Of a stretch of DNA of 64,000 nucleotides, positions 1 to 64,000 are shown in pieces (within the stretch, counting starts at the first letter, position 1; each line of letters begins with the position of its first letter). The DNA comes from Candidatus Omnitrophota bacterium. Its GTDB lineage: Bacteria > Omnitrophota > Gorgyraeia > Tantalellales > Tantalellaceae. Location of the stretch: the NCBI GenBank assembly GCA_014728075.1, contig WJMG01000091.1, positions 13,181 through 77,180 on the forward strand, written 5' to 3'. The position numbers were made by a program, and so were the translations under genes. The notes below the pieces were generated by a model. It searched no databases. It worked only from the letters and a program-made list of their open reading frames with translations, and had not been told where the DNA came from.

Positions 1-2373
1 GACCATCATCCCCGTACTGCCGGGGACATCAGGGGCGATGTAGATGTTTTCAAGGAAGTCGGCGCTACCGTGTCCATACTGCTTGAGATACTGGAGGAAA
101 AGGGTAAACTCGACCTGACGCCTCTTGAAGCGACACTCATGCTGATAGGTATCTACGAGGAAACCGGCTCTCTTTCCTATTCAACCACGACAAAACTGGA
201 TGTTGACATGGTCAGCCGGCTGCTTGATATGGGAGCCAATCTGAATGTAGTCTCCTCTTACCTCAACAGGAACCTTGACGGCAACGAGCTTACGGCGCTT
301 ATAGAACTGCTGGGTTCGACCGATGTGGTTAATGTGAACGGTGTTAACGCCGCTTTTTCCCTGGTCGATTCCGAACGGCTTGACGGGGAAATGGGGACGG
401 TTGTCCATAAACTGCAGGATGTAGAGAACTATCCGGTGCTTTTCGCGATGTTCGTTTCCGGTGAGAAAGTAAAGATACTGGCCCGGAGCAGGATAGAAAT
501 GATAGATGTTAACCGCCTGTTGTCCAATTTTAACGGGGCGGGCCATTCCTCGGCGGCAAGCGCCAGGGTAACCGGAAGGGACCCCGATGAGATCAAAGGG
601 GAGATCGTATCCCTGCTGGGAGGCGTGTTGCAGCCGGAGGTTTTCGCGAAGGATATAATGACCGAAGAAGTAGAGACCTTTTCTCAGGATGAGCTGGTGG
701 CCGATGTTAAGGCCAGACTTGAGGAAAAAGGTTACGAGGGCGCTCCGGTAGTCGACGATAAAGGGCATCTGGCGGGGATGATAACTCAGAGTGACCTTAA
801 AAAAGCCGTTAACAGGGGTATGGGGCATTCGCGGATAAAGGGATATATGGCCGTTAACCTTAAGACCGCCTCACCGGACACATCACTTCTGGAACTCAAG
901 GAGATGATGATGTCCGAAGGCATAGGCAGAGTGCCGGTCATCGATAAGGGAAGGATGACGGGTATAGTGACCAGGACCGATGTCCTGAAAAAAGTGCACG
1001 GCGTGCTCTTCGAGGACAAGGCCTCTTCGGGAGCTGCGCACATGGACCTGGCCCCCCGGATGCGCGATCTTCTTCCCGCAAAGCTTCTGGAATTCATAAA
1101 GTTCATAGGTGAAGAGGCGGATTCTTCCGGAATAAACGCTTTTCTTGTCGGAGGCTTTGTCAGAGACCTGCTTCTCGGCAAAAAGAAAAATTACGATCTC
1201 GATGTTGTGGTGGAGGGGGACGCTATAGGATTCGGAAGGAGTATAGCCGACAAGATAGGGGCCGCTCTCGTGATACACAGGAAGTTCGGGACCTGTACGG
1301 TGGTCAGGGACTGGCCGAGATGGCTGGGCAAGGCCCTGCACCCCGATAATAAATTCAAGATAGATATAGCTACCGCGCGGGAAGAAACATATGAGAGCCC
1401 GGCGGCTTTGCCGACGGTAAAGTTCAGTTCTCTCAGGGAAGATCTGTACAGGAGGGATTTTACCATAAACGCTATGGCCGTAAATATCAATAAAAAGAAC
1501 TTCGGGTTCTTCCTGGATTTTTTCGGCGGCAGGACGGATCTGAAAAACGGTACTGTCAGAGTGCTTCACGATAAGAGTTTTATAGACGATCCCACGAGGA
1601 TATTCAGGGCGGTACGCTTTGAGCAGCGGTTCGGTTTTGTCATAGAAGGGCATACCGAATATCTGATAAAGCACGCGGTAAAACAGGAAATGTTCAAGAG
1701 GACCGAGAACCAGAGGATCAGGGACGAGCTCAAGCTCATGCTTCAGGAAGAAGACCCGGAAAAAGCGGTTTTCAGGATGAAAAGCCTTCACGAGCTCAGG
1801 TTCATACATCCGGAACTGGTGCTGCGGAGATCCATAAAAAGGTATTTCCGGGAGATCCGAAAGGCCGTTGAATGGTACCGGAAGGAAGCGTCGAACCCCC
1901 GTAAGCTTGACAGGTGGATAATGTACCTTATACTGGTCCTGGACAGCCTGACCGGTAAACAGCTGGAGGAGGTCCTGGACAAATTCGTTTTCACGAGAGG
2001 GGAAAGGATACGGCTGAGATCTTCCAAAGGCAGGGCCCGCCGGGCGCTTAAAAGGTTTTCGTCAAGGGGGAAGATGTCCCCGAGCCTGGTTTACCGGCTG
2101 CTGGAGCCTCTTTCCCACGAGACAGTTCTATGTATGCTGGCTAAAACAAGGTCAGTCCCCGCGAGAAAAAGGATAAGGAAGTTCCTTTCGGAGTACAACG
2201 GGACCAGGCTTGCCATCAGGGGGCAGGATATAAAAGAAATGGGTATAGAGCCCGGCCCCGAATACAATGATCTTCTTAAAAAGGTACTTTACGCCAAGAT
2301 CGACGGGAACCTTGACGGAAAAAAGGAGGAAATGCGGTATCTGGGGCAGCTTGTGAAAAAGAACCCTTCGTAG
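1..2373 (+). CDS. Multidomain DHH/DHHA1 - CBS pair - poly(A) polymerase/CCA-adding nucleotidyltransferase family protein. The 5' end is truncated by the window edge; the frame is open from nt 1.
   Basis: The N-terminal region (IYEETGSLSYSTTTKLDVDMV...) resembles the DHH/DHHA1 core of the NrnA-like protein at 2819. The middle has CBS-pair motifs (GAPVVDDKGHLAGMITQSDLKKAV; IGRVPVIDKGRMTGIVTRTDVLKKV). The C-terminal half has the polymerase-beta head motif GGFVRDLLLG...DLDVVVEGD plus a tRNA-NT tail. No stop codon occurs between nt 1 and 70 in this frame. Confidence 0.7.
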   Translation, partial: DHHPRTAGDIRGDVDVFKEVGATVSILLEILEEKGKLDLTPLEATLMLIGIYEETGSLSYSTTTKLDVDMVSRLLDMGANLNVVSSYLNRNLDGNELTALIELLGSTDVVNVNGVNAAFSLVDSERLDGEMGTVVHKLQDVENYPVLFAMFVSGEKVKILARSRIEMIDVNRLLSNFNGAGHSSAASARVTGRDPDEIKGEIVSLLGGVLQPEVFAKDIMTEEVETFSQDELVADVKARLEEKGYEGAPVVDDKGHLAGMITQSDLKKAVNRGMGHSRIKGYMAVNLKTASPDTSLLELKEMMMSEGIGRVPVIDKGRMTGIVTRTDVLKKVHGVLFEDKASSGAAHMDLAPRMRDLLPAKLLEFIKFIGEEADSSGINAFLVGGFVRDLLLGKKKNYDLDVVVEGDAIGFGRSIADKIGAALVIHRKFGTCTVVRDWPRWLGKALHPDNKFKIDIATAREETYESPAALPTVKFSSLREDLYRRDFTINAMAVNINKKNFGFFLDFFGGRTDLKNGTVRVLHDKSFIDDPTRIFRAVRFEQRFGFVIEGHTEYLIKHAVKQEMFKRTENQRIRDELKLMLQEEDPEKAVFRMKSLHELRFIHPELVLRRSIKRYFREIRKAVEWYRKEASNPRKLDRWIMYLILVLDSLTGKQLEEVLDKFVFTRGERIRLRSSKGRARRALKRFSSRGKMSPSLVYRLLEPLSHETVLCMLAKTRSVPARKRIRKFLSEYNGTRLAIRGQDIKEMGIEPGPEYNDLLKKVLYAKIDGNLDGKKEEMRYLGQLVKKNPS

Positions 2374-2439
2374 AAACGCGTACTTCCGCGCCGGACTTTC
2401 GCGTGCGCGGACGGGGCGGATGAGTGGAGTGACGATATC

Positions 2440-2832
2440 ATGGACAGGATGAACAGGGTGGCGAAACTTATAATGATGGAAATAAGCGTTCTTCTGCAGA
2501 AAGAAGTTAACGATCCGCGGGTAAGCGCCATTACCATCACCGATATCGAGATAACCAGGGACATGAGGCTCGCGAAGATCTACTATGTACCCGCTGTTTC
2601 GGACGCTAACGAAAAAAAAGAGGTATCCCGCGGCTTGAGAAGCGCTTCGCGTTTTCTGCGGGGTGAACTCGCCAGAAGGATGTCCATGAAATATACGCCG
2701 AAACTGTCTTTCCGGGAGGATATTACCGAGGAAAAACAGAGGACGGTCGATGAGCTTTTCGAGAGGATAGAGAAAGAGCCGGGTTTCAGCGGCGGAGAAG
2801 AACAGAAAGGGGCGCAGGATGAGGACAGATGA
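2440..2832 (+). CDS. rbfA: Ribosome-binding factor A
   Basis: MDRMNRVAKLIMMEISVLLQKEVNDPRV...ITITDIEITRDMRLAKIYY is typical RbfA. Synteny with truB, rpsO and pnp supports it. Confidence 0.9.
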   Translation: MDRMNRVAKLIMMEISVLLQKEVNDPRVSAITITDIEITRDMRLAKIYYVPAVSDANEKKEVSRGLRSASRFLRGELARRMSMKYTPKLSFREDITEEKQRTVDELFERIEKEPGFSGGEEQKGAQDEDR

Positions 2833-3796
2833 CATGAAAAGCGTGGCGCGGGTTATCAGGGAGAACAGGAATTTCCTTATAAGCGCCCATATAAACCCGG
2901 AAGGTGATTCGATAGGAAGTCAGCTGGCGTTGAGCTTCATGCTGGGGGTAATGGATAAGCGGGCCTACATGATAGATCAGGACAGGGTCCCCGATAACCT
3001 TATATTCCTTCCCGGGGCCAAGAATATCCTTACCGAGCCTCCTGCTGATTTCGAGCCTGACGCCGCTTTGATAGTCGACTGTCCTGTCATTGAACGCACC
3101 GGGGATGTGTCCGGGTACCTGAAGAAGGCCGGTCTCATAGTGAACATAGACCATCATGTAAGCAACGAATATTACGGAGATGTCAACTGGGTCGAGGAAG
3201 GGTTCAGCTCGGTCGGTGAAATGATGTTCCACCTCGCGGGGGAGCTCGGTGTCCGCATGGAAAGAGTTCTCGCGGAGAATATTTACGCGGCTATAGTTAC
3301 CGATACGGGCATGTTCAGTTACAACAATACCTCAAGCGATACCCATCGCGTGACGGCGGAGCTGGTCGAGGCCGGAGTAGACCCGAATTTCATGCATGCC
3401 GAGATTTTCGAGAAAAAGGATCTGGCCGAGATAAAGCTTCTCGGAGAAGTGCTGAATTCCCTGGAGATATCAGAGGAAGGTAAGGTCGCTCACATAAAGC
3501 TTACCCGCGGCATGTACTCCAGGGTAGGGGCCGATAAAGTGGCTACTGACGAATTCATAAATTACCCCCGTTCCGTTAAAGGGGTGGAAATAGCTGTTTT
3601 CTTCAAGGAAAGTACCGGTGAGAAAGATAAGGTGTATGTGAGTTTTCGCTCCAACGGAAAGGTTGATGTTAACCGGCTGGCTTCGCTTTTCGGCGGCGGG
3701 GGCCATCAAAAGGCCTCCGGATGCATGCTTGCCTGCGGGATGGAAGAGGCCGTCGGGAAGGTCCTTTCCGAAGCCGAAAAGGTCTTGCAACAATGA
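2819..3796 (+). CDS. DHH/DHHA1 phosphoesterase (NrnA-like oligoribonuclease / pAp phosphatase)
   Basis: The DHH motif region (NIDHHVSN), a DHHA1 domain and the C-terminal GGGGH motif are present. The gene overlaps the rbfA stop. Confidence 0.8.
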   Translation: MRTDDMKSVARVIRENRNFLISAHINPEGDSIGSQLALSFMLGVMDKRAYMIDQDRVPDNLIFLPGAKNILTEPPADFEPDAALIVDCPVIERTGDVSGYLKKAGLIVNIDHHVSNEYYGDVNWVEEGFSSVGEMMFHLAGELGVRMERVLAENIYAAIVTDTGMFSYNNTSSDTHRVTAELVEAGVDPNFMHAEIFEKKDLAEIKLLGEVLNSLEISEEGKVAHIKLTRGMYSRVGADKVATDEFINYPRSVKGVEIAVFFKESTGEKDKVYVSFRSNGKVDVNRLASLFGGGGHQKASGCMLACGMEEAVGKVLSEAEKVLQQ

Positions 3797-4476
3797 TGAT
3801 CGCAGACGGAATACTGGTAGCAGATAAGGAAAAAGGGATGACCAGCCACGATGTGGTGAGCCTTGTGCGAAGGCGCTACCGCCTGAAAAAAGTAGGACAT
3901 GCCGGTACCCTTGACCCGAACGCTACCGGCGTACTGGTGCTGCTGTTAGGAAAGGCGACCAAACTGTCCGGCACCTTTCTCAACGAGGACAAGGAGTATA
4001 TTGCTACCATGAAGCTCGGGGAAAACACCTCCACAGGTGATTCCGAGGGGGAAGTAACGGCGGCCGGGGAAGTTAGCTGTTCACCCGAAGAGGCCGCCGC
4101 GGCAGTTTCGGCTTTCAGGGGCGAAATGGACCAGGTCCCGCCGATGGTCTCCGCAAAGAAGATCGGCGGAAAGAAGCTCTACAAGCTCGCGAGAAAAGGC
4201 ATAGAGGTCAAAAGGGAGCCCCGTAAGATATTCATAAGCGAAATGGAGGTGCTCGAAGTGTCCATCCCCGTGGTGGTCTTCAGGACGGTATGCAGTAAGG
4301 GGACATATATACGCCAGCTGGCGCAAGACATAGGAACTCAACTGGGATGCGGAGCCCATCTCGCAGAATTGAGGCGGATCCGTTCGGGAAGTTTCGGGAT
4401 TGACCGGGCTGTCCCTGTAAGTGTTTTGAAGCGGATCGGTCCGGAAGAACTAAATGAGAAGATTATACGGGTATGA
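3793..4476 (+). CDS. truB: tRNA pseudouridine(55) synthase
   Basis: GILVADKEKGMTSHDVVSLVRR...VGHAGTLDPNATGVLVLLLGKATKL is the TruB catalytic motif. ATG 3793 overlaps the upstream stop (ATGA). The track ORF from 3721 is an upstream in-frame extension. Confidence 0.9.
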   Translation: MMIADGILVADKEKGMTSHDVVSLVRRRYRLKKVGHAGTLDPNATGVLVLLLGKATKLSGTFLNEDKEYIATMKLGENTSTGDSEGEVTAAGEVSCSPEEAAAAVSAFRGEMDQVPPMVSAKKIGGKKLYKLARKGIEVKREPRKIFISEMEVLEVSIPVVVFRTVCSKGTYIRQLAQDIGTQLGCGAHLAELRRIRSGSFGIDRAVPVSVLKRIGPEELNEKIIRV

Positions 4477-5428
4477 CAATATCAGGCAGGAATTAAGGGA
4501 CCCGGTCGCGGCCATCGGTATGTTCGACGGTATACACCTGGGGCACAGGCGCGTTATCAATAAGGTGCTGCGGGCCGCCGGAAAGGACAGGGACGCCGCG
4601 GTCATCACTTTCGATCCGCATCCACAGTCGGTCATCGATCCGCGGAAGGCCCCGCCGAGGATCATGTCCCTTGAGCACAGGCTTCACATCTTCGAAAAGA
4701 TGAAACTGGACGCGGCCGTGGTCATAAAGTTCACCGGCGGCGTATCGTCGATGGGCCCTGAGGATTTTGTGGACAAGGTCATTTCCGGCATGGGGGCCCG
4801 AACGGTGTTCGTCGGCAGCAATTTCCGTTTCGGAAGCGGGAAGTCGGGTGATGTGAAGCTTCTAAAGGATATCGGCGGAAGCCGAGGTATAGATGTTTTC
4901 GAAGTAAAGCCGGTCAAAATGGGCGGGAGGGTGATAAGCAGTACCTGGCTGAGAAAACTTATTTCTTCGGGGGATATCGCAAAGGCCGAAAAGCTTCTAA
5001 GGAGGCCTCCTTCGGTGCTCGGGACCGTAGTGGAAGGAGACCGGAGAGGACGGTCTCTTGGGCTTCCGACGGCTAATATAGATCCGCACCAGGAGGTAAT
5101 ACCCCCGCCGGGAGTTTATGCCGTAAAAGTGGAGCTTGGAGGAAAACTCTTCAACGGGGCCCTTAACATCGGGTTTAAGCCGACCTTTTACGGGAGTAAA
5201 TTAAAAAAAAGAAAGGAGCCAAGCGCGGAAGTCCATGTTATAGATTATGACGGCAGTCTTTACGGGAAGACCCTGGAGATCTTTTTTATAAAGGCGTTAA
5301 GGAAGGAGAAGCATTTCCGAACCGAGAAAGAGCTGGTCTTTCAGGTGCGGAAGGATATGGAGAGAGCCAGGCAGCTGTTAAGTTCAAAAAGAACAAGCGA
5401 AAAGATAAGAAAATACAAAGATATCTGA
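4454..5428 (+). CDS. ribF: Bifunctional riboflavin kinase / FMN adenylyltransferase
   Basis: The N-terminal GMFDGIHLGHRRVI nucleotidyltransferase motif and a C-terminal riboflavin kinase domain are present. Confidence 0.9.
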   Translation: MRRLYGYDNIRQELRDPVAAIGMFDGIHLGHRRVINKVLRAAGKDRDAAVITFDPHPQSVIDPRKAPPRIMSLEHRLHIFEKMKLDAAVVIKFTGGVSSMGPEDFVDKVISGMGARTVFVGSNFRFGSGKSGDVKLLKDIGGSRGIDVFEVKPVKMGGRVISSTWLRKLISSGDIAKAEKLLRRPPSVLGTVVEGDRRGRSLGLPTANIDPHQEVIPPPGVYAVKVELGGKLFNGALNIGFKPTFYGSKLKKRKEPSAEVHVIDYDGSLYGKTLEIFFIKALRKEKHFRTEKELVFQVRKDMERARQLLSSKRTSEKIRKYKDI

Positions 5429-5572
5429 GAACAGGGTCCAGCCCGGCCCTATATATAAATAATTTGTTATAATGTTTACAAAATTATATTTGTGTGATAG
5501 TATAATGCGCGAATAAAAATAACTGCCGAAAACGGATATGATCCTTTTCGCGGAAGAAAGGAGGTGAGTTAA

Positions 5573-5842
5573 GTGTCGATCGTAAAGGAAAAGAAAAATG
5601 AGATCATAGGTACTTTTCGAAAACACGATAAAGATACCGGTTCAGCCGAGGTGCAGATCGCTCTTTTGAGCGAAAGGATAAATTCCCTGACTGAACACTT
5701 TAAAAAGCATAAGAAGGATTTTCATTCGAGAAGAGGGCTTCTGATGCTCGTAAGCAAAAGAAGGAAGCTTTTGACTTACCTTAAGTCCGTAGATAACGAT
5801 AAGTACCAGGAAGTTATCAAGAAACTCGGGCTCAGAAAGTAA
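5573..5842 (+). CDS. rpsO: 30S ribosomal protein S15
   Basis: 89 aa with [42 protein letters not shown] lies upstream. The gene sits immediately upstream of pnp. Confidence 0.95.
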
Positions 5843-5895
5843 TTAATGGTACATACATATAATGTTAACAGCAAGCTTAAGAAGGACAGGTATAC

Positions 5896-8004
5896 ATGAT
5901 TGATGTAAGAGCAGATCTGGGCAGGGAGCAACTCATTATTTCAACGGGGAAATTGGCTAAACAGGCAGGCGGTTCCGTTACGGTGCAGTACGGCGGTACT
6001 ATGGTGCTGGTGACATGCTGCTGCGCGAAAAAGGCAAAAGAAGCTATGGGATTTTTCCCGCTGACCGTGGAATATCAGGAAAAGACATTCGCGGCCGGTA
6101 AGATCCCCGGAGGATTTTTCAAAAGGGAAGGACGGCCTTCCGAAAAAGCGATTCTGACATCCAGGATGATAGACAGGCCGATACGCCCTCTTTTCCCCAA
6201 AGGGATGCTTAACGAGGTGCAGGTAGTGGTCACGGTGCTGTCGTACGACGGGGTCAACGATCCCGATGTCCTGGCCCTTACGGGCGCCTCTGCCGCTCTT
6301 ACTATATCGGAAATACCTTTCGAAGGTCCCATCGCGGGAGCGAGAGTGGGAATGGTCGACGACAGGTTCATCCTCAATCCGACAGCCGAAGAGATGGAAA
6401 AGAGCACTCTCGATGTTATACTTGTCGCGAACGAGGAGAGCGTCATCATGCTGGAGGCCGGGGCGGAAATGGTCTCCGAAGACAGGATGGTAGAAGCGAT
6501 AAAGTTCGGCCACGAGGGGATCAAGCCGCTTTTAAAGATACAGGACGAGCTCAGGGAAAGGGCGGGCAAGCCCAAGAGAGAGGATATAACCATTGTCGAG
6601 CTCGACCAGGAACTTTTCAAGAAAGTTAAGGAAAAGTACTCTTCAAAGATAAAAGAAGCTCTTCAGATAGTCGATAAGCAGCAGAGAATAGAAGAGCTCG
6701 ACAGCCTTGAAGCCCAGCTGATCGAAGAAGAAGCCGACCCGGAGAAGGAAGGTCTCGAGGCCGACCTGAAGCTGGCGTTCGCCGAGGTGGAGAAGGACCT
6801 GGTCAGGGAAGTCATATTAAAAGACCGCAAGAGGATAGACGGAAGGCAGTTCGATGAGATAAGGCCTCTTTCTTCCGAGGTCAACATGCTTCCAAGAACA
6901 CACGGTTCCGCTCTTTTTACCAGGGGGGAAACACAGGCGCTGGCCGTAGTTACACTGGGTACGGTGGCCGACGAGCAGAGGATCGATGCCCTGGAAGGCG
7001 AAACAACGCGTTCGTTCATGCTGCATTATAACTTTCCTTCTTTCAGCGTAGGCGAGACCAGACCGATGAGAGGACCGGGGAGGAGAGAGATCGGGCACGG
7101 CGCGCTTGCCCACAAAGCTCTTACTCCCGTTCTGCCCGAACCGGAGAATTTTCCTTATACCATAAGGATAGTTTCCGAGATACTGGAATCGAACGGTTCA
7201 AGTTCCATGGCCACCGTGTGTTCAGGGTCAATGTGCCTTATGGGCGGCGGTGTCCCCATAAAGGAATCCGTAGGCGGTATAGCCATGGGCCTGGTCAAGG
7301 AAGATGATAATTACGCTATTTTAACGGACATAGCCGGCGCCGAAGACCATCTCGGTGATATGGATTTCAAAGTTGCGGGGACCAGGACCGGTATAACCGC
7401 GGTGCAGATGGACCTGAAGGTCAAGGGTATTAACTACGACATACTTAAAGAGGGGTTCGAGAACGCCCGGAAGGCAAGGCTCAGTATAATCGACCATATG
7501 GAGCATACCATAGCGCGTCCCAGGGAAGACATGTCCCCGGATGCTCCCAGGATAGTCGTGGTGATGGTGCCGGTGGATAAGATCCGGGAAGTCATAGGCC
7601 CCGGCGGCAAGGTCATAAAGGGTATAATCGCGGAGACAGGCGCGGATGTTAATATAGAGGATGACGGGACCTGCCAGATAGCTTCCTCGAACAAAGAATC
7701 CCTGGACAAGGCCGTAGAGATGGTCAAAGGTCTCATTGAGGAACCGGAAGTAGGCAAGACCTACGAAGCTACAGTGGTCAAAATAATGGATTTCGGGGCA
7801 TTCGTCAGGTATATGCCCAATCAGGAAGGTCTCGTGCATGTTTCCGAAATATCCAATGAATATGTAAAGGATGTTCACCAGTTCCTGAAAGAAGGCCAGG
7901 AAGTGAAGGTCAAACTGGTCGGAATAGACGACCAGGGGCGGGCAAAGCTGAGCATGAAACAGGTTGAAGAGAAACAGGTTGAAGAGAATAAGGATACAGA
8001 TTAA
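5896..8004 (+). CDS. pnp: Polynucleotide phosphorylase
   Basis: 702 aa with two RNase PH domains, a KH domain and a C-terminal S1 domain (GLVHVSEISNEYVKDV). It follows rpsO as in the canonical operon. Confidence 0.95.
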   Translation: MIDVRADLGREQLIISTGKLAKQAGGSVTVQYGGTMVLVTCCCAKKAKEAMGFFPLTVEYQEKTFAAGKIPGGFFKREGRPSEKAILTSRMIDRPIRPLFPKGMLNEVQVVVTVLSYDGVNDPDVLALTGASAALTISEIPFEGPIAGARVGMVDDRFILNPTAEEMEKSTLDVILVANEESVIMLEAGAEMVSEDRMVEAIKFGHEGIKPLLKIQDELRERAGKPKREDITIVELDQELFKKVKEKYSSKIKEALQIVDKQQRIEELDSLEAQLIEEEADPEKEGLEADLKLAFAEVEKDLVREVILKDRKRIDGRQFDEIRPLSSEVNMLPRTHGSALFTRGETQALAVVTLGTVADEQRIDALEGETTRSFMLHYNFPSFSVGETRPMRGPGRREIGHGALAHKALTPVLPEPENFPYTIRIVSEILESNGSSSMATVCSGSMCLMGGGVPIKESVGGIAMGLVKEDDNYAILTDIAGAEDHLGDMDFKVAGTRTGITAVQMDLKVKGINYDILKEGFENARKARLSIIDHMEHTIARPREDMSPDAPRIVVVMVPVDKIREVIGPGGKVIKGIIAETGADVNIEDDGTCQIASSNKESLDKAVEMVKGLIEEPEVGKTYEATVVKIMDFGAFVRYMPNQEGLVHVSEISNEYVKDVHQFLKEGQEVKVKLVGIDDQGRAKLSMKQVEEKQVEENKDTD

Positions 8005-8428
8005 GCGGAAGGAAGACGCTCTGGACCTTCCTGTGCCGTCGTACGCCACCGCGGGTTCAAGCGGTATGGACCTTTACGCGGATGTCGAGTCCGAACTGGT
8101 TCTGCGGCCCGGCGACATAAAGCTTGTTTCCTGCGGGATATACATCGAGTTGCCCGCGGGTTACGAAGCCCAGATAAGGCCCAGGAGCGGTTTGGCCCTT
8201 AAACACGGTATAACCCTCGTCAATACGCCCGGGACCATAGACAGCGACTACCGGGGTCTTATAAACCTTATAATCACGAACATCGGCAGAGAGGATTTTG
8301 CCGTCAAAAGGGGCCAGAGGCTTGCCCAGATGGTCATTAAAGAAGTCGTCCTGGCCGATCTCGATGAGGTAAAGGAGCTGGGAGATACCGTGCGTGCCGC
8401 GGGAGGTTTCGGCCACACCGGGATTTAG
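7964..8428 (+). CDS. dut: dUTP diphosphatase. The start is uncertain: TTG at 7964 or TTG at 7979. It overlaps the pnp 3' end.
   Basis: PSYATAGSSGMDLYA...GTIDSDYRGL are dUTPase motifs 1-3. No ATG start is available; both candidate starts are TTG. Confidence 0.85.
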   Translation: MKRNRLKRIRIQIKRKEDALDLPVPSYATAGSSGMDLYADVESELVLRPGDIKLVSCGIYIELPAGYEAQIRPRSGLALKHGITLVNTPGTIDSDYRGLINLIITNIGREDFAVKRGQRLAQMVIKEVVLADLDEVKELGDTVRAAGGFGHTGI

Positions 8429-8462
8429 CGCCCTGTTTTCAGAGGCGGGAACAGGATCTTTT

Positions 8463-9230
8463 ATGACTATAGCGGAATCAGTGATCTCGGGTCTGGTACA
8501 GGGGCTTACCGAATTCCTTCCCGTTTCAAGCTCCGGTCATCTCGTTCTTTTGCACAGATTTTTCGGTTATGAAGAGCCGGGAGTTTTTTTTGATGTCTGT
8601 CTTCACGCCGGGACCCTTTTGTCGGTCCTTGTTTTTTTCGGGCCCTACATCGTTTCCCTGGCGGTCAAGAAAGATGGAAGATCACTGTTGATGCTCTTTA
8701 TCGCAACTCTGCCTGCCGTAGGGGCCGCGCTTTTATGGGGCGACGCAATTGAAGGGTTTTTTACCGACCCCCGTTCCGTCGCTTTTTTTCTTTTGTGTAC
8801 CGGCGTAATGCTTTTAGCCGCTCAATTACGAATGTACGGACAGAGGAATAGCGGAGGCGTAACACGCCCTGTACCGGCTTTTTTGATGGGGATAGCCCAG
8901 GCGCTCGCGCTTCTGCCGGGGATCTCCAGGAGCGGATCAACTATCTCGGCGGGAATACTTTCAGGGGTTTCGGAAGAAGAGGCTTTCAGGTTCTCTTTTC
9001 TGATGTCGATACCAGCCATAACCGGCGCGCTCGTATTTAAATCACGGAGTATAGGCGCAGCCGGCCTGGATCTGGATACCGTAACGGTCTACTCCGCCGG
9101 AATACTGACCGCGTTCGTTGCCGGCATCCTGAGCCTTTATGTCCTGCGGAAGGTGCTTAAGTTCAGGAAACTTTATTTTTTCGGTATATATTGCGTTGCG
9201 ATCGGTCTGACCGGTCTTTTTCGATGGTAA
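8463..9230 (+). CDS. uppP: Undecaprenyl-diphosphate phosphatase
   Basis: LVQGLTEFLPVSSSGHL is the BacA/UppP signature and the protein is polytopic. ATG 8463 was chosen over the track start at 8394. Confidence 0.9.
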   Translation: MTIAESVISGLVQGLTEFLPVSSSGHLVLLHRFFGYEEPGVFFDVCLHAGTLLSVLVFFGPYIVSLAVKKDGRSLLMLFIATLPAVGAALLWGDAIEGFFTDPRSVAFFLLCTGVMLLAAQLRMYGQRNSGGVTRPVPAFLMGIAQALALLPGISRSGSTISAGILSGVSEEEAFRFSFLMSIPAITGALVFKSRSIGAAGLDLDTVTVYSAGILTAFVAGILSLYVLRKVLKFRKLYFFGIYCVAIGLTGLFRW

Positions 9231-9239
9231 GCGCCGGGG

Positions 9240-11489
9240 TTGATAAAAATGGATCAGGTTAGAAAGAACGAAATAGTAGCTGTAGGTCTTTTCGCGCTGA
9301 GCCTTTTTCTGTTCCTCAGCATATTCACTTTCAGCGAACAGGATATAGCGCTTTTCACGAGCGATCCCAACCAGACGGCCCAGAATGCCACAGGTATCGT
9401 CGGAGCCTATGTGGGGGGCTTCCTGGTGTTCCTTCTCGGGATGGCATCTTATGTTATTCCTCTTCTGGTGCTGGTATGGGCTTTCACAAGGCTCCTGCAG
9501 TCCCGCCCGTCAAAGTTGTTCATGAAACTTTTCGGCACCGCGGTCCTGGTGACCGCGGTCAGCGCCAGTCTGAGCATGATGGCCGATTCCAGCAGGGTGA
9601 TGGCTTTCCGCAAGGGAGGGCTTATAGGTTCGCTGTCATCCGAGTTCCTTCTCGAGTACCTCGGCAGGGTAGGCGCAAATGTTTTTATAGGCGCCATGAT
9701 AGTCCTTTCCGTCCTGGCGGCTACAGAATTCCTTATACTCCCTCTCCTTATGAGCGTGATCAACTTTTTCAGGGACCTGCCCGCCAGGGTAAAACAGACT
9801 TTGCCCGAGGGACGGGAAAAAGAGGAGTCTGAGACCGTCAGGCAGCGAGTGGCGTCCGCCAGGGCCGAGATATCGAAGAAGATAAATGACATGAAAGCAC
9901 GCGCGGAACAGGCAAGGCAGGAAGCCGAAGAAAAGAAAGCAGAGCTGAAAGCCCTTAAAGAACGCACCGCCGCCCCGGAGCCCAAAATAGAGACATCCAG
10001 GACTTCCCCGAAAGCCGCGCCCGCTCCCGAAAGGGTAGCTCCCGTTTCAGACGGCAATACGGGGCAGAAGATAGATTACAAAATACCCTCCATACAGATC
10101 TTGAGAGCCCCTAAAAAGGTCAACATAAAGGAAAGGGAGAGTGACCTCAAGACCAAGGCCGCGATACTGGAAAGGACCCTGCTTGAGTTCGGGGTAGAAG
10201 CCAAGGTGGTAAAGATAAACAGGGGACCTGTTATTACTATGTATGAGCTTGAGCCTGCCGTAGGCACCAAGGTTAACAGGATAACATCCCTGAGCGATAA
10301 TATATCCCTGGCGATGAAATCCGCTAACATACGGATAGTCGCTCCGCTTCCCGGGAAGGGTACCATAGGCATAGAAGTTCCGAACGCCAAAAGCGAACTC
10401 GTTCGTATGAGGGATATACTGGAGACTTCGGAATATGCCGGGAACGAAGCTCCGCTCAAATTGGCTATCGGTAAGGACATAGGCGGGACACCGATAATAC
10501 TTGACCTGGCCAAAATGCCTCATTTGCTCATAGCGGGGGCTACGGGGTCGGGGAAGACCGTATGCATCAACTGCATAATAACCAGCCTTCTTTTCAACTC
10601 CACGCCCGACGAGGTCAAATTTCTCATGATAGACCCGAAAAGAGTTGAGTTGATGCCCTTCGAGGGTATACCCCATCTCGCTTCTCCTATAGTCACCAAT
10701 CCCAAAAAAGCGGCATCGGCGCTTAACTGGGCCATTTCGGAGATGGAAAGGCGTTACGAGGTATTCGCCGAGAAAGGTGTGCGTAACATAACCGCCTACA
10801 AGGAACGCATGGAGGAAGATGACGAGAACCTTCCTTACATTGTCATAATAGTCGATGAACTTGCCGATCTCATGATGGTGGCTCAGCAGGATGTCGAGGG
10901 GTCCATAATGCGTCTCGCCCAGCTCTCCAGGGCTGCCGGTATCCACATGATACTGGCCACGCAGCGGCCTTCGGTAAATGTCATCACGGGTACGATAAAA
11001 GCGAACTTTCCCGCCAGGATCTCCTTTAAGGTAGCTTCCAAAGTGGATTCCAGGACGGTTCTTGACGCCAACGGAGCCGAAAAGCTCCTGGGCAGAGGCG
11101 ATATGCTCGTAATGGAGCCCGGTGCCGCCGCTATCACCAGAGGACAGTGCAGCCTCGTTGAGGACGGTGAGATCAGGCAGGCAGTAAAGAACATAAAGTC
11201 ACAGGCAGGCCCCCGGTACATAGAGGAGGCCGTGGAGAAGCAGGAGACCAAAGCGGTCGGTGTGGAACAGGAAAAGGATGATCTTTACGACGAAGCCGTC
11301 AAGATAGTGGTGACCACGAAACAGGCTTCCGTTTCAATGGTCCAGAGAAAGCTTAGAGTAGGGTATACCAGGGCCGCGAGAATGATAGACATCATGGAGG
11401 AAGAAGGCATAGTCGGCCCGTACAACGGGTCCAAACCCCGGGATATACTCATCGAGGATATAGACGATCTCGTTGAACAGGAAAAATAA
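9240..11489 (+). CDS. ftsK: DNA translocase FtsK/SpoIIIE
   Basis: N-terminal TM segments, a linker rich in charged and proline residues, an FtsK ATPase domain (LLIAGATGSGKTVCINCIITSLL) and a C-terminal gamma wHTH domain. Confidence 0.9.
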   Translation: MIKMDQVRKNEIVAVGLFALSLFLFLSIFTFSEQDIALFTSDPNQTAQNATGIVGAYVGGFLVFLLGMASYVIPLLVLVWAFTRLLQSRPSKLFMKLFGTAVLVTAVSASLSMMADSSRVMAFRKGGLIGSLSSEFLLEYLGRVGANVFIGAMIVLSVLAATEFLILPLLMSVINFFRDLPARVKQTLPEGREKEESETVRQRVASARAEISKKINDMKARAEQARQEAEEKKAELKALKERTAAPEPKIETSRTSPKAAPAPERVAPVSDGNTGQKIDYKIPSIQILRAPKKVNIKERESDLKTKAAILERTLLEFGVEAKVVKINRGPVITMYELEPAVGTKVNRITSLSDNISLAMKSANIRIVAPLPGKGTIGIEVPNAKSELVRMRDILETSEYAGNEAPLKLAIGKDIGGTPIILDLAKMPHLLIAGATGSGKTVCINCIITSLLFNSTPDEVKFLMIDPKRVELMPFEGIPHLASPIVTNPKKAASALNWAISEMERRYEVFAEKGVRNITAYKERMEEDDENLPYIVIIVDELADLMMVAQQDVEGSIMRLAQLSRAAGIHMILATQRPSVNVITGTIKANFPARISFKVASKVDSRTVLDANGAEKLLGRGDMLVMEPGAAAITRGQCSLVEDGEIRQAVKNIKSQAGPRYIEEAVEKQETKAVGVEQEKDDLYDEAVKIVVTTKQASVSMVQRKLRVGYTRAARMIDIMEEEGIVGPYNGSKPRDILIEDIDDLVEQEK

Positions 11490-12267
11490 CATGCCGACCC
11501 CCAAGGAAATAGGCAACATTTTCAAGGAAGCCCGGAAGAAGAAGGGCTTAAGCGTCCTCGAAGCGGCTCACAAAAGCCGGATACTGGAAGAGGTGGTCAG
11601 GGATATCGAGACAGGTGTTTTCGACCGCCTCGGCAAACCTTATGTGAAAGGCTTTCTCGGGAAATACGCTAAATTTCTCGGGCTGGACGCCGATGATATA
11701 ATAGACCAGTACAGCTCGATATCTTCAAGGATCCCTTCAAAAGAACTGGATTTCGGACAGGACCCTAAGGAAAAGAAGGTCGATGTTCTTCCCGGGTACA
11801 GAAAAAAAAAGGTACAGGCGGCGATCGCTCTTTCCTTTTCGGCGCTTGTGGTCGTGTTCGTAATGTATCTTATAGGTTCCGCCCGCTCCAGGTCGGCAAC
11901 GAACGGCGGGAGGCGAATAGAGAGCGGGACCGCCGCGGAGAGACGCTCTTTATCCGTGAAACCGTCCGAAAGAACGGCTGTTACCCGTGACGGCAATTAC
12001 GAGCTTACGCTGAACGCCACCGGCGAGGTATGGGTGCAGGTCAAGCGGGGTGAGAACACGGTCTACGCCGGGATCATGCAGAGAGGTGACGCCAAGACCT
12101 TCTCCGATGACGGGCCGCTTACCGTCCTGACGGGAAAAGGGGAAGAACTGGAATTCGCTTTTAACGGCACGGACCTCGGCGTAATAGCCGAAGGTGTGGT
12201 CAAAGACATACGGGTCTCATCTGACGGTATAAAGGTCGGTTCAAGATGGGCAGTCCGGGGAAAATAG
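11473..12267 (+). CDS. RodZ-like cytoskeleton protein (XRE-type HTH, one TM segment, C-terminal DUF4115-like domain)
   Basis: An N-terminal HTH (GLSVLEAAHKSRILEEVVRDIE), a central TM segment (AIALSFSALVVVFVMYLIG) and a C-terminal beta-rich domain. Confidence 0.6.
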   Translation: MNRKNNMPTPKEIGNIFKEARKKKGLSVLEAAHKSRILEEVVRDIETGVFDRLGKPYVKGFLGKYAKFLGLDADDIIDQYSSISSRIPSKELDFGQDPKEKKVDVLPGYRKKKVQAAIALSFSALVVVFVMYLIGSARSRSATNGGRRIESGTAAERRSLSVKPSERTAVTRDGNYELTLNATGEVWVQVKRGENTVYAGIMQRGDAKTFSDDGPLTVLTGKGEELEFAFNGTDLGVIAEGVVKDIRVSSDGIKVGSRWAVRGK

Positions 12268-12281
12268 AACAGGCTCTCGAA

Positions 12282-13619
12282 ATGTCAAAGATATATCTCT
12301 TAAGCCTTGGGTGCCCGCGTAACATGAACGACAGTGAACTTCTGTTGTCCATGCTGGAAAAAGAAGGGTTCTCCGTTACCGACGACCCTGTCTCCGCCGA
12401 TGCCGCGATAGTGAATACCTGCGGGTTCGTGGAAGACGCGAAGCGTGAATCCATAGATGTGATTCTGCGTCTCGCGGAGTTGAAAAAAAAGGGTGACATC
12501 GAGCGCATAGTGGTAACGGGATGCCTTTCCCAGAGGTATCCCTCGGAACTGATGGATCAGATAGGCGAGATCGACGCTGTTTTCGGCACTTCCGATTTTC
12601 TGAAGATACCTTCCATGCTGGGCCTTGTCTTTTCGGGAAAAAGAATAAAAGAGGTCAACCCGGAACCGGATTTCCTTGACGACGGGACCACGGGCCGAAA
12701 GATCCTTACACCGCCCCATTACACTTATGTGAAGATACAGGAAGGCTGTTCCAACAGGTGTTCGTACTGTGTAATACCGGCCTTGAAGGGCAGGAGGAGG
12801 AGCAGAACGCCTTCTTCCATTATAACCGAGGTCCGGAGGCTTGTTTCTTCCGGAGAGGTCAGGGAGCTTATACTGATAGGGCAGGATACCACCTCGTACG
12901 GCATGGACCTGGGCCGGGAAGTACGGCTTCCCGCTCTATTGAGGGAGGTCTGTGCCGCTGCCGGAAATACCTGGGTAAGGCTTCTTTACACTCATCCCGC
13001 GCATTTTACCGATGAACTTACGGAGGTCGTTTCGGAAACCCCTAACCTCCTGAAATACATAGACCTGCCGGTGCAGCACATAAACGACAGGATACTGCGG
13101 GAGATGAACAGGTCCGTCAGCGGCGGGGAGGCGCGTTCGTTGATAAACGGCATCAGGAGACGGATCAAAGGCGTGGCGCTCAGGACTTCCGTAATAGTGG
13201 GGTTTCCCGGGGAGACTGAAAAAGAATTTTCGGAACTTCTTGATTTCCTGAAGGAAGTACGGTTTGAACGCCTGGGGGCGTTCGTTTATTCGAGGGAGGA
13301 AGGATCGGCCGCCGCGGATATGCCGGGCCAGGTGCCGGATGCCCTGAAGAAAGAGCGGTTTGACAGGGTGATGACCCTTCAAAGGGACATCTCCGCCGAG
13401 AACAACGCCTCGCTTATCGGTAACGAACTCGATGTTCTGATAGACGAGCCCGCCGGGGAAGGGCGTTATGCGGGGAGGTCCTATATGGACGCGCCCGAAG
13501 TGGACGGTGGCGTGTTCGTTCTGGGCGAGGGGCTATCCGCGGGTGACCTGGTAAAGGCCAGGATAACTGGAGCCATGGAATATGACCTGGTAGGAGAACT
13601 GACAGATGAACCTGCCTAA
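12282..13619 (+). CDS. rimO: Ribosomal protein S12 methylthiotransferase (radical SAM, MiaB/RimO family)
   Basis: IYLLSLGCPRNMNDSE is the UPF0004 domain. The radical-SAM motif CSNRCSYCVIP and a C-terminal TRAM domain are also present. Start set at ATG 12282. Confidence 0.85.
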   Translation: MSKIYLLSLGCPRNMNDSELLLSMLEKEGFSVTDDPVSADAAIVNTCGFVEDAKRESIDVILRLAELKKKGDIERIVVTGCLSQRYPSELMDQIGEIDAVFGTSDFLKIPSMLGLVFSGKRIKEVNPEPDFLDDGTTGRKILTPPHYTYVKIQEGCSNRCSYCVIPALKGRRRSRTPSSIITEVRRLVSSGEVRELILIGQDTTSYGMDLGREVRLPALLREVCAAAGNTWVRLLYTHPAHFTDELTEVVSETPNLLKYIDLPVQHINDRILREMNRSVSGGEARSLINGIRRRIKGVALRTSVIVGFPGETEKEFSELLDFLKEVRFERLGAFVYSREEGSAAADMPGQVPDALKKERFDRVMTLQRDISAENNASLIGNELDVLIDEPAGEGRYAGRSYMDAPEVDGGVFVLGEGLSAGDLVKARITGAMEYDLVGELTDEPA

Positions 13620-14196
13620 TAAGCTCACCATAGCCAGAATAGTTCTAGCGTTTATATTCATGGTGCTTCTTTTCTGTAATTCCGTGACCTGCAAAGTTCT
13701 GGCGCTGCTTACCTTTCTGGCGGCCTCTTTCACCGATTACCTGGACGGCTTTATCGCCAAAAAATTCAACATCACATCCGATTTCGGGAAGATCATGGAC
13801 CCGGTGGCCGATAAGATCCTTACCATAGCGGCTTTTCTGGCTTTTGTGGAACTGAAGCTCGTACCCGCCTGGACGGTAGCTGTCATAATTCTTAGAGAAC
13901 TGGTTATCACGAGTATGCGCCTCAGGGCCCTTCTGGACAGGGAAGTCCTGCCTGCCGGAATGGCGGGCAAACAGAAAACGGTCTCTCAGATCGTTACTAT
14001 AGTGGCGATACTGGTGTTTATAGTTTTTAAGGAGACAGGAGTAAGGGCTTTCGGGTTCTGGAACGAAACATTCGAGTACTGGTACAGGCAGGGGATATTC
14101 ATCATGATGCTTGTTACGGTCGCTCTTACTCTTATAAGCGGGTTCTCCTATATGCTGGGCAACAAGAAATACCTTTTCGGTAACGGCAGGATGTAA
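13606..14196 (+). CDS. pgsA: CDP-diacylglycerol--glycerol-3-phosphate 3-phosphatidyltransferase
   Basis: The CDP-alcohol phosphatidyltransferase motif DYLDGFIAKKF...GKIMDPVADKIL is present. Confidence 0.85.
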   Translation: MNLPNKLTIARIVLAFIFMVLLFCNSVTCKVLALLTFLAASFTDYLDGFIAKKFNITSDFGKIMDPVADKILTIAAFLAFVELKLVPAWTVAVIILRELVITSMRLRALLDREVLPAGMAGKQKTVSQIVTIVAILVFIVFKETGVRAFGFWNETFEYWYRQGIFIMMLVTVALTLISGFSYMLGNKKYLFGNGRM

Positions 14197-14639
14197 TGAA
14201 GAACCTTCACGAGAACATTTCCACTCTTTTCGGTCTTGGCAGGATCCCTTTCGCCCCGGGCACATGGGGGTCGTTCGCGGGCCTGCTGGTCGCTATAGTC
14301 TTTCGCGGGAGTCCTCTTTTGCTGGGTCTGCTTTTCGCTCTGCTTTTCCCCCTGGGAGTATTCTCCTCAGGGGTGGCCGAAAGACGCGCCGGGAAGAAGG
14401 ACCCTTCCGATATAATTATCGATGAATTTGTATGCATCCTGCCGATCTTCATAATAACGCCCGCGGAACCTTTTTACTTCGCGGCGGGTTTCCTTTTTTA
14501 CAGGCTGATAGACATTATCAAGCCACCTCCTTTGGGCTATTGTGAAAAGATAAAAGGAGGATGGGGGATAATGCTCGACGATCTCGGCGCCGCCGTATAT
14601 ACGACCGTTATATTACGGCTGCTTTCCCTTCTGATATGA
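14196..14639 (+). CDS. pgpA: Phosphatidylglycerophosphatase A
   Basis: LFGLGRIPFAPGTWGSFAGLL...GWGIMLDDLGAAVYT is the PgpA family signature. The gene overlaps the pgsA stop (TAATG). Confidence 0.8.
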   Translation: MKNLHENISTLFGLGRIPFAPGTWGSFAGLLVAIVFRGSPLLLGLLFALLFPLGVFSSGVAERRAGKKDPSDIIIDEFVCILPIFIITPAEPFYFAAGFLFYRLIDIIKPPPLGYCEKIKGGWGIMLDDLGAAVYTTVILRLLSLLI

Positions 14640-14688
14640 ACCACATATAGACCCACATCTATACATACTTGTCAGTTTTTCCCCTGGC

Positions 14689-14716
14689 TTGACACCTCAT
14701 TTTTTCCCTGTATACT
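14689..14716 (+). promoter_or_regulatory. Candidate sigma70-type promoter (TTGACA-N16-TATACT) upstream of the signalling operon
   Basis: TTGACA lies at 14689-14694 and TATACT at 14711-14716. The predicted TSS (about 14723) falls inside the first copy of the repeated TCAAAATACCTTG motif. Confidence 0.35.
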
Positions 14717-14963
14717 CAAAATACCTTGATAATTTATAACAAATCACATCAATAGCTACCTGTAAATATAGAAAAGCGGTGAATTGTATAAAAAGTAACG
14801 GCTTTTATAATTCTTGAACAAGGACTTTATAATGATAATTTATATGCTGCATATCTTCAGGCATATGCTGGAACATGTTGATATCCAAAGATATAGAAAA
14901 ACGGGTTCAGGGAACTCCGATCAAAATACCTTGTAAATTCAAATCGAATAAAGGGGTGGGAGA

Positions 14964-15149
14964 ATGATAAGTACGGTTATGACTGTCGAGGAACTCGCTA
15001 AATACCTCAAAATGAAAGTGGTTACGATCTATAAGCACGCTCAGGAAGGGAGAATACCGGGTTTTAAGGTAGGGTCCAAATGGCGCTTTAAAAAAGAAAC
15101 CATAGATGAATGGATCAGCCGGCAGGAAAGGCGTACCGGCCAATTTTAA
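14964..15149 (+). CDS. Small excisionase-family (MerR-superfamily, HTH_17) DNA-binding protein
   Basis: 61 aa with MTVEELAKYLKMKVVTIYKHAQEGRIPGFKVGSKWRFKKETIDEWI, which matches the excisionase/XIS HTH pattern. A GGGGTGGGAG RBS lies upstream. Confidence 0.7.
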   Translation: MISTVMTVEELAKYLKMKVVTIYKHAQEGRIPGFKVGSKWRFKKETIDEWISRQERRTGQF

Positions 15150-15162
15150 AGAAAGGATTCCC

Positions 15163-16536
15163 ATGGATTTTAATATCGCAGAAATAGATAATAGGAATAC
15201 TCCTAGAGTTCAATTAAATCTTCCTATTAAAATAAACAACAATAAGGGAGAAACAATAGATTTTAATGAATTAGGAATGGGATTTCGTACGCTAAATAAG
15301 ATTGAAAAAAGGGATTACAATGCAGAAATTAAACTAGATAGTGGGTGCATTGATTTTAATATTGAGATAATTTGGTCAAAGAAGGATAAAAAGTCAAATA
15401 CATACATCCATGGTGCAAAATTTTCAGAAATAAACCCTGTTAAGTTACAAAAAATAAGAAAAAAAGTTATTATCACAAAGTTGAAAAACACTATTAAATC
15501 TTTTTCTCTAAAAGCAGATAAGAAAGACTTAATGAGATTTTCAAAAGAAGTCTTAGCTTATTTGTCTTCCTTATATCATCTCTCAGAAAAACTAGATTCT
15601 GGCAATATGAGAGTTAAAAATGCATCAGAATTTTTAAAGACTAGAACAGACAAGGTGATGGAGGAAGCTAAAATTTTTCAAGATTCGATTAATAATAAAC
15701 TATTGGAGAAAAAAGCCAAAAAAGATTTTCGTGACCTGACGAGTTCTTGGGCCTATAAAGGGTTTATTGTTAAGAGATCTTTTGATAAGCCTCGAGGGTA
15801 TCCAGGTGATTTTAGGATAATGGAATATATTTATGACGAGATTTTAATATCAAAAGGGATTGGCCAGTGTTTTGATGTGTATTTCCAGAATAATGAATAT
15901 GCAGAAGCTGTTAGGAAAAGAAAAGACTGGATGAGGAGATATTTGGAAAATTTCATATCGGAAAAAAATAAGAAAAACATAAATATTTTAAATATAGCTT
16001 GTGGATCAAATCGAGAAATCAGAGAACTTTTGCATAATAAACCTTATGTTTATACACATCTTTCTGAAAAAGGAAAGAAAGTGATTTTGAATTTATTAGA
16101 TCAAGATAATGAAGCATTAGCCTTTTCTAACTTAAATCTAAAGTCTTTTAATCGTTTCGTTGACATAAGATTGCTTGATAATGATATTATGGATTTAACA
16201 AAAGAAAATGAAGTTCAAATTAATCAAAGCATGGATTTGATTTATACAATTGGATTGGCAGATTATTTACCAGACAGAATCTTGGGAAAGTTGCTCAATA
16301 GATGTGTGGATAATTTTTTAAAAAAAGATGGGAAGTTAGTTATTGCTCATAAAGATATTTCTCGTTATAGACCTATGCCTCCAAACTGGTTTTGTGATTG
16401 GAATTTTTATTCAAGAAATAAAGATGATTTAAATAATCTACTAAAAAAACATGTTGGATTTGATACTGTTGATGTTCAGTATTACAGAGATGATACTGGA
16501 ATTATTATTTTCGCAGAGTTGACAAAAATAAAATGA
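15163..16536 (+). CDS. PilZ-domain :: class I SAM-dependent methyltransferase fusion protein (putative c-di-GMP-responsive methyltransferase)
   Basis: The N-terminus has RNTPR (RxxxR) followed 19 aa later by DFNELG (D-x-N-x-x-G, a variant of PilZ DxSxxG). The C-terminus has methyltransferase motif I (ILNIACGSNREI), an acidic beta2 (LNLLDQDNE) and post I/III motifs (IRLLDNDIMDL; MDLIYTIGLADYL). ATG 15163 has a GAAAGGA RBS. The gene is markedly AT-rich. Confidence 0.6.
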   Translation: MDFNIAEIDNRNTPRVQLNLPIKINNNKGETIDFNELGMGFRTLNKIEKRDYNAEIKLDSGCIDFNIEIIWSKKDKKSNTYIHGAKFSEINPVKLQKIRKKVIITKLKNTIKSFSLKADKKDLMRFSKEVLAYLSSLYHLSEKLDSGNMRVKNASEFLKTRTDKVMEEAKIFQDSINNKLLEKKAKKDFRDLTSSWAYKGFIVKRSFDKPRGYPGDFRIMEYIYDEILISKGIGQCFDVYFQNNEYAEAVRKRKDWMRRYLENFISEKNKKNINILNIACGSNREIRELLHNKPYVYTHLSEKGKKVILNLLDQDNEALAFSNLNLKSFNRFVDIRLLDNDIMDLTKENEVQINQSMDLIYTIGLADYLPDRILGKLLNRCVDNFLKKDGKLVIAHKDISRYRPMPPNWFCDWNFYSRNKDDLNNLLKKHVGFDTVDVQYYRDDTGIIIFAELTKIK

Positions 16537-18692
16537 ATTTTCTAGCCTTTACTGGATTAATTAACTTTATTACCTGTATCGCTTTAGGTCTTTTTGTTCT
16601 TTTGAAAGGATTTAAGTCTCGCCAAAATATCACATACTTTTTTTTAAATGTAAGTGTTGCTGTTTTTAGCTTGGGGTATTTTCTCTGGCAAATAACATCC
16701 GATCTTTCAGCTGTTCAATGGTTTAAGTTATTAGTGGTAGGTATTATTTTAATTAATCAAGCATATCTTATTTTTGTGTTTACTTTTTTAAATATAATTA
16801 AACGCCATAAAGTACCATTGACCATATGTTTTGCATTGAACTTATTTTATATCTTTGCAAATTACAAAGGATGGTTGTACCAAGATTTTCTAAATAAATT
16901 CGAATTAGGTATTTGGCCGATTCCAACAAATTTATTTGTGTCATATCTTATTTTTTGGGTTGTTCAATGTGTTTATGGGTTTATTTATTTATTTATTAAT
17001 GCAAATAAAGGCTCAACGAGAAGAAGATTGCAAATAAGGTATTTCACAATAGCGGCAGTTGTTGGATTTCTGGGAGGCGCGACTAATTGGCCTATTTGGT
17101 TCAATATATATTTTCCTCCGTACGGTAATATCTTAATAAGTTTATATATCGCAATTGTTGCTTATGCAATTGTTAGGCATCAATTGATGGATATTAGCGT
17201 AATTGTAAAGAAAACGATAGTTTTTGCCGGTTTGTTTATAGCTTCGTACGCGGTTTTTGCAAGTTTTGCTTATATCGGTCTAGGCGTTATAGAAAACTTT
17301 ACTAAAAATAGATGGATAGCAATGCTGCCTTCGGTATTTGTTGTAGTTGTTATGTTGCGGCCGTTAGAGAGTTTTTTGAGGAATGTTACCGATAAATTCC
17401 TCTTTCAAAAAAAATACGATTATAAGACATTGCTCAAGACCTTTGCCGACGATGTCCTGATGGTCCTTGACATGAACGAACTTGTCAACCTTACCGTTAA
17501 TAAATTAACCGAGATCGTAAAGCTGGAGAACGCCACGATCTTGCTGAGCTCGGGGGAAGACGGCGATTTTAGCATAGTGGCCAGTTCCGGAATGGAGGAC
17601 CCCGAATATGAAATAACTTCAGGTTCCGGGATAAGCGATCTGCTTATGACAAAACCCGATTATCTTCTTTTTGAGGACTCCTCCGATACCGATAACTATG
17701 ACAATGAAGTCAGGCGTGCTATGAAAGACCTTCAGGCCCGGCTTCTTATCCCGCTTGTCCACAGGAACCAGGTAGTGGGGCTGCTTACCCTTGGAAAGAA
17801 GAAGTCTGATGAGGAATTCAGCCAGGACGACATCGATATCCTTCTTCCCATATCAAGGACGCTTTCCATAGCCATCGCCAACGCCAGGCTGTTCGAGCAG
17901 CTATCCGAAGCCCAGGCACAGGCGGCGCAGAGGGAGAAAATGGCCGTTATAGGCACGCTTTCGGCCGGGATCAATCACGAGATCTGCAATCCCCTGGGTA
18001 TCGCCAGGGGGCAGTGCGAGATGTTCCTTCTTAACCTTAAAGAGGGCCTTTACGACGCTAAAGACCCCGAAGAGCTTCTTTTGAAAGCCCGGGAGATAAT
18101 GGAGAAGGTCATAACCGAAACCGACCGGGCGACCGTTATTACACGCAAGCTTTCCTCCTTCGCCAAACCGGCAAAGGGGAACCTCCGGGAAGGCGTAGTC
18201 GTGGCCGAGGAACTGAGAGAGGTGATTTCGCTTCTCGAGCATGATCTCAGGCTGGATAATATAGAGATCGTAGAGGATTTCGGCGGCGATGTCCCGCCGA
18301 TAGTCGCCGACAAAAAACAGCTTCAGGAGATATTTTTCAACCTGATAAGGAACGCGGCCCAGTCGATCAAGGCGGAGGGCGCGATAATACTGCGGACCCG
18401 GTCTGACAGGGGCAGGGTTTCTGTCGAGATAGAGGATACGGGAGAGGGAATAAGTGAAAGCAACCTTAAGCGCATATTCGATCCGTTCTTCACGACAAAA
18501 GACCCGGGTAAAGGCACCGGTCTCGGGCTTTTTATCGTCAAGCAGATCGTTGAGAGGAACAACGGCCGAATATCGGTTGCCAGCGAATCCGGGAAGGGGA
18601 CCGTGTTCTCGGTCGTATTCGGTTCCGTTAAGGGCGCAGGCCTTTTTGCCGGCGGAGAGGACGGCGGGAAAAGAAAGGTAGCGGTTAAATGA
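16533..18692 (+). CDS. Sensor histidine kinase with N-terminal 7TM sensor module, GAF domain, HisKA and HATPase_c
   Basis: About 230 aa of polytopic N-terminus paralogous to the HK at 20828-22432. A GAF-like middle domain. The H-box INHEICNPLGI and the G-boxes DTGEGI...GTGLGL are present. The gene overlaps the upstream stop (ATGA). Confidence 0.85.
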   Translation: MNFLAFTGLINFITCIALGLFVLLKGFKSRQNITYFFLNVSVAVFSLGYFLWQITSDLSAVQWFKLLVVGIILINQAYLIFVFTFLNIIKRHKVPLTICFALNLFYIFANYKGWLYQDFLNKFELGIWPIPTNLFVSYLIFWVVQCVYGFIYLFINANKGSTRRRLQIRYFTIAAVVGFLGGATNWPIWFNIYFPPYGNILISLYIAIVAYAIVRHQLMDISVIVKKTIVFAGLFIASYAVFASFAYIGLGVIENFTKNRWIAMLPSVFVVVVMLRPLESFLRNVTDKFLFQKKYDYKTLLKTFADDVLMVLDMNELVNLTVNKLTEIVKLENATILLSSGEDGDFSIVASSGMEDPEYEITSGSGISDLLMTKPDYLLFEDSSDTDNYDNEVRRAMKDLQARLLIPLVHRNQVVGLLTLGKKKSDEEFSQDDIDILLPISRTLSIAIANARLFEQLSEAQAQAAQREKMAVIGTLSAGINHEICNPLGIARGQCEMFLLNLKEGLYDAKDPEELLLKAREIMEKVITETDRATVITRKLSSFAKPAKGNLREGVVVAEELREVISLLEHDLRLDNIEIVEDFGGDVPPIVADKKQLQEIFFNLIRNAAQSIKAEGAIILRTRSDRGRVSVEIEDTGEGISESNLKRIFDPFFTTKDPGKGTGLGLFIVKQIVERNNGRISVASESGKGTVFSVVFGSVKGAGLFAGGEDGGKRKVAVK

Positions 18693-19495
18693 ACATTCCG
18701 TACGGAGCCGGAGAGGGAGGCAGGAAAGCGATCCTCTCTATAGATGACGAAACCAGTTTTACGGAACTGCTCAAGGGGTATTTTGAGCTGAGAGGCTACA
18801 GGGTCGATGTCACCAACGACGGTTCCAAGGGGCTTGAGCTCGCGAAAAGGAACCGGTACGATGTTGCGCTTCTCGACCTTAAAATGGAAGGCATGGACGG
18901 GGACGAGGTCATGCGGAAGATGAGGCGGATAAATCCCCGTACAAGGACTATATTCATAACCGCTTACAACGATTCGGGCAAGACCCGGAAGAGGCTTCTT
19001 GACGAAGGGGCCTTCGCGTTTGTGGAAAAACCGATCTCTAGCCTTAAAGACCTGGAGGAAACGGTCAGGCGGGCCGTTGAACCTCCCACAAAGAAAGGGG
19101 CTGACGCTATGCTTAAGATCCTGGTCGTGGACGACGAGATAGATATCTGTGATTTCGTGAAAAATTTTTTCAAGGACAGGAATTTCGAGGTTTTCGTGGC
19201 CCACGACGGCAGGGAGGCGCTCAACCTGGTCGAGTCCAGGAGACCCGATATAGTGCTCCTGGATGTCAAGATGCCCGTCATGGACGGCATGCAGGCCCTG
19301 AGGGAGATAAAGAAAGTGAACAGGAAAAGCCGGATAATAATGATCACGGCGGTGAACGATACCGACAGGATAGAGGAAGCGAGGCGACTCGGTGTGTACG
19401 AGTACATAACCAAGCCTCTTTTGCTGGAACAGCTGGAAAGGACCGTGCTGACCGTGGCCGAAGAGATAAAAATGGAGGAGACAGAGGGTGAATAA
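18689..19495 (+). CDS. Response regulator with two tandem receiver (REC) domains and no output domain
   Basis: REC1 has ILSIDDETS...VALLDLKMEGMDG and REC2 has KILVVDDEIDI...IVLLDVKMPVMDG. The gene overlaps the HK stop (ATGA). Confidence 0.85.
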   Translation: MNIPYGAGEGGRKAILSIDDETSFTELLKGYFELRGYRVDVTNDGSKGLELAKRNRYDVALLDLKMEGMDGDEVMRKMRRINPRTRTIFITAYNDSGKTRKRLLDEGAFAFVEKPISSLKDLEETVRRAVEPPTKKGADAMLKILVVDDEIDICDFVKNFFKDRNFEVFVAHDGREALNLVESRRPDIVLLDVKMPVMDGMQALREIKKVNRKSRIIMITAVNDTDRIEEARRLGVYEYITKPLLLEQLERTVLTVAEEIKMEETEGE

Positions 19496-20837
19496 CTCTA
19501 CGAAAAACGACAATTTCGCGCAGGAGAATAACTGGCTTAAGCTGCAGGACTGGATATCGGAAAAGATAAGGAGCTGCGACGGCGGCCTTATCCCCATGGA
19601 CAGCGACCTCGGCAGCAGGAGAGAAGAACCGGAGCTTGATTACCAGTACTTTCTCGAGAACGCGTCCAGGACCATGATACGCTTCAAGAAGGTGGAGCAC
19701 CTGATAAAGATGATCGTGCGCACCATCGACGAACAGGTAAAGGTCACTCATACGGCCATGCTGGTCCTCAGCAGGGATAAAGACTGCTTTAACCTTATCG
19801 ATTCCAAAGGCGTGGAGGGGATGAAGATACCCGTGGGGTTTATCCGCCTGACCTTTACCAACCCGCTGGTGAAATTATTCAACGAGAGGCGGAATTTCAC
19901 GATCTCCGAAACCGGGGCCGTAAGCTACAAGGGTCTGCTGGATTCGCTTACGAGGAACGAAAAAGTGGCCGGTAACACCGGGCTGTCGGAGCTTGTGAAA
20001 CTTTCGATAAAGCAGATGGAGCTTCTCAAGGCCACCCTGTGCGTCCCGATATATTACAAAAAGGACCTTCTCGGTGTCTTTGTCCTGGGGAAAAAGCTTT
20101 CCAACATGAGCTTCTGCAGGCAGGAGATAAGTTTTTTCGGAACGCTCGCCAACGATGTCGCCATGGCCATTTCGAACGCCAATCTCATACAGGACCTGCA
20201 GGAGAAGATATACGAGGTCCACGAGCTTTACGAAAGGGAGCACCGTATATTCATCAATACTTCGATCTCGCTTGCGGCCGCTATAGACGCCAGGGACCCG
20301 TATACCCACGGCCATACCGAACGAGTGACCCAGTACGCGCTTTCGATATCCGAGGAGCTTGACGATCTGCCGGAAGCACAGGCTTACCTGAACTTCAGGG
20401 AAACCCTGCACATAGCGGGCCTCCTCCACGATGTGGGGAAGATAGGAGTACCGGACAGTATATTGAACAAGGAGGACCAGCTTACTTCAGAGGAGTACGA
20501 ACGGATAAAAGAACACTCGCTTACAGGCGCGGCGATACTTTATCCGATAAGCGAACTGAAAGGCGTGTGCAACGAGGTGCGGGCGCATCACGAAAGATAC
20601 GACGGGGAAGGCTATCCTGACGGGCTGAAAGCCGACGAGATACCTTTCGTCGCGCGGATAATCGCCGTCGCGGACACCTTTGACGCCGTAACCAGCGACA
20701 GGCCGTACAGGAGGAAAAAACCGGCCGAGACGGCCGTCAGGATAATAGAGGAAAATTCGGGAACTCAGTTCGACCCGGTAGTTGTAAGCGCTTTTCTGCT
20801 GGCATATAAAAAAGGCAAGTTCAAGAATTATGTCTGA
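19488..20837 (+). CDS. HD-GYP domain c-di-GMP phosphodiesterase with N-terminal GAF-like domain
   Basis: HGHTERV...HDVGKIGVP...HHERYDGEGYPDGL (HD plus GYP motifs) are present. The GTG start overlaps the upstream gene end. Confidence 0.85.
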   Translation: MNNSTKNDNFAQENNWLKLQDWISEKIRSCDGGLIPMDSDLGSRREEPELDYQYFLENASRTMIRFKKVEHLIKMIVRTIDEQVKVTHTAMLVLSRDKDCFNLIDSKGVEGMKIPVGFIRLTFTNPLVKLFNERRNFTISETGAVSYKGLLDSLTRNEKVAGNTGLSELVKLSIKQMELLKATLCVPIYYKKDLLGVFVLGKKLSNMSFCRQEISFFGTLANDVAMAISNANLIQDLQEKIYEVHELYEREHRIFINTSISLAAAIDARDPYTHGHTERVTQYALSISEELDDLPEAQAYLNFRETLHIAGLLHDVGKIGVPDSILNKEDQLTSEEYERIKEHSLTGAAILYPISELKGVCNEVRAHHERYDGEGYPDGLKADEIPFVARIIAVADTFDAVTSDRPYRRKKPAETAVRIIEENSGTQFDPVVVSAFLLAYKKGKFKNYV

Positions 20838-22432
20838 TCTCCGGCAGGCAGCTCTATCCTGAAAGAGGCGCCTTCCTTTGTGCTTGAGACTTTTACCGAG
20901 CCCTCGTGTTTCTCTATAATACCGTGCACTACGCTTAAGCCTAATCCGGAACCTTCGTCCTTCCTGGAGAAGAAGGGGTCGAATATCCTCTTCAGGTCTT
21001 CCTTTTCTATCCCCGTGCCGGTATCGGATATTTCAACGAACACTTTCGTTCCTTCTTTCCCGGTCCTTATTACGATCGAACCCGGCGGGCGGATCGCGTC
21101 TTTCGCGTTAAGGAGAAGGTTGAGGAAAGCCTGTTTCAATTGGACCGGATCGGCGTTTATGCGGGGAAGGTCGGACAGGTGCCTTTCAACAGATATGTTC
21201 TTTCTGAGAAAATCGTTGTTCAGGAACTCGCAAGTCTCGTTTATCAAAAGATTAACATCCGTTCTGCGTATATTGAGGCTCGCCGGTTTTGAGAATTCAA
21301 GCAATTGCCTGACGATGTTGTTGATCTTGTCGACTTCGGCCGGGACTATCCGGCAGAACTTCTCTAAAAAAACGGGGTCGTTGTGCCGGGCGGGCAAAAA
21401 CTCGGAAAAGGTCTTTATCGAGGTTAAGGGGTTCTTTATCTCATGCGCCATGCCGGCGGCAAGGGTGGATATGGCCTTGAGCTTTTCTGCTCGCTGGAGT
21501 TCATTTCTCAACTTTATATTTTCTTCGTCGATTTGCGAGATGGATCCATGAAAGAAATATTTGTCTAAAAGATATTGAATTTTGTTTTTTATAGGATTAA
21601 ATAAAAAAAGGAAAAAACATAAAATAAACAAAGAGAAAGAAATAGAATGATATTTATAGTAATTTCTAAATATATGTTCGAGAATAAAGATGGTCGAAAT
21701 GTATAGTGCTAAAAGAGTTGAAACGATAACGCTATATATAACAGTTTTTTTAAAAACTATATTAATGTCGAGTAATTTGTGTGCAATAATGGTATAAGCA
21801 AGTATTCCGATATAAATTGTTAAAAGTAAATTTAAGTAAGGGGGGATAGGGATTTTAAAAAAAAGAAAATAATTAGTTGAACCGCCTAGATATCCTGCTA
21901 TCAATGCAATGACAATATATTTTATTTTATTTTTATTTGCTGAAGATGCTTTACGATAACATTTTAATGGTGTCACAATTGATAACATAGCATAAGTGAA
22001 AAAATATGCTAAAAAAACATAATAAATTGGGCCTGGAATTCCCCAGTATGGAAAAATGTCTACAGAACGCACGCCTGATATGAAATATGGCGTAAAAATT
22101 AATAGTGCGATAGTTGTTCCGAATAAATATCCTATAAAAAGCAATTTATCTCGTTTAATCTTTAAGAGAGTAGACACGAAATGAAAAGTAGTAATAGGTA
22201 TAAATACAGCGCCTAAATGTAGGAATCGAAACCAGAATAAAACTTTAATAGGGATTGTTGATAAGGGCCAAAAGATATATCCAAAACTCCAAATTGCTAT
22301 GAAGACATTCATTATTGAAAAGCGAAAATTAATTCTTGAATGGGGGTTTTTAGATAATACATAGACGGCTAAGATAAGTGCACCTATGAAATTTATTGCT
22401 CCAGATAGTGAAAAAAAATGTAAATAATTCAT
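20828..22432 (-). CDS. Sensor histidine kinase (7TM sensor module, HisKA, HATPase_c)
   Basis: The N-terminal polytopic domain is paralogous to the 16533 HK (compare AHKLLDINIVFKKT with RHQLMDISVIVKKT). The H-box MAHEIKNPLTSI and the ATPase G-boxes DTGTGI...GSGLGL are present. Confidence 0.85.
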   Translation of the reverse strand: MNYLHFFSLSGAINFIGALILAVYVLSKNPHSRINFRFSIMNVFIAIWSFGYIFWPLSTIPIKVLFWFRFLHLGAVFIPITTFHFVSTLLKIKRDKLLFIGYLFGTTIALLIFTPYFISGVRSVDIFPYWGIPGPIYYVFLAYFFTYAMLSIVTPLKCYRKASSANKNKIKYIVIALIAGYLGGSTNYFLFFKIPIPPYLNLLLTIYIGILAYTIIAHKLLDINIVFKKTVIYSVIVSTLLALYISTIFILEHIFRNYYKYHSISFSLFILCFFLFLFNPIKNKIQYLLDKYFFHGSISQIDEENIKLRNELQRAEKLKAISTLAAGMAHEIKNPLTSIKTFSEFLPARHNDPVFLEKFCRIVPAEVDKINNIVRQLLEFSKPASLNIRRTDVNLLINETCEFLNNDFLRKNISVERHLSDLPRINADPVQLKQAFLNLLLNAKDAIRPPGSIVIRTGKEGTKVFVEISDTGTGIEKEDLKRIFDPFFSRKDEGSGLGLSVVHGIIEKHEGSVKVSSTKEGASFRIELPAGDQT

Positions 22433-22443
22433 ATCATGGAAGA

Positions 22444-22803
22444 TTATTTTAATAAATTTCTTGTTTTTTCAAAAACTTCTGATTTGTTGAAAGGCTTGGA
22501 AATATATTCTACAGCTCCTAATTTCATTGCTTTTGTTGCCATTTCAACACTTTGATATCCCGTGATTATTATCACTTTCAGTTCCGGGGCTATTTTCCTG
22601 ATCTCCTCTAAAGTCTCAAGCCCGTTACGGACGGGCATTTTTATATCTAGAAGCAGGCCGTCGTAAGGGGCTTCTTTGATCTTGTTTACGGCTTCCGCGC
22701 CGTTATTCGCGAAATCAAGCTCGTAATCGTTTTCAAGGATAAGGTTCAGCGACTCGCGCACACCTTCCTCGTCGTCGCATATCAGTATCCGTTTTTTCTG
22801 CAT
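22444..22803 (-). CDS. Single-domain CheY-like response regulator receiver
   Basis: 119 aa with ILICDDEEGV...LLLDIKMPVRNGLE...KPF. It lies 11 nt upstream of the - strand HK. Confidence 0.85.
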   Translation of the reverse strand: MQKKRILICDDEEGVRESLNLILENDYELDFANNGAEAVNKIKEAPYDGLLLDIKMPVRNGLETLEEIRKIAPELKVIIITGYQSVEMATKAMKLGAVEYISKPFNKSEVFEKTRNLLK

Positions 22804-22870
22804 TTTATTCTCCTCCTGTTATTGATTTTTGTATGGGCGCAGCGTAATGACCCGGGGCTGTGCTTATCAA

Positions 22871-23422
22871 CTATAAAGCCGGCGGAGATATTACGCAGAT
22901 CGCTTCGGCCTTTGACCTGCCCTTGTTGGTGAATGTATGGGGGAGCGAGGCGTCAAAATACAGGCTGTCGCCGGTCTTAAGCGAATAATCCGATTTTCCC
23001 ACTACGGCCGTCATCGCCCCCGAAAGTATGTAAATAAATTTCTCCACCCCGGTCCTGTTCTCTTCAGGCTGGGTCTTGCCCCCGGGATCGAGCCGTATGA
23101 CCAGGGGCATTATCTTTTTGTCCATGGTCTTGGTGACGAGCAGTTCATAGCGGGCCTTGGGCGAATGCACGAAATGCTCTGTTCTTCTTTTCCTGGGTAC
23201 GCTTTCAACTGTCTTTGATTCTTCCTCGATGCCGGCGTAAAGTTCGGCCAGCGATGTGTTCAGTGCTTTACAGATGTTCTGGTGGGCTTCCAGCGTTCCC
23301 GTCATCTTGTTGTTTTCCATTCTGCTGAGAGTCGCAAGCGCGACACCGCTTTTCTCCGACAGTTCGTTAAGGGTTATCCCGCGGTCTTTTCTCAACTGAC
23401 GCAACTTTTTGCCTATTTTCAT
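22871..23422 (-). CDS. XRE-family HTH plus cupin-domain transcriptional regulator
   Basis: The N-terminus has LRQLRKDRGITLNELSEKSGVALATLSRMEN (an XRE HTH). The C-terminus has a cupin fold (GDSLYFDASLPHTFTN). Confidence 0.8.
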   Translation of the reverse strand: MKIGKKLRQLRKDRGITLNELSEKSGVALATLSRMENNKMTGTLEAHQNICKALNTSLAELYAGIEEESKTVESVPRKRRTEHFVHSPKARYELLVTKTMDKKIMPLVIRLDPGGKTQPEENRTGVEKFIYILSGAMTAVVGKSDYSLKTGDSLYFDASLPHTFTNKGRSKAEAICVISPPAL

Positions 23423-23586
23423 AAGATATCCTCCCGGATGGTGTTCTGTAAAAATACCTTCAAAACAAATATACCCTTTATTTTCTAAAAAATCAAATAA
23501 TATTTAATTATTTACAAATCGACCGAAGAGCCGGCAGGTCATTATAACTTGTTACTTGAGGTGGCATATGCTAGAATTATTCAACT

Positions 23587-26376
23587 ATGGCAAAAGAATA
23601 CATTTACATTAAGGGAGCGAGGGAGCATAACCTCAAGGATATCGAGACCAGTATCCCCAGGGGTGTTCTCTGCGTGGTGACCGGGCTTTCGGGCTCCGGA
23701 AAATCTTCCCTCGCGTTCGATACCATATATGCCGAGGGCCAGCGCAGGTATGTCGAATCGCTGTCGAGCTATGCCAGGCAGTTCCTGGAACGCCTGCAGA
23801 AGCCCCGTGTGGACCATATAGAGGGGCTGTCTCCGACCATAAGCATCGAACAGAGGGCAAGCGGAAGGAATCCCCGCTCTACCGTAGGAACACAGACGGA
23901 GATATTCGATTACCTGAGGATACTCTTCGCCCGTGTGGGCATACAGCACTGCCCGGTTTGCGGAAAGCCCATATCCGGACAAAGTTCGCAGCAGATCGTG
24001 GACAACATACTGGACATGGAAGAAGGTACGCGCATAATGCTCCTCGCCCCGCTTGTTCAGGGGAGAAAAGGCGAGCATCTTGAATTGATGAAAAAGGCAA
24101 GGCAAGAAGGGGTTATCAGGCTTCGTGTAGACGGCGAGATAGCGGAGATAAGCGACAGGATACCCGATCTTAACAAGAAGGTCAAACATTCCATCGAAGC
24201 CGTTATAGACCGGATGGTCGTTAAAAAGGGGATAAGGACAAGGCTTTCGGACTCCGTTGAAACGGCTCTGCGCATGGGAGGGGGAGTAGTGATCGTTTCT
24301 CCCGCCGAAAGCCAAAAGAGATCCGGCGGTGATATATTGTTCAGCGAACAGAACGCCTGCGTGGATTGCGGTATAAGTTTTGACAAGCTCGCTCCCAGGA
24401 ATTTTTCCTTTAACAGCCCTTACGGGGCCTGCCCCGTCTGTAACGGGCTCGGGAACAAACAGGAGATCGATACCGGACTGCTCGTGAAAGACCCTTCGGA
24501 GCCGCTGATACGGGCCATAATCCCCTGGAAAAGGGGCGGTAAGGGAATGGTCCTTCATTTCAGGCGGCGGATACGGCGCCTTGCCAGGTATCACGGGTTC
24601 GATTTTAACACGCCCTGGGAAGATCTTGACGATGAGCTTCGCCGGATGGTCCTGTACGGGGATGAAGAGTCCGGTTTTGAAGGCGTTATCCCCAATCTGG
24701 AAAGGCGTTTTCAGCAGACAGACAGCGATTTCATGAAGGAGCTCATCGGATCGTTCATGTCGGAACAGCCATGCCCGGAATGCGGCGGTGACCGCCTCAG
24801 GAAAGAATCCCTGTCGGTATATGTGGACGGAAAGAATATCGCGGATATAGGAAGGATGTCGATCAAGCAGGCGAAGGAGTACTTTTCCTCGCTGAAACTT
24901 ACGGGGACTCAAAAGAAGATCGCCGAAGAGGCTCTCAAGGAGATCTGCGCCAGGCTCGATTTTATGGTGAATGTCGGCCTGAACTACCTTACGCTCGACC
25001 GTAAAAGCAATACTCTTTCCGGGGGGGAAGACCAGAGGATACGCCTTGCCACTCAGATCGGAGCCGGACTGGTCGGAGTGCTGTATGTGCTGGACGAGCC
25101 GAGTATAGGGCTTCACCAGAGGGATAACCGCAAACTTCTCGATACGCTTACGGCCCTGCGGGACCTGGGTAATTCCCTTATAGTGGTAGAGCACGACGAG
25201 GAGACGATAAGGTCGGCTGACCATATAATCGACCTGGGGCCGGGAGCGGGTGAACACGGCGGGAAAATAATAGCCCAGGGAAATATCGATGAGATCCTCG
25301 CGAGCAAAAGGTCCCTTACCGGTAAGTATCTAAGGGGCGAGATCAAGATCGAAGTGCCCGGTAAGAGGCGCAAGCCCCCCGGCGGAAATTATTTAGAGGT
25401 AAAGGGCGCCGCGGAGCATAATCTCAGGAACATAAATGTCAAGTTCCCGCTGGGCGTATTTAACTGCGTAACCGGTGTTTCAGGGTCGGGTAAAAGTACG
25501 CTGATCGACGAGATACTTTACAGGGCGCTTGCCAGAGAGCTTTACAGGGCCAAACAGACCCCCGGGAAACACAAAGCCATCAAGGGTATGGAAAACATCG
25601 ATAAGGTCATAGTGATCGACCAGGCCCCTATCGGAAGGACACCCCGGTCGAACCCCGCCACATATACGGGGGCGTTCGATCCCATAAGGAAACTTTTCAG
25701 CGGGCTTCCCGAATCCAGGCTGAGGGGATACAAGCCCGGCAGGTTCAGTTTCAATGTCAAAGGAGGCAGGTGTGAGGCCTGCCGCGGTGACGGGGTAAAA
25801 AAGATAGAGATGCATTTTCTTCCCGATGTTTATGTCCAGTGCCAGGTCTGCGGAGGACGGCGGTTCAACGACCAGACGCTCGAGGTCGCTTACAAAGGGT
25901 ATAATATCTCTGATATACTTGACCTGAGCGTGGAAGAGGCCCTTAAGGTCTTTGAGAACATACCGCCTGTGGAGGCCAGGCTCAGGACGCTTTACGATGT
26001 GGGTCTGGGCTATATAAAACTCGGGCAGCCCGCGACAACCCTTTCCGGAGGGGAGGCACAGCGCGTAAAACTTTCCACGGAGCTTTCCAGGACGGCTACT
26101 GGGAAGACCCTTTATATACTTGACGAGCCTACAACAGGCCTTCATTTCGCCGATATACACAAGCTTCTCGATGTCCTTCACCGGCTGGTCGATTCGGGGA
26201 ATACCGTTCTGGTCATCGAGCACAATCTGGATGTTATTAAGTCCGCGGACCATATCATAGACCTGGGGCCCGAAGGCGGGGACCAGGGGGGCAAGCTGGT
26301 CGCCTGCGGGACTCCCGAGGAAATAGCCGCCGAAAAGGCTTCGTACACGGGCAAATATCTCAGTGAAGTGCTTTGA
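23587..26376 (+). CDS. uvrA: Excinuclease ABC subunit A
   Basis: 929 aa with two ABC ATPase modules ([10 protein letters not shown]; [10 protein letters not shown]) and zinc-finger cysteines. Confidence 0.95.
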
Positions 26377-26528
26377 TCTCCGGTATTTTGGTATTTGCGC
26401 TGCCCCTGCCGGCCGCTTTAAAAATACCTTGATGGCGGCTCTCTATTTTGATAGCATATATGTTATAATTATGACTTATAACCTAAACTAAGCGATCGTC
26501 CCGCGAGTTTGCGCGAAAAACCGTCTAG

Positions 26529-28970
26529 ATGAAGAAAATTTTTCTGCTTATACCGCTTGTTGCTTTAATGGCAGCATGTCCTTTATCGGCCGAAGACGCG
26601 GTTTACAGGTCTGATATGGATTTTGCCCGGAAAGCCATAAAGGACGGATTTTACGATCTGGCGGAGAACAAGTTGAATTCCGTGCTTCTGTCCGAGATCC
26701 CCCGTGATATGCAGGCGGAAGCTCATCTGTTGCTGGGAAGGGTATACCTGGAGAAAGGCCTTTCCACTAAAGCTCTTACCGAGTTCAATTTCGTTATAGG
26801 CCGGGATGTAAGTGAAGACTTTCTTGCCGCGGCTACTTACTGGGCAGCGGAGGTCTATTTCAGGGAAGGCGAATTCGAACAGGCTCTTTCGTATTATCAG
26901 TCGGTTATCGAGGATTTCCCTTCCAGCGAATATGTAAAGTATTCGTATTTTTCACAGGCCTGGTGTTACGAGGAAATGGCGGAATACGAACTTGCCCTTG
27001 AGGTGTTTGGTGATATTTTGGAGCTTTATCCGCACAGCAGCCTGGCCCTTGACGCCAAATATAAAATAGCGGAAGTGCTTTACAGTTCCGGAGAACTCGA
27101 TCGCGCCAAGGTACATCTCAGGGAATTCGCGTCGGCTTACCCGGTCAGCGAGAAGATATTCGATGTGTATTACATGCTGGCGGATGCGCAATACAGGACC
27201 GGCGAATACCTGTTGAGCATAAACAACGCGAAGAAAGCCGTAAAAGGAGGGGTCGGTGCCCCCTGGCGCGCGCAGGCCGAATATATGATCGCAACGGCCC
27301 TTCTGCGTTCGGGCAACGCTTCAGAAAGCGAGAGCTGGTTCAGGAAAGCCGCTTCGGACTCAAAGGACCCGGAGATCACCGCCGCCGCTCAGATGGGGAT
27401 AGCGCGCATTAACATGGAAAAAGGGGATCCGGAAAAGGCCGCGGAGGCCGCCAGGACCGTGGTGGAGGAGATACCCGGGAACAAGTGGACCGATGACGCT
27501 TATCTGATGTTAGGCGAAGCCTGTTCGGCTACCGGAAGGCACGGGCGCGCGGCCGAAGTTTACGAAACAGCCATAGAGGCTCTTCCGGGGGCGGAGCTCT
27601 CCGGTGAGTTCCATTATAACCTGGCCTGGGCATATCTTTCTGACGGCCGCGAGGAAGACGCTCTTGAGGCGTTCGACAGGACCGTCGAGGAGGCGGACGG
27701 GGAAGAAATAGTGGCCAGTGCTCTTTGCAGTATCGGCGACATACTCCAGGGAAGGGGCGAGTTCTACAGGGCAGTGGATGTTTACGACAGGGTGCTGAGG
27801 GATCATCCCAAAAGCCTCCTGGCCGACCACGCTCAGTACCAGGTCGGTTCCATTATGAAAGAAGAGCGCAGGTTCGATTCGGCGATCCTGGCCTTCCGTT
27901 CACTGCTGGTAAATTTCCCGTCATCTCCGCTTAAGGATAAAGCTGTTTTTCAGCTGGGACAGTTGTATTTTGCCAGGGGCGATTTCAAGGGAGCGGCGGA
28001 GCAGTTCAGGCTTCTTCGGGAGGAGTACCCCAAAAGCAGGCTGGCTGAAGAAGCGCATATGCAGGAAGCGATAGCTCTTTACAACGCAGGGGAATACCCC
28101 GAAGCGATAAAAAGATATAATGCCATTATCGCGTCTTCTCCCGGTGAAGACATGGCCCTCCGGGCAAGATATAACCTGGGGTGGGCTTATTTCAAGACCG
28201 GTAACGAAGCCAGGGCCCTTGAAATTTTTAACAGGATACTTAACGAGACCTCCGATCCCAGGTTCGCCCCGGGGATCAAACTGTGGTTCGGGGAATATTA
28301 TTACGGCAAGGGGGATTTCGATAAAGCCGGACGCTATTTTTCCGAGGTTACGGCGGAATACCCCGATACGAAATACGCCGAAGAAGCTTCCTACTGGCTG
28401 GGATGGGCCCTTAACGACTCCGGGAGCACCGGCAAAAGCATCGAGCATTTCCGCAAAGTCCTGGAAGAGATGCCGCGAAGCGGGCGGGCGCCGCAGATAG
28501 TGCTTACGCTCGGGGACATCTACAGAAAGAACGGGGAGCATCACCGCGCGATCTCCATGTATAAAAGGCTTTTAAGGGATTATCCCGAAAGCGGCATAAC
28601 CAACATCGCGAATAACCGTATCGGTATGATCTACAAGGAACAGGGGAAATTCGACCTGGCCATAGATTATTTCCGTACTTCGATCACGGGTTCAAATACA
28701 GAGACCAACGCCCAGATACAGTTCGATATCGCGGAATCACTGGAAATGTCCGGCCGTGTGGATGACGCCATCGAGGAATACCTCAAGGTGGAATACAAGT
28801 ATCCCGCGGGGGAATACTGGGTCATGAGGGCCCATTACAAATGTGCCCGGCTTCTCGAGCTTACGGGAAGACCGGAAAGGGCGCTTAAGCTTTACCGGAA
28901 ACTTGCCGACGGTGAAGGCCGTGAGGCGGCTTTCGCCGAGGAAAAACTGAAACTTTTGAAGCAACGATAA
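26529..28970 (+). CDS. Secreted tetratricopeptide-repeat protein (multi-TPR, YbgF/CpoB-like repeats)
   Basis: A signal peptide (MKKIFLLIPLVALMAACPLSA) is followed by many TPR units with a repeating A/Y/L pattern. The gene sits upstream of exbB/exbD/tonB. Confidence 0.7.
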   Translation: MKKIFLLIPLVALMAACPLSAEDAVYRSDMDFARKAIKDGFYDLAENKLNSVLLSEIPRDMQAEAHLLLGRVYLEKGLSTKALTEFNFVIGRDVSEDFLAAATYWAAEVYFREGEFEQALSYYQSVIEDFPSSEYVKYSYFSQAWCYEEMAEYELALEVFGDILELYPHSSLALDAKYKIAEVLYSSGELDRAKVHLREFASAYPVSEKIFDVYYMLADAQYRTGEYLLSINNAKKAVKGGVGAPWRAQAEYMIATALLRSGNASESESWFRKAASDSKDPEITAAAQMGIARINMEKGDPEKAAEAARTVVEEIPGNKWTDDAYLMLGEACSATGRHGRAAEVYETAIEALPGAELSGEFHYNLAWAYLSDGREEDALEAFDRTVEEADGEEIVASALCSIGDILQGRGEFYRAVDVYDRVLRDHPKSLLADHAQYQVGSIMKEERRFDSAILAFRSLLVNFPSSPLKDKAVFQLGQLYFARGDFKGAAEQFRLLREEYPKSRLAEEAHMQEAIALYNAGEYPEAIKRYNAIIASSPGEDMALRARYNLGWAYFKTGNEARALEIFNRILNETSDPRFAPGIKLWFGEYYYGKGDFDKAGRYFSEVTAEYPDTKYAEEASYWLGWALNDSGSTGKSIEHFRKVLEEMPRSGRAPQIVLTLGDIYRKNGEHHRAISMYKRLLRDYPESGITNIANNRIGMIYKEQGKFDLAIDYFRTSITGSNTETNAQIQFDIAESLEMSGRVDDAIEEYLKVEYKYPAGEYWVMRAHYKCARLLELTGRPERALKLYRKLADGEGREAAFAEEKLKLLKQR

Positions 28971-28984
28971 ACCATCGACGGTAA

Positions 28985-29632
28985 ATGTCAGGAGGGAGAA
29001 TGTGGGAACTTGTAATTAAGGGCGGGCCTTTGATGTTCTTGATAATACTATGTTCGGTCATAGCGGTAGCCGTGCTGATCGAGAGGTTGTGGTATCTTCA
29101 CAACGCCCGGATAAATACCGCTGATTTTATGGAGGATATATCCGAGACATTGCGACGGAACAAGGTGCTGGACGCTATCGATAAATGTAACGCGATGCCG
29201 GGTCCCATAGCCCGTATATTGAAAGCGGGGATCCTGAAGCACGACAGGTCGAGGGTCGAGATCAAGGAAGCGATCGAGGACGCGGGCCTTCACGAAGTGC
29301 CCCGCCTTGAAAGTAACCTGGGTGTACTGGCGACCATAGCCCATATATCCCCGCTCCTGGGCCTGCTGGGCACCGTTACGGGGATGGTAAGGTCCTTTCA
29401 GGTGATAGAGCAGAAAGCTACGGCTCTCATGCCGGTGAACCCCGGTGATCTCGCCGGAGGCATATGGGAAGCTCTTATTACTACCGTCGCGGGACTTGCC
29501 GTGGCTATCCCTACTTATGTGGCCTATAACTTTCTGGTAAGCAAAGTAGACGGTTTCGTGCTGGAGATGGAGAAGAGCGCAACGGACCTGGTTAACATAC
29601 TAGGGGCCAAGAGAGAAGAAGATGAAGTTTAA
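28985..29632 (+). CDS. exbB: MotA/TolQ/ExbB proton-channel family protein
   Basis: Three TM segments and the conserved IAHISPLLGLLGTVTGM...AIPTYVAYNF pattern. Confidence 0.85.
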   Translation: MSGGRMWELVIKGGPLMFLIILCSVIAVAVLIERLWYLHNARINTADFMEDISETLRRNKVLDAIDKCNAMPGPIARILKAGILKHDRSRVEIKEAIEDAGLHEVPRLESNLGVLATIAHISPLLGLLGTVTGMVRSFQVIEQKATALMPVNPGDLAGGIWEALITTVAGLAVAIPTYVAYNFLVSKVDGFVLEMEKSATDLVNILGAKREEDEV

Positions 29633-30014
29633 ACGGAAAACCTTTCTGGAAAAAGGCAGGCTCGATATAGCGCCTCTTATAGATGTGGTGTTTCTGCTGC
29701 TTATTTTCTTCATGCTTACTTCCAGCTTTATTTTTCAGCCCGGTATACGGGTCAACCTTCCTAAAGCGGTGACCAGCGAGGTCCTTCACAGGGAGGTAAT
29801 GGTGGTTACGGTCACGGAGGATAATACCGTGTTTATCGACGAAAGGCCGGTGGAGGGTGAAGAGCTGCTTTCCCGGATAACGGCCGCGGGGAAAAGTTCC
29901 CAGCCGCTGCTCATAAAAGCGGACCAGCAGGCCGATCTCGGCAAAGTGATCGAGATATGGGACCTTTGCCGTCAGGTTGACATAAAACAGATAAACATCG
30001 CTACGACCCAGTAA
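29622..30014 (+). CDS. exbD: ExbD/TolR biopolymer transport protein
   Basis: 130 aa with an N-terminal TM segment (IAPLIDVVFLLLIFFM) and an ExbD periplasmic domain. Confidence 0.85.
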   Translation: MKFKRKTFLEKGRLDIAPLIDVVFLLLIFFMLTSSFIFQPGIRVNLPKAVTSEVLHREVMVVTVTEDNTVFIDERPVEGEELLSRITAAGKSSQPLLIKADQQADLGKVIEIWDLCRQVDIKQINIATTQ

Positions 30015-30025
30015 AAGGGTTCTTT

Positions 30026-30727
30026 ATGCCTATATCAAGGACGCTACGAACTGCTATTCTTATCTCCGTGGGAGTACACCTGGCGGGAATGTCAGCGGTC
30101 GAGATCATTACTCCGGAAGGCCTTGAGAGGATCAAGCCTTTTACCCAGGTGGATTTTCTCGGGCCTATACTTAAAAAGACAGCGTTCGAGATAATGATAG
30201 AGCATTCCGAACCCGGGTTCTCAACAGCTTACGGGGAGTTCTCGGCGGCCCCGGCGGGCGGATACTTGAAGGTCGCCACGCCCAGGCGTAAATTCTCGGT
30301 CGAGAGGTATCCCGGATATTTCGGCATATCTCCGGCAGCGGGTGTTTTCGATTTTCTTTCCGGGAGCAAGAGCCTTCCGGATATGATGCTTTCCAGGCCA
30401 ATGCTCGGGGAGCCGGCGGTCCCGCGGACCGGGCCCTTATCCGGAGGCTCTTCCGCCGAAAGGCAGGTGGTTCACAGGCCCGAACAGCCCAATCTTCTCA
30501 GGGGGCTTTACGGGAATGAAGCCGGTTTCGCGGTGAGGTTCAGGGTGCTGGTGGATCGTGCGGGTAATGTAAAGATGGCGGAGCCTTTGACCACTACAGG
30601 GTTCCCCCAGCTTGACCTTAAAGCGGCCGAATATGTTAAGAGCTGGATCTTCGCTCCGGCTAACACAACAGAGCCGGGAGAGGAGTGGGTAGAAGTTGAG
30701 GTCCTCCTTGAAACGGGAGGAAGATAG
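30026..30727 (+). CDS. TonB-family energy transducer (C-terminal TonB domain)
   Basis: An N-terminal TM segment, a Pro-containing linker and the C-terminal sequence RVLVDRAGNVKMAEPLTTTGFPQLDLKAAEYVKSWIFAPA typical of the TonB CTD. Confidence 0.6.
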   Translation: MPISRTLRTAILISVGVHLAGMSAVEIITPEGLERIKPFTQVDFLGPILKKTAFEIMIEHSEPGFSTAYGEFSAAPAGGYLKVATPRRKFSVERYPGYFGISPAAGVFDFLSGSKSLPDMMLSRPMLGEPAVPRTGPLSGGSSAERQVVHRPEQPNLLRGLYGNEAGFAVRFRVLVDRAGNVKMAEPLTTTGFPQLDLKAAEYVKSWIFAPANTTEPGEEWVEVEVLLETGGR

Positions 30728-30985
30728 ATGGTCAAACTGGATATTTCAATGGCCCTGTTCTTTTACCTGCTTTTTACCGCGGTCTTTATGCTTATTGTCT
30801 GGTCCTTCTTCGATCTGGGCACCGGGCTTAAAAGCTACGGGTCCGATGAAAAATATATCTGGCATTGCCCGATATGCGCTTATAATTATATCGACAGCCG
30901 GAACGAGGAGATCTCGGTATGCCCGAGGTGCAAAAGCTATAATCAGCGGGTAGATAAAGAAAAGATCCTCAAGGATAAAGCGTAG
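30728..30985 (+). CDS. Small membrane protein with C-terminal CxxC...CxxC zinc-ribbon
   Basis: 85 aa with a TM helix (ALFFYLLFTAVFMLIVWSFF) followed by CPICAY...CPRCKSY. Its start abuts the tonB-like stop. Confidence 0.4.
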   Translation: MVKLDISMALFFYLLFTAVFMLIVWSFFDLGTGLKSYGSDEKYIWHCPICAYNYIDSRNEEISVCPRCKSYNQRVDKEKILKDKA

Positions 30986-31019
30986 ATCAGATTTTGACCT
31001 TAAGCCAAAAGGAGGTAAA

Positions 31020-31226
31020 ATGATAACCAAGATAGGTCTGGCGGCGGGAGATATATGGAATTATCTGGAGAAAAAACACGGTTCTTCTTCTTTCAGCGAG
31101 ATAGTGGAAGGGTTGGGTCTCAAAAAAGAACTTGCGCTCATGAGCCTCGGCTGGCTGGCCCGGGAAGGGCATATCGTCCTTGATACGGAAGACGAGGATT
31201 TTCTTGTAAGGCTCAACAAAAAATAA
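31020..31226 (+). CDS. Small winged-helix protein (DUF2582-like)
   Basis: 68 aa with ...LALMSLGWLAREGHIVL..., which resembles the conserved LGWLAREGKI motif of the small wHTH family. A strong AAAGGAGGT RBS is present. Confidence 0.5.
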   Translation: MITKIGLAAGDIWNYLEKKHGSSSFSEIVEGLGLKKELALMSLGWLAREGHIVLDTEDEDFLVRLNKK

Positions 31227-31236
31227 GGAGATCGCC

Positions 31237-31551
31237 ATGGAAGAGATGATCTATGAACCGGCGGTGGCGGAAGACGAGAGACTCGTAGGCGGGGAAGGGT
31301 CCGTAGCGGAAGCGGTTCCTATAAAACCACCGCTCAGGGTCGTGGACCACAGGACTATCAATAAGAAATTCGGATGGTGGGCGGCCGTTGTAATGATCGA
31401 GAGTTACGCCAAGAAACAGGTCTGTTTTTATCTGTGGCAGAAAAAGGACGGTACTTGGAAAAGAAAACAGAAGTTCGGGATCCATTCAAAGTCTGACTGG
31501 AAAAAGATGAAGGAGGCGGTGGATTCTTTCGCGGAAGAACTCGATGATTAA
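31237..31551 (+). CDS. Hypothetical protein
   Basis: 104 aa with an acidic N-terminus and a basic, Trp-rich C-terminus (KKFGWWAAVVMIESYAKKQVCFYLWQKKDGTWKRKQKFG). There is no recognisable family. An AAGGAG RBS is present. Confidence 0.35.
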   Translation: MEEMIYEPAVAEDERLVGGEGSVAEAVPIKPPLRVVDHRTINKKFGWWAAVVMIESYAKKQVCFYLWQKKDGTWKRKQKFGIHSKSDWKKMKEAVDSFAEELDD

Positions 31552-31574
31552 CTTCGTTCGGGAAAGGTTTGTTT

Positions 31575-31650
31575 TGGTGGAGCTAAGGGGGATCGAACCC
31601 CTGACCTCCTGATTGCGAACCAGGCGCTCTCCCAGCTGAGCTATAGCCCC
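31575..31650 (-). tRNA. tRNA-Ala (anticodon CGC), CCA encoded
   Basis: The reverse complement is GGGGCTATAGCTCAGCTGGGAGAGCGCCTGGTTCGCAATCAGGAGGTCAGGGGTTCGATCCCCCTTAGCTCCACCA. It folds as a cloverleaf with the G3:U70 Ala identity pair, the anticodon loop TTCGCAA (anticodon CGC) and GTTCGATCC in the T-loop. Confidence 0.85.
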
Positions 31651-31720
31651 ACCGAAGTTTTAATATTATAACATTTATCAGTAAGGTGTAAACAGAAAAC
31701 TAAAAAGATATTTTTGGAGA

Positions 31721-32206
31721 ATGATGAAAAGCAGCCCGGTAAAAGCAGTTTTAACCGCCTTGATGATGTGCGCGGTACTTTCGCCCGTTGCGCCGTGTTT
31801 CGCGGACAGCGGCCCTATACGCGTTAAGCTTGAGGTGATAGGGGACTGGCGGATAAACAGGGAAGTGGAAAGTTTCCTCGAGACATACATCGCTTCCTGC
31901 GAAGGGGTCGAGGTGGTCGATTCGGCCCCGAGGGTCTACATACATGTTATAGCGCGGGGAATAGATACGAATAAAGGAAGGCGCCTTGGTTATGTAATGG
32001 CTTCAGCAAGTTCGGAAATAATGGAAATGGTCCTGGACAGCGGCCGGGAACGGGTAATTACCGACTATAACGGCCTCTGGATGGAAACCGGACCGGATCT
32101 CCGCAAGCTTTGTGAACAATGCGCCGTGGCCATAGACGCCGGGGTTTTCGATAAATACAGGGCCGAAGTTGTTTCCGCGGGGCCCGGAACGGAAGAGGAA
32201 AGATGA
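31721..32206 (+). CDS. Hypothetical secreted protein
   Basis: A signal peptide (MMKSSPVKAVLTALMMCAVLSPVAPCFA) is present and no known domain was recognised. Confidence 0.4.
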   Translation: MMKSSPVKAVLTALMMCAVLSPVAPCFADSGPIRVKLEVIGDWRINREVESFLETYIASCEGVEVVDSAPRVYIHVIARGIDTNKGRRLGYVMASASSEIMEMVLDSGRERVITDYNGLWMETGPDLRKLCEQCAVAIDAGVFDKYRAEVVSAGPGTEEER

Positions 32207-33069
32207 AAGGAAGCTTCAAACGGAAAAGAATAGCGGTTTTGCTGATAGGCGCGGTGTTTTGCGCCTGTGCCGCCGGTTGCGGCGGAAAGGACCCCGGCGA
32301 TGAGGTCATAGCCTCCGTGGGGAACACCCGGATAACGGTGAACGATTTTAACGAAAGGGTCTCTAACCTTCCTCCGCGGTATCAGAGAATAGCAAAAGCG
32401 CGTAAAGGCCAGTTCCTGCAGGAGTTGATCACGGACATTCTGCTTTATAACGCCGCCCTCGAGAAGGGAGTGGACAAGGACAGGGAAGTCCGGAAAATGG
32501 TGGAGGAGGCGAAGAAAAAAATACTGATAGCCAGGCTGCTTAAAGACGAGGTTAACGAAGCCGTTACCATCACCGACGAGGAAGTGGAGGAGTATTACCT
32601 GAGTAATCCGGTAAGGTACATGACCCCCGAGATATTAAGGGCATCCCACATCCTTCTGCTGAACAAGGATGACGCGGAAGAAGCCGTCAGGGCTCTGGAT
32701 GCAGGCGTGCCTTTCGAGGAAGTGGCCAGGGCAAAATCGGTGGACCCGACCGCGCAGAACGGCGGTGATATAGGTTATTTTCCCAGAGGCCAGCTCATGC
32801 CGGAATTCGAAAAAGCCTGCGCCGGTCTCGAGGTGGGTCAGGTTTCCGGCATAGTCCGTACCAGTCTGGGATACCATATAATCAAACTTACCGACCGGCG
32901 GGATCCCGTGTTGAGACCCCTGGAGCAGGTCGAGGATTCCATCCGCGCCAGGATCGCCGCCAGGAAGAGAAGCGAAGCTTTCAGTTCTCTTCTCGCGGAA
33001 CTTAAGCGGGATACGGAAGTTAAGATAAACGAAGAAGCTTTATCTATGGACCCGGAAAAAGAAAAGTAA
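32203..33069 (+). CDS. Peptidyl-prolyl cis-trans isomerase, SurA/PpiD-like parvulin lipoprotein
   Basis: A lipobox (AAGCGG), a SurA N-terminal-like region and a parvulin domain (ASHILL...GGDIGYFPRGQLMPEF) are present. Confidence 0.75.
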   Translation: MKGSFKRKRIAVLLIGAVFCACAAGCGGKDPGDEVIASVGNTRITVNDFNERVSNLPPRYQRIAKARKGQFLQELITDILLYNAALEKGVDKDREVRKMVEEAKKKILIARLLKDEVNEAVTITDEEVEEYYLSNPVRYMTPEILRASHILLLNKDDAEEAVRALDAGVPFEEVARAKSVDPTAQNGGDIGYFPRGQLMPEFEKACAGLEVGQVSGIVRTSLGYHIIKLTDRRDPVLRPLEQVEDSIRARIAARKRSEAFSSLLAELKRDTEVKINEEALSMDPEKEK

Positions 33070-33106
33070 GCGTTTTAACGATACAACATGAAGGGAGGGA
33101 TATAAC

Positions 33107-34078
33107 ATGTCAGCAAGGACAAGAAGATATGCGGCGGTATTTTCGTTGCTGTTGTTCGCCTGTGCCGGTCTCACCTGTGTTTCGTCTCATGCGGTTATGG
33201 TCGATAAGGTGATAGTGGAAGTTAACGGCGAGGTTATAACACAGCGAGAATTTGACAGGACTTTCGACCCTATCAAAGCCCAGATAGAGGCTAATTTTCA
33301 GGGTGAAGAACTGCAGAACCGCCTTGAGATGGCAAGAAAGGGGGTGCTGGAGCAGCTTATCAATTCAAAACTGGCGATAAGCGCGGCGAAAAAAGCTGAT
33401 ATAGAGATAGACGAACAGGAGCTGCAGCAAAGGATAGAGAGGATACAGTCCTATTACGGCAGCAGGGAAGAATTCCTGAAGGCCCTTGATCAGAAAGGAA
33501 CCAATCTGTCCGAGTTCGAGAAGGAGATCAGGGAGCAGATGCTCGCCCAGCAGGTCGTCCAGAAAGAGATCTCCGGGAAAATAACCGTGGCGCCGGGAGA
33601 AGTAAGCGAACTGTACGAAAAAAACCGTGAAAAGCTCATCTCTCCGAAAAGCTACAAGGTAAGGACCCTGATGGTCCGGAAATCCGGCGAGGATAACAAG
33701 GCGGAAGACCGCGCTAAAGCCGAGTCCATCCGTAAGGAAATAAAGGAAGGCGCTGATTTTTCCGAAGTGGCGGCCTCCAGGTCCGAAGGGCCCTTTGCTG
33801 ATAAAAAGGGTGATATGGGGTATATCGTGCAGGGACAGTTGGCGCCGCCTCTCGAAGAAGTAGTGCTCGGGCTCAAAGAGAACGAGATCTCACGGGTCGT
33901 CGAGACGCCCATAGGATTCCATATATTCAAAGTGGAAGATATCGAGGAGCCCAGGCAGCTTTCCCTTGAAGAGGTCAACGAGTTCCTGAAGGACCAGCTC
34001 TATAAGAGAAAGTTCCAGGAAGAGCTGGTCGAATGGCTCGAGAAAGAAAGGGAGGAAGCCCATATTTCCTATAAATAG
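33107..34078 (+). CDS. Peptidyl-prolyl cis-trans isomerase, SurA-like (second paralog)
   Basis: A signal peptide, a SurA-like chaperone region and a parvulin domain (KGDMGYIVQGQLAPPLEEVV). Confidence 0.75.
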   Translation: MSARTRRYAAVFSLLLFACAGLTCVSSHAVMVDKVIVEVNGEVITQREFDRTFDPIKAQIEANFQGEELQNRLEMARKGVLEQLINSKLAISAAKKADIEIDEQELQQRIERIQSYYGSREEFLKALDQKGTNLSEFEKEIREQMLAQQVVQKEISGKITVAPGEVSELYEKNREKLISPKSYKVRTLMVRKSGEDNKAEDRAKAESIRKEIKEGADFSEVAASRSEGPFADKKGDMGYIVQGQLAPPLEEVVLGLKENEISRVVETPIGFHIFKVEDIEEPRQLSLEEVNEFLKDQLYKRKFQEELVEWLEKEREEAHISYK

Positions 34079-34097
34079 AAAACTGGTCTTTCTCACC

Positions 34098-35063
34098 ATG
34101 GGGGACCCGGCGGGCATCGGCCCCGGTATTATCCTGAACGCGCTTCGCGACATCCGGACCGGTGATGGCGTCCTCTATGTTGTTATCGGCGACAGGGATG
34201 TTTTCAACGGCCTTGCGGGGCCGGGTGTTCTGCGGGAGGTGTCCCCGGAAGACGCGGCCGCTTTCCGTTTTCCCGGATCCGGGATATCTCTGGTTGACCC
34301 GGGCGGAGCACTGGAAGGGAATGTTTTCGGCAAACCTACGGAAAAGGGCGCGGCAAAATCTCTTAGCTGTATAGACACGGCGGTTGATCTCGTGAAGCGG
34401 ACACCCGAGGGCATTAAGTCCGCTATCGTTACGGCCCCTGTCAGCAAGGAAGCGGTTGCCGCCGTATGCCCCGGATTTGTGGGGCATACGGAGCATCTTC
34501 AGAAAGCTTTCGGCGCTGAAAAGGTGACGATGGTAATGGTAGGCGAGAAACTCAAAGTCGTGCCCGTAACACGCCATATCCCCCTTAAGGATGTTCCCGG
34601 AAGTCTTACACCTGAACTGATCGTGGACACTATACGACAGGTAGTGGCGGACAGGTATATAGTTTCCGGGGCGGAAGACCCGTCTATCGCAGTTTGCGCG
34701 CTTAACCCTCATTGCGGGGAAGGAGGCAGGATCGGCAGGGAGGAATTAGATATTATAGGGCCCGCCGTGGCCGCCGCCGCGCGGGATTATCCGCGCATCA
34801 AGGGGCCGGTTTCCGCCGATGTGGTCTTTTACAAAGCATTGAAAGGCGAAGTGGATATAGTACTCTCGATGTACCACGATCAATGCCTTTCGCCTTTCAA
34901 AATGGTGGACTTCGACAGGGGTGTGAACATGACCCTGGGACTCGGGCATGTAAGGACCTCGCCGGACCATGGCACGGCTTTCGATATTGCCGGAAAGGGG
35001 ATCGCGGACCACGGTTCCATGCTGGCGGCGATAAAACTGGCTTTAAGGGCCGTGGAAAATTAA
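34098..35063 (+). CDS. pdxA: 4-hydroxythreonine-4-phosphate dehydrogenase
   Basis: MGDPAGIGPGIIL...HTEHL...HGTAFDIAGKG are PdxA motifs. The frame is open upstream to 34080, so the true start may be a non-ATG codon a few residues earlier. Confidence 0.85.
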   Translation: MGDPAGIGPGIILNALRDIRTGDGVLYVVIGDRDVFNGLAGPGVLREVSPEDAAAFRFPGSGISLVDPGGALEGNVFGKPTEKGAAKSLSCIDTAVDLVKRTPEGIKSAIVTAPVSKEAVAAVCPGFVGHTEHLQKAFGAEKVTMVMVGEKLKVVPVTRHIPLKDVPGSLTPELIVDTIRQVVADRYIVSGAEDPSIAVCALNPHCGEGGRIGREELDIIGPAVAAAARDYPRIKGPVSADVVFYKALKGEVDIVLSMYHDQCLSPFKMVDFDRGVNMTLGLGHVRTSPDHGTAFDIAGKGIADHGSMLAAIKLALRAVEN

Positions 35064-35068
35064 AGGCT

Positions 35069-35923
35069 ATGGACCTGAGGAACTTAAAGTCTGTATGGAA
35101 AGAGATCGGATTCCGGCCGGACCGTTCTCTCGGGCAGAATTTCCTTATCGACAAGAATGTACGGAAGAAGATACTCGATAACCTGAGGCTTAAAGGGGAT
35201 GAAACGGTTCTGGAGATAGGGCCGGGGTTCGGGATGATGACATTTGAACTTGCGGGTTCGGCCGGGGAGCTTATCGCGGTGGAAAAAGACCGCAGGATTT
35301 GTTCGGTAATGAGGCCGTTCTTTAAGGACGCGGGGAATATCCGGCTTGTGAACGGTGACATAATGAAGACGGACATAGCCGGTCTTATAGGCGGAAGGGC
35401 CTCAAGGGTCGTTGTTTACGGGAATGTGCCTTATTATATTTCCACTCCTATCATCGGGAAAGTTATCGAGGAGGGGAAAGGGGTAGACAGTTTTTTTGTG
35501 GTCATACAGGAAGAGCTTGCGGACAGGCTTACCGCGCCGCCCGGTTCACGGACCTACGGATCGGTCAGTTGTTATGTCCAGTATCACACGAAGCCCAGAA
35601 AGGTCATGCGTGTGAAAAAGAACTGTTTTTACCCCGTCCCGAAAGTCGACTCGGCCCTTCTAGAGATGGAACTGGTGCCGGAAAAGACGGTTAAGCCCGC
35701 AGATCCTCAGCTTATGTTCCTGATAATCCGTAAGGCCTTTTCTCAGAGGAGGAAAAAGCTTGTCAATCCGCTCTCCGGAGGCGGGATCCGCGGTATTGAC
35801 AAGAAAGGATGGATACAGATCCTGCAAGGCGCAGGTCTGGACCCTTCCAGCAGGGCCGAGGATCTTTCCCTTTCGGATTACGCGGCTATAAGCGATATTG
35901 TTCACGAAGGGGCCGTTCGGTGA
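35069..35923 (+). CDS. rsmA: 16S rRNA (adenine1518/1519-N6)-dimethyltransferase
   Basis: MDLRNLKSVWKEIGFRPDRSLGQNFLID...LEIGPGFG is the KsgA signature. It starts 6 nt after the pdxA stop. The track ORF 34712-35923 is an out-of-frame-overlap extension of this gene. Confidence 0.9.
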   Translation: MDLRNLKSVWKEIGFRPDRSLGQNFLIDKNVRKKILDNLRLKGDETVLEIGPGFGMMTFELAGSAGELIAVEKDRRICSVMRPFFKDAGNIRLVNGDIMKTDIAGLIGGRASRVVVYGNVPYYISTPIIGKVIEEGKGVDSFFVVIQEELADRLTAPPGSRTYGSVSCYVQYHTKPRKVMRVKKNCFYPVPKVDSALLEMELVPEKTVKPADPQLMFLIIRKAFSQRRKKLVNPLSGGGIRGIDKKGWIQILQGAGLDPSSRAEDLSLSDYAAISDIVHEGAVR

Positions 35924-35989
35924 CGAGGGTCGTCTCTCTGGCGGTCATTCTTTACTTATTTATACCGATGTGCTATTGTATCTTCTATT

Positions 35990-36307
35990 ATGCGCAAAGA
36001 TAAGAATAAATATTCTATATCCATAGAAGATGTATCGTACGCGGCGAGGCTTTCCCGTATTGAACTCGAATCCGATAAAATGGGAAAATTCCGGGAGCAG
36101 CTCAACGATATTCTTGTGTATATAGACCAGCTTAACGAGGTCGATACCGAAGGGGTCGCCCCCACCAGCCATGTTCTTACTTCCATGAGGAATGTTTTCA
36201 GAGAGGATGAGCCGGGCACTTCACTTCCGAACGAAAAAGCCCTGGCGAACGCTCCCGCAAAAAGCGGTAATTTTTTTAAAGTTCCGAAAATAATCAAAGA
36301 ATCCTGA
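35990..36307 (+). CDS. gatC: Asp/Glu-tRNA amidotransferase subunit C
   Basis: 105 aa with SIEDVSYAARLSRIELESDKM...LNEVDTEGVAPTSHV. It is immediately followed by gatA. Confidence 0.85.
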   Translation: MRKDKNKYSISIEDVSYAARLSRIELESDKMGKFREQLNDILVYIDQLNEVDTEGVAPTSHVLTSMRNVFREDEPGTSLPNEKALANAPAKSGNFFKVPKIIKES

Positions 36308-37768
36308 ATGAAAGATATATTCAAAAGCATAGAAGCTTACAGGCTCTGGGAGAAGGAGGAGCCGAGGTCCCCGGAGGATAAGGCTTCTTTTATCGCTGAC
36401 AGGATAGATGTATCCGACCGCGATCTGAACGCTTTTATAACCCTGGACAGAGAAGCTTTTTCCCGCAAGGCCAAGGCGGCTTTTTCGCCGGAAAGGCGTA
36501 AAAGCCCCCTTGGCGGAGTTCCCGTCGCGGTTAAGAGCAATATATGCGTGGAGGGAGAGCTTACTACCTGCGCTTCCCGTATGCTCGAGGGTTTCCGCCC
36601 GCCTTATAACGCTACGGTCATCGAAAAACTGGATCACGAGGGAGCGTTCGTGATCAGCGGTGCTAATATGGACGAATTCGCTTTCGGTTCGTCATGCGAA
36701 ACTTCCGCTTACGGCCCTTCCCGGAACCCATGGGACGAGGACCGCATACCCGGAGGCTCCAGCGGAGGTTCGGCGGTGGCCGTTTCCTCGGGCCAGGTGG
36801 TATGTGCTCTAGGTTCCGATACGGGAGGGTCTATAAGACAGCCGGCCTCCCTTTGCGGAGTAGTAGGTTTTAAGCCTACTTACGGCAGGGTTTCCAGGTA
36901 CGGGCTTATAGCCTTCGCTTCAAGCCTGGACCAGATCGGACCTTTGGCCAGGAATGTGACCGATTGCGCCACCTTGCTGAAGGCTATATCCGGATATGAC
37001 GAAAAAGACTCGACTTCGGTGAATATAGAAGTGCCGGATTATTGCGCAAGCCTGGGGATGGACATAAAAGGGATGAAGGTCGGCATGCCGTCCGAATATT
37101 TCCAGGAGGGGATAGACGGGGATGTTCAGGAAAGGCTGCGGGAGGCCGTAAAGGCGCTGGAAGAGCTGGGAGCGGAGATCCTCGAAGTGTCACTGCCCCA
37201 TACGCGGTACGCGGTAAGCTGTTATTACATAATAGGTCCCGCGGAAGCCAGTTCAAACCTGGGCAGGTATGACGGTGTCCATTATGGGTACAGGGACGAA
37301 GAGGCCCGGGACATGATAGACATGTATGTCCGTTCCAGGACAGAAGGGTTCGGTGACGAGGCTAAAAGGCGTATTATTCTCGGAACATATGCCCTGAGCA
37401 GCGGTTATTACGAAGCGTATTATCTCAAAGCCCTCAAGGTGAGGACCTGTATAGCCGAAGATTTCAGGAAGGCGTTCGAGGTCTGTGACGCTATAGTAAC
37501 ACCTACCTCTCCCACCACGGCTTTCCGTATAGGGGAAAAGAGCAATGATCCTCTTAAAATGTATCTTTCGGACATTTTTACCATACCCGCCAATCTCGCG
37601 GGAATACCGGCCGTGTCAATTCCATGCGGATTGGGCGATAACGGGATGCCTGTGGGCATGCAGCTCATGGCCGCACCTTTTGCCGAAGAGAAATTGATAC
37701 GCATAGCTCACGCTTTTGAACGGAATACAGGCTTTCACGAATTAAAGCCCGGAACGATTGAGGATTGA
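36308..37768 (+). CDS. gatA: Asp/Glu-tRNA amidotransferase subunit A
   Basis: The amidase signature GGSSGGSAVAVSSG is present. Confidence 0.95.
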   Translation: MKDIFKSIEAYRLWEKEEPRSPEDKASFIADRIDVSDRDLNAFITLDREAFSRKAKAAFSPERRKSPLGGVPVAVKSNICVEGELTTCASRMLEGFRPPYNATVIEKLDHEGAFVISGANMDEFAFGSSCETSAYGPSRNPWDEDRIPGGSSGGSAVAVSSGQVVCALGSDTGGSIRQPASLCGVVGFKPTYGRVSRYGLIAFASSLDQIGPLARNVTDCATLLKAISGYDEKDSTSVNIEVPDYCASLGMDIKGMKVGMPSEYFQEGIDGDVQERLREAVKALEELGAEILEVSLPHTRYAVSCYYIIGPAEASSNLGRYDGVHYGYRDEEARDMIDMYVRSRTEGFGDEAKRRIILGTYALSSGYYEAYYLKALKVRTCIAEDFRKAFEVCDAIVTPTSPTTAFRIGEKSNDPLKMYLSDIFTIPANLAGIPAVSIPCGLGDNGMPVGMQLMAAPFAEEKLIRIAHAFERNTGFHELKPGTIED

Positions 37769-37816
37769 ACGCCTTTCGCGGGCGCGATCAACCTGCAGGA
37801 GAAATCGATTTTTGCC

Positions 37817-39253
37817 ATGGGAAGTAAATACGAAACAGTTATAGGGCTCGAAGTACATGTCCAGCTTGCTACCAGGACGAAGATATTCTGCGGTTGTAGC
37901 ACGAAGTTCGGTGCTGACCCCAACACACAGGTCTGCCCGGTCTGCCTGGGGCTCCCGGGATCCCTTCCCGTTCTAAACAAGAGAGCTTTTGAATACGCGA
38001 TCAAGGTTGCTCTCGCCCTGGAATGCGACATACAGGGTACGGTCAAGTTCGACAGGAAAAATTACTATTATCCCGATCTTCCGAAAAACTATCAGATAAG
38101 CCAGTTCGATATGCCTATAGCTTACAACGGCCGGGTAGTGTTGACTTCCGGCGACGGGGAAAGGGCTATCGGCATAACACGCGCTCACATGGAAGAGGAC
38201 GCGGGGAAGCTCCTGCACGACCAGGACCCCGCAAGCAGCTTTATAGACCTTAACAGGACCGGGACACCCTTGCTGGAGATAGTCTCCGAACCCGATATGC
38301 GCTCTCCCTCAGAAGCTTATGAATACCTTAAGATACTCAAACAGACCATAAAATACCTTGATGTTTCAGACTGCAATATGGAAGAAGGCAGCCTGAGGTG
38401 TGACGCCAATATTTCTCTCAGAACGAAAGGAAGCAAAGCATTAGGGAGCAAGGTCGAGATAAAGAACCTTAATTCTTTCAAGGCGGTGAGGGATGCCCTG
38501 CTTTACGAACAGGAACGGCAGGAAGACCTTCTGGAGGAAGGCGGTGCGGTGAAACAGGAAACGAGGCTCTGGGACGAGAATAATGCCGTTACGCTTTCGA
38601 TGAGGTCCAAGGAGGAGGCCCAGGATTACCGGTACTTCCCGGAACCCGATCTTGTGCCTTTCGAGGTCGGCAGGGAGGTCGTTGAACGGATCCGCTCGGA
38701 GCTGCCGGAACTACCTTCGGCCAAGAAGTCCAGGTTCATCGAATGCTACGGGCTGGATGCCGGGGACGCGGAACTCCTTGTATCCGAAAGGCCTGTCGCG
38801 TGTTTTTTTGAGGCTGTCCTGGAAGAGTGTGACGATGTCAGGTCCGTGCTCAACTGGATAAAGGGAGAGGTGTTGAAGCACTTAAAGGAACACCAGGCAG
38901 GTCTTGACGCGCTTAAGCTGACCCCGTCCGGTCTGGCCTCGATAATAACAATGACAGCCTCGGGCAAGATCAGCGGACTTGCGGCCAAAGAGGTCCTGAA
39001 GGACCACCTGGTCTCGGGCAGACTTCCTTCGGAAATAGTTAAGGAAAAAGGCCTGGAGCAGGTATCCGACACCGCTGAGCTGGACGCTGTAGCCGCCCGG
39101 GTGATAGAGGACAACCCGAAATCCGCCGGTGATTACAGAAGCGGGAAGAAGAACGCTCTGAGCTTTCTTATAGGACAGGTAATGCGTGAAACGAAAGGCA
39201 AAGCCAACCCTAAACTTGCCGGAGAGATACTCAGTAAAAAACTTTCAGAATGA
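37817..39253 (+). CDS. gatB: Asp/Glu-tRNA amidotransferase subunit B
   Basis: ETVIGLEVHVQL...KIFCGC is the GatB N-terminus. A GatB/YqeY C-terminal domain is also present. Confidence 0.95.
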   Translation: MGSKYETVIGLEVHVQLATRTKIFCGCSTKFGADPNTQVCPVCLGLPGSLPVLNKRAFEYAIKVALALECDIQGTVKFDRKNYYYPDLPKNYQISQFDMPIAYNGRVVLTSGDGERAIGITRAHMEEDAGKLLHDQDPASSFIDLNRTGTPLLEIVSEPDMRSPSEAYEYLKILKQTIKYLDVSDCNMEEGSLRCDANISLRTKGSKALGSKVEIKNLNSFKAVRDALLYEQERQEDLLEEGGAVKQETRLWDENNAVTLSMRSKEEAQDYRYFPEPDLVPFEVGREVVERIRSELPELPSAKKSRFIECYGLDAGDAELLVSERPVACFFEAVLEECDDVRSVLNWIKGEVLKHLKEHQAGLDALKLTPSGLASIITMTASGKISGLAAKEVLKDHLVSGRLPSEIVKEKGLEQVSDTAELDAVAARVIEDNPKSAGDYRSGKKNALSFLIGQVMRETKGKANPKLAGEILSKKLSE

Positions 39254-39266
39254 CGAGGACGGGCTT

Positions 39267-40691
39267 ATGAAAAATATCAGGAAAAAGTTTCTTATATTGC
39301 TTGTTTTAACAGGCGTGGTCTATTGCATGGTCACGGGGGTCCGGGCTGAGAACGGAAGTCTGGTGGACGGGAAGAAGGATCTTTTCTCATCTATACAGCT
39401 TTTCGCCGACGCTCTCAGCCTTATCAGTACGGATTATGTCGAGTCGGTAGAGGCCAGGGACCTGGTCTACGGCGCCATTGAGGGGATGATGGGAAAACTC
39501 GACGATTACAGCCAGTTCCTTGATCAGGAGAGTTTCCGGGAGATCACCGAAGAGACTAAAGGGGAGTTCGGAGGCATAGGTATCGAGGTAGGGATGAGAG
39601 AAGGTATACTGACGGTCATATCCCCGATAAAGAACACACCGGCCGCGAAAGTGGGGCTGGAAAAGAACGATAAAATAATAAAAATAGACGGTGAACTTAC
39701 CCGTGGCCTGACGCTCAGCGACGCTGTAAACCTTCTTAAGGGTGACCCCGGTACCCGCGTTACGCTGTCCGTTTACAGGAAAGGCGAAAAAGACCTGAAG
39801 GATTTTCGTATAACCAGAGCCGTTATCAAGCTGGAAAGCATAAAGGATGTGAGCGTGATCGCCGACGGTATAAGTTACATCAACCTGGTCGAGTTCCAGG
39901 AGAGAACGGCGAAGGACCTCAGGGAAACCCTTAACGGGCTTTCCGAAAAGGATGTACAGGGGGTCATACTGGACCTGAGAGATAACCCCGGCGGGCTTCT
40001 GAACGCGTCCATAGATGTCGCGGACCTGTTCCTTCCCCAGGGCGCTCTAATAGTATATACCGAAGGCAGGGATCCGGGGAAGAGGGCGGAGTTCAGGTCC
40101 AAGAAGATCTCCGATTTTGACGGAATGGACCTTGCTTTACTCGTTAACAAAAGGTCGGCAAGCGCTTCCGAGATCCTGGCGGGTGCTGTTAAAGACAACG
40201 GCAGAGGCCTGGTAATAGGAGAAACCACATACGGCAAGGGTTCTGTACAGACAGTTATACCGCTCAAGGACAAGTCAGCGTTGAGGCTTACTACGGCCTC
40301 TTATTTCACCCCTTCCGGGAAAAGCCTAAGGAACACCGGCATAGATCCCGACATTTATGTTAAGAGGGTCCGGCGTCCGGAAAGGGAAAAAGGCCGCAAA
40401 AAAGAGGACCTTTTCCAGAAACTGGCCGCTGAGGGTAAGATCGAGCTTCCCGACGACGAAGATGCCGGGGACGAAGAGGAAAAAGACGGCAAAAGCGACC
40501 GGTCCGGGCTAAAGCACGAAAATGTGACCGTTGAGGTCAAAGATATGCCGCTTTTGGAGGACAACCAGATAAAGGCGGCTTTTGATATATTGAAAGGCAT
40601 AAAACTTTCCCGCAAGGCTTCTGTCCGTCTTCCGGAGGAAAAGACCGGGGAAAGCGGCGGAGCAGAAGACGGGCCGCTTCAGGGAAGATAA
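39267..40691 (+). CDS. S41 family C-terminal processing peptidase (Ctp/Prc-like)
   Basis: A signal/TM segment, a PDZ domain and the S41 catalytic region (LRDNPGGLLNASIDVADLFL...SASASEI). ATG 39267 follows the gatB stop. Confidence 0.85.
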   Translation: MKNIRKKFLILLVLTGVVYCMVTGVRAENGSLVDGKKDLFSSIQLFADALSLISTDYVESVEARDLVYGAIEGMMGKLDDYSQFLDQESFREITEETKGEFGGIGIEVGMREGILTVISPIKNTPAAKVGLEKNDKIIKIDGELTRGLTLSDAVNLLKGDPGTRVTLSVYRKGEKDLKDFRITRAVIKLESIKDVSVIADGISYINLVEFQERTAKDLRETLNGLSEKDVQGVILDLRDNPGGLLNASIDVADLFLPQGALIVYTEGRDPGKRAEFRSKKISDFDGMDLALLVNKRSASASEILAGAVKDNGRGLVIGETTYGKGSVQTVIPLKDKSALRLTTASYFTPSGKSLRNTGIDPDIYVKRVRRPEREKGRKKEDLFQKLAAEGKIELPDDEDAGDEEEKDGKSDRSGLKHENVTVEVKDMPLLEDNQIKAAFDILKGIKLSRKASVRLPEEKTGESGGAEDGPLQGR

Positions 40692-40706
40692 CCCCATGGG
40701 GAGCGT

Positions 40707-41585
40707 ATGTTCTCATCCAGGGTCGTGACCGCGATCGCGGGTATTTTTCTTTTGATCCTTTCCGGGTTTCTGGTCTTTAATCATTTTTCGACACGGTCAC
40801 CGGATGAAGGCACAGAACGGTCCGTTCGGTCCGAAAAGAGCTTTGACGAAGAGACCCGGGGTGAACTTGTGATCGTGCTCGACGATTGCGGATACTCAAC
40901 AAGGAACCTCCGGGCTTTGCTTGACCTGGAAGTCCCGGTTACTCTGGCTGTGCTGCCCGATACGCCGTATGCCTCCCATGTCGCCCGTTCGGCTTCTGGC
41001 CGGGGTAAAGAGGTCATAGTACATATGCCCATGGAACCTTTAGACGGGTCCGCGGCCCTGGAAAAAAGTACCGTTAAGTTAGGCATGCGCCCGGAAGAGA
41101 TAAGAAAGATGTTTTCCGACGCTGTAGCGGCTGTTCCCGGAGCGGCCGGGGTTAATAACCATATGGGGTCTAAACTTACCGCCGATCCTTATTCCATGGA
41201 GATACTTTTCGAGGAAATAGGGAAAAGAGATCTTTTTTTTCTGGACAGCCTTACTACCGCCGGATCCGTTTGTTCCGAGATAGGAAACGCTAAGGGCGTG
41301 ACGGTACTGAAAAGGGATATATTCATTGACAATGTGAATGATGAAGACCATATCAAGGGACAGATGGAAAAGATAAGGTCTATTCTTGATGAAGGCGGGA
41401 CCGTACTGGCTATAGGGCATGACAGGCCCGTTACCGTAAGGGTTATTTCCGAATATGTGGACGAGTTCAAGAGTATGGGGGTAAAGTTCACTACGCTCTC
41501 GGCACTTGCCGGAAAAAGGACCGGGCCTTTCGAAGGTTCCGGAAATACAGTGGAGGCTATGTCCCCACCGCGCGAAAGGGACTGA
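40707..41585 (+). CDS. Divergent polysaccharide deacetylase family protein (YibQ-like)
   Basis: An N-terminal TM segment and the motifs VIVLDDCGYS...VNNHMGS...AIGHDRP of the divergent polysaccharide deacetylase (PF04748-like) family. Confidence 0.7.
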   Translation: MFSSRVVTAIAGIFLLILSGFLVFNHFSTRSPDEGTERSVRSEKSFDEETRGELVIVLDDCGYSTRNLRALLDLEVPVTLAVLPDTPYASHVARSASGRGKEVIVHMPMEPLDGSAALEKSTVKLGMRPEEIRKMFSDAVAAVPGAAGVNNHMGSKLTADPYSMEILFEEIGKRDLFFLDSLTTAGSVCSEIGNAKGVTVLKRDIFIDNVNDEDHIKGQMEKIRSILDEGGTVLAIGHDRPVTVRVISEYVDEFKSMGVKFTTLSALAGKRTGPFEGSGNTVEAMSPPRERD

Positions 41586-41590
41586 TTCTT

Positions 41591-42604
41591 ATGATAACCG
41601 TAGGTATAGAGACTTCCTGTGACGAGACGGCGGCGGCTGTCGTCTCCGACGGGAAAGTGCTCTCCAGCGAGGTTTCCTCCAGCGTAGATCTCCATTCTTC
41701 CTACGGAGGGGTCGTTCCCGAGATAGCTTCACGCTTTCACTCGGAATATATACTGCAGGTTTTCAGAAAAGCCCTGGATAAAGCGGATATTGGTGCCGGG
41801 GATATAGACCTCGTTTCTGTTACGCAGGGGCCGGGTCTTCCCGGTTCTCTTCTTGTGGGCATATCCTTCGCCAAGGCGCTGAGTTACTCTTCCGGCGCCG
41901 AAATACTGGGGATCGATCATGTGCACGCGCATTTGTTCTCGGGTTTTACGGATGGGATGCCCCCGGAAGACGAACCTTTTACCGGTATGGTAGTTTCGGG
42001 GGGGCATACCAGTCTTTTTTTGTGCCGATCGGTCGAAGATATCCGGGAAACAGGAAGGACCAGGGACGATGCCGTGGGTGAAGCTTACGATAAAGTAGCC
42101 AAGATACTCGGCCTCGGATACCCCGGAGGACCGGTCGTTGAGAGGATGGCCGGGAAAAGTGACGGAAAAGACAGGATAGGGTTTCCCAGGCCCCTTTTGG
42201 GCCGGGACAGCGGACTGGATTTCAGCTTCAGCGGCATCAAAACGGCTGTTCTTTATTACTGGAGAGATTGCCCCCGGAGCGAGAAGGACCTGATCGATAT
42301 CTGCTTTTCTTTTCAAGAGGCGGTATTGGATGTTATAATAGAAAAACTGAAAAGGGCCGTCAGATCTTCGGGCACAGGGAACATCGTTATAGGCGGGGGA
42401 GTGGTGAACAACGGTCCGCTGAGGAGAAAGCTCAGGGCTTTTTGCGAGGCTGAAGGAATAAACCTTTTTATGCCCGATAAGCAATATTGTACCGATAACG
42501 CGGCGATGGTAGCCCTTCTCGGAGAAAGGCTTTACAGGAAAGGCGAAAGGAGCGACCTTGCGATAAACGCCGAACCTTCCGGGTTGACCGGAGGAAGGAG
42601 ATGA
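41591..42604 (+). CDS. tsaD: tRNA N6-adenosine threonylcarbamoyltransferase
   Basis: MITVGIETSCDETAAAVV...GGVVPE...GLGYPGG are Kae1/TsaD motifs. Confidence 0.9.
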   Translation: MITVGIETSCDETAAAVVSDGKVLSSEVSSSVDLHSSYGGVVPEIASRFHSEYILQVFRKALDKADIGAGDIDLVSVTQGPGLPGSLLVGISFAKALSYSSGAEILGIDHVHAHLFSGFTDGMPPEDEPFTGMVVSGGHTSLFLCRSVEDIRETGRTRDDAVGEAYDKVAKILGLGYPGGPVVERMAGKSDGKDRIGFPRPLLGRDSGLDFSFSGIKTAVLYYWRDCPRSEKDLIDICFSFQEAVLDVIIEKLKRAVRSSGTGNIVIGGGVVNNGPLRRKLRAFCEAEGINLFMPDKQYCTDNAAMVALLGERLYRKGERSDLAINAEPSGLTGGRR

Positions 42605-42605
42605 T

Positions 42606-43259
42606 ATGGAGACCGGCGTAATGGTCATTCGGATACTGCTGGCTACGGTGCTCGGTGCAATAGTCGGCTTTGAAAGAGAGGTCAACGGCTGCGCGGCCGG
42701 ACTCCGGACCCATATACTGGTCTGTCTCGGTTCGGCGGTTTTTATGGTGGCTTCCGTGGTGGTGGCGCCCATGTACGGACATCTGGGAGCGGTCGATCCT
42801 TCACGAATAGCCGCAAACATCGTTACGGGTGTAGGTTTTCTGGGCGCCGGAGCTATAATCCGCTACGGCGCATCTATCAGAGGATTGACGACCGCGGCAA
42901 GCATCTGGGCCGTAGCCGCCGTAGGACTCGTGGCGGGCGCCGGCATGTATATAGCCGCTGTTCTCAGTACGGTCCTGATAGTATGTACACTTTTTCTTTC
43001 CAAGCTGGAGGAGAGAATGGAGCTCAAGCGGGGCGGCAAGAAACTCATTATCCGGCTTTCCTCCGAAGAGGCTGTAGACGCTCAGGATGTACATAAAATA
43101 ATATCAGCTTACGGAGGCAGCGTCCGGAAAGTCGAAAAAGACAGGAACCAGGATGAATACCTTCTTATAGTCGATCTTATGCTTTCAAGGCTTTATCGCA
43201 AGGATGTAGTTTCCGAGCTTCTGAACCTCTCCGGTGTTCACGAAGTGGAATGGAAATGA
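42606..43259 (+). CDS. MgtC/SapB family membrane protein
   Basis: ILLATVLGAIVGFEREVNGCAAGLRTHILVCLGSAVFMV is the MgtC signature. A C-terminal ACT-like soluble domain is present. Confidence 0.8.
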   Translation: METGVMVIRILLATVLGAIVGFEREVNGCAAGLRTHILVCLGSAVFMVASVVVAPMYGHLGAVDPSRIAANIVTGVGFLGAGAIIRYGASIRGLTTAASIWAVAAVGLVAGAGMYIAAVLSTVLIVCTLFLSKLEERMELKRGGKKLIIRLSSEEAVDAQDVHKIISAYGGSVRKVEKDRNQDEYLLIVDLMLSRLYRKDVVSELLNLSGVHEVEWK

Positions 43260-43299
43260 GCGGATTTTTGTCGTTTACCGAAATAAAAAGGAGGTCGTG

Positions 43300-43857
43300 A
43301 TGAGACGGAAAAAACAACATAAAGAAGAGGCGCTTCCGAAACAGGAAGAGAAGGTCCTGGATGTTAACGCCAGCATGCAGGGGACATTAAGGTTTGATGA
43401 TCCCGTTAATTTGAGGATAAGCGGGAAGTTCGAGGGCACGCTCGATACAAAAGGGCGTCTCATGGTAGGGAAAAAAGCCGATATCTCGGCGGATATAACC
43501 GGTGAAAGCATTTCTATAGCCGGTAATGTAAAAGGCAACATAAAAGCTTTCGGCGTACTTTCTTTAGAGTCGACCGCGGTTCTTGAGGGTGATGTCGAGG
43601 CTGCCAGTCTTTCCGTTGAAGAAGGCGCTGTAATAAACGGAAATCTCAGGATGACGGGGTCCGGATCCTCCGCGCCTTCCGGGCGGGGAGACTGGATGAC
43701 CATCTCGCAGCTGGCAAAATACCTTGAGGTCGAGTCCGCGAAAGTGACCGAATGGGCTGATGGCGGCATGCTCCCCGGCACAAGGGAAGGAGGAGAGTGG
43801 GTCTTCGAAAAGAACAAAGTGGACCAGTGGATAGCTGACGGAAAGGTCAAGGCTTGA
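43300..43857 (+). CDS. Bactofilin-domain protein fused to a C-terminal excisionase-type HTH DNA-binding domain
   Basis: Bactofilin (DUF583) beta-helix repeats are present (ISGKFEGTLDT...ISADITGESISIAGNVKGNIKAF...LEGDVEAASLSVEEGAVINGNLRM). A C-terminal MTISQLAKYLEVESAKVTEWADGGMLPG...GEWVFEKNKVDQWI HTH_17 follows. An AAGGAGG RBS lies before ATG 43300. Confidence 0.7.
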   Translation: MRRKKQHKEEALPKQEEKVLDVNASMQGTLRFDDPVNLRISGKFEGTLDTKGRLMVGKKADISADITGESISIAGNVKGNIKAFGVLSLESTAVLEGDVEAASLSVEEGAVINGNLRMTGSGSSAPSGRGDWMTISQLAKYLEVESAKVTEWADGGMLPGTREGGEWVFEKNKVDQWIADGKVKA

Positions 43858-43858
43858 T

Positions 43859-44224
43859 ATGCCCGAAAAACTTTTGACACTGGATGAACTTTCGGAATAC
43901 CTCCAGATAAAGAAGAAGACGCTCAACCGCCTGGTGGACAAAGGTGTCATTTCTGCGTACCGGATAGGCGGTGAGCTTCTCCGGTTCAGAAAAGAACAGA
44001 TAGACGCTATAAAGTCCGAGATAGATTCACGAATTGCCGAAAAGGACAGGTTGCTCAGGGAGGAGGGCGATAACCGCACGGGAGCCGAGCGTTTGCGGCA
44101 GATGCGCCGTAAGGGAAACGAATCGTTGAGGGATAAGGTCAGTGATTTCCTTTACTTCAACGATTTTTACATACTCTCGGCATGTATAATAGCTGTTCTG
44201 CTGGTGGTAATATTCCGCAGATGA
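43859..44224 (+). CDS. Excisionase-family HTH protein with C-terminal transmembrane anchor
   Basis: LLTLDELSEYLQIKKKTLNRLVDKGVISAYRIGGELLRFRKEQIDAI is an HTH_17. A C-terminal hydrophobic segment (FYILSACIIAVLLVVIF) follows. It starts 2 nt after the bactofilin-HTH stop. Confidence 0.6.
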   Translation: MPEKLLTLDELSEYLQIKKKTLNRLVDKGVISAYRIGGELLRFRKEQIDAIKSEIDSRIAEKDRLLREEGDNRTGAERLRQMRRKGNESLRDKVSDFLYFNDFYILSACIIAVLLVVIFRR

Positions 44225-44305
44225 GAAGACGGTCCGCGAAGCCCGCTTTCTTCATCGCATTCGCGCTGAAAGCAGCGAGTTGAACTTCAGAAAGATGATT
44301 TGCGA

Positions 44306-45265
44306 ATGAATATCTTTAAAGCCGTATGGGGATCCCTGTTTTTCCTTGCCGTCCTTACCGGGTCCTGTTACGGCGATACCGTTATACTCAAAAACGGCAA
44401 AAGGGTCAAAGGTCTTGTCCTGGAAAGGTTCAAGGACAGAGTGGTCGTTTCCACCTTCGAGGGTGAAAGAACGATAAAAAAATCCGCAATACGCTCGGTG
44501 ATCTACGATACAGACGAAAAAGCTCTTCTCCAGGACGCTAGGAACCTTTTCGTAAGGGGCAACTATGTTGATTCCTTTTACGCTTACGAGAAGGTGCTGA
44601 GCATAGACCCGGCCCATAGCGAAGCCAGGTTAAGATACGATTACCTTAAAGGTTTCCTTGAAGGAAGCGTGCGCGAAGATATCCGGAAGGATGTGGAGTT
44701 GAAACAGGAGGCGGTTACCGGAGGCTCCGGCGGTGATCCCTTGATGAAAGTCCGTGATGACCTGGGGGTCTCTATAGGGACGGCCGGCCAGAAGACCGTT
44801 GTGACCGAAGTGGTTGATGATTCTCCCGCGGCCCGTTCCGGGCTCAAAGAAGGGGATACGATAGTAGCTGTCTGGGGAGAGTTGACGGATTATCGTTCGG
44901 TGGAAGAAGTCGCGGAGATGATGAGCTCTCCGGGAGAAGTGCGCCTTTTGATAGCCCGTGTATACGAGCCGCTTCTCTCCGGTTCCGTATCCATTTTCGA
45001 CGGTATTTTGTTCAGCAGGTACGGCAGGACAATAGGAGGCGCCCTCAGTCTTGAAAAAGAAGGTGTTGTTGTTTCCGGGGTGCGGAAGAACGGCCCGTTT
45101 TCGAGAGCGGGGATAAGGAAAGGCGACAGGCTGACCGAGATCGACGGCGTTGATATTACATATATGCCGATGTCATCTTTGATAAGCAGGCTGCGCAGAT
45201 CGAGAGGAGAGCGTTTGCCGATCACCGTATTCAGGGATATAACGATATGGAGCAGGGAGAAATGA
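44306..45265 (+). CDS. Secreted/periplasmic protein with two PDZ domains
   Basis: A signal peptide (MNIFKAVWGSLFFLAVLTGSCYG) and two PDZ-like segments (GVSIGTAGQKTVVTEVVDDSPAARSGLKEGDTIVAV; VVVSGVRKNGPFSRAGIRKGDRLTEIDGV). Confidence 0.6.
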   Translation: MNIFKAVWGSLFFLAVLTGSCYGDTVILKNGKRVKGLVLERFKDRVVVSTFEGERTIKKSAIRSVIYDTDEKALLQDARNLFVRGNYVDSFYAYEKVLSIDPAHSEARLRYDYLKGFLEGSVREDIRKDVELKQEAVTGGSGGDPLMKVRDDLGVSIGTAGQKTVVTEVVDDSPAARSGLKEGDTIVAVWGELTDYRSVEEVAEMMSSPGEVRLLIARVYEPLLSGSVSIFDGILFSRYGRTIGGALSLEKEGVVVSGVRKNGPFSRAGIRKGDRLTEIDGVDITYMPMSSLISRLRRSRGERLPITVFRDITIWSREK

Positions 45266-45266
45266 T

Positions 45267-45815
45267 ATGGGGGGCATGAGAAGAAGGACGACATTGTTCA
45301 TCGCGAGGCGTTTTCAGATCAGGTACATAACCCTTATCCTTCTTATGATGTTCGCCGTGGTCGGTGTTACCGGTTATACCGTCTATGTCACGACCTGGAT
45401 AATGTTCGGAGAGAAATTAGCGGCGGTTTATCCTCAGGGCCTGCTTCTTGATATCGTAAAACAGGTAAATGCGGTGCTCGTCATGCGTCTGCTGTTCCTG
45501 GTCCCGCTCGTGCTTTTCGTGGGCCTTGTTCTTTCCAACCGTATAGCAGGACCCATTTATCGGATCAAGAGATATCTTTCCAAAGTAGCGGGCGGAGCTT
45601 ATTCCGGGCAGTTGAAGCTGAGGCATAAAGATGAATTGCAGGATCTGGCGGAAGTGATAAACCAGCTTGCCGACAAGCTGGATTCGGACCGTAAAAGCAG
45701 AATGGAAAAGATCGGTCATATGGATAAGGTGATCGAGAAACTCGACCGCGGGGAGATCCCTCCCGCTGAAGCGGCAGATGTCCTCAGGAGTCAGCTGAAG
45801 ACTTTCCGGGAATGA
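45267..45815 (+). CDS. Membrane protein with two TM segments and a HAMP domain, without any output domain
   Basis: Two TM helices followed by RIAGPIYRIKRYLSKVAGGAYSGQLKLRHKDELQDLAEVINQLADKL (HAMP consensus P...G...DE.) and a short coiled tail. Confidence 0.4.
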   Translation: MGGMRRRTTLFIARRFQIRYITLILLMMFAVVGVTGYTVYVTTWIMFGEKLAAVYPQGLLLDIVKQVNAVLVMRLLFLVPLVLFVGLVLSNRIAGPIYRIKRYLSKVAGGAYSGQLKLRHKDELQDLAEVINQLADKLDSDRKSRMEKIGHMDKVIEKLDRGEIPPAEAADVLRSQLKTFRE

Positions 45816-45909
45816 CTTTTCGTCTTCGCTGCAGCCGGTCTTCCTTCAGGGCGGGGGCGTTCCCCGGCAGCTCCCTGTTCTCGTCCGGGGATTTATAAAG
45901 CCCGTGAAC

Positions 45910-45938
45910 TTGACAAACCGGGGATATTTATATAATAT
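45910..45938 (+). promoter_or_regulatory. Candidate sigma70-type promoter upstream of polA (TTGACA-N15-TATAAT)
   Basis: TTGACA lies at 45910-45915 and TATAAT at 45931-45936, about 140 nt upstream of the polA start. Confidence 0.3.
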
Positions 45939-46077
45939 AATTATGCTGACAACGATATGGACTGCTCGTGAACTCCTTTCGCATTAACCCAGACAAACAG
46001 TAATCCGGAAACCGGCACATACCGTATTTCTTTTTACCGACCCCTGAAAAAATAAACCCTCATTAACATACCCCTCA

Positions 46078-48717
46078 ATGACCGAAAAACAAGAACAGAT
46101 ATACCTTATTGACGGTAATTCGCTCTGTTACCGGGCTTATTACGCCATCAAAGAGCTTGCGACTTCGAAGGGCAGGCCGACGAACGCCATTTACGGTTTT
46201 ATCAACATACTGGAAAAGATAAAACGGGAATACGGACCGGAAATGATGGTTGTCGCTTTCGATACTCCCGCTCCTACTGAAAGGCACAAAAGGTACGAGG
46301 AATATAAGATACACCGTAAGCCTATGCCGGATGACCTTGTTGAGCAAATGCCGGAGATCAAAAAAGTGATAAAGGCATTCGGTATACCCGTTCTGGAGAA
46401 GGATGGGTACGAAGCGGACGATATTATCGCAACGGTGGCCGAGCGCGCCAGGGATCAGGGGAAAAGCGTGGTGATAGTGAGCGGGGATAAAGACGCCTTA
46501 CAGCTTGTCGGAGAAAAGGTTAAGGTGCTGAGCCCTTCAACCTCCGCGTACAATCTTTACGGACCGGATGAAGTCAAGGAAAAATTCGGCGTGGAACCCG
46601 GAAAAATGGTCGAGCTTATGGCGCTGATGGGTGACGCCAGCGATAATGTTCCGGGGGTAAAAGGAGTGGGTAAGGTCACCGCTGCCAGGCTCATAGACCG
46701 ATATCGGACGGTTGAGGGGCTTTACGGCCACCTTGAGGAGCTTTCAGCTTCTCTTAAACAAAAGCTTTCCGATTCCAGGGAAGATGCCGAATTGAGCAGG
46801 GAGCTGGTAACGCTTGACAGGCAGGTCCCTGTAGACCTGGAGCTTTCCGAAGCGGCCGTACGGGAACCGGATACAGAGACCCTGATCCAACTTTACAAGG
46901 AATACGAGTTCAATAAGCTCCTGAAAGAGATAGCGCCCCGCGCAAGCAAGAAGGTGAACTACGAGATCTGCGACGCGGATAGGCTCAAAGCGTTCGCGGC
47001 GGGCTCCCGCGGGGGTAATGGCTTCGCTTTCTTTCCGGTCATAGACGATACTTCGGGCCGCCTTTCGGGCCTGGCTTTATCGGCGGCGGAAGGTTCGGCT
47101 ATCTTCGTGCCGACCGAGCTTGTTTCCGGGGGGGGTGATCTGGCTCGCCTGATGCGGAGCGATAAGGTCACCAAGGTCTGTTTTGACCTTAAGGCGCAAT
47201 TACGGCTTTTCCGACGGTCCGGCATCTCTATCGGCGGCCCTTTTTTCGATGTCATGCTCGCGGATTACCTGATCGACCCTTCAAGGCCGAAATACGAGCC
47301 CGATGATATGGCTATCCGTTACCTTGACCGCATTCTTTCCTCCGGAAAGAAGGATGTGAACTGGGACACCCAGGGGCAGGGCATGATGGACCTTTCGGAA
47401 GGGCCCGGCGACATCGAATATTTTTGCGAACGCGCGGATCTTTTCTTTACGCTGCGTCCCCGGCTGGAAGATGAACTCAGGGATAAGACGCTGATCCAAC
47501 TGTTCGAGACCGTGGAAATGCCCCTCGCGGAGATCCTGGCCGACATGGAAGATGAGGGGGTCACGGTGGACCTGGATTTCCTTTCCAGAGCTTCATCCGA
47601 AATGGGTGACCGCCTGGAAAAAGTGACGGCCGAAATATACGGTATAGCCGGAGAGGAATTCAATATTAATTCCCCGAAACAGCTGCAGGTAATACTTTAC
47701 GAAAAACTGGGTCTCCCGGCCCTGAAAAAGACAAAAACCGGTATTTCCACAGATGAATCCGTGCTTAAAAGGCTTGCCCGTAACCACGGGCTTCCCGAAA
47801 AGCTTCTGGAATACCGGGAGTTGAATAAGCTTAAAACGGCTTATTACGATTCCATCCGCAAACAGGCCGACCCTTCGGGAAAGATCCACGCTCTTTTCAA
47901 TCAGGCCGTAACCGCTACGGGAAGGCTTTCTTCCAGTGAACCCAACCTGCAGAACATTCCCGTGAAAACGCCGATGGGCCAGGAGATCCGTAAAGCTTTT
48001 ATTCCTTCATCGGGCGGCCGTTTACTGCTGGCCAGTGATTATTCCCAGGTTGAGTTAAGGGTTCTGGCCCATCTTTCGGGGGACAGAAATCTCATAAAAG
48101 CATTCGAAAGATCTGAGGATGTCCACAAGTATACCGCTTCACTTATATTTGACAGCTCCCTTGAGGAAGTTACTCCGGAAATGCGTTCAGTAGCTAAAAC
48201 GGTCAATTTCGGGATCGTATACGGGATAAGCGCGTTCGGGCTCTCGAAAGATCTGAACATCAGGATAGACGAGGCGCAGGGTTTCATAGACGCCTATTTC
48301 GAGAGATATTCCGGGATACGGGAATTCATAGAACGGACCGTATCCGAGGCGTGCGGGAACGGTTATGTCACGACTATCCTGGGCAGGCGGAGGTATATCC
48401 CGGAGATAAACAGTTCCAACGACAGGATAAAGGGATTTGCCGAGCGGGCGGCTGTCAATACCCCGGTCCAGGGATCGGCCGCCGACCTGATCAAGCTCGC
48501 TATGATAGAGTGCGGCAAAGAATTCCGGGACAGCGATGTGAAGATGATCCTGCAGGTTCACGATGAGCTTGTTTTTGATGTGCCCGGGAACAGGCTCAAA
48601 AAGGCGGCCGCAAAAGTAAAAAAAATGATGGAAAGCGTTTTTGACCTGAAGGTCCCCCTGGTCGCGGATGTGGAATACGGGCCCAACTGGCTGGAAATGG
48701 AACCGATGGACTTTTGA
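46078..48717 (+). CDS. polA: DNA polymerase I
   Basis: 879 aa with a 5'-3' exonuclease domain, a 3'-5' exonuclease-like domain and polymerase motifs A, B and C (DYSQVELR; RRYIPE...KGFAERAAVNTPVQGSAADL; QVHDELVF). Confidence 0.95.
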   Translation: MTEKQEQIYLIDGNSLCYRAYYAIKELATSKGRPTNAIYGFINILEKIKREYGPEMMVVAFDTPAPTERHKRYEEYKIHRKPMPDDLVEQMPEIKKVIKAFGIPVLEKDGYEADDIIATVAERARDQGKSVVIVSGDKDALQLVGEKVKVLSPSTSAYNLYGPDEVKEKFGVEPGKMVELMALMGDASDNVPGVKGVGKVTAARLIDRYRTVEGLYGHLEELSASLKQKLSDSREDAELSRELVTLDRQVPVDLELSEAAVREPDTETLIQLYKEYEFNKLLKEIAPRASKKVNYEICDADRLKAFAAGSRGGNGFAFFPVIDDTSGRLSGLALSAAEGSAIFVPTELVSGGGDLARLMRSDKVTKVCFDLKAQLRLFRRSGISIGGPFFDVMLADYLIDPSRPKYEPDDMAIRYLDRILSSGKKDVNWDTQGQGMMDLSEGPGDIEYFCERADLFFTLRPRLEDELRDKTLIQLFETVEMPLAEILADMEDEGVTVDLDFLSRASSEMGDRLEKVTAEIYGIAGEEFNINSPKQLQVILYEKLGLPALKKTKTGISTDESVLKRLARNHGLPEKLLEYRELNKLKTAYYDSIRKQADPSGKIHALFNQAVTATGRLSSSEPNLQNIPVKTPMGQEIRKAFIPSSGGRLLLASDYSQVELRVLAHLSGDRNLIKAFERSEDVHKYTASLIFDSSLEEVTPEMRSVAKTVNFGIVYGISAFGLSKDLNIRIDEAQGFIDAYFERYSGIREFIERTVSEACGNGYVTTILGRRRYIPEINSSNDRIKGFAERAAVNTPVQGSAADLIKLAMIECGKEFRDSDVKMILQVHDELVFDVPGNRLKKAAAKVKKMMESVFDLKVPLVADVEYGPNWLEMEPMDF

Positions 48718-48724
48718 GCGGTTT

Positions 48725-49303
48725 ATGGATAAGACCTTGAAGATAGGCGTTACCGGCGGTCTGGCATCCGGCAAAAGCACCGTTTCAGCGATGTTCGCCG
48801 AACTGGGGGCTAAGGTCATAGACGCTGACGCCGTTTCTCACGAGCTTTTACGGGGAGACCCGGAGGTGAAGCGCAGGATCCGGGACCGTTTCGGAGAAGA
48901 AGTTTTCCGGGAAGGGGAAGTCGACAGGGAAAGGTTGAGGAGAAAAGCCTTTAAGTCGTCAGAGTGTCTCCGCGGCCTCTGCTCCATATTACATCCGGGA
49001 ATAATAGAAAAGATAAAAAAGGAAGCGCGGGCTTCAGGTGATCCGGTGGTGATCGACGCGCCTCTTCTCATCGAGTCAGGGCTTAACGACTTCGTCGATG
49101 TTGTTGTTCTGGTCGCCGCTCCCTATGGGACAAGGTTGAAAAGGGCCGGGATGCGGGGGCTTTCCGAGGCTGAGGCGGTCAGGATGATGGAGAACCAGAT
49201 GTCGGAGGAAGAAAAGAGGGGATACGCCGACTATATAATAGATAACAGTGATGATATTGAGATAACAAAAGAAGGAGTAAGAAAGATATGGCAAAAAATG
49301 TGA
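48725..49303 (+). CDS. coaE: Dephospho-CoA kinase
   Basis: [16 protein letters not shown] is the P-loop. Start set at ATG 48725. Confidence 0.85.
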
Positions 49304-50601
49304 GTAAAGGGGAAACGAGAAAGACCTCTAAGCGCCCGGAAAGGAAAGAGCTGGATATAGTGCAGCTTAAGAACATGAAGATCGGTGAACTGACCGAACT
49401 TGCCAAGAGCCTTAATATTAACGGAATAAGCGGTATGAAGAAGCACGACCTGATTTTCAGCATACTGCAGGCTAAGGTTGAGAAGAGCGGCCTGGCTTAC
49501 GGTGAAGGGGTCCTGGAAAAACTTGAGGATGGGTTCGGGTTTCTCAGGAGCCCGGATTATAATTACCTGCCCTGTCCGGACGATATATATGTCTCTCCGT
49601 CACAGATCAGGCGGTTCAACCTGAAGACGGGGGATACGGTCAGCGGACAGATACGCCCTCCCAAGGACGGTGAAAGGTATTTCGCTCTTCTTAAAGTGGA
49701 AGCCGTTAATTTCGAGAACCCTGAAGTGGCGAAGAACAAGATATTCTTCGAGAACCTGACGCCGCTCTATCCCGAAGAAAGGTTCGATCTCGAAACTTCC
49801 TCTGACGAGATCTCCATGCGTATTATGGACCTTTTGACCCCTGTAGGGAAAGGCCAGAGAGGAATGATAGTCGCTCCTCCATACAGCGGGAAGACAGTTT
49901 TCCTTCAGAAGTTCGCCAACAGCATAACTTCCAATTATCCCGAAGTAAAGCTCATCATACTGTTGATCGATGAGCGTCCCGAGGAAGTTACGGACATGCA
50001 GAGGTCGGTAGACGCGGAAGTTATAAGTTCTACTTTTGACGAGCCGCAGCAGAGGCATTGTCAGGTAGCTGAAATGGTCCTCGAAAAGGCCAAACGGCTG
50101 GTCGAGCATAAGCATGATGTTGTAATATTGCTTGATTCGATAACGAGGCTGGCCAGGGCATATAACACAGTGGTGCCCCATTCGGGAAAGATATTGTCCG
50201 GCGGGGTCGACTCCAACGCCCTCCACAGACCCAAAAGGTTCTTCGGAGCCGCCAGGAATATCGAAGAAGGGGGAAGTCTGACCATAATAGCGACCGCGCT
50301 TATTGATACGGGAAGCAGGATGGATGAAGTTATTTTCGAGGAGTTCAAAGGGACCGGAAATATGGAAATACAGCTTGACCGCAGCCTTTTCCAGAGAAGG
50401 ATATTCCCCGCGATCGACATTAAGCGTTCTAATACCCGGAAGGAAGATCTTCTGATAGAGCCCGATGAATTGCAGAAGATATGGCTCATGCGCAAGGCGC
50501 TGAGCGACCTCGATTCAGCGGAAGCTATGCAGCTTCTTATCAGCCGGATGAAAAAGAGCAAGGATAACGAGGAATTTCTCAACAATATGGGACAGGCTTG
50601 A
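49288..50601 (+). CDS. rho: Transcription termination factor Rho
   Basis: An N-terminal Rho_N/CSD domain, the Walker A motif GKTVFLQ, and Q- and R-loops (LIDERPEEV...[27 protein letters not shown]). Confidence 0.95.
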
Positions 50602-50831
50602 TCGGCCCAAAGGGAATCGTATCTTTCCCGGATCCCGGTCGAGGATTTCATAGAAAAGAGCCTGTATCGGAATGTTGTTTCTTGAACTTCCTGTCAACTT
50701 AACATGCTATGCGCTTTTTTCCCGGCGAGGTCCACGGAACGCAATAAATACTTGATATTTACGCTAAATTTAGTACAATATTAGTTCGCCTTGACATGCG
50801 TATAAATAAATATATATAAGGAGGGTTAGAA

Positions 50832-51077
50832 GTGAAGAAAGGTATACATCCTAAATATGAGGATTCGACGATCGTATGTGTGTGCGGGAACACGGTGCAT
50901 ACCCGTTCCACTAAACCCAGTATACATGTAGAGATATGTTCCAAATGCCATCCTTTCTATACCGGAAAACAGAAACTTGTCGACTCCGCCGGTATGGTCG
51001 AAAGGTTTCAGAAAAGGTATGCCTCAAAGGGCAAGAAGGCCGCAAAGAAGCAGGAGAAACCCGCTGAAGGTGAATGA
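50832..51077 (+). CDS. rpmE: 50S ribosomal protein L31
   Basis: [29 protein letters not shown]...[17 protein letters not shown] start is preceded by an AAGGAGGG RBS. Confidence 0.9.
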
Positions 51078-51187
51078 TCTGCTTAAGCGGCGTCAGATAT
51101 AGATCAAAGGCTAAAGGAACAATTTGACAGATGGTTGGCGGATCGTAAAGGATTTGCCAATCATGTTTTTTTATTAATTAATATTAT

Positions 51188-52255
51188 ATGTTCGAGTCTC
51201 TCAAAGATAAAAAAGAACAGTTCAAAAAGCTGGAGAAAGAGCTTTCTTCTCCGGACCTGTTATCCGACAGGGAGAAATACCGTGAAAAAACAAAGCAATA
51301 CGCGGATCTCAAGGAAATAGTCGAGGAATATGACAGGTATCTCGCTCTCGAAGCGGAACGGGAATCCCTTTGCCGGATGATAGAAGAGGAGGGCGAAAGC
51401 GAATACGCCCAGCTGGCGGGAAAAGAACTGGAAGGAATAGAAAAAGCCCTTGGCGGCAAAAAAAAGGACCTGGAGGACCTTTTGCTGCTGGAAGACTCCG
51501 AAGAGCTCAAGAGGAATGTGATAATGGAGATCCGTGCCGGTACCGGAGGCGTGGAAGCCGGTCTTTTTGCCGGAGACCTTTATAAGATGTATACGAAATA
51601 TTCCGCCGCGAAGGGATGGAAGACCCCGGTCATCAGTCTTACCGAAACGGAGCTGGGGGGAGTAAAGGAAGTTATTTTTTCCGTTGAGGGACACAATGTG
51701 TTCAGGCACCTGAGGTTCGAGAAAGGTACCCACAGGGTACAGCGGGTCCCCGAGACTGAAGCCAGCGGAAGGATCCATACTTCGGCCGCTACGGTGGCGG
51801 TGCTTCCCGAAGCGGAAGATGTGGAGGTAGACATCAATTCTCAGGATCTGAGGATAGATGTCTACAGGGCGAGCGGGGCCGGAGGACAGCATGTCAACAA
51901 GACCGAATCGGCGGTTCGTATAACTCATTTGCCTACCGGAATAGTGGTAAGCTGTCAGGACGAAAGAAGTCAGCACAAGAACAAGAACAAGGCCATGAAA
52001 GTGCTGAAAGCCCGTCTGCTTGAGAAAAAAGAGGAAGACCAGATGAAACAGCGTTCTGAGGCAAGAAAAAAACAGGTAGGCAGCGGAGACAGGTCGGAGA
52101 AGATCAGGACCTACAATTTTCCCGAGAACAGGGTGACCGACCACCGGATAAACCTGTCGCTGTATGATCTGGCCAATATCCTGGAGGGGGATCTCGAGGG
52201 ACTTGTGGAGGCGCTTAACAAGGCCGACAGGGAGCTCAGGCTGAATGAGGCATGA
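51188..52255 (+). CDS. prfA: Peptide chain release factor 1
   Basis: The GGQ motif ([19 protein letters not shown]) and the RF1 PxT region are present. Confidence 0.95.
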
Positions 52256-52955
52256 TATGTCCGAATTGTCCGTTGATAACGCTCTGAACGAGAATATACC
52301 GGTACAGTACAGGAAGGGCAAGGCGTCTTTCCTGGACATTGATGTTTCCGTGGATCCCAGGGTGTTTATACCCAGGCCCGAGACCGGGGTCCTCGTTAAG
52401 GTTGTTTGCGAAACCTGTCGTAAGGAAGGGTGGGACGGTCCGCGTATTCTGGAACTGGGAACGGGCAGCGGGATAATACCTATAAGCCTTGCCAGGCGTC
52501 TTCCCGGTGTGCGCATAACGGCAGTGGATATTTCCAGGGACGCTTTGGCCGTGGCCGCGGATAACATTAACGCTTTCGGGGTTTCCGGCCGTATAGATCT
52601 TCTGGAGTCTGACATGTTCGATTCACTGGGGCAGGGGTATACGGAAATTTTTGATGTTATCGTGTCAAATCCTCCCTATGTTTCGGAGCCGGATCTCGCG
52701 CGTCTGGATGTATGGGTAAAGGCCGAACCCGAGATAGCGCTTTTGTCCGGGGATGAGGGGATGGACCACCTTATGATAATAGCTTCGCGGTCAAGGCGTT
52801 ACCTGAAAAAAGGCGGCATGGTAGCCGTTGAGGTCGGATATGACCAGGCTGAAAAGGTCAAGCGCGCTTTCAGGGAGAACGGGTTGGAGGAGATCGCTTC
52901 TTTTCGGGATGAAGCCGGCCACGAGCGGGTAATAACGGGGCGTAAGAATGGATAA
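52245..52955 (+). CDS. prmC: Release factor glutamine methyltransferase. The start may be ATG 52257.
   Basis: The HemK-family NPPY motif (VSNPPYV) and SAM motif I ([10 protein letters not shown]) are present. The gene follows prfA. Confidence 0.85.
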
Positions 52956-54213
52956 GCTGGTCATAGAAGGAGGGGCTCCCCTTGCCGGGGAGATACAGAT
53001 AAGCGGTTCCAAGAACGCGTGCCTTCCCATCCTCGCGGCTTCAATACTCACCGAGGACGAATGTGTCATCGGTAATGTCCCTGAGCTTAAGGATGTCGGG
53101 ACGATGATAAAGATACTGGGGGCCCTGGGCAAGAACGCGCGTATAGATTCAGGTTCTGTTTCGGTAAAAGCGGGTAAGATAGATAATGTTACGGCATCTT
53201 ACGATCTCGTGAGCACGATGCGGGCGTCAATCTCCGTTCTGGGCCCGCTTCTCGGGAAATACGGAAGGGCAAAGGTTTCGTTCCCGGGGGGGTGTGTGAT
53301 CGGCCCCAGGCCGATAGACCTCCATCTGAAGGGCCTGAGGGCCCTGGGAGCGGATATCAGGATAGAGGAAGGTTATATCATAGCGGACGCTCCCAGGCTC
53401 AAGGGGGCAAGAGTATACCTGGGAGGGCATTTCGGATCCAGTGTACTGGCTACCGCCAACACTCTTTCCGCGGCCGTTCTGGCCGAAGGTGAGACGGTGA
53501 TCGAGGACGCCGCATGTGAGCCGGAAGTCGAGGACCTTTCAAATTTCCTGGTAGCGATGGGGGCGGACATTTCAGGGATAGGGACCCCTACCCTTGTAGT
53601 GAGAGGCGTCGATTCGCTCAGAGGCGTGTCTTACGATGTGATATCCGACAGGATAGAGGCCGGTACATATATGATAGCGGCGATATTGACGGGGGGAAGG
53701 CTCTCTCTTAAGAACGCTTTCGCGGGACATAACCTTGCGCTAATAGATAAGCTCAGCGAATGCGGAGGTGTCGTTGAGGAGCATGCATGGGGGCTTGAGG
53801 TATACAGGCGCGGAGAGGATATAGAAGCTACTCATATCACGACCTTGACCTATCCCGGTTTTCCGACGGACCTTCAGGCTCAGATGATGAGCCTGGTCGC
53901 TCTGAGCAGAGGGATAAGTGTAATAACCGAGAAAATATACCCCGAAAGGTTCATAAATATAAGCGAGCTTAACAGGATGGGCGCGGATATAATGCTGGAA
54001 GGTTCTTCCGCGATAATAAACGGCGTTGACCGTTTGAGCGGGACAAGGGTCATGGCTTCCGATCTGAGAGCGTCAGCCGCCCTGGTGCTTGCCGGGCTGG
54101 TAGCGGAAGGTGTTACCGAGATCTCCAGGATATACCACCTTGACAGGGGATATGAGAAGATAGAGAAAAAATTATCCGAGGTCGGAGCTAAAATACGCAG
54201 GGAAAGCGAATGA
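52948..54213 (+). CDS. murA: UDP-N-acetylglucosamine 1-carboxyvinyltransferase
   Basis: [24 protein letters not shown] and full-length EPSP-synthase-fold similarity. Confidence 0.95.
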   Translation: MDKLVIEGGAPLAGEIQISGSKNACLPILAASILTEDECVIGNVPELKDVGTMIKILGALGKNARIDSGSVSVKAGKIDNVTASYDLVSTMRASISVLGPLLGKYGRAKVSFPGGCVIGPRPIDLHLKGLRALGADIRIEEGYIIADAPRLKGARVYLGGHFGSSVLATANTLSAAVLAEGETVIEDAACEPEVEDLSNFLVAMGADISGIGTPTLVVRGVDSLRGVSYDVISDRIEAGTYMIAAILTGGRLSLKNAFAGHNLALIDKLSECGGVVEEHAWGLEVYRRGEDIEATHITTLTYPGFPTDLQAQMMSLVALSRGISVITEKIYPERFINISELNRMGADIMLEGSSAIINGVDRLSGTRVMASDLRASAALVLAGLVAEGVTEISRIYHLDRGYEKIEKKLSEVGAKIRRESE

Positions 54214-54343
54214 TCTGAAAAGGATCGCCTGAGAGCTATTCGCTGAGAGGTTTAGAGAAACGGGAAAGTCCGTAAAGGTTAGTCAGGCAGCCCGGTATGC
54301 TATGCCGGGGGCAGGCATAAAATGAAACAAGGAGGATAAAGTA

Positions 54344-54586
54344 ATGTCGGTAGTATTGAGATTGAAGAAGTTCGGCAGTAAGAAAAACCCCTTTTACAGG
54401 ATCGTTGCCATGACCAAATCCACGAAAAGGGACGGAAGGGCCCTGGAAGAGCTCGGGCATTATGACCCCAAAAAGGGTAAGGATAAGGTTACTCTTGACA
54501 GGGAGAGGGTCGGGTACTGGCTCAAGAACGGCGCAAAGCCTTCCGAAACGGTAAGCAGCATAATAAAAAGACTAGAGATCGGTTGA
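54344..54586 (+). CDS. rpsP: 30S ribosomal protein S16
   Basis: MSVVLRLKKFGSKKNPFYRIVAMTKSTKRDGRALEELGHYDP. A GGAGG RBS is present. Confidence 0.95.
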   Translation: MSVVLRLKKFGSKKNPFYRIVAMTKSTKRDGRALEELGHYDPKKGKDKVTLDRERVGYWLKNGAKPSETVSSIIKRLEIG

Positions 54587-54620
54587 TCGTCAGGGAGTAT
54601 TTGCTATTCAGCGGAGTTCC

Positions 54621-55304
54621 ATGAAAATAGACATAATCACTCTGTTCCCCGGCATGTTCAGCGGTCCTTTCGATGAGTCCATAATAAAACGGGCGAAGCA
54701 AAAAGGACTGGTGGATGTATGCATACACGACCTGAGGAAATGGACGGATGATCTTCATCGTACGGTCGACGACAAGCCTTACGGGGGAGGCCCGGGGATG
54801 GTCATGAAGGTCGAACCCGTGGACAGGGCGCTTTCCGAGATCAGGCCCGGGCCTGGATCCTATACGGAAGTTATCCTTATAACGCCGCAGGGAAATAGAT
54901 TTGACCAGAGTACAGCCCGGGACCTGTCCGGAAAGGACCGTCTTATCTTTATTTGCGGCCATTACGAGGGGTTCGACGAAAGGATCAGGTCTCTCGTCGA
55001 TTCAGAGATATCGATAGGCGATTTCGTGCTTACATGCGGAGAGTTGCCTGCCATGGTAATATGCGATTCTGTCATAAGGCTCCTGCCCGGTGTGCTGGGT
55101 GACGAGGCATGTCTTGAACATGAATCCTTTGAGCACGGGTTGCTTGAGTATCCCCAGTATACCCGACCCGCTGATTATAAAGGCATGAAGGTCCCCGGGG
55201 TGCTTCTGTGCGGGGACCCCAAAAAAATATCCGCATGGCAGGAACAGATGTCCCTGGAAAGGACGAAAGAAAGAAGGCCGGACCTTTTAAAGCACAGGAA
55301 GTGA
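54621..55304 (+). CDS. trmD: tRNA (guanine37-N1)-methyltransferase
   Basis: MKIDIITLFPGMF...DKPYGGGPGMVM...ICGHYEGFDERI. Confidence 0.9.
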   Translation: MKIDIITLFPGMFSGPFDESIIKRAKQKGLVDVCIHDLRKWTDDLHRTVDDKPYGGGPGMVMKVEPVDRALSEIRPGPGSYTEVILITPQGNRFDQSTARDLSGKDRLIFICGHYEGFDERIRSLVDSEISIGDFVLTCGELPAMVICDSVIRLLPGVLGDEACLEHESFEHGLLEYPQYTRPADYKGMKVPGVLLCGDPKKISAWQEQMSLERTKERRPDLLKHRK

Positions 55305-55375
55305 TGAAGCGCCGCTGAGCGGCGCCTTCTGGCATAGAAGACAATGTAACAGAGAGCAGATCTACAGGAGGAAAA

Positions 55376-55738
55376 ATGAAACAGATAAAGGACCTGGAAT
55401 CAAAATACATCAAAAAGGATGTTCCCGATTTTAATGTGGGGGATACCGTTGATGTCCATTTCCGGATCAAGGAAGAGAACAAAATGCGTATACAGGTCTT
55501 CAACGGCATAGTGATAAGCCGCAAAGGAGACGGTACGCGTGAGATGTTCACCGTCAGGAGAATATCGTACGGCGAGGGTGTGGAGCGCATTTTCCCCCTT
55601 AATTCACCTCTGGTTGAAAAAATAGTGGTAAAGAAAAAGGGTGAGGTCAGAAGGGCAAAACTTTATTATCTCAGGGCCAAGAAAGGAAAGAAGGCTACAC
55701 GGGTAAAGGAGAAAATTGTCCACAAAAAAGAATCCTGA
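55376..55738 (+). CDS. rplS: 50S ribosomal protein L19
   Basis: [42 protein letters not shown] is present. Confidence 0.95.
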
Positions 55739-56351
55739 GCCGGCAGATCGGCTGCTTTTCGAGAAAAAAGCCTTTGATGAAGGATTCGGTGCCGTAGCCG
55801 GCATAGACGAAGCCGGAAGGGGCCCTCTGGCAGGTCCCGTGGTCGCGGCCGCCGTGGTAGTGATCAACTCCGATTTTTCGGAAAGGATAGATGATTCAAA
55901 AAAACTGACAGAGCGCGCCAGGGAAAGAGCCTTTCTGGAGATAATGGACAAATGCGATGTGGGTATCGGCAGGGCCGAGGTTGAAGATATAGATACGATC
56001 AATATATTGAACGCTACCCTGCTGGCCATGAAAAGGGCCGTTCACGATCTTTCGCGCCGGCCCGATTACCTCCTTGTGGACGGTATGATGGACCTTGACC
56101 TGCCGCAGGAAAGGATGTGTCTTGTAAGAGGAGAGGCCCACAGTATCTCTATAGCCTGCGCTTCCATCGTTGCTAAGGTTTTCCGGGACAAGCTAATGGC
56201 CGAATATGAGCGTGAATATCCTGTATACGGCTTCGGCAGGCATAAGGGGTATGGCACAAAAGCGCACATAGAGGCGATAAGAGAACACGGTCTGTGTCCG
56301 ATACACCGCAGGTCTTTCGGTCCGTGCGGAGCTCAGGGGCGCAGAGATTAA
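55716..56351 (+). CDS. rnhB: Ribonuclease HII. The TTG start overlaps the rplS 3' end and the exact start is uncertain.
   Basis: [19 protein letters not shown]...LLVDG...HKGYG. Confidence 0.9.
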
Positions 56352-56407
56352 AGGAGCCGTAGTATTTTCCGCCGGTCTTCGGTCGAGAAGAAAAAAAGGA
56401 GTTCAAG

Positions 56408-58108
56408 ATGGCTTACAGTTATGACGCAAAGGTGGCTTCCGGTATCAAGCTTAAAAAGATAGAGGATATAGCCAAAAAGGCGGGAATTACATCCAAATAC
56501 CTTATCCCTCACGGCAAATATGTGGCCAAAGTGTCGGCGGATATATTGAATTCTCTGAAAAAAAGGAAGAACGGCAAGCATGTGCTGGTGACATCAATAA
56601 CCCCGACCCATCTCGGTGAAGGTAAAACGGTTAATACCATAGGGCTTTCGATGGCCCTTAACAAGCTCGGCAAAAAGTCCATCGCGTGTCTCCGGCAGCC
56701 GTCACTCGGACCTACTTTCGGCATCAAGGGCGGAGCGGCGGGAGGAGGGCATTCCCAGGTCCTGCCGACGGATATTATTAACATGAACCTTACCGGTGAC
56801 TCTTATGCCGTTGCCAACGCGCAGAACCTTTGCGCGGCTTTTCTCGATAACAGCCTTTTCTGGGATAATCACCTCCATATAGACAAGGACAGTATCAACT
56901 GGAAAAGGGTCTCGGAGCTCAACGACAGGTCGCTCAGGAATATTTCCATAGGCGGCGGCGGCAAGCTTCACGGTGTAAGCCGGAAAAGCGGGATAGATAT
57001 AACGGCCGCCGGGGAATGCATGGCCATTCTTTCGCTGGCGGAAAATCTCAAGGACCTCCGGTCCCGGCTCGCGAAAGTTATAGTGGCTTTCAATAAAAAA
57101 GGAAAGCCCGTAACTGCCGAAGATCTGGGCGTCGCGGGAGCGATGACCGCAATGATGAAGGAGGCCCTTAATCCTAATATTATGCAGACTATCGAACATA
57201 CCCCGTGCTTTGTACACACGGGCGCCTTCGCCAATGTGTCTCACGGGTCGAGCTCGGTCATAGCAGATAAGATCGCCATAAAATTATCCGATTATACCGT
57301 CACCGAGACCGGTTTCGGGGTGGACCTGGGTGCCGAGAAGTTCATAGACATAAAAGCGCGTGAAGCCGGATTCAGGCCGGATGTAGCCGTGCTGAACTGT
57401 TCCGTACGGGCCCTTAAGATACATAGCGGCGATTTTTCCGTCAAAGGGGGTGTTCTGCCCTCCGATATCAGGAAAGAGAACCTTTCCGCCGTAGACCGTG
57501 GATGTTCCAACCTGGAGAAGCAGGTCGAGAACCTGAAGATGTTCGGTGTGCCTATAGTTATCTGCATTAACAAATTCGATTCGGATACCAAAAAAGAGAT
57601 CGATGTGGTCATAAAACGGGCCGAGGCGCTCGGTGTTCACGGGATAGCGGTAAGTAATGTGTACAAAGAAGGCGGCAAGGGCGGTGTTGAGATGGCTAAA
57701 GCCGTAATAGAGGCGTCTAAGGAAAAGTCCAGGATGACTTTTCTTTACCCTCTCGATATGAACCTCAGAAGCAAGATCGAAAGGGTGGCCAAATCTATGT
57801 ACGGAGCCAGTGAAGTGAAATATTCGGAACAGGTACTGGCAAAGATCGAGTGCGTAGAGGGCACTTCACTTGACGAATTGCCTGTATGTATGGCCAAGAC
57901 CCAGCTCTCATTGTCAAATAATCCTAATAAGAAAGGCCGTCCCAGGGGTTTTAAACTTACCATCGACGACATCGATATAGCCGCGGGCGCGGGGTATATA
58001 GTGGCCAAGTGCGAGGGTGTGAACACCATGCCGGGCTTGCCTAAGAAACCGCGTGGTGCCGGCATCGATGTGGACCTCAAGACCGGTGATATAAAAGGCC
58101 TTGTCTGA
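56408..58108 (+). CDS. fhs: Formate--tetrahydrofolate ligase
   Basis: 566 aa with KYLIPHGKYVAKVS...TPTHLGEGKTV (the FTHFS P-loop). Confidence 0.95.
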   Translation: MAYSYDAKVASGIKLKKIEDIAKKAGITSKYLIPHGKYVAKVSADILNSLKKRKNGKHVLVTSITPTHLGEGKTVNTIGLSMALNKLGKKSIACLRQPSLGPTFGIKGGAAGGGHSQVLPTDIINMNLTGDSYAVANAQNLCAAFLDNSLFWDNHLHIDKDSINWKRVSELNDRSLRNISIGGGGKLHGVSRKSGIDITAAGECMAILSLAENLKDLRSRLAKVIVAFNKKGKPVTAEDLGVAGAMTAMMKEALNPNIMQTIEHTPCFVHTGAFANVSHGSSSVIADKIAIKLSDYTVTETGFGVDLGAEKFIDIKAREAGFRPDVAVLNCSVRALKIHSGDFSVKGGVLPSDIRKENLSAVDRGCSNLEKQVENLKMFGVPIVICINKFDSDTKKEIDVVIKRAEALGVHGIAVSNVYKEGGKGGVEMAKAVIEASKEKSRMTFLYPLDMNLRSKIERVAKSMYGASEVKYSEQVLAKIECVEGTSLDELPVCMAKTQLSLSNNPNKKGRPRGFKLTIDDIDIAAGAGYIVAKCEGVNTMPGLPKKPRGAGIDVDLKTGDIKGLV

Positions 58109-58138
58109 ATAAGACTTTCACTTACATGAGGGGGTTCC

Positions 58139-58750
58139 ATGAACGGAAGTTACATGGAAGGGGAATTCAGCGCATTTCTCGGGGACTTGTCTTCCAGGAA
58201 GATGACCCCGGGAGGAGGCAGCGCATCCGCCGCGGCGGCGGCTCTGGGGGCGGCGCTTAACTTGATGGTTATAAATTACACTCTAGACAAGGACGGGAAA
58301 GGTCCGGAAGACCTGGTCCGTTCGGGCGAACAGCAAAGGGCCGTGCTGGAAAGCCTTAAAGTCCTTGTCGACAAGGATTGCGAAGTCTTCCGGGAACTCA
58401 TGAAAGGCCTTTCATCCGGGTCGGGTGACCTCCAGGAGCTTTACAGGAAGGCGGCGATGGTGCCCGCGGAGATCTGCCGACTTTCTTTCGCTTCGGCGGA
58501 GATCTCCTTGTTCCTCGCTAAGGAAGGGAACAGGAACCTTATCTCCGATGTCGGATGCGCGGCCTCGATCCTGCGCTCTTCTTACTCGGCGGCAAGGCAT
58601 AATGTATGCGTTAATCTCAGGCACATCGATGATAGAAAGTTCGTTCGAGAGCTTTCTTCCGAATTGGACATAAAGCGGGAAGAGATCTTTCACCTGGATA
58701 AGGCCGTACAGTTAATGATCGAAGATGCTCTTAAACGAAAGGACCGGTGA
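58139..58750 (+). CDS. Cyclodeaminase/cyclohydrolase family protein (FchA-like methenyl-THF cyclohydrolase / FtcD C-domain family)
   Basis: LGDLSSRKMTPGGGSASAAAAALGAALNLMVINYT is the cyclodeaminase-family N-terminal signature. The gene lies between fhs and folD. Confidence 0.75.
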   Translation: MNGSYMEGEFSAFLGDLSSRKMTPGGGSASAAAAALGAALNLMVINYTLDKDGKGPEDLVRSGEQQRAVLESLKVLVDKDCEVFRELMKGLSSGSGDLQELYRKAAMVPAEICRLSFASAEISLFLAKEGNRNLISDVGCAASILRSSYSAARHNVCVNLRHIDDRKFVRELSSELDIKREEIFHLDKAVQLMIEDALKRKDR

Positions 58751-58751
58751 G

Positions 58752-59609
58752 ATGGTCAAAATGGTCAACGGCAGGGCGATAGCCCGTAAAAGCAACGATT
58801 CGGTCAAGGAAAAGATCGCCGGCATTGTTTCCGGGGGCGGCGGTCCGTTAAAGCTCGTATCGGTGTCGGTCGGTTCTAACGAAGGCGCCAGGATATATAT
58901 GGCGATGCAGAAGAGGGCGGCGGAATATGTTGGGATCGATTTCGAAACTATAGAACTGCCGGGGGCGACATCCCAGGAGGAACTGTTTGCCCTGATAAAC
59001 GAACTTAACGGCGACCGGGGCGTTACGGCTATGATCGTTCAATCCCCGGTACCTGCCCGGATAGACCACAACAGGGCCGTCGCGGCCGTTGCCCCTTTCA
59101 AGGACGCCGAGGGTATACATCCGTACAATCTCGGCAAGATCCTTCGTATGGAAGCCGATATAGTTCCATGTACCCCGGGTGCCGTTATGAAGATCCTGCG
59201 GAATATAGGATGTGAGCTTTACGGCAAGGAGGTCGTGATAATCGGACACTCCGCTATAGTCGGCAAACCCCTGAGCCTTATGATGCTTAACGAGAACGCT
59301 ACGACGACCGTGTGCCATCTCGCGACCAGCGAAAAGGGGGATATAATATCCCATTCCCGAAAGGCGGATATCCTCGTCGTGGCGGCGGGAGCTGCGGGGC
59401 TTGTCAAAAGCGGATGGATAAAAGAAGGGGCGGTAGTCGTTGATGTGGGGATAAATAAAGTGGACGGCGGAGTGGTCGGAGATGTGGATCCGCGCGCGGC
59501 CTCTGAGAAAGCGTCTTATCTTACGCCCGTGCCCGGCGGGGTGGGGCCGGTCACTGTCTCGATCCTCATGCGGAATGTTCTGAGGGCATATCTGGAACAG
59601 AAAGGTTAG
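58752..59609 (+). CDS. folD: Bifunctional 5,10-methylene-THF dehydrogenase / methenyl-THF cyclohydrolase
   Basis: VNGRAIARK...PGGVGPVTVSILMRN. ATG 58752 overlaps the upstream stop. Confidence 0.9.
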   Translation: MVKMVNGRAIARKSNDSVKEKIAGIVSGGGGPLKLVSVSVGSNEGARIYMAMQKRAAEYVGIDFETIELPGATSQEELFALINELNGDRGVTAMIVQSPVPARIDHNRAVAAVAPFKDAEGIHPYNLGKILRMEADIVPCTPGAVMKILRNIGCELYGKEVVIIGHSAIVGKPLSLMMLNENATTTVCHLATSEKGDIISHSRKADILVVAAGAAGLVKSGWIKEGAVVVDVGINKVDGGVVGDVDPRAASEKASYLTPVPGGVGPVTVSILMRNVLRAYLEQKG

Positions 59610-59618
59610 AGGTGACAA

Positions 59619-60359
59619 ATGGGAAGAGTATCACTTGAACTTGTGCCTAGAAGTGAAGAGTCCTTCACGGTTGAACTTGAAGAGGTCCGAGAAAGGTTCT
59701 CCTGCATAGACACCCTAAATATTCCCGATATTTTAAAATTCGATATGCGTATACCTGAAGCCTGCAGGGTCGCCGCCCCTTTTTTCAGTAATATTATCCC
59801 TCATATACGCGCGGTTTCCGTCCACAGGGAGAAGCCGTTGCCTTTCAAACGGTATTTCCAGGAGCTCGGAATAAAAGAAGCGCTTGTGATCCTCGGAGAT
59901 AACCCGGAAATAGTCTCTGAGAGCGAAATGCCCTGCGACAGCCCGGGCCTCATACGCAAGATAAAGAAGGAAATGCCCGGCGTGAAGGTTTACGCTGGAA
60001 TAGATCAGTGGCGGACCACCATTGAGGAAGAAATAGCTTACGCCGGAGAGAAGATCGACGCCGGAGCGGACGGTTTTTTCACCCAGCCGTTTTTTGATAT
60101 CGATCACATGCGTAAATGGGGGGAACACCTTACGGATACCGAGATATTCTGGGGAGTAGCTCCCGTTATAAGAGAATCTTCGCGTAAATACTGGGAAAAT
60201 AAGAACAAGGTGGTCTTCCCCGAGAATTTCGCCTGCAGCATGGAGTGGAATAAAGACTTTGCCCGGGAAGTGCTGGATTTTTCAGGCTCCGAGAATTCCC
60301 ATGTGTATTTTTGTCCGATAACGGTGGATTTTGTGGATTATCTTACCGGTATTATATGA
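59619..60359 (+). CDS. metF: Short MetF-like 5,10-methylenetetrahydrofolate reductase
   Basis: VSLELVPRSEESF aligns with E. coli MetF SFEFFPPRTSEME. IDAGADGFFTQPFFDIDHMRKW aligns with MetF VDAGANRAITQFFFDVESYLRF. The product is only 246 aa. Confidence 0.65.
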   Translation: MGRVSLELVPRSEESFTVELEEVRERFSCIDTLNIPDILKFDMRIPEACRVAAPFFSNIIPHIRAVSVHREKPLPFKRYFQELGIKEALVILGDNPEIVSESEMPCDSPGLIRKIKKEMPGVKVYAGIDQWRTTIEEEIAYAGEKIDAGADGFFTQPFFDIDHMRKWGEHLTDTEIFWGVAPVIRESSRKYWENKNKVVFPENFACSMEWNKDFAREVLDFSGSENSHVYFCPITVDFVDYLTGII

Positions 60360-60373
60360 TAGAGGTCGGCAAA

Positions 60374-61177
60374 ATGGGTTACCGAAACGAAGTAATATCA
60401 TCGATCGAGGCGAAAAAAAAGCGTGGTCAAAAGATAACCATGCTTACCGCATACGATTATCCTACCGGCCGTATGGTGGACCGGGCAGGTATAGATGCCG
60501 TTCTTGTGGGTGATTCTCTCGGGATGGTGGTGCTGGGGTATGAAACGACGAGAAAGGTCACAATGGACGATATGTTACACCACGCCAGGGCAGTTAGAAA
60601 AGGCGTTGAGCGTGCTCTGCTTGTAGGGGATATGCCGTATATGTCGTGTGAGCCTGACGAAGACGCCGCCGTCAGGAACGCCAGGAGATTTATCCGGGAG
60701 GCCGGTTGCGATGCCGTTAAGGTGGAAGGCGGGACCGGCGTCGTCAGCAGGATAGAAGCTATAATAGCCGACGGGATACCCGTTATGGGGCATGTAGGGC
60801 TTACCCCTCAGAGCGTGGACGAGGGGAACGGGTTTAAGGTAAAAGGCCGCGGGAAAGAGGATGCCGAGAAGATAATAAAAGACGCGGCTGCGGTCCAGGG
60901 CGCGGGGTGTTTTTCCGTGGTCCTCGAATGTGTTCCGGCCGTTCTGGCCGGAAAAATAACCGCAGAACTTACTATACCCACTATCGGCATCGGGGCCGGG
61001 CCCTCCTGCGACGGGCAGGTCCTGGTGATCCACGACCTTCTGGGGATGTTCGATAAATTCGTCCCGAAATTCGTTAAACGATACGCTGACCTTAATGCTG
61101 AGGCGGTCAGGGCCATCGAGGCTTTCAAGCAGGAAGTGGAGTCGGGGGAATTCCCTTCCGCGGACAGTTCGTTTTGA
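60374..61177 (+). CDS. panB: 3-methyl-2-oxobutanoate hydroxymethyltransferase
   Basis: ITMLTAYDYPTGRMVDRAGIDAVLVGDSLGMVVLGYETT. ATG 60374 was chosen over the track start at 60311. Confidence 0.9.
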   Translation: MGYRNEVISSIEAKKKRGQKITMLTAYDYPTGRMVDRAGIDAVLVGDSLGMVVLGYETTRKVTMDDMLHHARAVRKGVERALLVGDMPYMSCEPDEDAAVRNARRFIREAGCDAVKVEGGTGVVSRIEAIIADGIPVMGHVGLTPQSVDEGNGFKVKGRGKEDAEKIIKDAAAVQGAGCFSVVLECVPAVLAGKITAELTIPTIGIGAGPSCDGQVLVIHDLLGMFDKFVPKFVKRYADLNAEAVRAIEAFKQEVESGEFPSADSSF

Positions 61178-61195
61178 CCGGAACGGTGCCATCGA

Positions 61196-62335
61196 ATGAA
61201 AAATTACCTTGATAACTGGGAAAAGATCTTCGGCGTAAGAAGGGCAAAAAGAATATTTATAGCCGCTACCAGGCAGAATGTAGGTAAGACCACGATATCG
61301 CTCGGATTACTGGCAGCCATGCGGAAACGGTTCGACGGGGTCGGTTTCATCAAGCCGGTAGGGCAACGGTATCTGGAAAAACACGGGTTCAAGGTTGACG
61401 AGGACTCCCTGTTGATGGACCGGATATTCGATTTCGGGCTTCCTCTCGACGCTCTTTCCCCTGTAGCTATCGATAAAGGATTTACGGAGAGGTATCTTGA
61501 CGGGCTTGTCGGAAAAGATGCCAATAAGCAGATAACCGATTCTTTCCGGCTTGTGGCCGAGGGAAGGGACATGGTGGTCATAGAAGGGACCGGCCACGCG
61601 GGCGTAGGGTCGGTGTTCGATCTTTCTAACGCCGATGTGGCGAAAATGCTGGGTGCCGGGGTGATACTTGTCTCTCCGGGCGGAATAGGCAACCCTATTG
61701 ATGTGATCATGCTGAACAAGGCTTTGTTCGACAGTAAAGGAGTAAGGATAGCCGGTGTTATCGTCAATAAGGTCCGCCCGGCAAAGTACGAAAAGGTCAA
61801 TAAATATGTCCGCCTCGGGCTTAACCGGCTCGGCATACCTGTCCTGGGAGTTGTTCCTTACATGGAAATGCTCGATGCTCCCACTCTCAGGGATTTTAAG
61901 GAAGAACTTGATATGCATGTTCTCTGCGGAGAGGAATTCCTTGACCGGCAGACTAAAAAAGTACTTGTCGGCGCGATGGAGGTTAAAGAAGCCGTACATT
62001 TTATAGAGAACGATTGTTTGATGATCACTCCCGGTGACAGGACGGATCTTTTGAACCATATAATCAAAATGCATTCATCCAGGTATAAGTTCAGATTGAG
62101 AATGACCGGGCTCGTTCTTTCCGGCGGTATGGTTCCCAGGCGGAGGGTCTTCAACGCTCTAAAAAAAGCCGGGATACCGGTCCTTATGACCAGAAGGGAC
62201 ACTTACGATGTTGCTTCAAGGATCCACGATCTGACGGTGAAGATCAAGTCCCGCGATGTCAACAAGATCAAGATCGCTATAGATATGTTCGAAAAACATG
62301 TGGATATGGATGCGGTCACGAGGGCTATAGGCTAG
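61196..62335 (+). CDS. Standalone phosphotransacetylase N-terminal-like protein (CobQ/MinD-like P-loop domain plus DRTGG domain)
   Basis: IFIAATRQNVGKTTISLGLLAAMRKRFDGVGFIKPVGQ aligns with the E. coli Pta N-terminus ([38 protein letters not shown]). The downstream DRTGG-like segment is MITPGDRTDLLNHII...GLVLSGG. There is no acetyltransferase domain. Confidence 0.7.
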   Translation: MKNYLDNWEKIFGVRRAKRIFIAATRQNVGKTTISLGLLAAMRKRFDGVGFIKPVGQRYLEKHGFKVDEDSLLMDRIFDFGLPLDALSPVAIDKGFTERYLDGLVGKDANKQITDSFRLVAEGRDMVVIEGTGHAGVGSVFDLSNADVAKMLGAGVILVSPGGIGNPIDVIMLNKALFDSKGVRIAGVIVNKVRPAKYEKVNKYVRLGLNRLGIPVLGVVPYMEMLDAPTLRDFKEELDMHVLCGEEFLDRQTKKVLVGAMEVKEAVHFIENDCLMITPGDRTDLLNHIIKMHSSRYKFRLRMTGLVLSGGMVPRRRVFNALKKAGIPVLMTRRDTYDVASRIHDLTVKIKSRDVNKIKIAIDMFEKHVDMDAVTRAIG

Positions 62336-62346
62336 TTGAAAGGTAC

Positions 62347-63369
62347 ATGAGAAATACAGTCACATCATTTTTGGCCTTTTGCATCTGTTCGGCCGCTTTA
62401 CTTTCCGGTTGTACCCCTGTTAAGGGAAATGAATATTCCCGCACTCTCCCCGTAATGGGGACTTACCTGCAGGTCAAGTTGGGAGATCCCGCCGTGAGCC
62501 GGGAAAAGGCCCTGAACGCAATTGACGAGGCTTTTCGACTCGCTGAATATCTGGAGAAAGTACTGAGCATTTATTATCCCGACAGCGAAGTCAATGTGCT
62601 TAACCGCAGTAAAAGTTTAAACGCTTCCGAGGACCTTTATTCGGTAATATCTATCGCGGAAAAAATAGGCCGGTCGACGGACGGAGGATTCGACATAACC
62701 GTGGCTCCCGTAATGAGGGATTCGGGCCTGTATGCCGCTCTTCCGGAAAAGATACGGGATACTATTCCTGCGGGCTACGGCGGCCTGGGATGGCGTAATG
62801 TGGAAATAGACCGGGCAGGCAGGAAAATAGAGCTCAGGAACGGCGCCTGGGTCGACCTTTCCGGAATAGCCAAAGGATATATAGTTGACAGAATATACGG
62901 CTTGTTCCGTGAAAAGGGGATAAAAGGCGTTCTGGTGAACGCGGGAGGCGACATGTATTGCGGGCCCAGGCCCGGCGGTAAACCCTGGAATATCGGGGTA
63001 AGAGACCCGGGTTCGGGCAGTATAGCTATTGTCCTGAGGATATACGAGGGGGCCGTGGCTACAAGCGGGGACTACGAAAATGTCGTGTTCAATGAGGCTG
63101 CCGGAAGTTATTTTTCCCATATAATAGATCCGGGGTCCGAAGTCCCGCTTATCGAAGCCCCGTCCGGTATAACAGTCATAACGGGTTCCGCCGCGCGGGC
63201 TGACGCTCTGGCCACAGGGATGATGGCTATGGGTCCGGAAAGAGCCGTGCTCCTTGCGGAACTTCAGGATGATGTGGAAGTTCTGGTTATCGATGAAAAG
63301 AACGGGGAAAAGCGGACGGTCTTCTCGAAAGGCGCGGAGAGATATTTCCCGGGGGAATATTTAAAATGA
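62347..63369 (+). CDS. apbE: FAD:protein FMN transferase (ApbE family lipoprotein)
   Basis: A lipobox (LLSGCTP) and the ApbE motifs DLSGIAKGY...VATSGDYEN. Confidence 0.8.
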   Translation: MRNTVTSFLAFCICSAALLSGCTPVKGNEYSRTLPVMGTYLQVKLGDPAVSREKALNAIDEAFRLAEYLEKVLSIYYPDSEVNVLNRSKSLNASEDLYSVISIAEKIGRSTDGGFDITVAPVMRDSGLYAALPEKIRDTIPAGYGGLGWRNVEIDRAGRKIELRNGAWVDLSGIAKGYIVDRIYGLFREKGIKGVLVNAGGDMYCGPRPGGKPWNIGVRDPGSGSIAIVLRIYEGAVATSGDYENVVFNEAAGSYFSHIIDPGSEVPLIEAPSGITVITGSAARADALATGMMAMGPERAVLLAELQDDVEVLVIDEKNGEKRTVFSKGAERYFPGEYLK

Positions 63370-64000
63370 AGGTAATGATCGCTATGTCGGGCGGTGTTGA
63401 TTCCAGCGTGGCCGCCTACGAATTGAAGAAAAAGGGATACGATGTTGTCGGCATGACGATGCGTACCTGGGACGCGGGAGCCGACGCCGGTGAGCGGGAT
63501 GATAAATTCTGTTGTTCCGAAGAAGCCGTAACCAGAGCGGCGGCCGTATGCGCCCGGCTCGGCATGATCCACCGTGTGGTGGACCTGTCCCGTGAATTCG
63601 AGGAGGAGGTCAAATCGTATTTCGCGAAGGAATATTCGGCCGGCAGAACACCAAATCCCTGTATAATATGCAATACCAGGCTCAAGTTCGGGCGTCTTTT
63701 CAGTGAGGCGAAAAAGCTGGGTGCCGAAAAGATAGCTACCGGCCATTTCGCTAGGATCATCGAAAAGCAGGGGGAACACCTGCTCTGTACCGGCGCCGAC
63801 AGCGCAAAAGACCAGTCTTATTTTCTTTACGCGCTTCCCAGGAACATACTTCGCTCGATAGTTTTTCCGCTCGGGGAGATCACGAAAGAAAAGGTCAGGC
63901 GGATCGCCTCCGAGCGGGGATTTGTTTCCGCCGGTACCCCTTCGAGCCAGGATATCTGTTTCGCTCCCGGGAACGGGGGATATAGGAAATATCTTGAGGA
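63366..64000 (+). CDS. mnmA: tRNA-specific 2-thiouridylase (3'-truncated by the window end)
   Basis: MKVMIAMSGGVDSSVAAYELKKKGYDVVGMTM is the PP-loop. The frame is open to the window end. It is absent from the ORF track because no stop lies within the window. Confidence 0.85.
   Translation, partial: MKVMIAMSGGVDSSVAAYELKKKGYDVVGMTMRTWDAGADAGERDDKFCCSEEAVTRAAAVCARLGMIHRVVDLSREFEEEVKSYFAKEYSAGRTPNPCIICNTRLKFGRLFSEAKKLGAEKIATGHFARIIEKQGEHLLCTGADSAKDQSYFLYALPRNILRSIVFPLGEITKEKVRRIASERGFVSAGTPSSQDICFAPGNGGYRKYLE

Follow-up and report, generated by a model that had tools for sequence, protein, structure and literature searches.

Five contiguous genes transcribed in the same direction constitute a real operon of an uncultivated Omnitrophota bacterium, and we propose, with a probability of about 0.4, that the encoded proteins form a closed signalling loop resembling the Phc and Rpf quorum-sensing systems. 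The gene arrangement is far beyond chance, because a 7TM(-GAF) kinase gene lies directly 3' of the methyltransferase gene in 43 of 61 related loci. The locus was analysed within a window of 64,000 nucleotides (the whole stretch of DNA studied), and comprises the following features:

14689..14716, + strand: predicted sigma-70-type promoter, TTGACA / 16-nt spacer / TATACT (11 of 12 consensus positions)
14716..14933, + strand: leader, with two exact 13-nt copies of TCAAAATACCTTG
14964-15149, + strand: gene 1 (ORF), HTH_17 protein
15150..17330, + strand: low-GC3 tract 1, covering the whole of gene 2 and codons 1 to about 265 of HK1
15163-16536, + strand: gene 2 (ORF), PilZ-methyltransferase
16533-18692, + strand: gene 3 (ORF), 7TM-GAF histidine kinase HK1
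18689-19495, + strand: gene 4 (ORF), double receiver
19488-20837, + strand: gene 5 (ORF), GAF-HD-GYP protein
20722..20736, - strand: terminator-like GC hairpin and T-run (6 GC pairs, then GTTTTTT), for the HK2 unit
20828..22432, - strand: HK2, HisKA_7TM histidine kinase without GAF (Pfam)
21577..22608, - strand: low-GC3 tract 2, covering codons 1 to about 285 of HK2 and the final third of the receiver gene upstream of it
22444..22803, - strand: single-domain receiver upstream of HK2 (Response_reg, 104 bits)
22871..23422, - strand: XRE-type HTH plus cupin regulator (Cupin_2, HTH_3)

The junctions were read directly. Gene 1 ends with a TAA stop at 15149 and gene 2 starts at the ATG at 15163, with AAGGA ahead of it; the gap is therefore 13 nt and not the +14 nt given in an earlier note on this DNA. 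A gene 2 start at the in-frame ATG at 15106 was discarded, since it would overlap gene 1 and has no homolog support. The ATGA start/stop overlaps at 16533 and 18689 that the earlier note had described were both seen in the sequence, as was the 8-nt overlap between genes 4 and 5, where gene 5 starts with the GTG at 19488 and has a GGAGGAG Shine-Dalgarno sequence. This tight packing bears out the coupled single transcript proposed there, and the five genes are probably co-transcribed; internal terminators had been named as a possible refutation, and none that was convincing was found within the five-gene unit. The terminator-like hairpin assigned to the HK2 unit lies inside gene 5, at its 3' end.

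The predicted promoter lies about 250 nt 5' of gene 1. In the syntenic related locus L002 the leader sequence has otherwise diverged, yet both the -35 and -10 elements and a TTTTCCC block in the spacer are kept. One copy of TCAAAATACCTTG (14716-14728) abuts the -10 element and the other (14921-14933) is located immediately 5' of the gene 1 ribosome-binding site. Allowing up to two mismatches, this sequence has 7 matches in the window versus 1.4 expected, and the pair is a possible operator. No Rfam element was found in the leader.

Pfam analysis upheld all five domain assignments made earlier. Gene 1 codes for a 61-aa HTH_17 (excisionase/MerR-like) DNA-binding protein (63 bits) that shares 84% identity with its L002 ortholog. 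Among the related loci compared, this HTH is restricted to the closest Omnitrophota relatives, and in three proteins (P0015, P0069, and P0179) an HTH of this type is fused N-terminally to the PilZ-methyltransferase. The protein scores 73.3 bits against the NCBIfam MADS1 model (cut-off 80), and PADLOC detected mad1 at 26 bits and nothing else of that system. An assignment to MADS anti-phage defence was rejected, as the MAD1 HTH falls under the cut-off and no further MADS component is present.

Gene 2 encodes a PilZ beta-barrel (aa ~10-100), a helical bundle (~92-267) and a methyltransferase domain (~272-457). Its AlphaFold model (pLDDT 92) shows the same succession, with a six-strand barrel followed by a helix in the PilZ part and a Rossmann methyltransferase at the end. 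The protein of the window scores 21.2-21.3 bits against Pfam PilZ (PF07238; cut-off 22.5) and matches no Pfam methyltransferase family. Among its homologs, 54 of 60 match PilZ and about half match Methyltransf_20/31/25, distant ones exceeding the curated thresholds with PilZ scores of 35-40 bits; the family profile also finds YpfA and Alg44 through their PilZ domains (E ~1e-3). Both domains are thus secure at the family level. Of the PilZ motifs, RxxxR is present as RNTPR (residues 11-15), R11 and R15 being invariant in 60 homologs. The second motif, [D/N]hSxxG, reads DFNELG: D, h and G are present and Asn replaces the Ser, a change common to L001 and L002, while the family consensus is DxSExG with an invariant G38. 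Binding of c-di-GMP by this PilZ domain is uncertain because Asn replaces the Ser of the motif and the Pfam score falls short of the threshold.

The C-terminal domain has the hallmarks of a class I SAM methyltransferase, namely the Rossmann fold, a glycine-rich motif I (LNIACGSNRE) and an acidic motif II (LLDQDNEAL), together with the family motifs KPRGYPGDF and WFCDWNF. It is predicted to be a SAM-dependent methyltransferase of the small-molecule type. DNA-methyltransferase motifs are absent from gene 2, and fold ranking found the domain unrelated to CheR and placed protein N-terminal methyltransferases among the weaker matches. Many gene 2 homologs carry in JGI a PhcB KO-derived name, which is broadly applied. 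We found no other cis-fused PilZ-methyltransferase in the literature searched.

HK1 consists of a HisKA_7TM sensor (aa 1 to about 278), a GAF domain (aa 312-450) and HisKA/HATPase_c domains, with the H-box histidine (INHEICNPLG) and the HATPase N and G boxes in place; its membrane part has seven hydrophobic segments and no large loops. Gene 4 codes for two receivers (aa 15-130 and 144-252; Response_reg 185 bits) without an output domain. The translation retains the DD, D, T and K phospho-acceptor residues in both, as expected for the output-less dual receiver of the earlier note; however, the protein arose in its lineage by fusion of two single-receiver genes, which L002 carries separately. 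Gene 5 combines a GAF-like N-terminal domain (partial Pfam GAF) with an HD-GYP domain (aa 263-432; HD_5 145 bits) in which the H, HD, H, HHE, D and GYP residues are all intact. Its GHTERV, LLHDVGK, EHS, AHHERYDGEGYP and ADTFDA segments align with 5z7c, 4mcw and 4r8z (E-values of 8e-41 for 5z7c and 4e-35 for 4mcw). The substrate may be c-di-GMP or 3'3'-cGAMP; the best solved relative is a 3'3'-cGAMP-specific enzyme. As previously stated for cyclases, no GGDEF motif, and no EAL motif either, occurs in any frame of the 64-kb window.

Beyond the operon, the conserved locus runs on along the - strand to position 23422; another 7TM kinase, a single receiver and the HTH-cupin regulator are encoded there. 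HK2 is convergent to the operon, its gene overlapping the gene 5 stop by 10 nt, and the 7TM parts of HK1 and HK2 share 29% identity. Orthologs of HK2 occupy the same position in L002, L004 and L068, where they are also adjoined by the receiver, and in 11 related loci the module is flanked by an HTH-cupin ortholog. In HK2, the N-terminal membrane sensor varies far more than the cytoplasmic core.

Conservation was assessed in 80 related loci from several phyla. The methyltransferase and 7TM(-GAF) kinase pair, kept across phyla and usually accompanied by a receiver, is the conserved core, whereas the HTH, the HD-GYP and the second receiver are clade-specific additions. Conservation of the neighbourhood, which had been expected for all five genes, thus holds for the pair and not for the full set; likewise, the expected co-occurrence of the PilZ-methyltransferase was found with the 7TM kinase, but an HD-GYP is present in only 11 of the 48 loci for which sufficient sequence was available. 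The pair seen in Spirochaetota, and at many further loci, is only a PilZ-less methyltransferase with a 7TM-GAF kinase, and no receiver or HD-GYP is nearby. REC-PilZ-methyltransferase fusions and kinase-receiver-methyltransferase gene orders also occur among the relatives, and fused REC-HD-GYP proteins were found in L042, L045 and L056. The gene order is the same, and so is its chromosomal position, in L001 and L002. At E <= 1e-30 the gene 2 family counts 1,253 uncharacterised protein clusters, and 231 relatives were found among species-representative genomes.

In the proposed loop, the methyltransferase would convert a common metabolite to a hydrophobic, membrane-partitioning product, as PhcB does in making 3-hydroxy fatty-acid methyl esters. 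HK1, the neighbouring kinase, would use its 7TM domain to sense this product inside the membrane, whether it came from the own cell or from neighbours, and would then phosphorylate the output-less receivers. These may modulate the GAF-HD-GYP enzyme and so shift the c-di-GMP level, as RpfC-RpfG do for DSF, and this level could feed back on signal synthesis via the PilZ domain, in a direction that we infer. The HTH_17 partner possibly ties the state of the loop to operon transcription. According to the earlier note, the module appears to sense and degrade c-di-GMP while gating a methyltransferase; this takes the enzyme to be the output, and a signal-synthase/receptor pair like PhcB-PhcS fits at least as well, because of the near-obligatory coupling to the kinase and the lack of other biosynthetic genes nearby. 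The REC-PilZ-methyltransferase fusions and the kinase-receiver-methyltransferase orders fit equally well a methyltransferase that is the regulated output.

Two further observations bear on a synthase/receptor unit. The PilZ-methyltransferase is the most diverged protein of the locus; the 7TM domain of HK1 is not unusually diverged (about 0.6 versus L002), so that a joint diversification of synthase and receptor, as in pherotypes, is not evident. In addition, GC3 changes sharply within a single gene, being 0.10-0.38 in tract 1 versus 0.6-0.75 further downstream within the HK1 gene. Since such a mosaic is also seen in 7TM kinases that do not adjoin a methyltransferase, it is not specific evidence for such a unit.

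A linear pathway, which we hold to be somewhat unlikely, would account for the same genes as follows: HK1, blind to the methylated product, senses an unrelated membrane or environmental cue and acts through the receivers on the HD-GYP enzyme, which lowers c-di-GMP made elsewhere, and PilZ-controlled methylation of a small molecule or lipid is the output. A PilZ domain on the enzyme with an HD-GYP in the same operon, a window without GGDEF, and the fusions and gene orders that put the methyltransferase downstream of phosphotransfer are all consistent with it. However, the PilZ-less pairs of the Spirochaetota type would leave the output enzyme without a visible connection to the kinase, the HD-GYP is found in a minority of loci, and the near-constant partnering with one type of membrane-embedded sensor would be left unexplained. 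The tight adjacency of methyltransferase and kinase would also be expected if the enzyme methylated the kinase or the receivers and tuned their sensitivity in a CheR-like manner, with c-di-GMP as modulator. That a PilZ protein can control a protein methyltransferase is known from MapZ and CheR1 (bioRxiv 10.1101/814665), and the weaker fold matches to protein N-terminal methyltransferases point the same way; we regard such adaptation as very improbable.

The low GC3 (0.2-0.3) of gene 2 and of the 7TM-coding part of the HK1 gene, together with the methyltransferase and the excisionase-type HTH (73 bits against MADS1, cut-off 80), might suggest an acquired mobile or defence island placed by chance next to resident two-component genes. 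This explanation is scarcely credible and is largely refuted by synteny, as L001 and L002 keep gene order and position. Moreover, no integrase, flanking tRNA or other defence component was found, gene 2 lacks DNA-methyltransferase motifs, the methyltransferase-kinase pairing spans phyla, and the low-GC tract stops inside an intact kinase gene.

The arrangement matches no described system, in agreement with the earlier view that it is not a textbook one. The Phc operon of Ralstonia (phcB-phcS-phcR-phcQ) codes for a lone SAM methyltransferase, a membrane kinase and receiver proteins without DNA-binding domains (PMC8578825, PMC6989110), and the present operon resembles it in gene order, with methyltransferase, membrane kinase and DNA-binding-free receivers in succession (PMC8578825). 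PhcB, too, has N-terminal sequence that matters for its function and is not part of the methyltransferase domain; the conserved R22 of its N-terminus likewise falls outside that domain. Unlike in Phc, the methyltransferase carries a PilZ domain, the kinase sensor is HisKA_7TM plus GAF, the proposed output is an HD-GYP enzyme instead of the LysR regulator PhcA, and the kinase-like domain of PhcR is missing. No LysR-type gene is present in the conserved locus, the regulators of which are of the HTH_17 and XRE-cupin types. The Phc signal is a 3-hydroxy fatty-acid methyl ester, and Phc is regarded as genus-specific, whereas the hosts here are uncultivated Omnitrophota and other phyla.

The Rpf/DSF system of Xanthomonas (RpfF-RpfC-RpfG) has a self-made lipid-like signal, a polytopic-membrane kinase and a c-di-GMP-lowering HD-GYP output, and its signalling proteins feed back post-translationally on the synthase. 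In contrast to it (see also PMC6989110), the candidate synthase is a methyltransferase with no RpfF-type crotonase in the locus, HK1 lacks the REC and HPt domains of a hybrid kinase, and the receivers and the HD-GYP, which has a GAF and not a REC domain, are separate proteins. Membership in Rpf/DSF was rejected, there being no RpfF-type synthase and no REC-HD-GYP fusion in the window.

Partial likenesses were found elsewhere. MapZ of Pseudomonas aeruginosa, a PilZ protein through which c-di-GMP controls the SAM methyltransferase CheR1 (bioRxiv 10.1101/814665), shares the pairing of PilZ with a SAM-dependent methyltransferase, but it acts in trans on a chemotaxis protein methyltransferase, whereas the PilZ of gene 2 is fused in cis to a predicted small-molecule enzyme. 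Gene 5 aligns with PmGH (4mcw) and V-cGAP3 (5z7c) across the HD-GYP, with complete metal ligands and GYP, and in the case of PmGH into the preceding GAF-like domain; its operon context differs from both. HK1 (residues 49-695) aligns at 137 bits with PrsK (XrtA/PEP-CTERM kinase, TIGR02916), which has the same multi-pass N-terminus, GAF and kinase, but this is far under the 300-bit equivalog cut-off, and no PrsR, XrtA or PEP-CTERM genes are present in the locus. In ComQXPA/agr pherotype loci a signal-maturation gene adjoins that of a kinase with a highly variable N-terminal membrane sensor and a much less variable cytoplasmic core (PMC4008528). The variable sensor of HK2 and the diverged PilZ-methyltransferase recall this pattern; those loci, however, are peptide pheromone systems of unrelated proteins, and the 7TM domain of HK1 is not hypervariable.

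A bolder proposal, unlikely in our estimation, is that the PilZ-methyltransferase and 7TM-kinase pairs represent a large, phylum-spanning and unrecognised class of Phc-like small-molecule autoinducer systems, wired to c-di-GMP through the PilZ of the synthase and an HD-GYP output. Uncultivated lineages such as Omnitrophota would then gain a cell-cell or autocrine signalling language, and PhcB of Ralstonia could belong to the gene 2 family, with an N-terminus derived from PilZ. If the methyltransferase makes the HK1 ligand, the Phc type would be a branch of a widespread family and no peculiarity of Ralstonia, and extracellular small-molecule signalling would be coupled directly and modularly to the c-di-GMP network. 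A cis-fused PilZ-methyltransferase would add a new type of enzyme to the c-di-GMP effectors, and even with the methyltransferase as output, c-di-GMP-gated small-molecule methylation would still be new biochemistry. Because Omnitrophota are uncultivated, and many of them ultra-small or host-associated, a tractable five-protein module that can be rebuilt in vitro would offer a way into their signalling.

The five plus-strand genes at 14964–20837 were re-read from their ORF coordinates, and all five were found where the earlier note had placed them. Together with the convergent unit downstream, the locus has the following features (window positions):

14689–14716, predicted sigma-70-like promoter, TTGACA / 16 nt / TATACT, 11/12 matches
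14964–15149, plus strand, gene 1, HTH_17 protein (61 aa)
from 15163, plus strand, gene 2, PilZ domain and SAM methyltransferase (PilZ-MT)
gene 3, plus strand, 7TM-GAF histidine kinase (HK1)
18689–19495, plus strand, gene 4, dual receiver (268 aa)
19488–20837, plus strand, gene 5, GAF-HD-GYP protein
20828–22432, minus strand, second 7TM kinase (HK2)
to 23422, minus strand, receiver and XRE-cupin regulator genes

Direct reading of the junctions confirmed the ATGA overlaps at 16533 and 18689 and the 8-nt overlap between genes 4 and 5, gene 5 starting with the GTG at 19488; the spacing between genes 1 and 2, previously given as 14 nt, is really 13 nt, from the TAA of gene 1 to the ATG of gene 2 at 15163. 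This ATG is preceded by AAGGA, and the gene 5 GTG by a GGAGGAG Shine-Dalgarno sequence. No convincing plus-strand terminator was found inside the five-gene unit, and promoter-like matches were not enriched in the AT-rich gene 2 (23 matches versus 19.1 ± 4.6 in shuffled sequence). In the syntenic locus L002 the leader keeps the −35 element, a TTTTCCC spacer block and the −10 element of the predicted promoter, the remaining leader being diverged. Neither the 324-nt leader nor the rest of the 14–24 kb region gave an Rfam match to a riboswitch or other RNA element at E ≤ 1. An exact 13-nt repeat, TCAAAATACCTTG, is present directly after the predicted −10 element (14716–14728) and again just 5′ of the gene 1 ribosome-binding site (14921–14933), with near-copies in two other intergenic regions (23449 and 26419); the seven matches compare with 1.4 expected, and the repeat could act as an operator or a common regulatory motif.

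Several features of strand organization were also recorded. Gene 5 and HK2 are convergent, and they overlap by 10 nt, stop codons included, within window 20722–20837. The sole good terminator-like hairpin for the minus-strand unit sits within the 3′ end of gene 5, so that the convergent transcripts would overlap. A 424-aa minus-strand ORF (18323–19597) lies antisense to the HK1 3′ end, gene 4 and the beginning of gene 5; it probably arises as a side effect of the coding strand being rich in purines. Across the window (1–64000) nearly all long ORFs lie on the plus strand and cumulative GC skew climbs steadily throughout, the main exception to this bias in the ORF list being the minus-strand unit at 20828–23422.

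Profile searches agreed with the domains assigned earlier to genes 1, 3, 4 and 5: Pfam HTH_17 in gene 1; HisKA_7TM, GAF, HisKA and HATPase_c in HK1; two receivers in gene 4; and HD_5 with a partial GAF in gene 5. In the translations, both gene 4 receivers retain the acidic pair, the phospho-acceptor Asp, the Thr and the Lys, and both HK1 and HK2 retain the H-box. The HK1 sensor consists of seven hydrophobic segments without large loops and lies entirely in the membrane. The gene 5 HD-GYP domain retains the GYP motif and every metal ligand, and over its full length it can be aligned with three active enzymes, V-cGAP3 (5z7c), PmGH (4mcw) and PA4781 (4r8z). Since its best match is a 3′3′-cGAMP-specific enzyme, c-di-GMP is a presumed substrate of gene 5. 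The reported absence of a GGDEF cyclase was upheld, no GGDEF or EAL motif being found in any frame of the whole 64-kb window. Gene 1 scored 73 bits against the NCBIfam MAD1 model, whose cut-off is 80 bits; this probably reflects generic HTH_17 similarity, because other components of the methylation-associated defence system (MADS) are absent beside it.

The product of gene 2 is 100% identical to P0001 (GF408_08395), encoded on a 91-kb contig of a Candidatus Omnitrophica MAG, in the protein search. Its PilZ score (21.2 bits) is slightly under the Pfam cut-off, and profile searches returned no methyltransferase family match for the window's own protein. At the family level both assignments of the earlier note were secured: of 60 full-length homologs, 54 hit the PilZ model and roughly half a methyltransferase model (Methyltransf_20/31/25), the Thermodesulfobacteriota and Nitrospirota homologs passing curated thresholds for PilZ and methyltransferase alike. 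The RxxxR arginines, R11 and R15, do not vary among the homologs, nor does the glycine in the second PilZ motif, and both PilZ motifs are present in 50 of the 81 methyltransferase proteins of related loci. The AlphaFold model (pLDDT 92, pTM 0.88) comprises a beta-barrel, a long helical bundle and a Rossmann domain. The window protein and both syntenic orthologs depart from the refined motif [D/N]hSxxG in having Asn for Ser, so that c-di-GMP binding cannot be taken for granted in this clade.

The family of gene 2 is large and uncharacterised: GTDB species representatives contain 231 relatives, and at E ≤ 1e-30 the family comprises 1,253 clusters (50% identity). All matches listed in two large protein searches, the second seeded from a deltaproteobacterial member, came from MAGs or metagenomes. 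Among cultured organisms the only relatives found were methyltransferases encoded on rhizobial plasmids, remote at about 25% identity, and tblastn against plasmids and chromids reached this branch only; around 130 plasmid records, mostly of Rhizobium, carry such a homolog. In the two rhizobial neighbourhoods inspected (L081, 3688–8099, and L082, 3765–7125), the PilZ-less homolog divergently adjoins a GGDEF-EAL protein whose N-terminus is a polytopic membrane region; in L081 a PAS-GGDEF gene follows. These two loci hint at a general association of the methyltransferase family with c-di-GMP signalling proteins embedded in the membrane. We found no description of PilZ-methyltransferase fusions or of this operon in the literature, where HisKA_7TM was found only as a catalogued sensor domain.

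The window's own domains were used as queries in a survey of 80 fetched loci. Of the 61 loci with 2.6 kb or more of downstream sequence, 43 have a histidine kinase gene immediately after the methyltransferase, mostly at intergenic distances of −11 to +9 nt; 34 of these kinases carry 7TM, and 32 carry 7TM plus GAF. The order kinase, receiver, methyltransferase occurs in several other loci. Receivers lie within 5 kb downstream in 31 of 48 loci, and 11 of the 48 have an HD-GYP gene no more than 6.5 kb away, the HD-GYP being accompanied by GAF as in the window, fused to a receiver (L042, L045, L056) or joined to 7TM-GAF (L018). On these comparisons the ancient core is the methyltransferase–kinase pair, not the HD-GYP gene. 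The upstream HTH_17 gene is restricted to the nearest Omnitrophota relatives; in P0015, P0069 and P0179 HTH_17 is fused to the PilZ-MT N-terminus, in the order of genes 1 and 2, and receiver-PilZ-MT fusions occur in P0056 and L039. L001 and L002 are orthologous loci, since the window's flanking genes are common to both. The arrangement in L002 is complete, including the convergent 7TM kinase, its receiver and the XRE-cupin regulator, which accompanies the module in 11 loci. The five genes thus stand as one co-directional unit, but the conserved locus reaches further than the operon described earlier, to about 23422. The window's dual receiver corresponds to two single-receiver genes in L002 (13522–14287), which indicates a recent gene fusion; receivers are likewise separate genes in L004, L010 and L015. 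The phospholipid genes pgsA and pgpA, which lie upstream, were discarded as functional partners, since they adjoin the locus only in the two syntenic genomes.

The GC content at third codon positions (GC3) was mosaic within genes. Gene 2 and HK1 up to codon ~265 (window 15150–17330) have values of 0.10–0.38, as against 0.6–0.75 for the remainder of HK1, for the genes downstream and for the window as a whole. In HK2 the switch comes at codon ~285, and the low-GC tract extends into the last third of the adjoining receiver gene (21577–22608). In round figures, GC3 is ~0.2–0.3 in the methyltransferase gene and in the 5′ segments that encode 7TM in both kinases, versus ~0.65 in the rest of the same genes and the genome, and each kinase switches where its membrane domain ends. 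A general effect of membrane proteins does not account for this, because GC3 is normal (0.54–0.62) in the window's other polytopic membrane proteins. Within-gene mosaics recur in independent MAGs (L002, L004, L006, L014, L040, L052, L053, L055 and L074). In the 22 related loci with usable background, GC3 was depleted in the methyltransferase (median −0.10, p about 9e-6) and in the 7TM segment (p = 0.0025); no depletion was seen for the cytoplasmic part of that kinase (p = 0.14), and the methyltransferase and 7TM departures correlated (rho 0.87). Co-transfer of synthase and sensor as one low-GC tract was weakened as an explanation, since the same drop occurs in 7TM kinases without an adjacent methyltransferase. 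Orthologs have diverged to 44–63% identity, so that synonymous sites must be saturated and the low GC3 cannot be an old relic; it reflects either recent recurrent import (replacement) or active maintenance (selection for AT-rich codons).

Compared with L002, no other protein of the locus has diverged as much as PilZ-MT (0.44), and the sensor of HK2 (0.17–0.5) is far more diverged than its kinase core (0.5–0.87); divergence of the HK1 sensor is not unusual. In addition, 7TM and cytoplasmic kinase parts are shuffled between loci. This divergence resembles the pattern of variable sensor and conserved core of ComP (PMC4008528); any co-diversification of synthase and sensor is hypothetical. Genomes close enough for a pherotype test, with near-identical loci and swapped methyltransferase or 7TM parts, were not found: the closest were a non-self gene 2 homolog (46% identical) and an HD-GYP relative in a metagenome collection (43%). 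With that 46% homolog as best match to gene 2, no donor for the low-GC3 sequence has been sampled.

The gene 2–HK1 pair matches the layout of synthase–receptor pairs for hydrophobic autoinducers: a lone small-molecule methyltransferase, without other biosynthetic neighbours, is coupled to a membrane-embedded sensor kinase, and receivers without DNA-binding domains come next. The closest case is phcB-phcS-phcR-phcQ of Ralstonia (PMC8578825). There, too, an N-terminal region of the synthase that lies outside the methyltransferase domain is important for function, and a receiver protein appears to regulate the enzyme (PMC6989110). In its HD-GYP output the locus parallels RpfC-RpfG of DSF signalling. 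Putative homology to PhcB itself is suggested only by JGI KO names, which are applied broadly; the JGI-labelled outliers P0176 and P0177 proved to be ordinary family members. Given this layout we favour, with a probability of roughly 0.4, a closed loop in which the methyltransferase product would be sensed by the 7TM kinase, the kinase would act via the receivers on GAF-HD-GYP, and the altered c-di-GMP would feed back on the methyltransferase via PilZ, the HTH_17 partner possibly coupling the state of the loop to transcription. Such a loop would need no locally encoded cyclase.

The main competing explanation, which follows the logic of the earlier note, makes the methyltransferase a c-di-GMP- or phospho-regulated output. 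It accommodates the receiver-PilZ-MT fusions well but not the many loci with only a PilZ-less methyltransferase and a kinase, and we consider it somewhat less likely than the closed loop. A CheR-like role in adaptation is unlikely, as is a mobile or defence island: there is no integrase, the sole tRNA is at 31.6 kb, and PADLOC gave generic domain matches only. We regard the locus as a module combining two-component and c-di-GMP signalling that resembles the Phc and Rpf quorum-sensing systems.

Follow-up and report, generated by a model that had tools for sequence, protein, structure and literature searches.

Why does a histidine kinase gene change its base composition partway along its reading frame, and why does the AT-rich part include the enzyme gene in front of it? 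The kinase (HK1) lies in a 64,000-nt stretch of an Omnitrophota metagenome-assembled genome (MAG), here called the window, directly behind the gene of a methyltransferase with a PilZ-like domain. The initial annotation had read the AT-rich block as a horizontally acquired cassette recombined in frame at a domain boundary. Having compared the locus with about 115 related loci (L numbers below), we propose that the block is the variable, exchanged cassette of a conserved two-component locus that would form a diversified synthase/receptor (pherotype-like) system, a reading to which we give a probability of roughly 0.6.

Two AT-rich blocks with edges inside kinase genes

The G+C content of positions 15150–17420 is 29.8%, as against a mean of 0.518 (sd 0.013) in all other 2271-nt windows, the lowest of which has 0.465 (z = −16.5). 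This agrees with the roughly 30% given by the initial annotation, whose flanks of 55–60% G+C are in fact 50–55%. Maximum-likelihood change-points in total G+C fell at nt 14629 and nt 17432 (log-likelihood ratios of 60 and 72, respectively), so the right edge had been placed accurately, near 17420. The left edge had been put at the start of the PilZ-methyltransferase gene, but the drop already begins 10 nt ahead of the pgpA stop codon and takes in an AT-rich intergenic region and a small HTH_17 gene of intermediate composition (G+C 0.435, GC3 0.50). The intergenic region carries a promoter-like site (TTGACA-16-TATACT, 14689–14716) and two pairs of short direct repeats (repeats D2, D6, D17).

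Third codon positions gave the same picture within HK1. GC3 is 0.25 over codons 1–223, 0.34 over codons 224–285 and 0.63 over codons 286–719, with the expected discontinuity found at codon 273 (log-likelihood ratio of 49.5) and host-like values of 0.63 beginning at around codons 273–300. The PilZ-methyltransferase gene has a GC3 of 0.24–0.25. Among the 51 long ORFs of the window (median GC3 0.60, sd 0.07), values below 0.5 occur only in the block genes, a second 7TM kinase (HK2) and two minor ORFs, one spurious antisense and one in the gatC region. The block also differs from the host in its GC-normalised dinucleotide signature (delta* of 0.122 versus 0.044 ± 0.013, z = 6), and FYMINK residues make up 0.42 of its protein composition. 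Because the membrane proteins PgsA and UppP have normal GC3 (0.61 and 0.53) and the methyltransferase is soluble, hydrophobicity is not the cause of the AT-richness, as the initial annotation had argued.

HK2, on the minus strand, has an in-frame compositional junction of the same kind. Its 7TM sensor is covered by a second block with change-points at both ends (21500–22579), which also includes the last approximately 45 codons of the single-domain regulator upstream. Compared with relatives, the HK2 sensor is 31–51% identical and the core 58–61%. This sensor is AT-rich and variable without an adjacent enzyme, and a synthase partner is therefore not obligatory.

Features of the locus, with positions in the window
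Feature	Coordinates	Strand	Evidence and composition
AT-rich intergenic region, pgpA to HTH_17 gene	14640..14963		G+C 0.34
HTH_17/excisionase-family DNA-binding protein, 61 aa	14964..15149	+	TIGR01764, 59.6 bits
PilZ-like N-terminal beta-barrel and class I SAM-dependent small-molecule methyltransferase, 457 aa	15163..16536	+	G+C 0.286, GC3 0.24
HK1 residues 1–223, HisKA_7TM sensor	16533..17201	+	PF16927 at residues 12–221; GC3 0.25
HK1 residues 224–300: conserved TM7 motif end, TM8–TM9, linker	17202..17432	+	GC3 0.34
HK1 cytoplasmic core: GAF, HisKA, HATPase_c	17433..18692	+	Pfam; GC3 0.63; clade identity 56–64%
Double receiver (REC-REC) response regulator	18689..19495	+	Response_reg, two matched stretches, E = 3e-55
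GAF and HD-GYP protein, predicted c-di-GMP phosphodiesterase	19488..20837	+	HD_5, E = 1.8e-42
HK2 cytoplasmic core: HisKA, HATPase_c	20828..21499	-	Pfam; GC3 ~0.6, host-like
HK2 HisKA_7TM sensor and TM8–9	21500..22432	-	PF16927, 42.5 bits; GC3 0.22
Single-domain response regulator upstream of HK2	22444..22803	-	tblastn, 68% identity to L001 regulator

The first ATG of the methyltransferase ORF is at 15106, but translation most likely begins at ATG 15163. Its stop codon overlaps the HK1 start (ATGA), and the REC-REC regulator is translationally coupled to HK1. The GAF and HD-GYP protein, which contains the motif HHERYDGEGYP and is 74% identical to that of the sister species represented by L001, is the predicted conserved output of the operon.

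Enzyme and sensor are exchanged together among relatives

The gene order pnp-dut-uppP-ftsK-rodZ-miaB-pgsA-pgpA-HTH17-[enzyme]-HK1-RR-HDGYP-HK2-RR-cupin-uvrA is kept in relatives. The HTH_17 gene, whose product is 84% identical to that of L001 and 67–84% identical across the clade, more than that of any neighbouring gene, is the conserved left anchor of a variable slot. Between it and HK1, relatives carry differing enzymes from at least ten Pfam families: the PilZ-methyltransferase in the window and some relatives, a PF12147 methyltransferase with a beta-ketoacyl synthase (L086), NAD_binding_4 with a GMC oxidoreductase (L094), Methyltransf_11 (L096), HMG-CoA reductase with an IS200 transposase (L099), radical SAM (L100), an acyl-reductase-like protein (L101), Shikimate_DH-like dehydrogenases (L102 and L105) and 4HBT thioesterase (L090 and L033).

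The sensor varies with the enzyme. Loci with other slot enzymes have HK1 cores 56–64% identical to that of the window and sensors just 21–32% identical, and alignment of HK1 with orthologous-core relatives that lack the PilZ-methyltransferase gave 10–40% identity in the sensor and 50–77% from around residue 205 on. Conversely, PilZ-methyltransferase loci of other lineages have sensors 50–53% identical to that of the window, with cores only 23–34% identical. Across 16 loci with orthologous cores, sensor identity was uncorrelated with core identity (r = −0.06) and followed enzyme type (0.44 for the same versus 0.27 for a different enzyme, permutation p = 0.00035), in a set collected partly with the methyltransferase as bait and with locus pairs that are not phylogenetically independent.

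Close relatives display the joints themselves. L096 and L097 share 99.2% DNA identity over 4542 bp from around HK1 codon 222 on and have no similarity upstream, and L100 matches L096 at 89% identity from there on. L100 in turn encodes a 541-aa HK2-type kinase whose sensor has 76% DNA identity to the HK1 sensor of L096, such that one sensor sits on two different kinase cores, with the crossover located within a conserved 20-codon motif. The enzyme and the HisKA_7TM sensor are thus an exchangeable cassette in this gene family, and the in-frame cassette at a domain boundary that the initial annotation envisaged does exist, as an enzyme–sensor module exchanged in frame in relatives.

Composition travels with the module. 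In 51 enzyme-adjacent kinases, the GC3 of enzyme and sensor is closely correlated (r = 0.94, mean difference 0.037), that of sensor and core less so (r = 0.60, mean difference 0.112). GC3 is lower in the sensor than in the core in 59 of 65 kinases (Wilcoxon p = 5e-11), and the gap is at least 0.25 in 11, from MAGs labelled as several different phyla. Of 11 loci having a strong intragenic change-point, 10 have it at codons 214–296; the other, L045, encodes a much longer kinase and has it at codon 401. Sensors of low-GC hosts are still AT-shifted (0.32 versus 0.38), which simple exchange does not explain, so an extra AT-favouring process is needed.

On the proposed model, a cassette would comprise one small-molecule enzyme gene and the first approximately 220–280 codons of the next gene, encoding the HisKA_7TM sensor, within a host core genome consisting of HTH_17 on the left and the TM8–9/GAF/kinase core, REC-REC and HD-GYP on the right. 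Recombination would swap cassettes, with the left crossover in or before the conserved HTH_17 region and the right crossover either in the motif YAI.RH.LMDI.V.IKK at the sensor end or in the conserved TM8–9 stretch just after it. A right crossover in this conserved sensor end would keep the frame and therefore join a new sensor to the old kinase. HK1 residues 224–300, where the amino acids are conserved and the DNA is still AT-rich, form the compositional switch zone and presumably the crossover zone; residue 282 marks the end of the last hydrophobic segment. The GC3 switch (around codon 273) falls some 60 codons past the amino-acid variability boundary (residues ~205–215), which counts against the swap reading. 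The AT-richness itself may reflect a flexible gene pool from which cassettes are drawn and which, like accessory DNA, would be AT-shifted relative to its hosts.

Origin of the copy in the window

We infer that the copy in the window probably came in through a swap of the same kind. Its vertical inheritance from an ancestor shared with L001 and L004 is possible, if less likely. The segment would then sit at a local, AT-shifted equilibrium: being hypervariable and too divergent to recombine, it would escape GC-biased gene conversion, or be under inefficient selection, and drift to an AT-biased mutational equilibrium, with the core still recombining and staying GC-rich. Consistent with this, L001 has the same type of cassette in the same position and equally AT-rich, even though its housekeeping proteins are only 60–77% identical to those of the window; the best matches of methyltransferase and sensor are the same syntenic relatives, with no closer donor; and in the window, L001, L004, L008 and L019, which share the cassette type, sensor identities (48–64%) roughly parallel core identities (49–62%), a pattern that would fit inheritance from a common ancestor. 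The AT-shift of sensors relative to their own cores, low-GC hosts included, points the same way, as do a GC3 dip to 0.42 in the hypervariable GAF sub-region of HK1 (residues 331–405) and the FYMINK-rich proteins, which indicate long AT pressure. If the cassette was inherited in this manner, its AT-richness has persisted without amelioration.

Against such inheritance, RodZ (42% identity, GC3 0.63) and PgpA (47%, 0.58) are divergent yet GC-normal, so divergence alone does not yield AT-richness, and L004 has the same cassette type without the dip (GC3 0.53–0.57). The cassettes of L096, L097 and L100, three kinds in near-identical backgrounds, are already AT-rich, which argues that AT-richness comes in with the cassette, and the dinucleotide signature deviates beyond G+C. 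We found no relative above 76–82% protein identity to the window, and the swaps are thus seen only outside its species.

Recent private import from a distant AT-rich organism, making the block a genomic island between pgpA and the kinase core, would account for the extreme compositional contrast, the sharp edges and the deviant dinucleotide signature. We consider it improbable, and the horizontal acquisition suggested by the initial annotation did not hold up in this literal form: relatives share the locus and the cassette type in synteny, and L001 is equally AT-rich. The initial annotation had asked whether the two kinase halves match different taxa; separate searches returned the same relatives, all Omnitrophota, for both (L001 at 64% and 62%, L004 at 60% and 53%). 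The methyltransferase has no match closer than 46% identity, the sensor on its own gave nothing above 57% in an exhaustive search among 1.84 billion representatives, and no close AT-rich donor of the cassette was found. Nor does the window contain mobility genes (integrase, transposase), a tRNA-type target or flanking repeats.

Selection on the coding sequence is a very improbable cause. Slow AT-rich codons might aid co-translational membrane insertion, or low expression might relax codon selection, and in both kinases the AT-rich tract does end near the last transmembrane helix (residue ~282). However, the soluble methyltransferase is as AT-rich as the sensor, pgsA and uppP are not AT-rich, expression level cannot differ between the halves of one ORF, and the same proteins show no dip in L004, L009, L011, L035 and L043. 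Finally, a chimeric assembly or binning error inside a conserved kinase gene, conceivable given that the source is a MAG and that conserved kinase domains could mislead assemblers, is hardly credible. Host-like sequence flanks the block on both sides, and the reading frame runs through unbroken, with start and stop codons that overlap. At the junction motif, exact matches between the paralogous kinases are no longer than 12 nt. The window has the pattern twice, and it recurs in assemblies made independently from different samples, among them four near-identical sister-species contigs and L054, titled a single-amplified genome.

A putative synthase–receptor pair

Under the exchange reading, the function of the cassette can be approached through its enzyme. 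The Pfam PilZ match of the methyltransferase scores 21.2 bits, under the cut-off of 22.5; homologues bear PF07238, PF13847 and PF12147, and the best matches, just 44–46% identical, come from the same syntenic relatives as for the kinase. The folds closest to its AlphaFold2 model (pLDDT 89.5) are natural-product O-/C-methyltransferases. The enzyme would make or modify a hydrophobic, probably lipid-derived small molecule, which the co-inherited 7TM sensor would detect. From HK1 the signal would pass via REC-REC to the HD-GYP enzyme, and c-di-GMP may feed back on the methyltransferase by way of its PilZ domain. By analogy, enzyme and sensor most likely act as synthase and receptor of a hydrophobic small molecule, with a diversification resembling that of agr, comQXPA or phcBS.

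In Ralstonia, the kinase PhcS senses methyl 3-hydroxymyristate or 3-hydroxypalmitate produced by the methyltransferase PhcB. As in phcBSR(Q), the window has a SAM methyltransferase, a membrane histidine kinase and a response regulator in succession in one operon. The likeness to PhcB is one of annotation, some homologues of the methyltransferase being named '3-hydroxypalmitic acid methyl ester biosynthesis protein' by JGI; unlike PhcB, the enzyme of the window carries a PilZ-like domain at its N-terminus, and the phc literature examined reports no compositional mosaic. In Vibrio CqsA/CqsS and Legionella LqsA/LqsS, an autoinducer synthase is encoded beside a polytopic sensor kinase that detects a hydrophobic alpha-hydroxyketone. 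The logic is that of the window locus, a lipid-like signal enzyme adjoining a multi-pass kinase that binds the signal within the membrane, but the enzyme and sensor families differ, and we know of no hypervariable slot with interchangeable enzyme families in either system.

Diversification within a signalling locus has precedents. In Bacillus, ComX and the N-terminal sensor domain of ComP are the divergent parts (PMC4624242); agr is described as the strongest case of balancing selection, and the Ralstonia methyltransferase gene phcB and kinase gene phcS, in one operon, both show it (PMC6580516). As in Staphylococcus agrBDCA and Bacillus comQXPA, the variable part of our locus consists of the putative signal-production gene or genes and, of the kinase, the membrane sensor alone; the kinase domain and the regulator are conserved, and alleles differ between close strains. 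Unlike in those systems, the sensor belongs to an unrelated family (HisKA_7TM, PF16927) and is paired not with a peptide precursor but with a small-molecule or lipid enzyme whose Pfam family (at least ten are represented) varies from allele to allele, the output is an HD-GYP c-di-GMP enzyme, the host phylum is uncultivated and the signal is putative.

It is well established that conserved histidine-kinase transmitters acquire new sensor domains and that mobile DNA is AT-richer than its host. Beyond such general domain shuffling, the joint here can be placed in a conserved motif of 20 codons that closes the 7TM domain, strains 99% identical differ by the swap, and an enzyme gene moves together with the sensor.

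Composition and gene content of the tract

Between 15150 and 17420 the DNA is 29.8% G+C, against a mean of 51.8% for other windows of 2,271 nt (s.d. 1.3, minimum 46.5; z = −16.5) and an average of 50.5% for the whole window. The initial annotation had reported this block as about 30% G+C with AT-rich codons, and the effect does lie at synonymous positions, with a GC3 of 0.24–0.25 in the PilZ-methyltransferase gene compared to a median of 0.60 over the 51 long ORFs of the window. Its flanks, put at 55–60% G+C, are in fact 50–55%, and the left edge had been placed at the start of the methyltransferase gene; the drop (14629–17432, ~31% G+C) begins directly after pgpA, its left part being an AT-rich intergenic region followed by the HTH_17 gene, which has intermediate composition. 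The switch claimed inside the downstream histidine kinase (HK1) near 17420 was borne out by the GC3 profile: GC3 is 0.25 over HK1 codons 1–223, 0.34 over codons 224–285 and 0.63 thereafter, and a two-segment likelihood analysis places the discontinuity at codon 273 (log-likelihood ratio 49.5). GC3 falls below 0.5 only in the methyltransferase gene, HK1, a second 7TM kinase (HK2) and a pair of minor ORFs, of which one is a spurious antisense frame and the other lies in the gatC region. After normalisation for G+C, the block also deviates in its dinucleotide signature (delta* 0.122 versus 0.044 ± 0.013, z = 6). As the annotation had argued, hydrophobicity is not the cause, because the membrane proteins PgsA and UppP are encoded by GC-normal genes and the equally AT-rich methyltransferase is soluble; translational-ramp and expression explanations were rejected on the same grounds. 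Minor AT dips at 5306–5919, 35947–36147 and 50637–51359 are ordinary and correspond to rpsO, gatC and rpmE with their intergenic regions.

Features of the locus, with positions in the window
Feature	Position	Strand	Description
Promoter-like site	within 14689–14950		strong site TTGACA-16-TATACT, intergenic, upstream of HTH_17 gene
Paired motif TCAAAATACCTTG	14716 and 14921		upstream of HTH_17 gene
Paired motif ATATAGAAAA[G/A]CGG	14766 and 14891		upstream of HTH_17 gene
HTH_17 gene	14964–15149		small, conserved excisionase-family DNA-binding protein
PilZ-methyltransferase gene	probable start ATG 15163		PilZ-like domain and class I SAM methyltransferase
HK1		plus	operon; HisKA_7TM sensor, two further transmembrane helices, GAF, HisKA, HATPase
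HK1 residues 331–405	~17523–17747	plus	part of GAF
REC-REC regulator	18689–19495	plus	operon; double receiver
HD-GYP gene		plus	operon; GAF and HD-GYP
HK2	20828–22432	minus	HisKA_7TM, HisKA, HATPase
Second AT-rich block	21500–22579	minus	G+C ~0.29
Receiver gene	22444–22803	minus	single receiver, upstream of HK2
AAAATACCTTC	23451–23465		related to the intergenic paired motifs, upstream of cupin-XRE gene
Cupin-XRE gene		opposite	regulator

Neighbouring genes of the plus-strand operon overlap by 4–8 nt, the methyltransferase stop with the HK1 start, the HK1 stop with the REC-REC start and the REC-REC end with the HD-GYP start. The methyltransferase gene, whose product may make a signal, thus adjoins, in the same orientation, a membrane histidine kinase and its regulator. 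The REC-REC regulator of the window is one ORF of 268 aa, and the sister species (L001) has two separate receiver genes there (12152–12917 of its locus). The HTH_17 protein is the most conserved of the neighbourhood (67–84% identity) and, with 73.3 bits, falls slightly short of the cut-off of 80 for the MADS1 model of NCBIfam; it may be a local regulator, or its gene may merely serve as the left homology arm for cassette exchange. The paired motifs near the HTH_17 and cupin-XRE genes may be shared operator sites.

Enzyme and sensor variation over a conserved kinase core

We fetched 80 loci with the methyltransferase profile and, using the conserved HD-GYP gene as query, 35 same-clade loci. Synteny with the window is retained in L001 and in the related locus L004, and the same slot, lying between the HTH_17 gene and HK1, recurs throughout the clade with different enzymes in it.

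Enzymes encoded in the slot, by locus
Slot enzyme	Loci
PilZ-methyltransferase	window, L001, L004, L008, L019
PF12147 methyltransferase and beta-ketoacyl synthase	L086
Acyl-reductase-like NAD_binding_4 protein and GMC oxidoreductase	L094
Methyltransf_11	L096
HMG-CoA reductase (IS200-type transposase beside HTH_17)	L099
Radical SAM	L100
NAD_binding_4	L101
Shikimate_DH-like dehydrogenases	L102, L105
4HBT thioesterase	L090, L033

In loci with other slot enzymes the HK1 core is 56–64% identical to that of the window and the sensor 21–32%, with HD-GYP identity at 63–76%. Along HK1, sliding identity is 10–40% at residues 1–195 and 50–100% thereafter, with a jump to 50–77% around residues 205–215. By this comparison of loci, the hypervariable segment comprises the enzyme gene and the N-terminal sensor only, and the kinase core and regulator are conserved. 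Sensor and core identity were uncorrelated among 16 loci with orthologous cores (r = −0.06), in which sensor identity averaged 0.44 for pairs with the same enzyme type versus 0.27 for pairs with different ones (label permutation p = 0.00035). PilZ-methyltransferase loci of other lineages have sensors 50–53% identical to that of the window, with cores only 23–34% identical. Part of the GAF domain (HK1 residues 331–405) is hypervariable in all orthologues (10–35% identity, L001 and L004 included), and its GC3 dips to 0.42 within the GC-rich core.

Both kinases carry a HisKA_7TM sensor (PF16927; 30.3 bits in HK1 and 42.5 bits in HK2, cut-off 28.6) and an HATPase_c transmitter (87 and 84 bits, respectively). 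Their sensors are 29% and their cores 36% identical, which means that neither AT-rich block is a recent copy of the other. The second block covers the HK2 sensor and the last ~45 codons of the receiver gene, and the GC3 of HK2 rises from 0.22 to 0.60 at about codon 290–300. In relatives the HK2 sensor is 31–51% identical compared to 58–61% for the core; because this variable sensor has no accompanying enzyme, a sensor can be swapped alone. Two related loci, L090 and L008, have two tandem HK2-type 7TM kinases with differing sensors on the minus strand, downstream of the HD-GYP gene.

Recent exchange is evident among relatives. Two loci from different metagenomes, L096 and L097, share 99.2% identity over 4,542 bp from around HK1 codon 222. 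Upstream of that codon no similarity between them can be detected, and their sensors are 30% identical. From that codon onward, L096 shares 89% identity with L100. A 541-aa HK2-type kinase of L100 has a sensor with 76% DNA identity (~80% protein identity) to that of L096 HK1, so one sensor has been joined to two different kinase cores. The L096/L100 crossover falls within a 20-codon conserved motif at the end of TM7, YAI(I/M/L)RH(K/Q)(V/L)(M/L)DI(E/N)VVIK(K/R)TL. Assembly chimerism was rejected in view of the independent related assemblies, and the paralogues share no exact match longer than 12 nt at the motif, which argues against a k-mer assembly chimera. L096 HK1 (1181–3346) is a natural chimera, with a sensor like that of the L100 HK2-type kinase (3832–5457) and a core 89% identical to L100 HK1, and may have arisen when the two co-oriented kinase genes recombined at the TM7 motif. 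L100 also has a gene for an AbiEii-type toxin (a type IV toxin–antitoxin nucleotidyltransferase; 2415–3704), immediately upstream of its HK2-type kinase.

Alleles therefore differ among near-identical relatives; for the window organism, no conspecific genome was found. The four L001-species strains (L001, L002, L003 and L006) are 99.96–99.995% identical, with few SNPs, clustered in the cupin-XRE gene, and being clonal they are uninformative on cassette polymorphism. An HK2 gene-call difference among them proved to be a difference between gene callers only.

Origin of the cassette and of its AT-richness

We built an HMM of the sensor and collected 65 non-redundant 7TM kinases from the fetched loci. 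In 59 of them the sensor has a lower GC3 than the core, the mean difference over all 65 being 0.115 (Wilcoxon p = 5e-11), and the difference reaches at least 0.25 in 11 kinases from MAGs labelled as several different phyla. For the 51 kinases with an adjacent enzyme gene, GC3 of enzyme and sensor is tightly correlated (r = 0.94, mean difference 0.037), more so than GC3 of sensor and core (r = 0.60, mean difference 0.112), although these belong to a single gene. Strong intragenic change-points lie at codons 214–296 in 10 of the 11 loci that have one, at or shortly after the variable–conserved boundary and never before it; in the eleventh, L045, the change-point is at codon 401 of a much longer kinase of 1,433 aa. 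In the window the AT-rich tract extends ~60 codons into the conserved TM8–9 region, as expected after a crossover in the conserved flank.

We favour an explanation in which the cassette is part of a flexible pool of genes that are passed among strains and species and are AT-shifted relative to their hosts, as accessory DNA is in general. AT-richness is already present in each of the three different cassettes on the near-identical backgrounds of L096, L097 and L100, the block's dinucleotide signature differs beyond G+C, and L004 carries the same cassette type without the dip. Alternatively, the window copy may be an inherited one whose AT-richness is maintained locally, for example by the absence of homologous recombination, and hence of GC-biased conversion, where the segment has diverged too far for pairing. 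This would account for the same AT-rich cassette in the sister species, for sensors that are AT-shifted even in low-GC hosts and for the GC3 dip in the hypervariable GAF pocket. The two explanations are not exclusive, and we favour movement within a flexible gene pool with a contribution from local maintenance. Fast evolution alone is insufficient, because rodZ and pgpA are as divergent and GC-normal.

The deviant composition might also suggest a recent genomic island private to this lineage; this is not supported, as the locus is syntenic in relatives, no donor taxon was found and the block carries no mobility genes. In the nearest species, L001, represented by identical contigs in four data sets, housekeeping proteins are 60–77% identical to those of the window, gene order is the same from pnp to uvrA and both AT-rich blocks occupy the same places. 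The best matches of the methyltransferase, at 44–46% identity, are these same syntenic relatives. A look-up of the kinase by exact sequence gave no record. HK1 itself matches a protein from a Candidatus Omnitrophica MAG at 100% identity, and the 7TM–GAF–kinase architecture is kept at full length across the Omnitrophica phylum. An exhaustive HMMER search of 1.84 billion representatives with the sensor alone gave nothing above 57% identity (a word-indexed search had yielded just 8 short proteins, with known relatives not among them). The HisKA_7TM domain is widespread, with 2,270 matches to this sensor at E ≤ 0.001 among the 50%-identity cluster representatives searched. The best sensor identity was 57–64%, and all best matches are Omnitrophota, the same relatives as for the flanks. 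No integrase or transposase was found in the block, and searches for flanking direct repeats or att-like sites at either block returned only short AT-rich matches at chance level. An IS200-type transposase in the slot was seen in L099 only, where the Y1 transposase gene (4542–5273, G+C 0.37) lies directly upstream of HTH_17 and the slot holds HMG-CoA reductase.

Searching the two kinase halves separately, as the initial annotation had proposed, gave the same best relatives from the same phylum, and thus no foreign donor, although farther down the list the halves disagree strongly. Its reading of a horizontally acquired cassette joined in frame at a domain boundary is therefore partly supported: an in-frame cassette of enzyme and sensor is right for the family, whereas the evidence does not establish that the window copy came in recently from a foreign source.

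A possible exchangeable signalling module

In each cassette, an enzyme for small-molecule reactions, mostly of the lipid type, probably moves together with a polytopic membrane sensor of its own. On the simplest reading, this sensor would detect the product or substrate of the enzyme. HK1 would then relay the signal through the REC-REC regulator to the HD-GYP enzyme. The motif conserved where TM7 ends would act as a natural in-frame recombination joint, and strains with different cassettes would use different chemical dialects, a small-molecule counterpart of peptide pherotypes. We give a probability of about 0.35, or roughly one in three, to this reading of a plug-and-play chemical-communication locus in Omnitrophota (and, going by MAG labels, apparently in other lineages), in which a swapped cassette of lipid enzyme and 7TM receptor retunes one kinase/REC/HD-GYP pathway.

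The same synthase/sensor logic and variability pattern are known from comQXPA, agr and phcBSR. In Ralstonia phcBSR, a methyltransferase makes a fatty-acid methyl ester that is sensed by the kinase of the next gene. Both phcB and phcS show balancing selection (PMC6580516), and in comQXPA divergence is found in ComX and in the N-terminal domain of ComP (PMC4624242). Compared with these polymorphic synthase/receptor loci and with sensor shuffling, what is new in this cassette is that its sensor family is uncharacterised, its enzyme families can replace one another, the recombination joint has been mapped and the host phylum is uncultivated. Among the papers searched, there was no description of such a cassette locus and no report of low G+C in the comQXP variable region.

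Neither of the two papers found to name HisKA_7TM gives a ligand for the sensor domain. The consistent pairing and co-variation of sensor and small-molecule enzyme offer a testable guess at its ligands, and if the reading is correct the products of the neighbouring enzymes would assign a ligand class to this family. The cells of Omnitrophota are very small, have not been cultivated and may depend on hosts; in this phylum, strain-specific synthase/receptor cassettes would be the first indication of dialect-like chemical signalling. The motif YAI.RH.LMDI.V.IKK, as a joint where sensors have moved between kinase cores, should be useful for engineering chimeric sensor kinases. For genome scanning, module boundaries and flexible cassettes can be recognised from a sharp intragenic GC3 step even in a syntenic, native-looking locus.

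The confident AlphaFold2 model of the window methyltransferase (pLDDT 89.5) has a class I SAM-dependent small-molecule methyltransferase fold. Foldseek matches include PhzM, SibL, SgvM, DnrK and the CurJ C-MT, with 3ocj at the top, and the predicted structure is similar to those of O- and C-methyltransferases that act on natural products. PF12147, PF13847 and PF08242 occur in homologues; searching PDB sequences with the profile of the methyltransferase gave no match and an NCBIfam search nothing useful. The N-terminal PilZ-like domain, with a predicted β-barrel at residues 21–89, scores 21.2 bits, below the Pfam PF07238 cut-off of 22.5, and many homologues carry PF07238. RxxxR (R11, R15) and G38 are invariant in the alignment, and the second PilZ motif is DFNELG in the window where the family consensus is DxSExG. 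The domain could close a c-di-GMP feedback loop; RxxxR is intact in it, and DFNELG is a variant. Some homologues bear the JGI function name of PhcB, a naming that provides a lead towards kinship with that enzyme.

Follow-up and report, generated by a model that had tools for sequence, protein, structure and literature searches.

A PilZ domain fused to a PhcB-related methyltransferase in an Omnitrophota genome: a possible c-di-GMP-gated signal synthase paired with a membrane sensor kinase

Gene organization at the locus

The stretch of DNA analysed here (the window, 64 kb) comes from an Omnitrophota MAG and carries, at 15163..16536 on the + strand, a gene for a 457-aa protein in which a PilZ domain is joined, through a helical lid, to a class I SAM methyltransferase of the PhcB-like kind. 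This reading frame had been predicted from the sequence alone and its existence was confirmed. The ATG at 15163 is favoured over one at 15106 by an AAAGGA ribosome-binding site 7 nt upstream, by the N-termini of homologs, and by the NCBI protein P0001 (457 aa), which is identical to the translation. Every motif quoted in the original prediction was recovered there, namely RNTPR (residues 11-15), DFNELG (33-38), ILNIACGSNREI (274-285), LNLLDQDNE (309-317) and MDLIYTIGLADYL (357-369), and the fusion of a PilZ domain to a class I methyltransferase is genuine, as judged by Pfam matches of the N-domain, by the N-domains of the family and by invariant SAM-motif residues.

The folds and their order along the chain were established as follows. 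Residues 1-112 (15163..15498, +) form the PilZ domain, a six-stranded beta-barrel (16-89) followed by a C-terminal alpha-helix (92-112), and this helix leads straight into the enzyme's lid, a helical bundle of residues 117-267 (15511..15963, +) that AF2 models as helices. Within the lid lie two family-invariant motifs, K209-P-R-G-Y-P-G-D216 (15787-15813, +; from the homolog alignment) and Y246..R251-x-R253-K. Residues 272-455 (15976..16527, +) adopt the seven-stranded Rossmann-like fold that binds SAM.

The surrounding operon is preceded by an AT-rich intergenic region with a promoter-like site, TTGACA-16-TATACT (14689..14716, +; 11/12 matches), which is a consensus match only, the region holding 23 such sites against 19 expected. 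The first gene (14964..15149, +) encodes a 61-aa HTH_17 (excisionase/MerR-like) DNA-binding protein (Pfam E 2.7e-17). Downstream of the methyltransferase gene, Pfam identified a histidine kinase, HK1 (16533..18692, +), with HisKA_7TM sensor, GAF, HisKA and HATPase domains, a REC-REC response regulator with no output domain (18689..19495, +; Response_reg in two stretches, E 3e-55), and a GAF-like plus HD-GYP (HD_5) c-di-GMP phosphodiesterase (19488..20837, +; HD_5 E 1.8e-42) whose translation contains both the HD and the GYP motifs (LLHDVGK, GEGYPDG); the operon of kinase, dual-receiver protein and HD-GYP enzyme was thus correctly foreseen. From the methyltransferase to the HD-GYP gene, starts and stops overlap by 4-8 nt, the HK1 start overlapping the methyltransferase stop by 4 nt. 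Convergent with the operon is a second HisKA_7TM histidine kinase gene, HK2 (20828..22432, -; Pfam), and upstream of HK2 lie genes for a single-domain REC protein (22444..22803, -; Pfam E 5.6e-30), syntenic in L002 and L071, and for an XRE-HTH plus cupin regulator (22871..23422, -; Pfam), syntenic with the cluster in several Omnitrophota loci (it was found in L001, L002, L006, L009, L015 and L071). Neither a second copy of the methyltransferase gene nor a GGDEF gene was found in the 64-kb window, and a search for riboswitches and other RNA elements over 13.5-24.5 kb gave no Rfam match at E <= 0.1.

The presence of the HD-GYP neighbour had been taken to strengthen the link to c-di-GMP, an argument that comparison with related loci does not bear out for PilZ specifically. 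An HD-GYP gene occurs in 14 of the 52 loci with enough flank, in 8/27 of those with PilZ-bearing forms and in 6/25 of those with PilZ-less forms, and a specific co-occurrence with PilZ was rejected; because the neighbour is found in about a quarter of these loci and equally often without PilZ, it offers no specific support for the PilZ link. HD-GYP or GGDEF genes are recurrent in related clusters.

The PilZ domain and its ligand-binding motifs

The PilZ assignment held up in an HMM search with Pfam PilZ (PF07238), which scored the isolated N-domain at 24.9-25.2 bits, above the 22.5-bit gathering threshold, and the whole protein at 21.3 bits (E 3.6e-4), slightly below it. The same model matched 26 of 29 family N-domains (best E 2e-14), and the family profile matched the PilZ domain of Alg44 in the PDB (E 6e-5). 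The first signature motif, R11-N-T-P-R15 (15193..15207, +), has both arginines invariant in the N-domain alignment, and 69 of 70 family members, the query among them, carry RxxxR. The second, D33-F-N35-E-L-G38 (15259..15276, +), is a variant of [D/N]hSxxG (as defined in bioRxiv 10.1101/814665) in which Asn replaces Ser; across the family the canonical Ser is found in 57/70 members, Asn in 8, consisting of the query and its nearest relatives (among them P0002, P0003 and P0006), and Gly in 5. The contacts to c-di-GMP in MapZ are made by Arg9, Arg13, Asp35 and Ser37 (bioRxiv 10.1101/814665).

As far as can be judged from alignments, then, the PilZ motifs are conserved across the family, and in this respect the proposed connection to c-di-GMP stands; since the query has Asn at the Ser position of its second motif, binding by this particular protein is less certain than the original prediction assumed, although it may occur. 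A reading that we consider rather doubtful is that the query PilZ no longer binds c-di-GMP and has become a structural or interaction module on an enzyme that is still a PhcB-like kinase partner. The departure of DFNELG from [D/N]hSxxG, the Asn and Gly variants in other members, and the score of the full-length protein below the Pfam gathering value would agree with such a loss, degenerate PilZ domains are common (bioRxiv 10.1101/814665), and PilZ-less relatives keep the same kinase partner, which indicates that the core function is independent of PilZ. However, both arginines, the Asp, the hydrophobic residue at the h position (F34) and the Gly are all kept, Asn is still able to donate and accept hydrogen bonds, and PA2989, which has a substituted second motif, still binds c-di-GMP (bioRxiv 10.1101/814665).

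A methyltransferase module related to PhcB

The methyltransferase half was less readily placed by standard models. No Pfam methyltransferase model exceeded its cut-off with the query, the sole match being Methyltransf_20 (E 0.014, 15 bits against a cut-off of 21), an NCBIfam search of the query gave nothing meaningful, and a PDB sequence search with the single protein returned only noise. Homologs such as P0080 and P0090 do exceed the cut-offs for PF13847, PF13649 and PF12147, and the diagnostic elements of the class are present in the query, that is, a glycine-rich motif I (LNIACGSNREI, 15982-16017, +), in which L-N-I-A-C-G281-S-N-R-E285 is a variant of xGxGxG, and an acidic residue, D313, at the end of beta-2 (16099-16101, +). 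All 92 homologs keep G281, E285, D313 and D315 of the SAM motifs unchanged, so that the predicted methyltransferase is borne out by its conserved residues but not by a Pfam model at cut-off.

The failure of the query to reach the threshold of any Pfam methyltransferase model, together with single-chain HTH_17-PilZ-methyltransferase fusions that resemble one-component regulators, might suggest a non-catalytic module, a SAM/SAH or metabolite sensor regulating the kinase or, with the HTH_17 partner, DNA binding. We regard this as very improbable: the 92 homologs show no variation at the SAM-motif residues or at about 20 other positions, which are shared with the methyl-ester-producing PhcB, and such active-site-like conservation would be unusual in a pure sensor.

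The enzyme had not been recognised as a member of a characterised family. Profile comparison instead identified it as a relative of PhcB, the genetically characterised quorum-signal methyltransferase of Ralstonia and other Burkholderiales, which was reached through a tblastn match on a Paraburkholderia plasmid and a protein search. Residues 192-453 of the query are homologous to PhcB at about 24% identity; the family profile matched a Paraburkholderia graminis methyltransferase with a probability of 99.6% (E 2e-24), and an alignment of 21 Burkholderiales orthologs in hhalign with 99.7% (E 3.8e-26) over 248 columns. The lid aligns to PhcB from residue 192 on (PhcB has KPLGYAGDY and RNRxD), and the invariant motifs KPxGYxGDY, RNRxD, GLxDYLxD and WxxxxRxE, all outside the SAM site, are common to the family and PhcB. 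By these comparisons the lid and Rossmann module are homologous to PhcB, and the query carries the lid and methyltransferase module, with the shared motifs, of the PhcB (KEGG K19620-type) family.

In NCBI and JGI the Burkholderiales orthologs go under the names 'extracellular factor (EF) 3-hydroxypalmitic acid methyl ester biosynthesis protein' or 'Regulatory protein', they are located in a methyltransferase-kinase-RR-RR operon (comparator L081), and in the family of the query itself seven members bear the PhcB KO name in JGI. To our knowledge the chemistry of PhcB is known from genetics and heterologous production, and we know of no reconstituted reaction. What the query does not share with PhcB is its N-terminal domain, which in PhcB is beta-rich, about 95 aa long, without a Pfam match and marked by R22, a residue conserved in the Burkholderiales orthologs used here and in PhcB of Ralstonia, Cupriavidus and Paraburkholderia (PMC6989110); in the query PilZ stands in its place. 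The N-terminal half of PhcB could not be aligned with PilZ, and the idea that it is itself a degenerate PilZ found no support, a PilZ profile matching the PhcB alignment with E 0.51.

Distribution of the family

A scan of species-representative genomes gave 334 related loci, of which 80, mainly from uncultivated phyla, were retrieved. PhcB-type signalling has so far been regarded as peculiar to Ralstonia and its relatives, and our literature search found no mention of PhcB homologs outside that group, against these 334 loci. The PilZ fusion recurs in other genomes, as the original prediction would have it, being carried by 46 of the 80 retrieved relatives and missing from 34. To judge by this distribution, PilZ is an accessory input that has been gained or lost many times; the N-terminal inputs vary (HTH_17-PilZ-MT, REC-PilZ-MT and PilZ-PilZ-MT) and are always placed on the synthase. 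The methyltransferase gene has an HTH_17 gene upstream of it in 10/46 PilZ-bearing loci against 0/34 PilZ-less ones, and since some other lineages have HTH_17 and the enzyme fused (HTH_17-PilZ-methyltransferase in a single chain in P0069 and P0015), the HTH_17 protein is proposed as a probable further partner of the enzyme.

The partner kinase and its mosaic gene

The conserved partner of the methyltransferase is the 7TM histidine kinase immediately downstream. Such a HisKA_7TM kinase follows the methyltransferase gene in 67 of the 77 retrieved loci that had enough downstream sequence, at gaps mostly of -11 to +22 nt, and the pair is conserved across Omnitrophota, Spirochaetota, Thermodesulfobacteriota, Nitrospirota, Margulisiibacteriota and others. 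The locus is therefore organized like a PhcB operon, with the gene of a membrane sensor kinase directly downstream of the enzyme. The sensor of HK1, a polytopic membrane domain encoded by codons 1-295 (16533..17417, +), has about seven membrane helices and is almost free of loops.

A block of low GC3 at about 15150-17415 takes in the methyltransferase gene together with codons 1 to ~295 of the kinase gene, including the whole sensor, and ends inside the kinase gene, with GC3 of 0.14-0.38 in the block and 0.6-0.76 in the remainder of the HK1 gene. The same mosaic is seen in 17 of 51 loci, and in the opposite direction in one. In a mirror-tree analysis the methyltransferase correlated with the sensor at r 0.64 and with the kinase core at r 0.43, sensor and core correlating with each other at r 0.28. 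By co-evolution and shared composition, the methyltransferase and the membrane sensor of the kinase behave as one evolutionary module. A second low-GC3 block (21548-22432, -) covers the sensor of HK2, whose history differs from that of the HK2 kinase core and whose best matches are methyltransferase-adjacent kinases of other phyla.

Simpler accounts of the mosaic were considered. A recent import unique to this genome was rejected, the mosaic also being present in L002, L004, L055 (a single-cell genome) and others, and the HK1 sensor is as similar to its L002 counterpart as is the kinase core. An assembly chimera is unlikely because four in-frame junctions would be needed on one contig and because the pattern recurs in independent assemblies. 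Homology of the HK1 sensor to that of PhcS was likewise rejected, as hhalign found no similarity to the PhcS-like sensor; HK1 has HisKA_7TM followed by GAF, and the PhcS-like kinase about 6 TM helices with a weak MASE8 match. With a HisKA_7TM sensor so unlike the PhcS-like one, HK1 can be called a receptor by analogy only.

An enzyme acting on the kinase itself would be expected to show tight methyltransferase-sensor coupling just as much.

In an improbable alternative, the enzyme would be a protein methyltransferase acting on the adjacent 7TM kinase or its regulators, an adaptation-type system comparable to CheR and its chemoreceptors, with PilZ making the modification dependent on c-di-GMP much as MapZ, in trans, does with CheR1. 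Strict adjacency and the 4-nt overlap with the kinase gene would fit, the co-evolution and common composition of methyltransferase and sensor would also follow from contact between enzyme and substrate, and MapZ-CheR provides a precedent for a PilZ-controlled methyltransferase (bioRxiv 10.1101/814665). Against this, the homology is to PhcB and not to CheR, the conserved lid motifs are common to an enzyme that makes a diffusible ester, and in protein comparisons limited to the genes of the query set neither the window cluster nor the related loci yielded a CheB-like demethylase.

A proposed signalling circuit

Because the PhcB-related enzyme almost always precedes a 7TM kinase, a signal synthase controlled by a second messenger and paired with its receptor appears the most likely interpretation. 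We tentatively propose, at a confidence that falls somewhat short of an even chance, an autoinducer-type synthase gated by PilZ, together with a cognate receptor kinase and a c-di-GMP output. The quorum signals of Ralstonia, methyl 3-hydroxy fatty acids, are made by PhcB, whose family is defined by the products methyl 3-hydroxymyristate or methyl 3-hydroxypalmitate. In that system PhcB is the signal synthase and PhcS the sensor (PMC7694676). By homology, the enzyme described here would most likely methylate a small hydrophobic metabolite, the best guess being carboxyl methylation of a fatty-acid-like compound to yield a membrane-permeant signal. The translationally coupled HK1 would be the cognate receptor, and its signal would pass via REC-REC to the GAF-HD-GYP phosphodiesterase, thereby lowering c-di-GMP, although the HD-GYP protein has no receiver domain, so that the link from the kinase to it is a presumed one. 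With PilZ on the enzyme, production of the signal would become c-di-GMP-dependent, and the extracellular signal and the intracellular messenger would be tied together in a feedback loop. In this scheme the substrate and product are those that analogy would predict, HK1 would sense the product on similar grounds, and the direction of regulation is the presumed one.

A bolder extension, which we think unlikely, is that the methyltransferase, together with the sensor half of the kinase, makes up a mobile signal-plus-receptor specificity cassette, swapped at the sensor/core boundary, within a widespread and c-di-GMP-gated quorum-sensing family. Such cassettes would be exchanged by recombination among uncultivated lineages, with Omnitrophota, Spirochaetota, Nitrospirota and others as hosts; in the PilZ-bearing branch c-di-GMP would gate synthesis while the HD-GYP output degrades c-di-GMP, and orphan receptors such as HK2 might listen to foreign signals. 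The agrBDC and comQXP pherotype regions are specificity cassettes of an analogous kind. Were this extension true, it would amount to a previously undescribed quorum-sensing family with a built-in second-messenger feedback loop. We know of no autoinducer synthase under direct c-di-GMP gating by a fused PilZ domain, and the connections between quorum sensing and c-di-GMP that are known to us run from receptor to GGDEF, EAL or HD-GYP enzymes and not back onto the synthase.

For Omnitrophota and similar groups the locus provides a candidate cell-cell signalling system that can be tested; it also suggests a class of ligand for the uncharacterised HisKA_7TM sensor domain, and could serve as a cis-fused model for PilZ control of a soluble enzyme. 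The GC3 mosaic that ends inside kinase genes is, in turn, a checkable candidate case of sensor-domain swapping.

Comparison with known systems

The overall design of the proposed circuit recalls the Rpf/DSF system of Xanthomonas, composed of the synthase RpfF, the sensor kinase RpfC and the REC-HD-GYP protein RpfG, in that a diffusible signal of the fatty-acid type is sensed by a membrane kinase with an HD-GYP c-di-GMP phosphodiesterase as output. The Rpf synthase, however, is a crotonase and not a methyltransferase, and it has no PilZ domain; moreover, RpfG has its own receiver domain, whereas REC-REC and GAF-HD-GYP are separate proteins here. The canonical PilZ fusions to enzymes, those of the cellulose synthase BcsA and of Alg44, differ from the present one, in which PilZ is N-terminal and its partner is a soluble methyltransferase rather than a membrane glycosyltransferase. 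PDB 3ocj, a 'putative exported protein' of Bordetella parapertussis, is 17% identical and without a PilZ domain; it was not recovered by sequence with either the family profile or the PhcB profile.

With MapZ-CheR1 of Pseudomonas aeruginosa the locus would share the principle that a PilZ domain, canonical in MapZ, places the activity of a class I SAM methyltransferase under the influence of c-di-GMP; in that system the contact is made by the C-terminal helix of PilZ (bioRxiv 10.1101/814665). The target on which MapZ acts in trans is a chemotaxis protein methyltransferase, whereas the query PilZ sits in cis on a PhcB-type enzyme whose substrate is probably a small molecule.

The closest relative is PhcB-PhcS(-PhcR/PhcQ) of the Ralstonia solanacearum complex and other Burkholderiales. 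Both systems have the SAM methyltransferase module with its lid motifs, followed directly by the gene of a polytopic-membrane histidine kinase and then by receiver proteins; both carry an extra N-terminal domain on the synthase, and in PhcB the R22C substitution affects output (PMC6989110). Receivers appear to influence synthesis in both, through PhcQ there and through REC-PilZ-MT fusions or upstream REC genes here, and synthase and sensor co-evolve in both (PMC7694676 for the Phc system, the mirror-tree analysis for the present one). The two differ in that the enzymes are only about 24% identical and the N-terminal PilZ has no detectable similarity to the N-terminus of PhcB, in that the kinase has HisKA_7TM then GAF instead of the ~6-TM PhcS type, in that the output here would be an HD-GYP enzyme and there is PhcA, and in that the hosts here are uncultivated Omnitrophota and other non-proteobacterial phyla.

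Gene model and PilZ domain

The methyltransferase gene at 15163-16536 (+) translates to a protein of 457 aa, the query of this analysis. Three lines of evidence favour the start at 15163: an AAAGGA site lies 7 nt ahead of it, the N-termini of homologs agree with it, and the NCBI record 'MAG: hypothetical protein GF408_08395 [Candidatus Omnitrophica bacterium]' is identical. A start at the other candidate ATG, 15106, would make the gene run into a small one before it (14964-15149), which encodes a 61-aa HTH_17 protein (Pfam HTH_17, E 2.7e-17). Two adjacent ORFs further along, 43234-43857 and 43859-44224 (+), also match this HTH_17 protein (E 3.5e-10 and 3e-7).

All of the sequence motifs cited in the original prediction are found in the translation, and the proposed N-terminal PilZ domain was recovered by the Pfam PilZ model, marginally with the full-length protein (21.3 bits, the gathering score being 22.5) and above that score with the isolated N-domain (24.9-25.2 bits). 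The model also matches 26 of 29 homologous N-domains (best E 2e-14), and the family profile picks up the PilZ domains of Alg44, MotI/YpfA, and PA0012 in the PDB. The RxxxR motif (R11 and R15 in the query) is kept in 69 of 70 PilZ-bearing relatives, and the second motif has the canonical form [D/N]xSxxG in 57 of the 70. Family membership and fold of the query N-domain are therefore secure. A rival view is that this particular PilZ domain is degenerate, as the query and its closest relatives have [D/N]xNxxG in place of the canonical second motif. The ligand contacts of MapZ are two Arg, an Asp, and a Ser (bioRxiv 10.1101/814665), and with Asn at the position of that Ser, c-di-GMP binding by the query is putative.

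Relationship to PhcB

The original prediction recognised no characterised family in the protein, a view that no longer holds, as the profiles of the query family and of PhcB orthologs match over query residues 192-453 (probability 99.7%, E 3.8e-26), with shared motifs reaching well past the SAM site. Comparison with a single ortholog sequence gave the link too. JGI gives several homologs the name under which KEGG lists PhcB, 'extracellular factor (EF) 3-hydroxypalmitic acid methyl ester biosynthesis protein', and a tblastn search of plasmids with the methyltransferase module led to a gene of Paraburkholderia graminis, in an operon encoding a methyltransferase (468 aa), a kinase (445 aa), and two response regulators (134 and 344 aa). 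The P. graminis protein is 65-92% identical to PhcB-named proteins of Paraburkholderia, Cupriavidus, Massilia, and Janthinobacterium, in which R22 is invariant; R22 is likewise conserved in PhcB of Ralstonia, Cupriavidus, and Paraburkholderia (PMC6989110). PhcB synthesises methyl 3-hydroxymyristate/palmitate, which the kinase PhcS senses (PMC7694676). An alternative is that the methyltransferase part is a non-catalytic sensor module, but this is disfavoured by the invariance of active-site-like residues. No PhcB-family structure was found in the PDB, and the PilZ profile gave no match to the PhcB N-terminus.

The Burkholderiales orthologs (L081:5644-7047, the Paraburkholderia comparator, and alignment A3) share a conserved N-terminal domain, beta-rich and about 95 aa long, that includes the invariant R22, a residue hit by an adaptive mutation (PMC6989110); no Pfam model matches the domain, and profile comparison found no similarity to PilZ.

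Conservation and partners

A scan of one genome per species yielded 334 related loci; the 80 that were retrieved (L-numbers below) span Omnitrophota, Spirochaetota (including Leptospiraceae), Thermodesulfobacteriota, Nitrospirota, Margulisiibacteriota, Elusimicrobiota, and others. The fusion is thus conserved in other genomes, PilZ being present in 46 of the 80. A histidine kinase of the same type as the partner kinase HK1 (16533-18692, +) is the next same-strand gene in 67 of the 77 loci having downstream sequence, with gaps mostly of -11 to +22 nt, and this pairing is alike with PilZ (40/46) and without it (27/34). HD-GYP genes, counted where at least 5 kb of downstream sequence was available, are found in 8 of 27 PilZ-bearing and 6 of 25 PilZ-less loci. 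Upstream HTH_17 genes (10/46 versus 0/34) and REC genes (12/46 versus 1/34) are specific to the PilZ-bearing forms, and the same partners are also seen as fusions (HTH_17-PilZ-MT, REC-PilZ-MT, and PilZ-PilZ-MT, where MT is the methyltransferase). In a rough neighbour-joining tree built from the methyltransferase module, the distribution of PilZ requires at least 17 changes versus 33 for shuffled states, so that PilZ is a clustered accessory input that was repeatedly gained or lost.

GGDEF-motif genes adjoin the methyltransferase-kinase pair or sit inside the partner kinase in three loci (L034:11408-12340, L046:2771-5557, and L065:5590-7817), so that c-di-GMP turnover recurs as a cluster output even without PilZ. 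In several cases one MAG or contig has at least two paralogous methyltransferase(-kinase) units (L008 + L015; L007 + L025; L037:99-3668; L068:8076-10819), an observation that fits several parallel signalling channels.

A methyltransferase-sensor module

Two low-GC blocks have sharp boundaries: 15150-17417 coincides exactly with the methyltransferase gene and the 7TM sensor of HK1, and 21548-22600 with the 7TM sensor of HK2, a second, convergent kinase (20828-22432, -). GC at third codon positions (GC3) is 0.14-0.32 in the methyltransferase gene and 0.15-0.45 over the first ~290 codons of HK1, then jumps to 0.55-0.8 within about 20 codons, just past the last membrane helix; flanking genes have values of 0.6-0.75. 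The first and second codon positions (GC1 and GC2) are low in GC too, which gives the encoded proteins themselves the composition of an AT-rich genome. The second block shows the same properties over the first ~295 codons of HK2; GC3 for the two blocks is 0.14-0.4, compared with 0.6-0.75 elsewhere, and in each kinase gene the block stops in frame near codon 295. In 17 of 51 related loci the kinase C-terminus has a GC3 more than 0.1 above that of the N-terminus, and in 1 the difference is reversed (Wilcoxon p 1e-6); compared with the methyltransferase gene, GC3 of the kinase C-terminus is higher by this margin in 27 loci and lower by as much in none. One of the loci with this mosaic, L055, is a single-cell genome, which speaks against a binning artefact. 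A simple recent import was ruled out, the mosaic being present in L002 too, where the HK1 sensor is as similar to that of the window as is the HK1 core. Cassette exchange and a persistent bias are both possible causes.

Pairwise distances of the methyltransferase correlate better with those of the adjacent kinase sensor (r 0.64, partial 0.60) than with those of the kinase core (r 0.43, partial 0.35), and the correlation between sensor and core within one protein is just 0.28; methyltransferase and sensor form one module. Such tight coupling would also be accounted for if the enzyme were a protein methyltransferase of the CheR kind with the kinase as its substrate, yet this is disfavoured, as both the PhcB homology and the structural neighbours speak against it. 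The core of HK2 is closest to syntenic kinases of L002, L080, and L004, whereas its sensor most resembles those of kinases in other phyla that adjoin a methyltransferase gene, such as L045 (Nitrospirota). This differing kinship points to sensor-domain swapping and to HK2 as a probable 'orphan' receptor of the methyltransferase-partnered type. The HD-GYP and HK2 genes overlap by 10 nt at their 3' ends (20828-20837), and no convincing terminator was found between them.

Proposed mechanism and known systems

We infer that the PhcB-type enzyme would produce a methylated, membrane-permeant small molecule, which may be detected in the membrane by the co-translated kinase through its loop-less HisKA_7TM sensor. 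Phosphotransfer from HK1 would reach the REC-REC protein (18689-19495, +), and through it, presumably, the GAF-HD-GYP enzyme (19488-20837, +), whose HD and GYP motifs are intact and which would lower c-di-GMP. The PilZ C-terminal helix, which mediates partner contacts in MapZ-CheR and BcsA (bioRxiv 10.1101/814665), joins PilZ to the lid of the enzyme, and by this route PilZ would tie synthesis to c-di-GMP. The analyses establish the folds, the homology, the pairing of the genes, the co-evolution of the module, and the conservation of the PilZ motifs across the family; c-di-GMP binding, the chemistry, the match of receptor and ligand, and the step from the REC proteins to HD-GYP belong to the proposal.

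Relatives bear automatic database names, either 'PilZ domain-containing protein' or 'class I SAM-dependent methyltransferase', a survey of PilZ proteins mentions methyltransferases for MapZ-CheR only (bioRxiv 10.1101/814665), and our literature search found nothing on PhcB homologs outside known PhcB hosts or on a PilZ-PhcB fusion. The cluster resembles the PhcB system in its pairing of a PhcB-type synthase with a sensor kinase, but differs in its PilZ input, its sensor domain, and, in this instance, its putative HD-GYP output.
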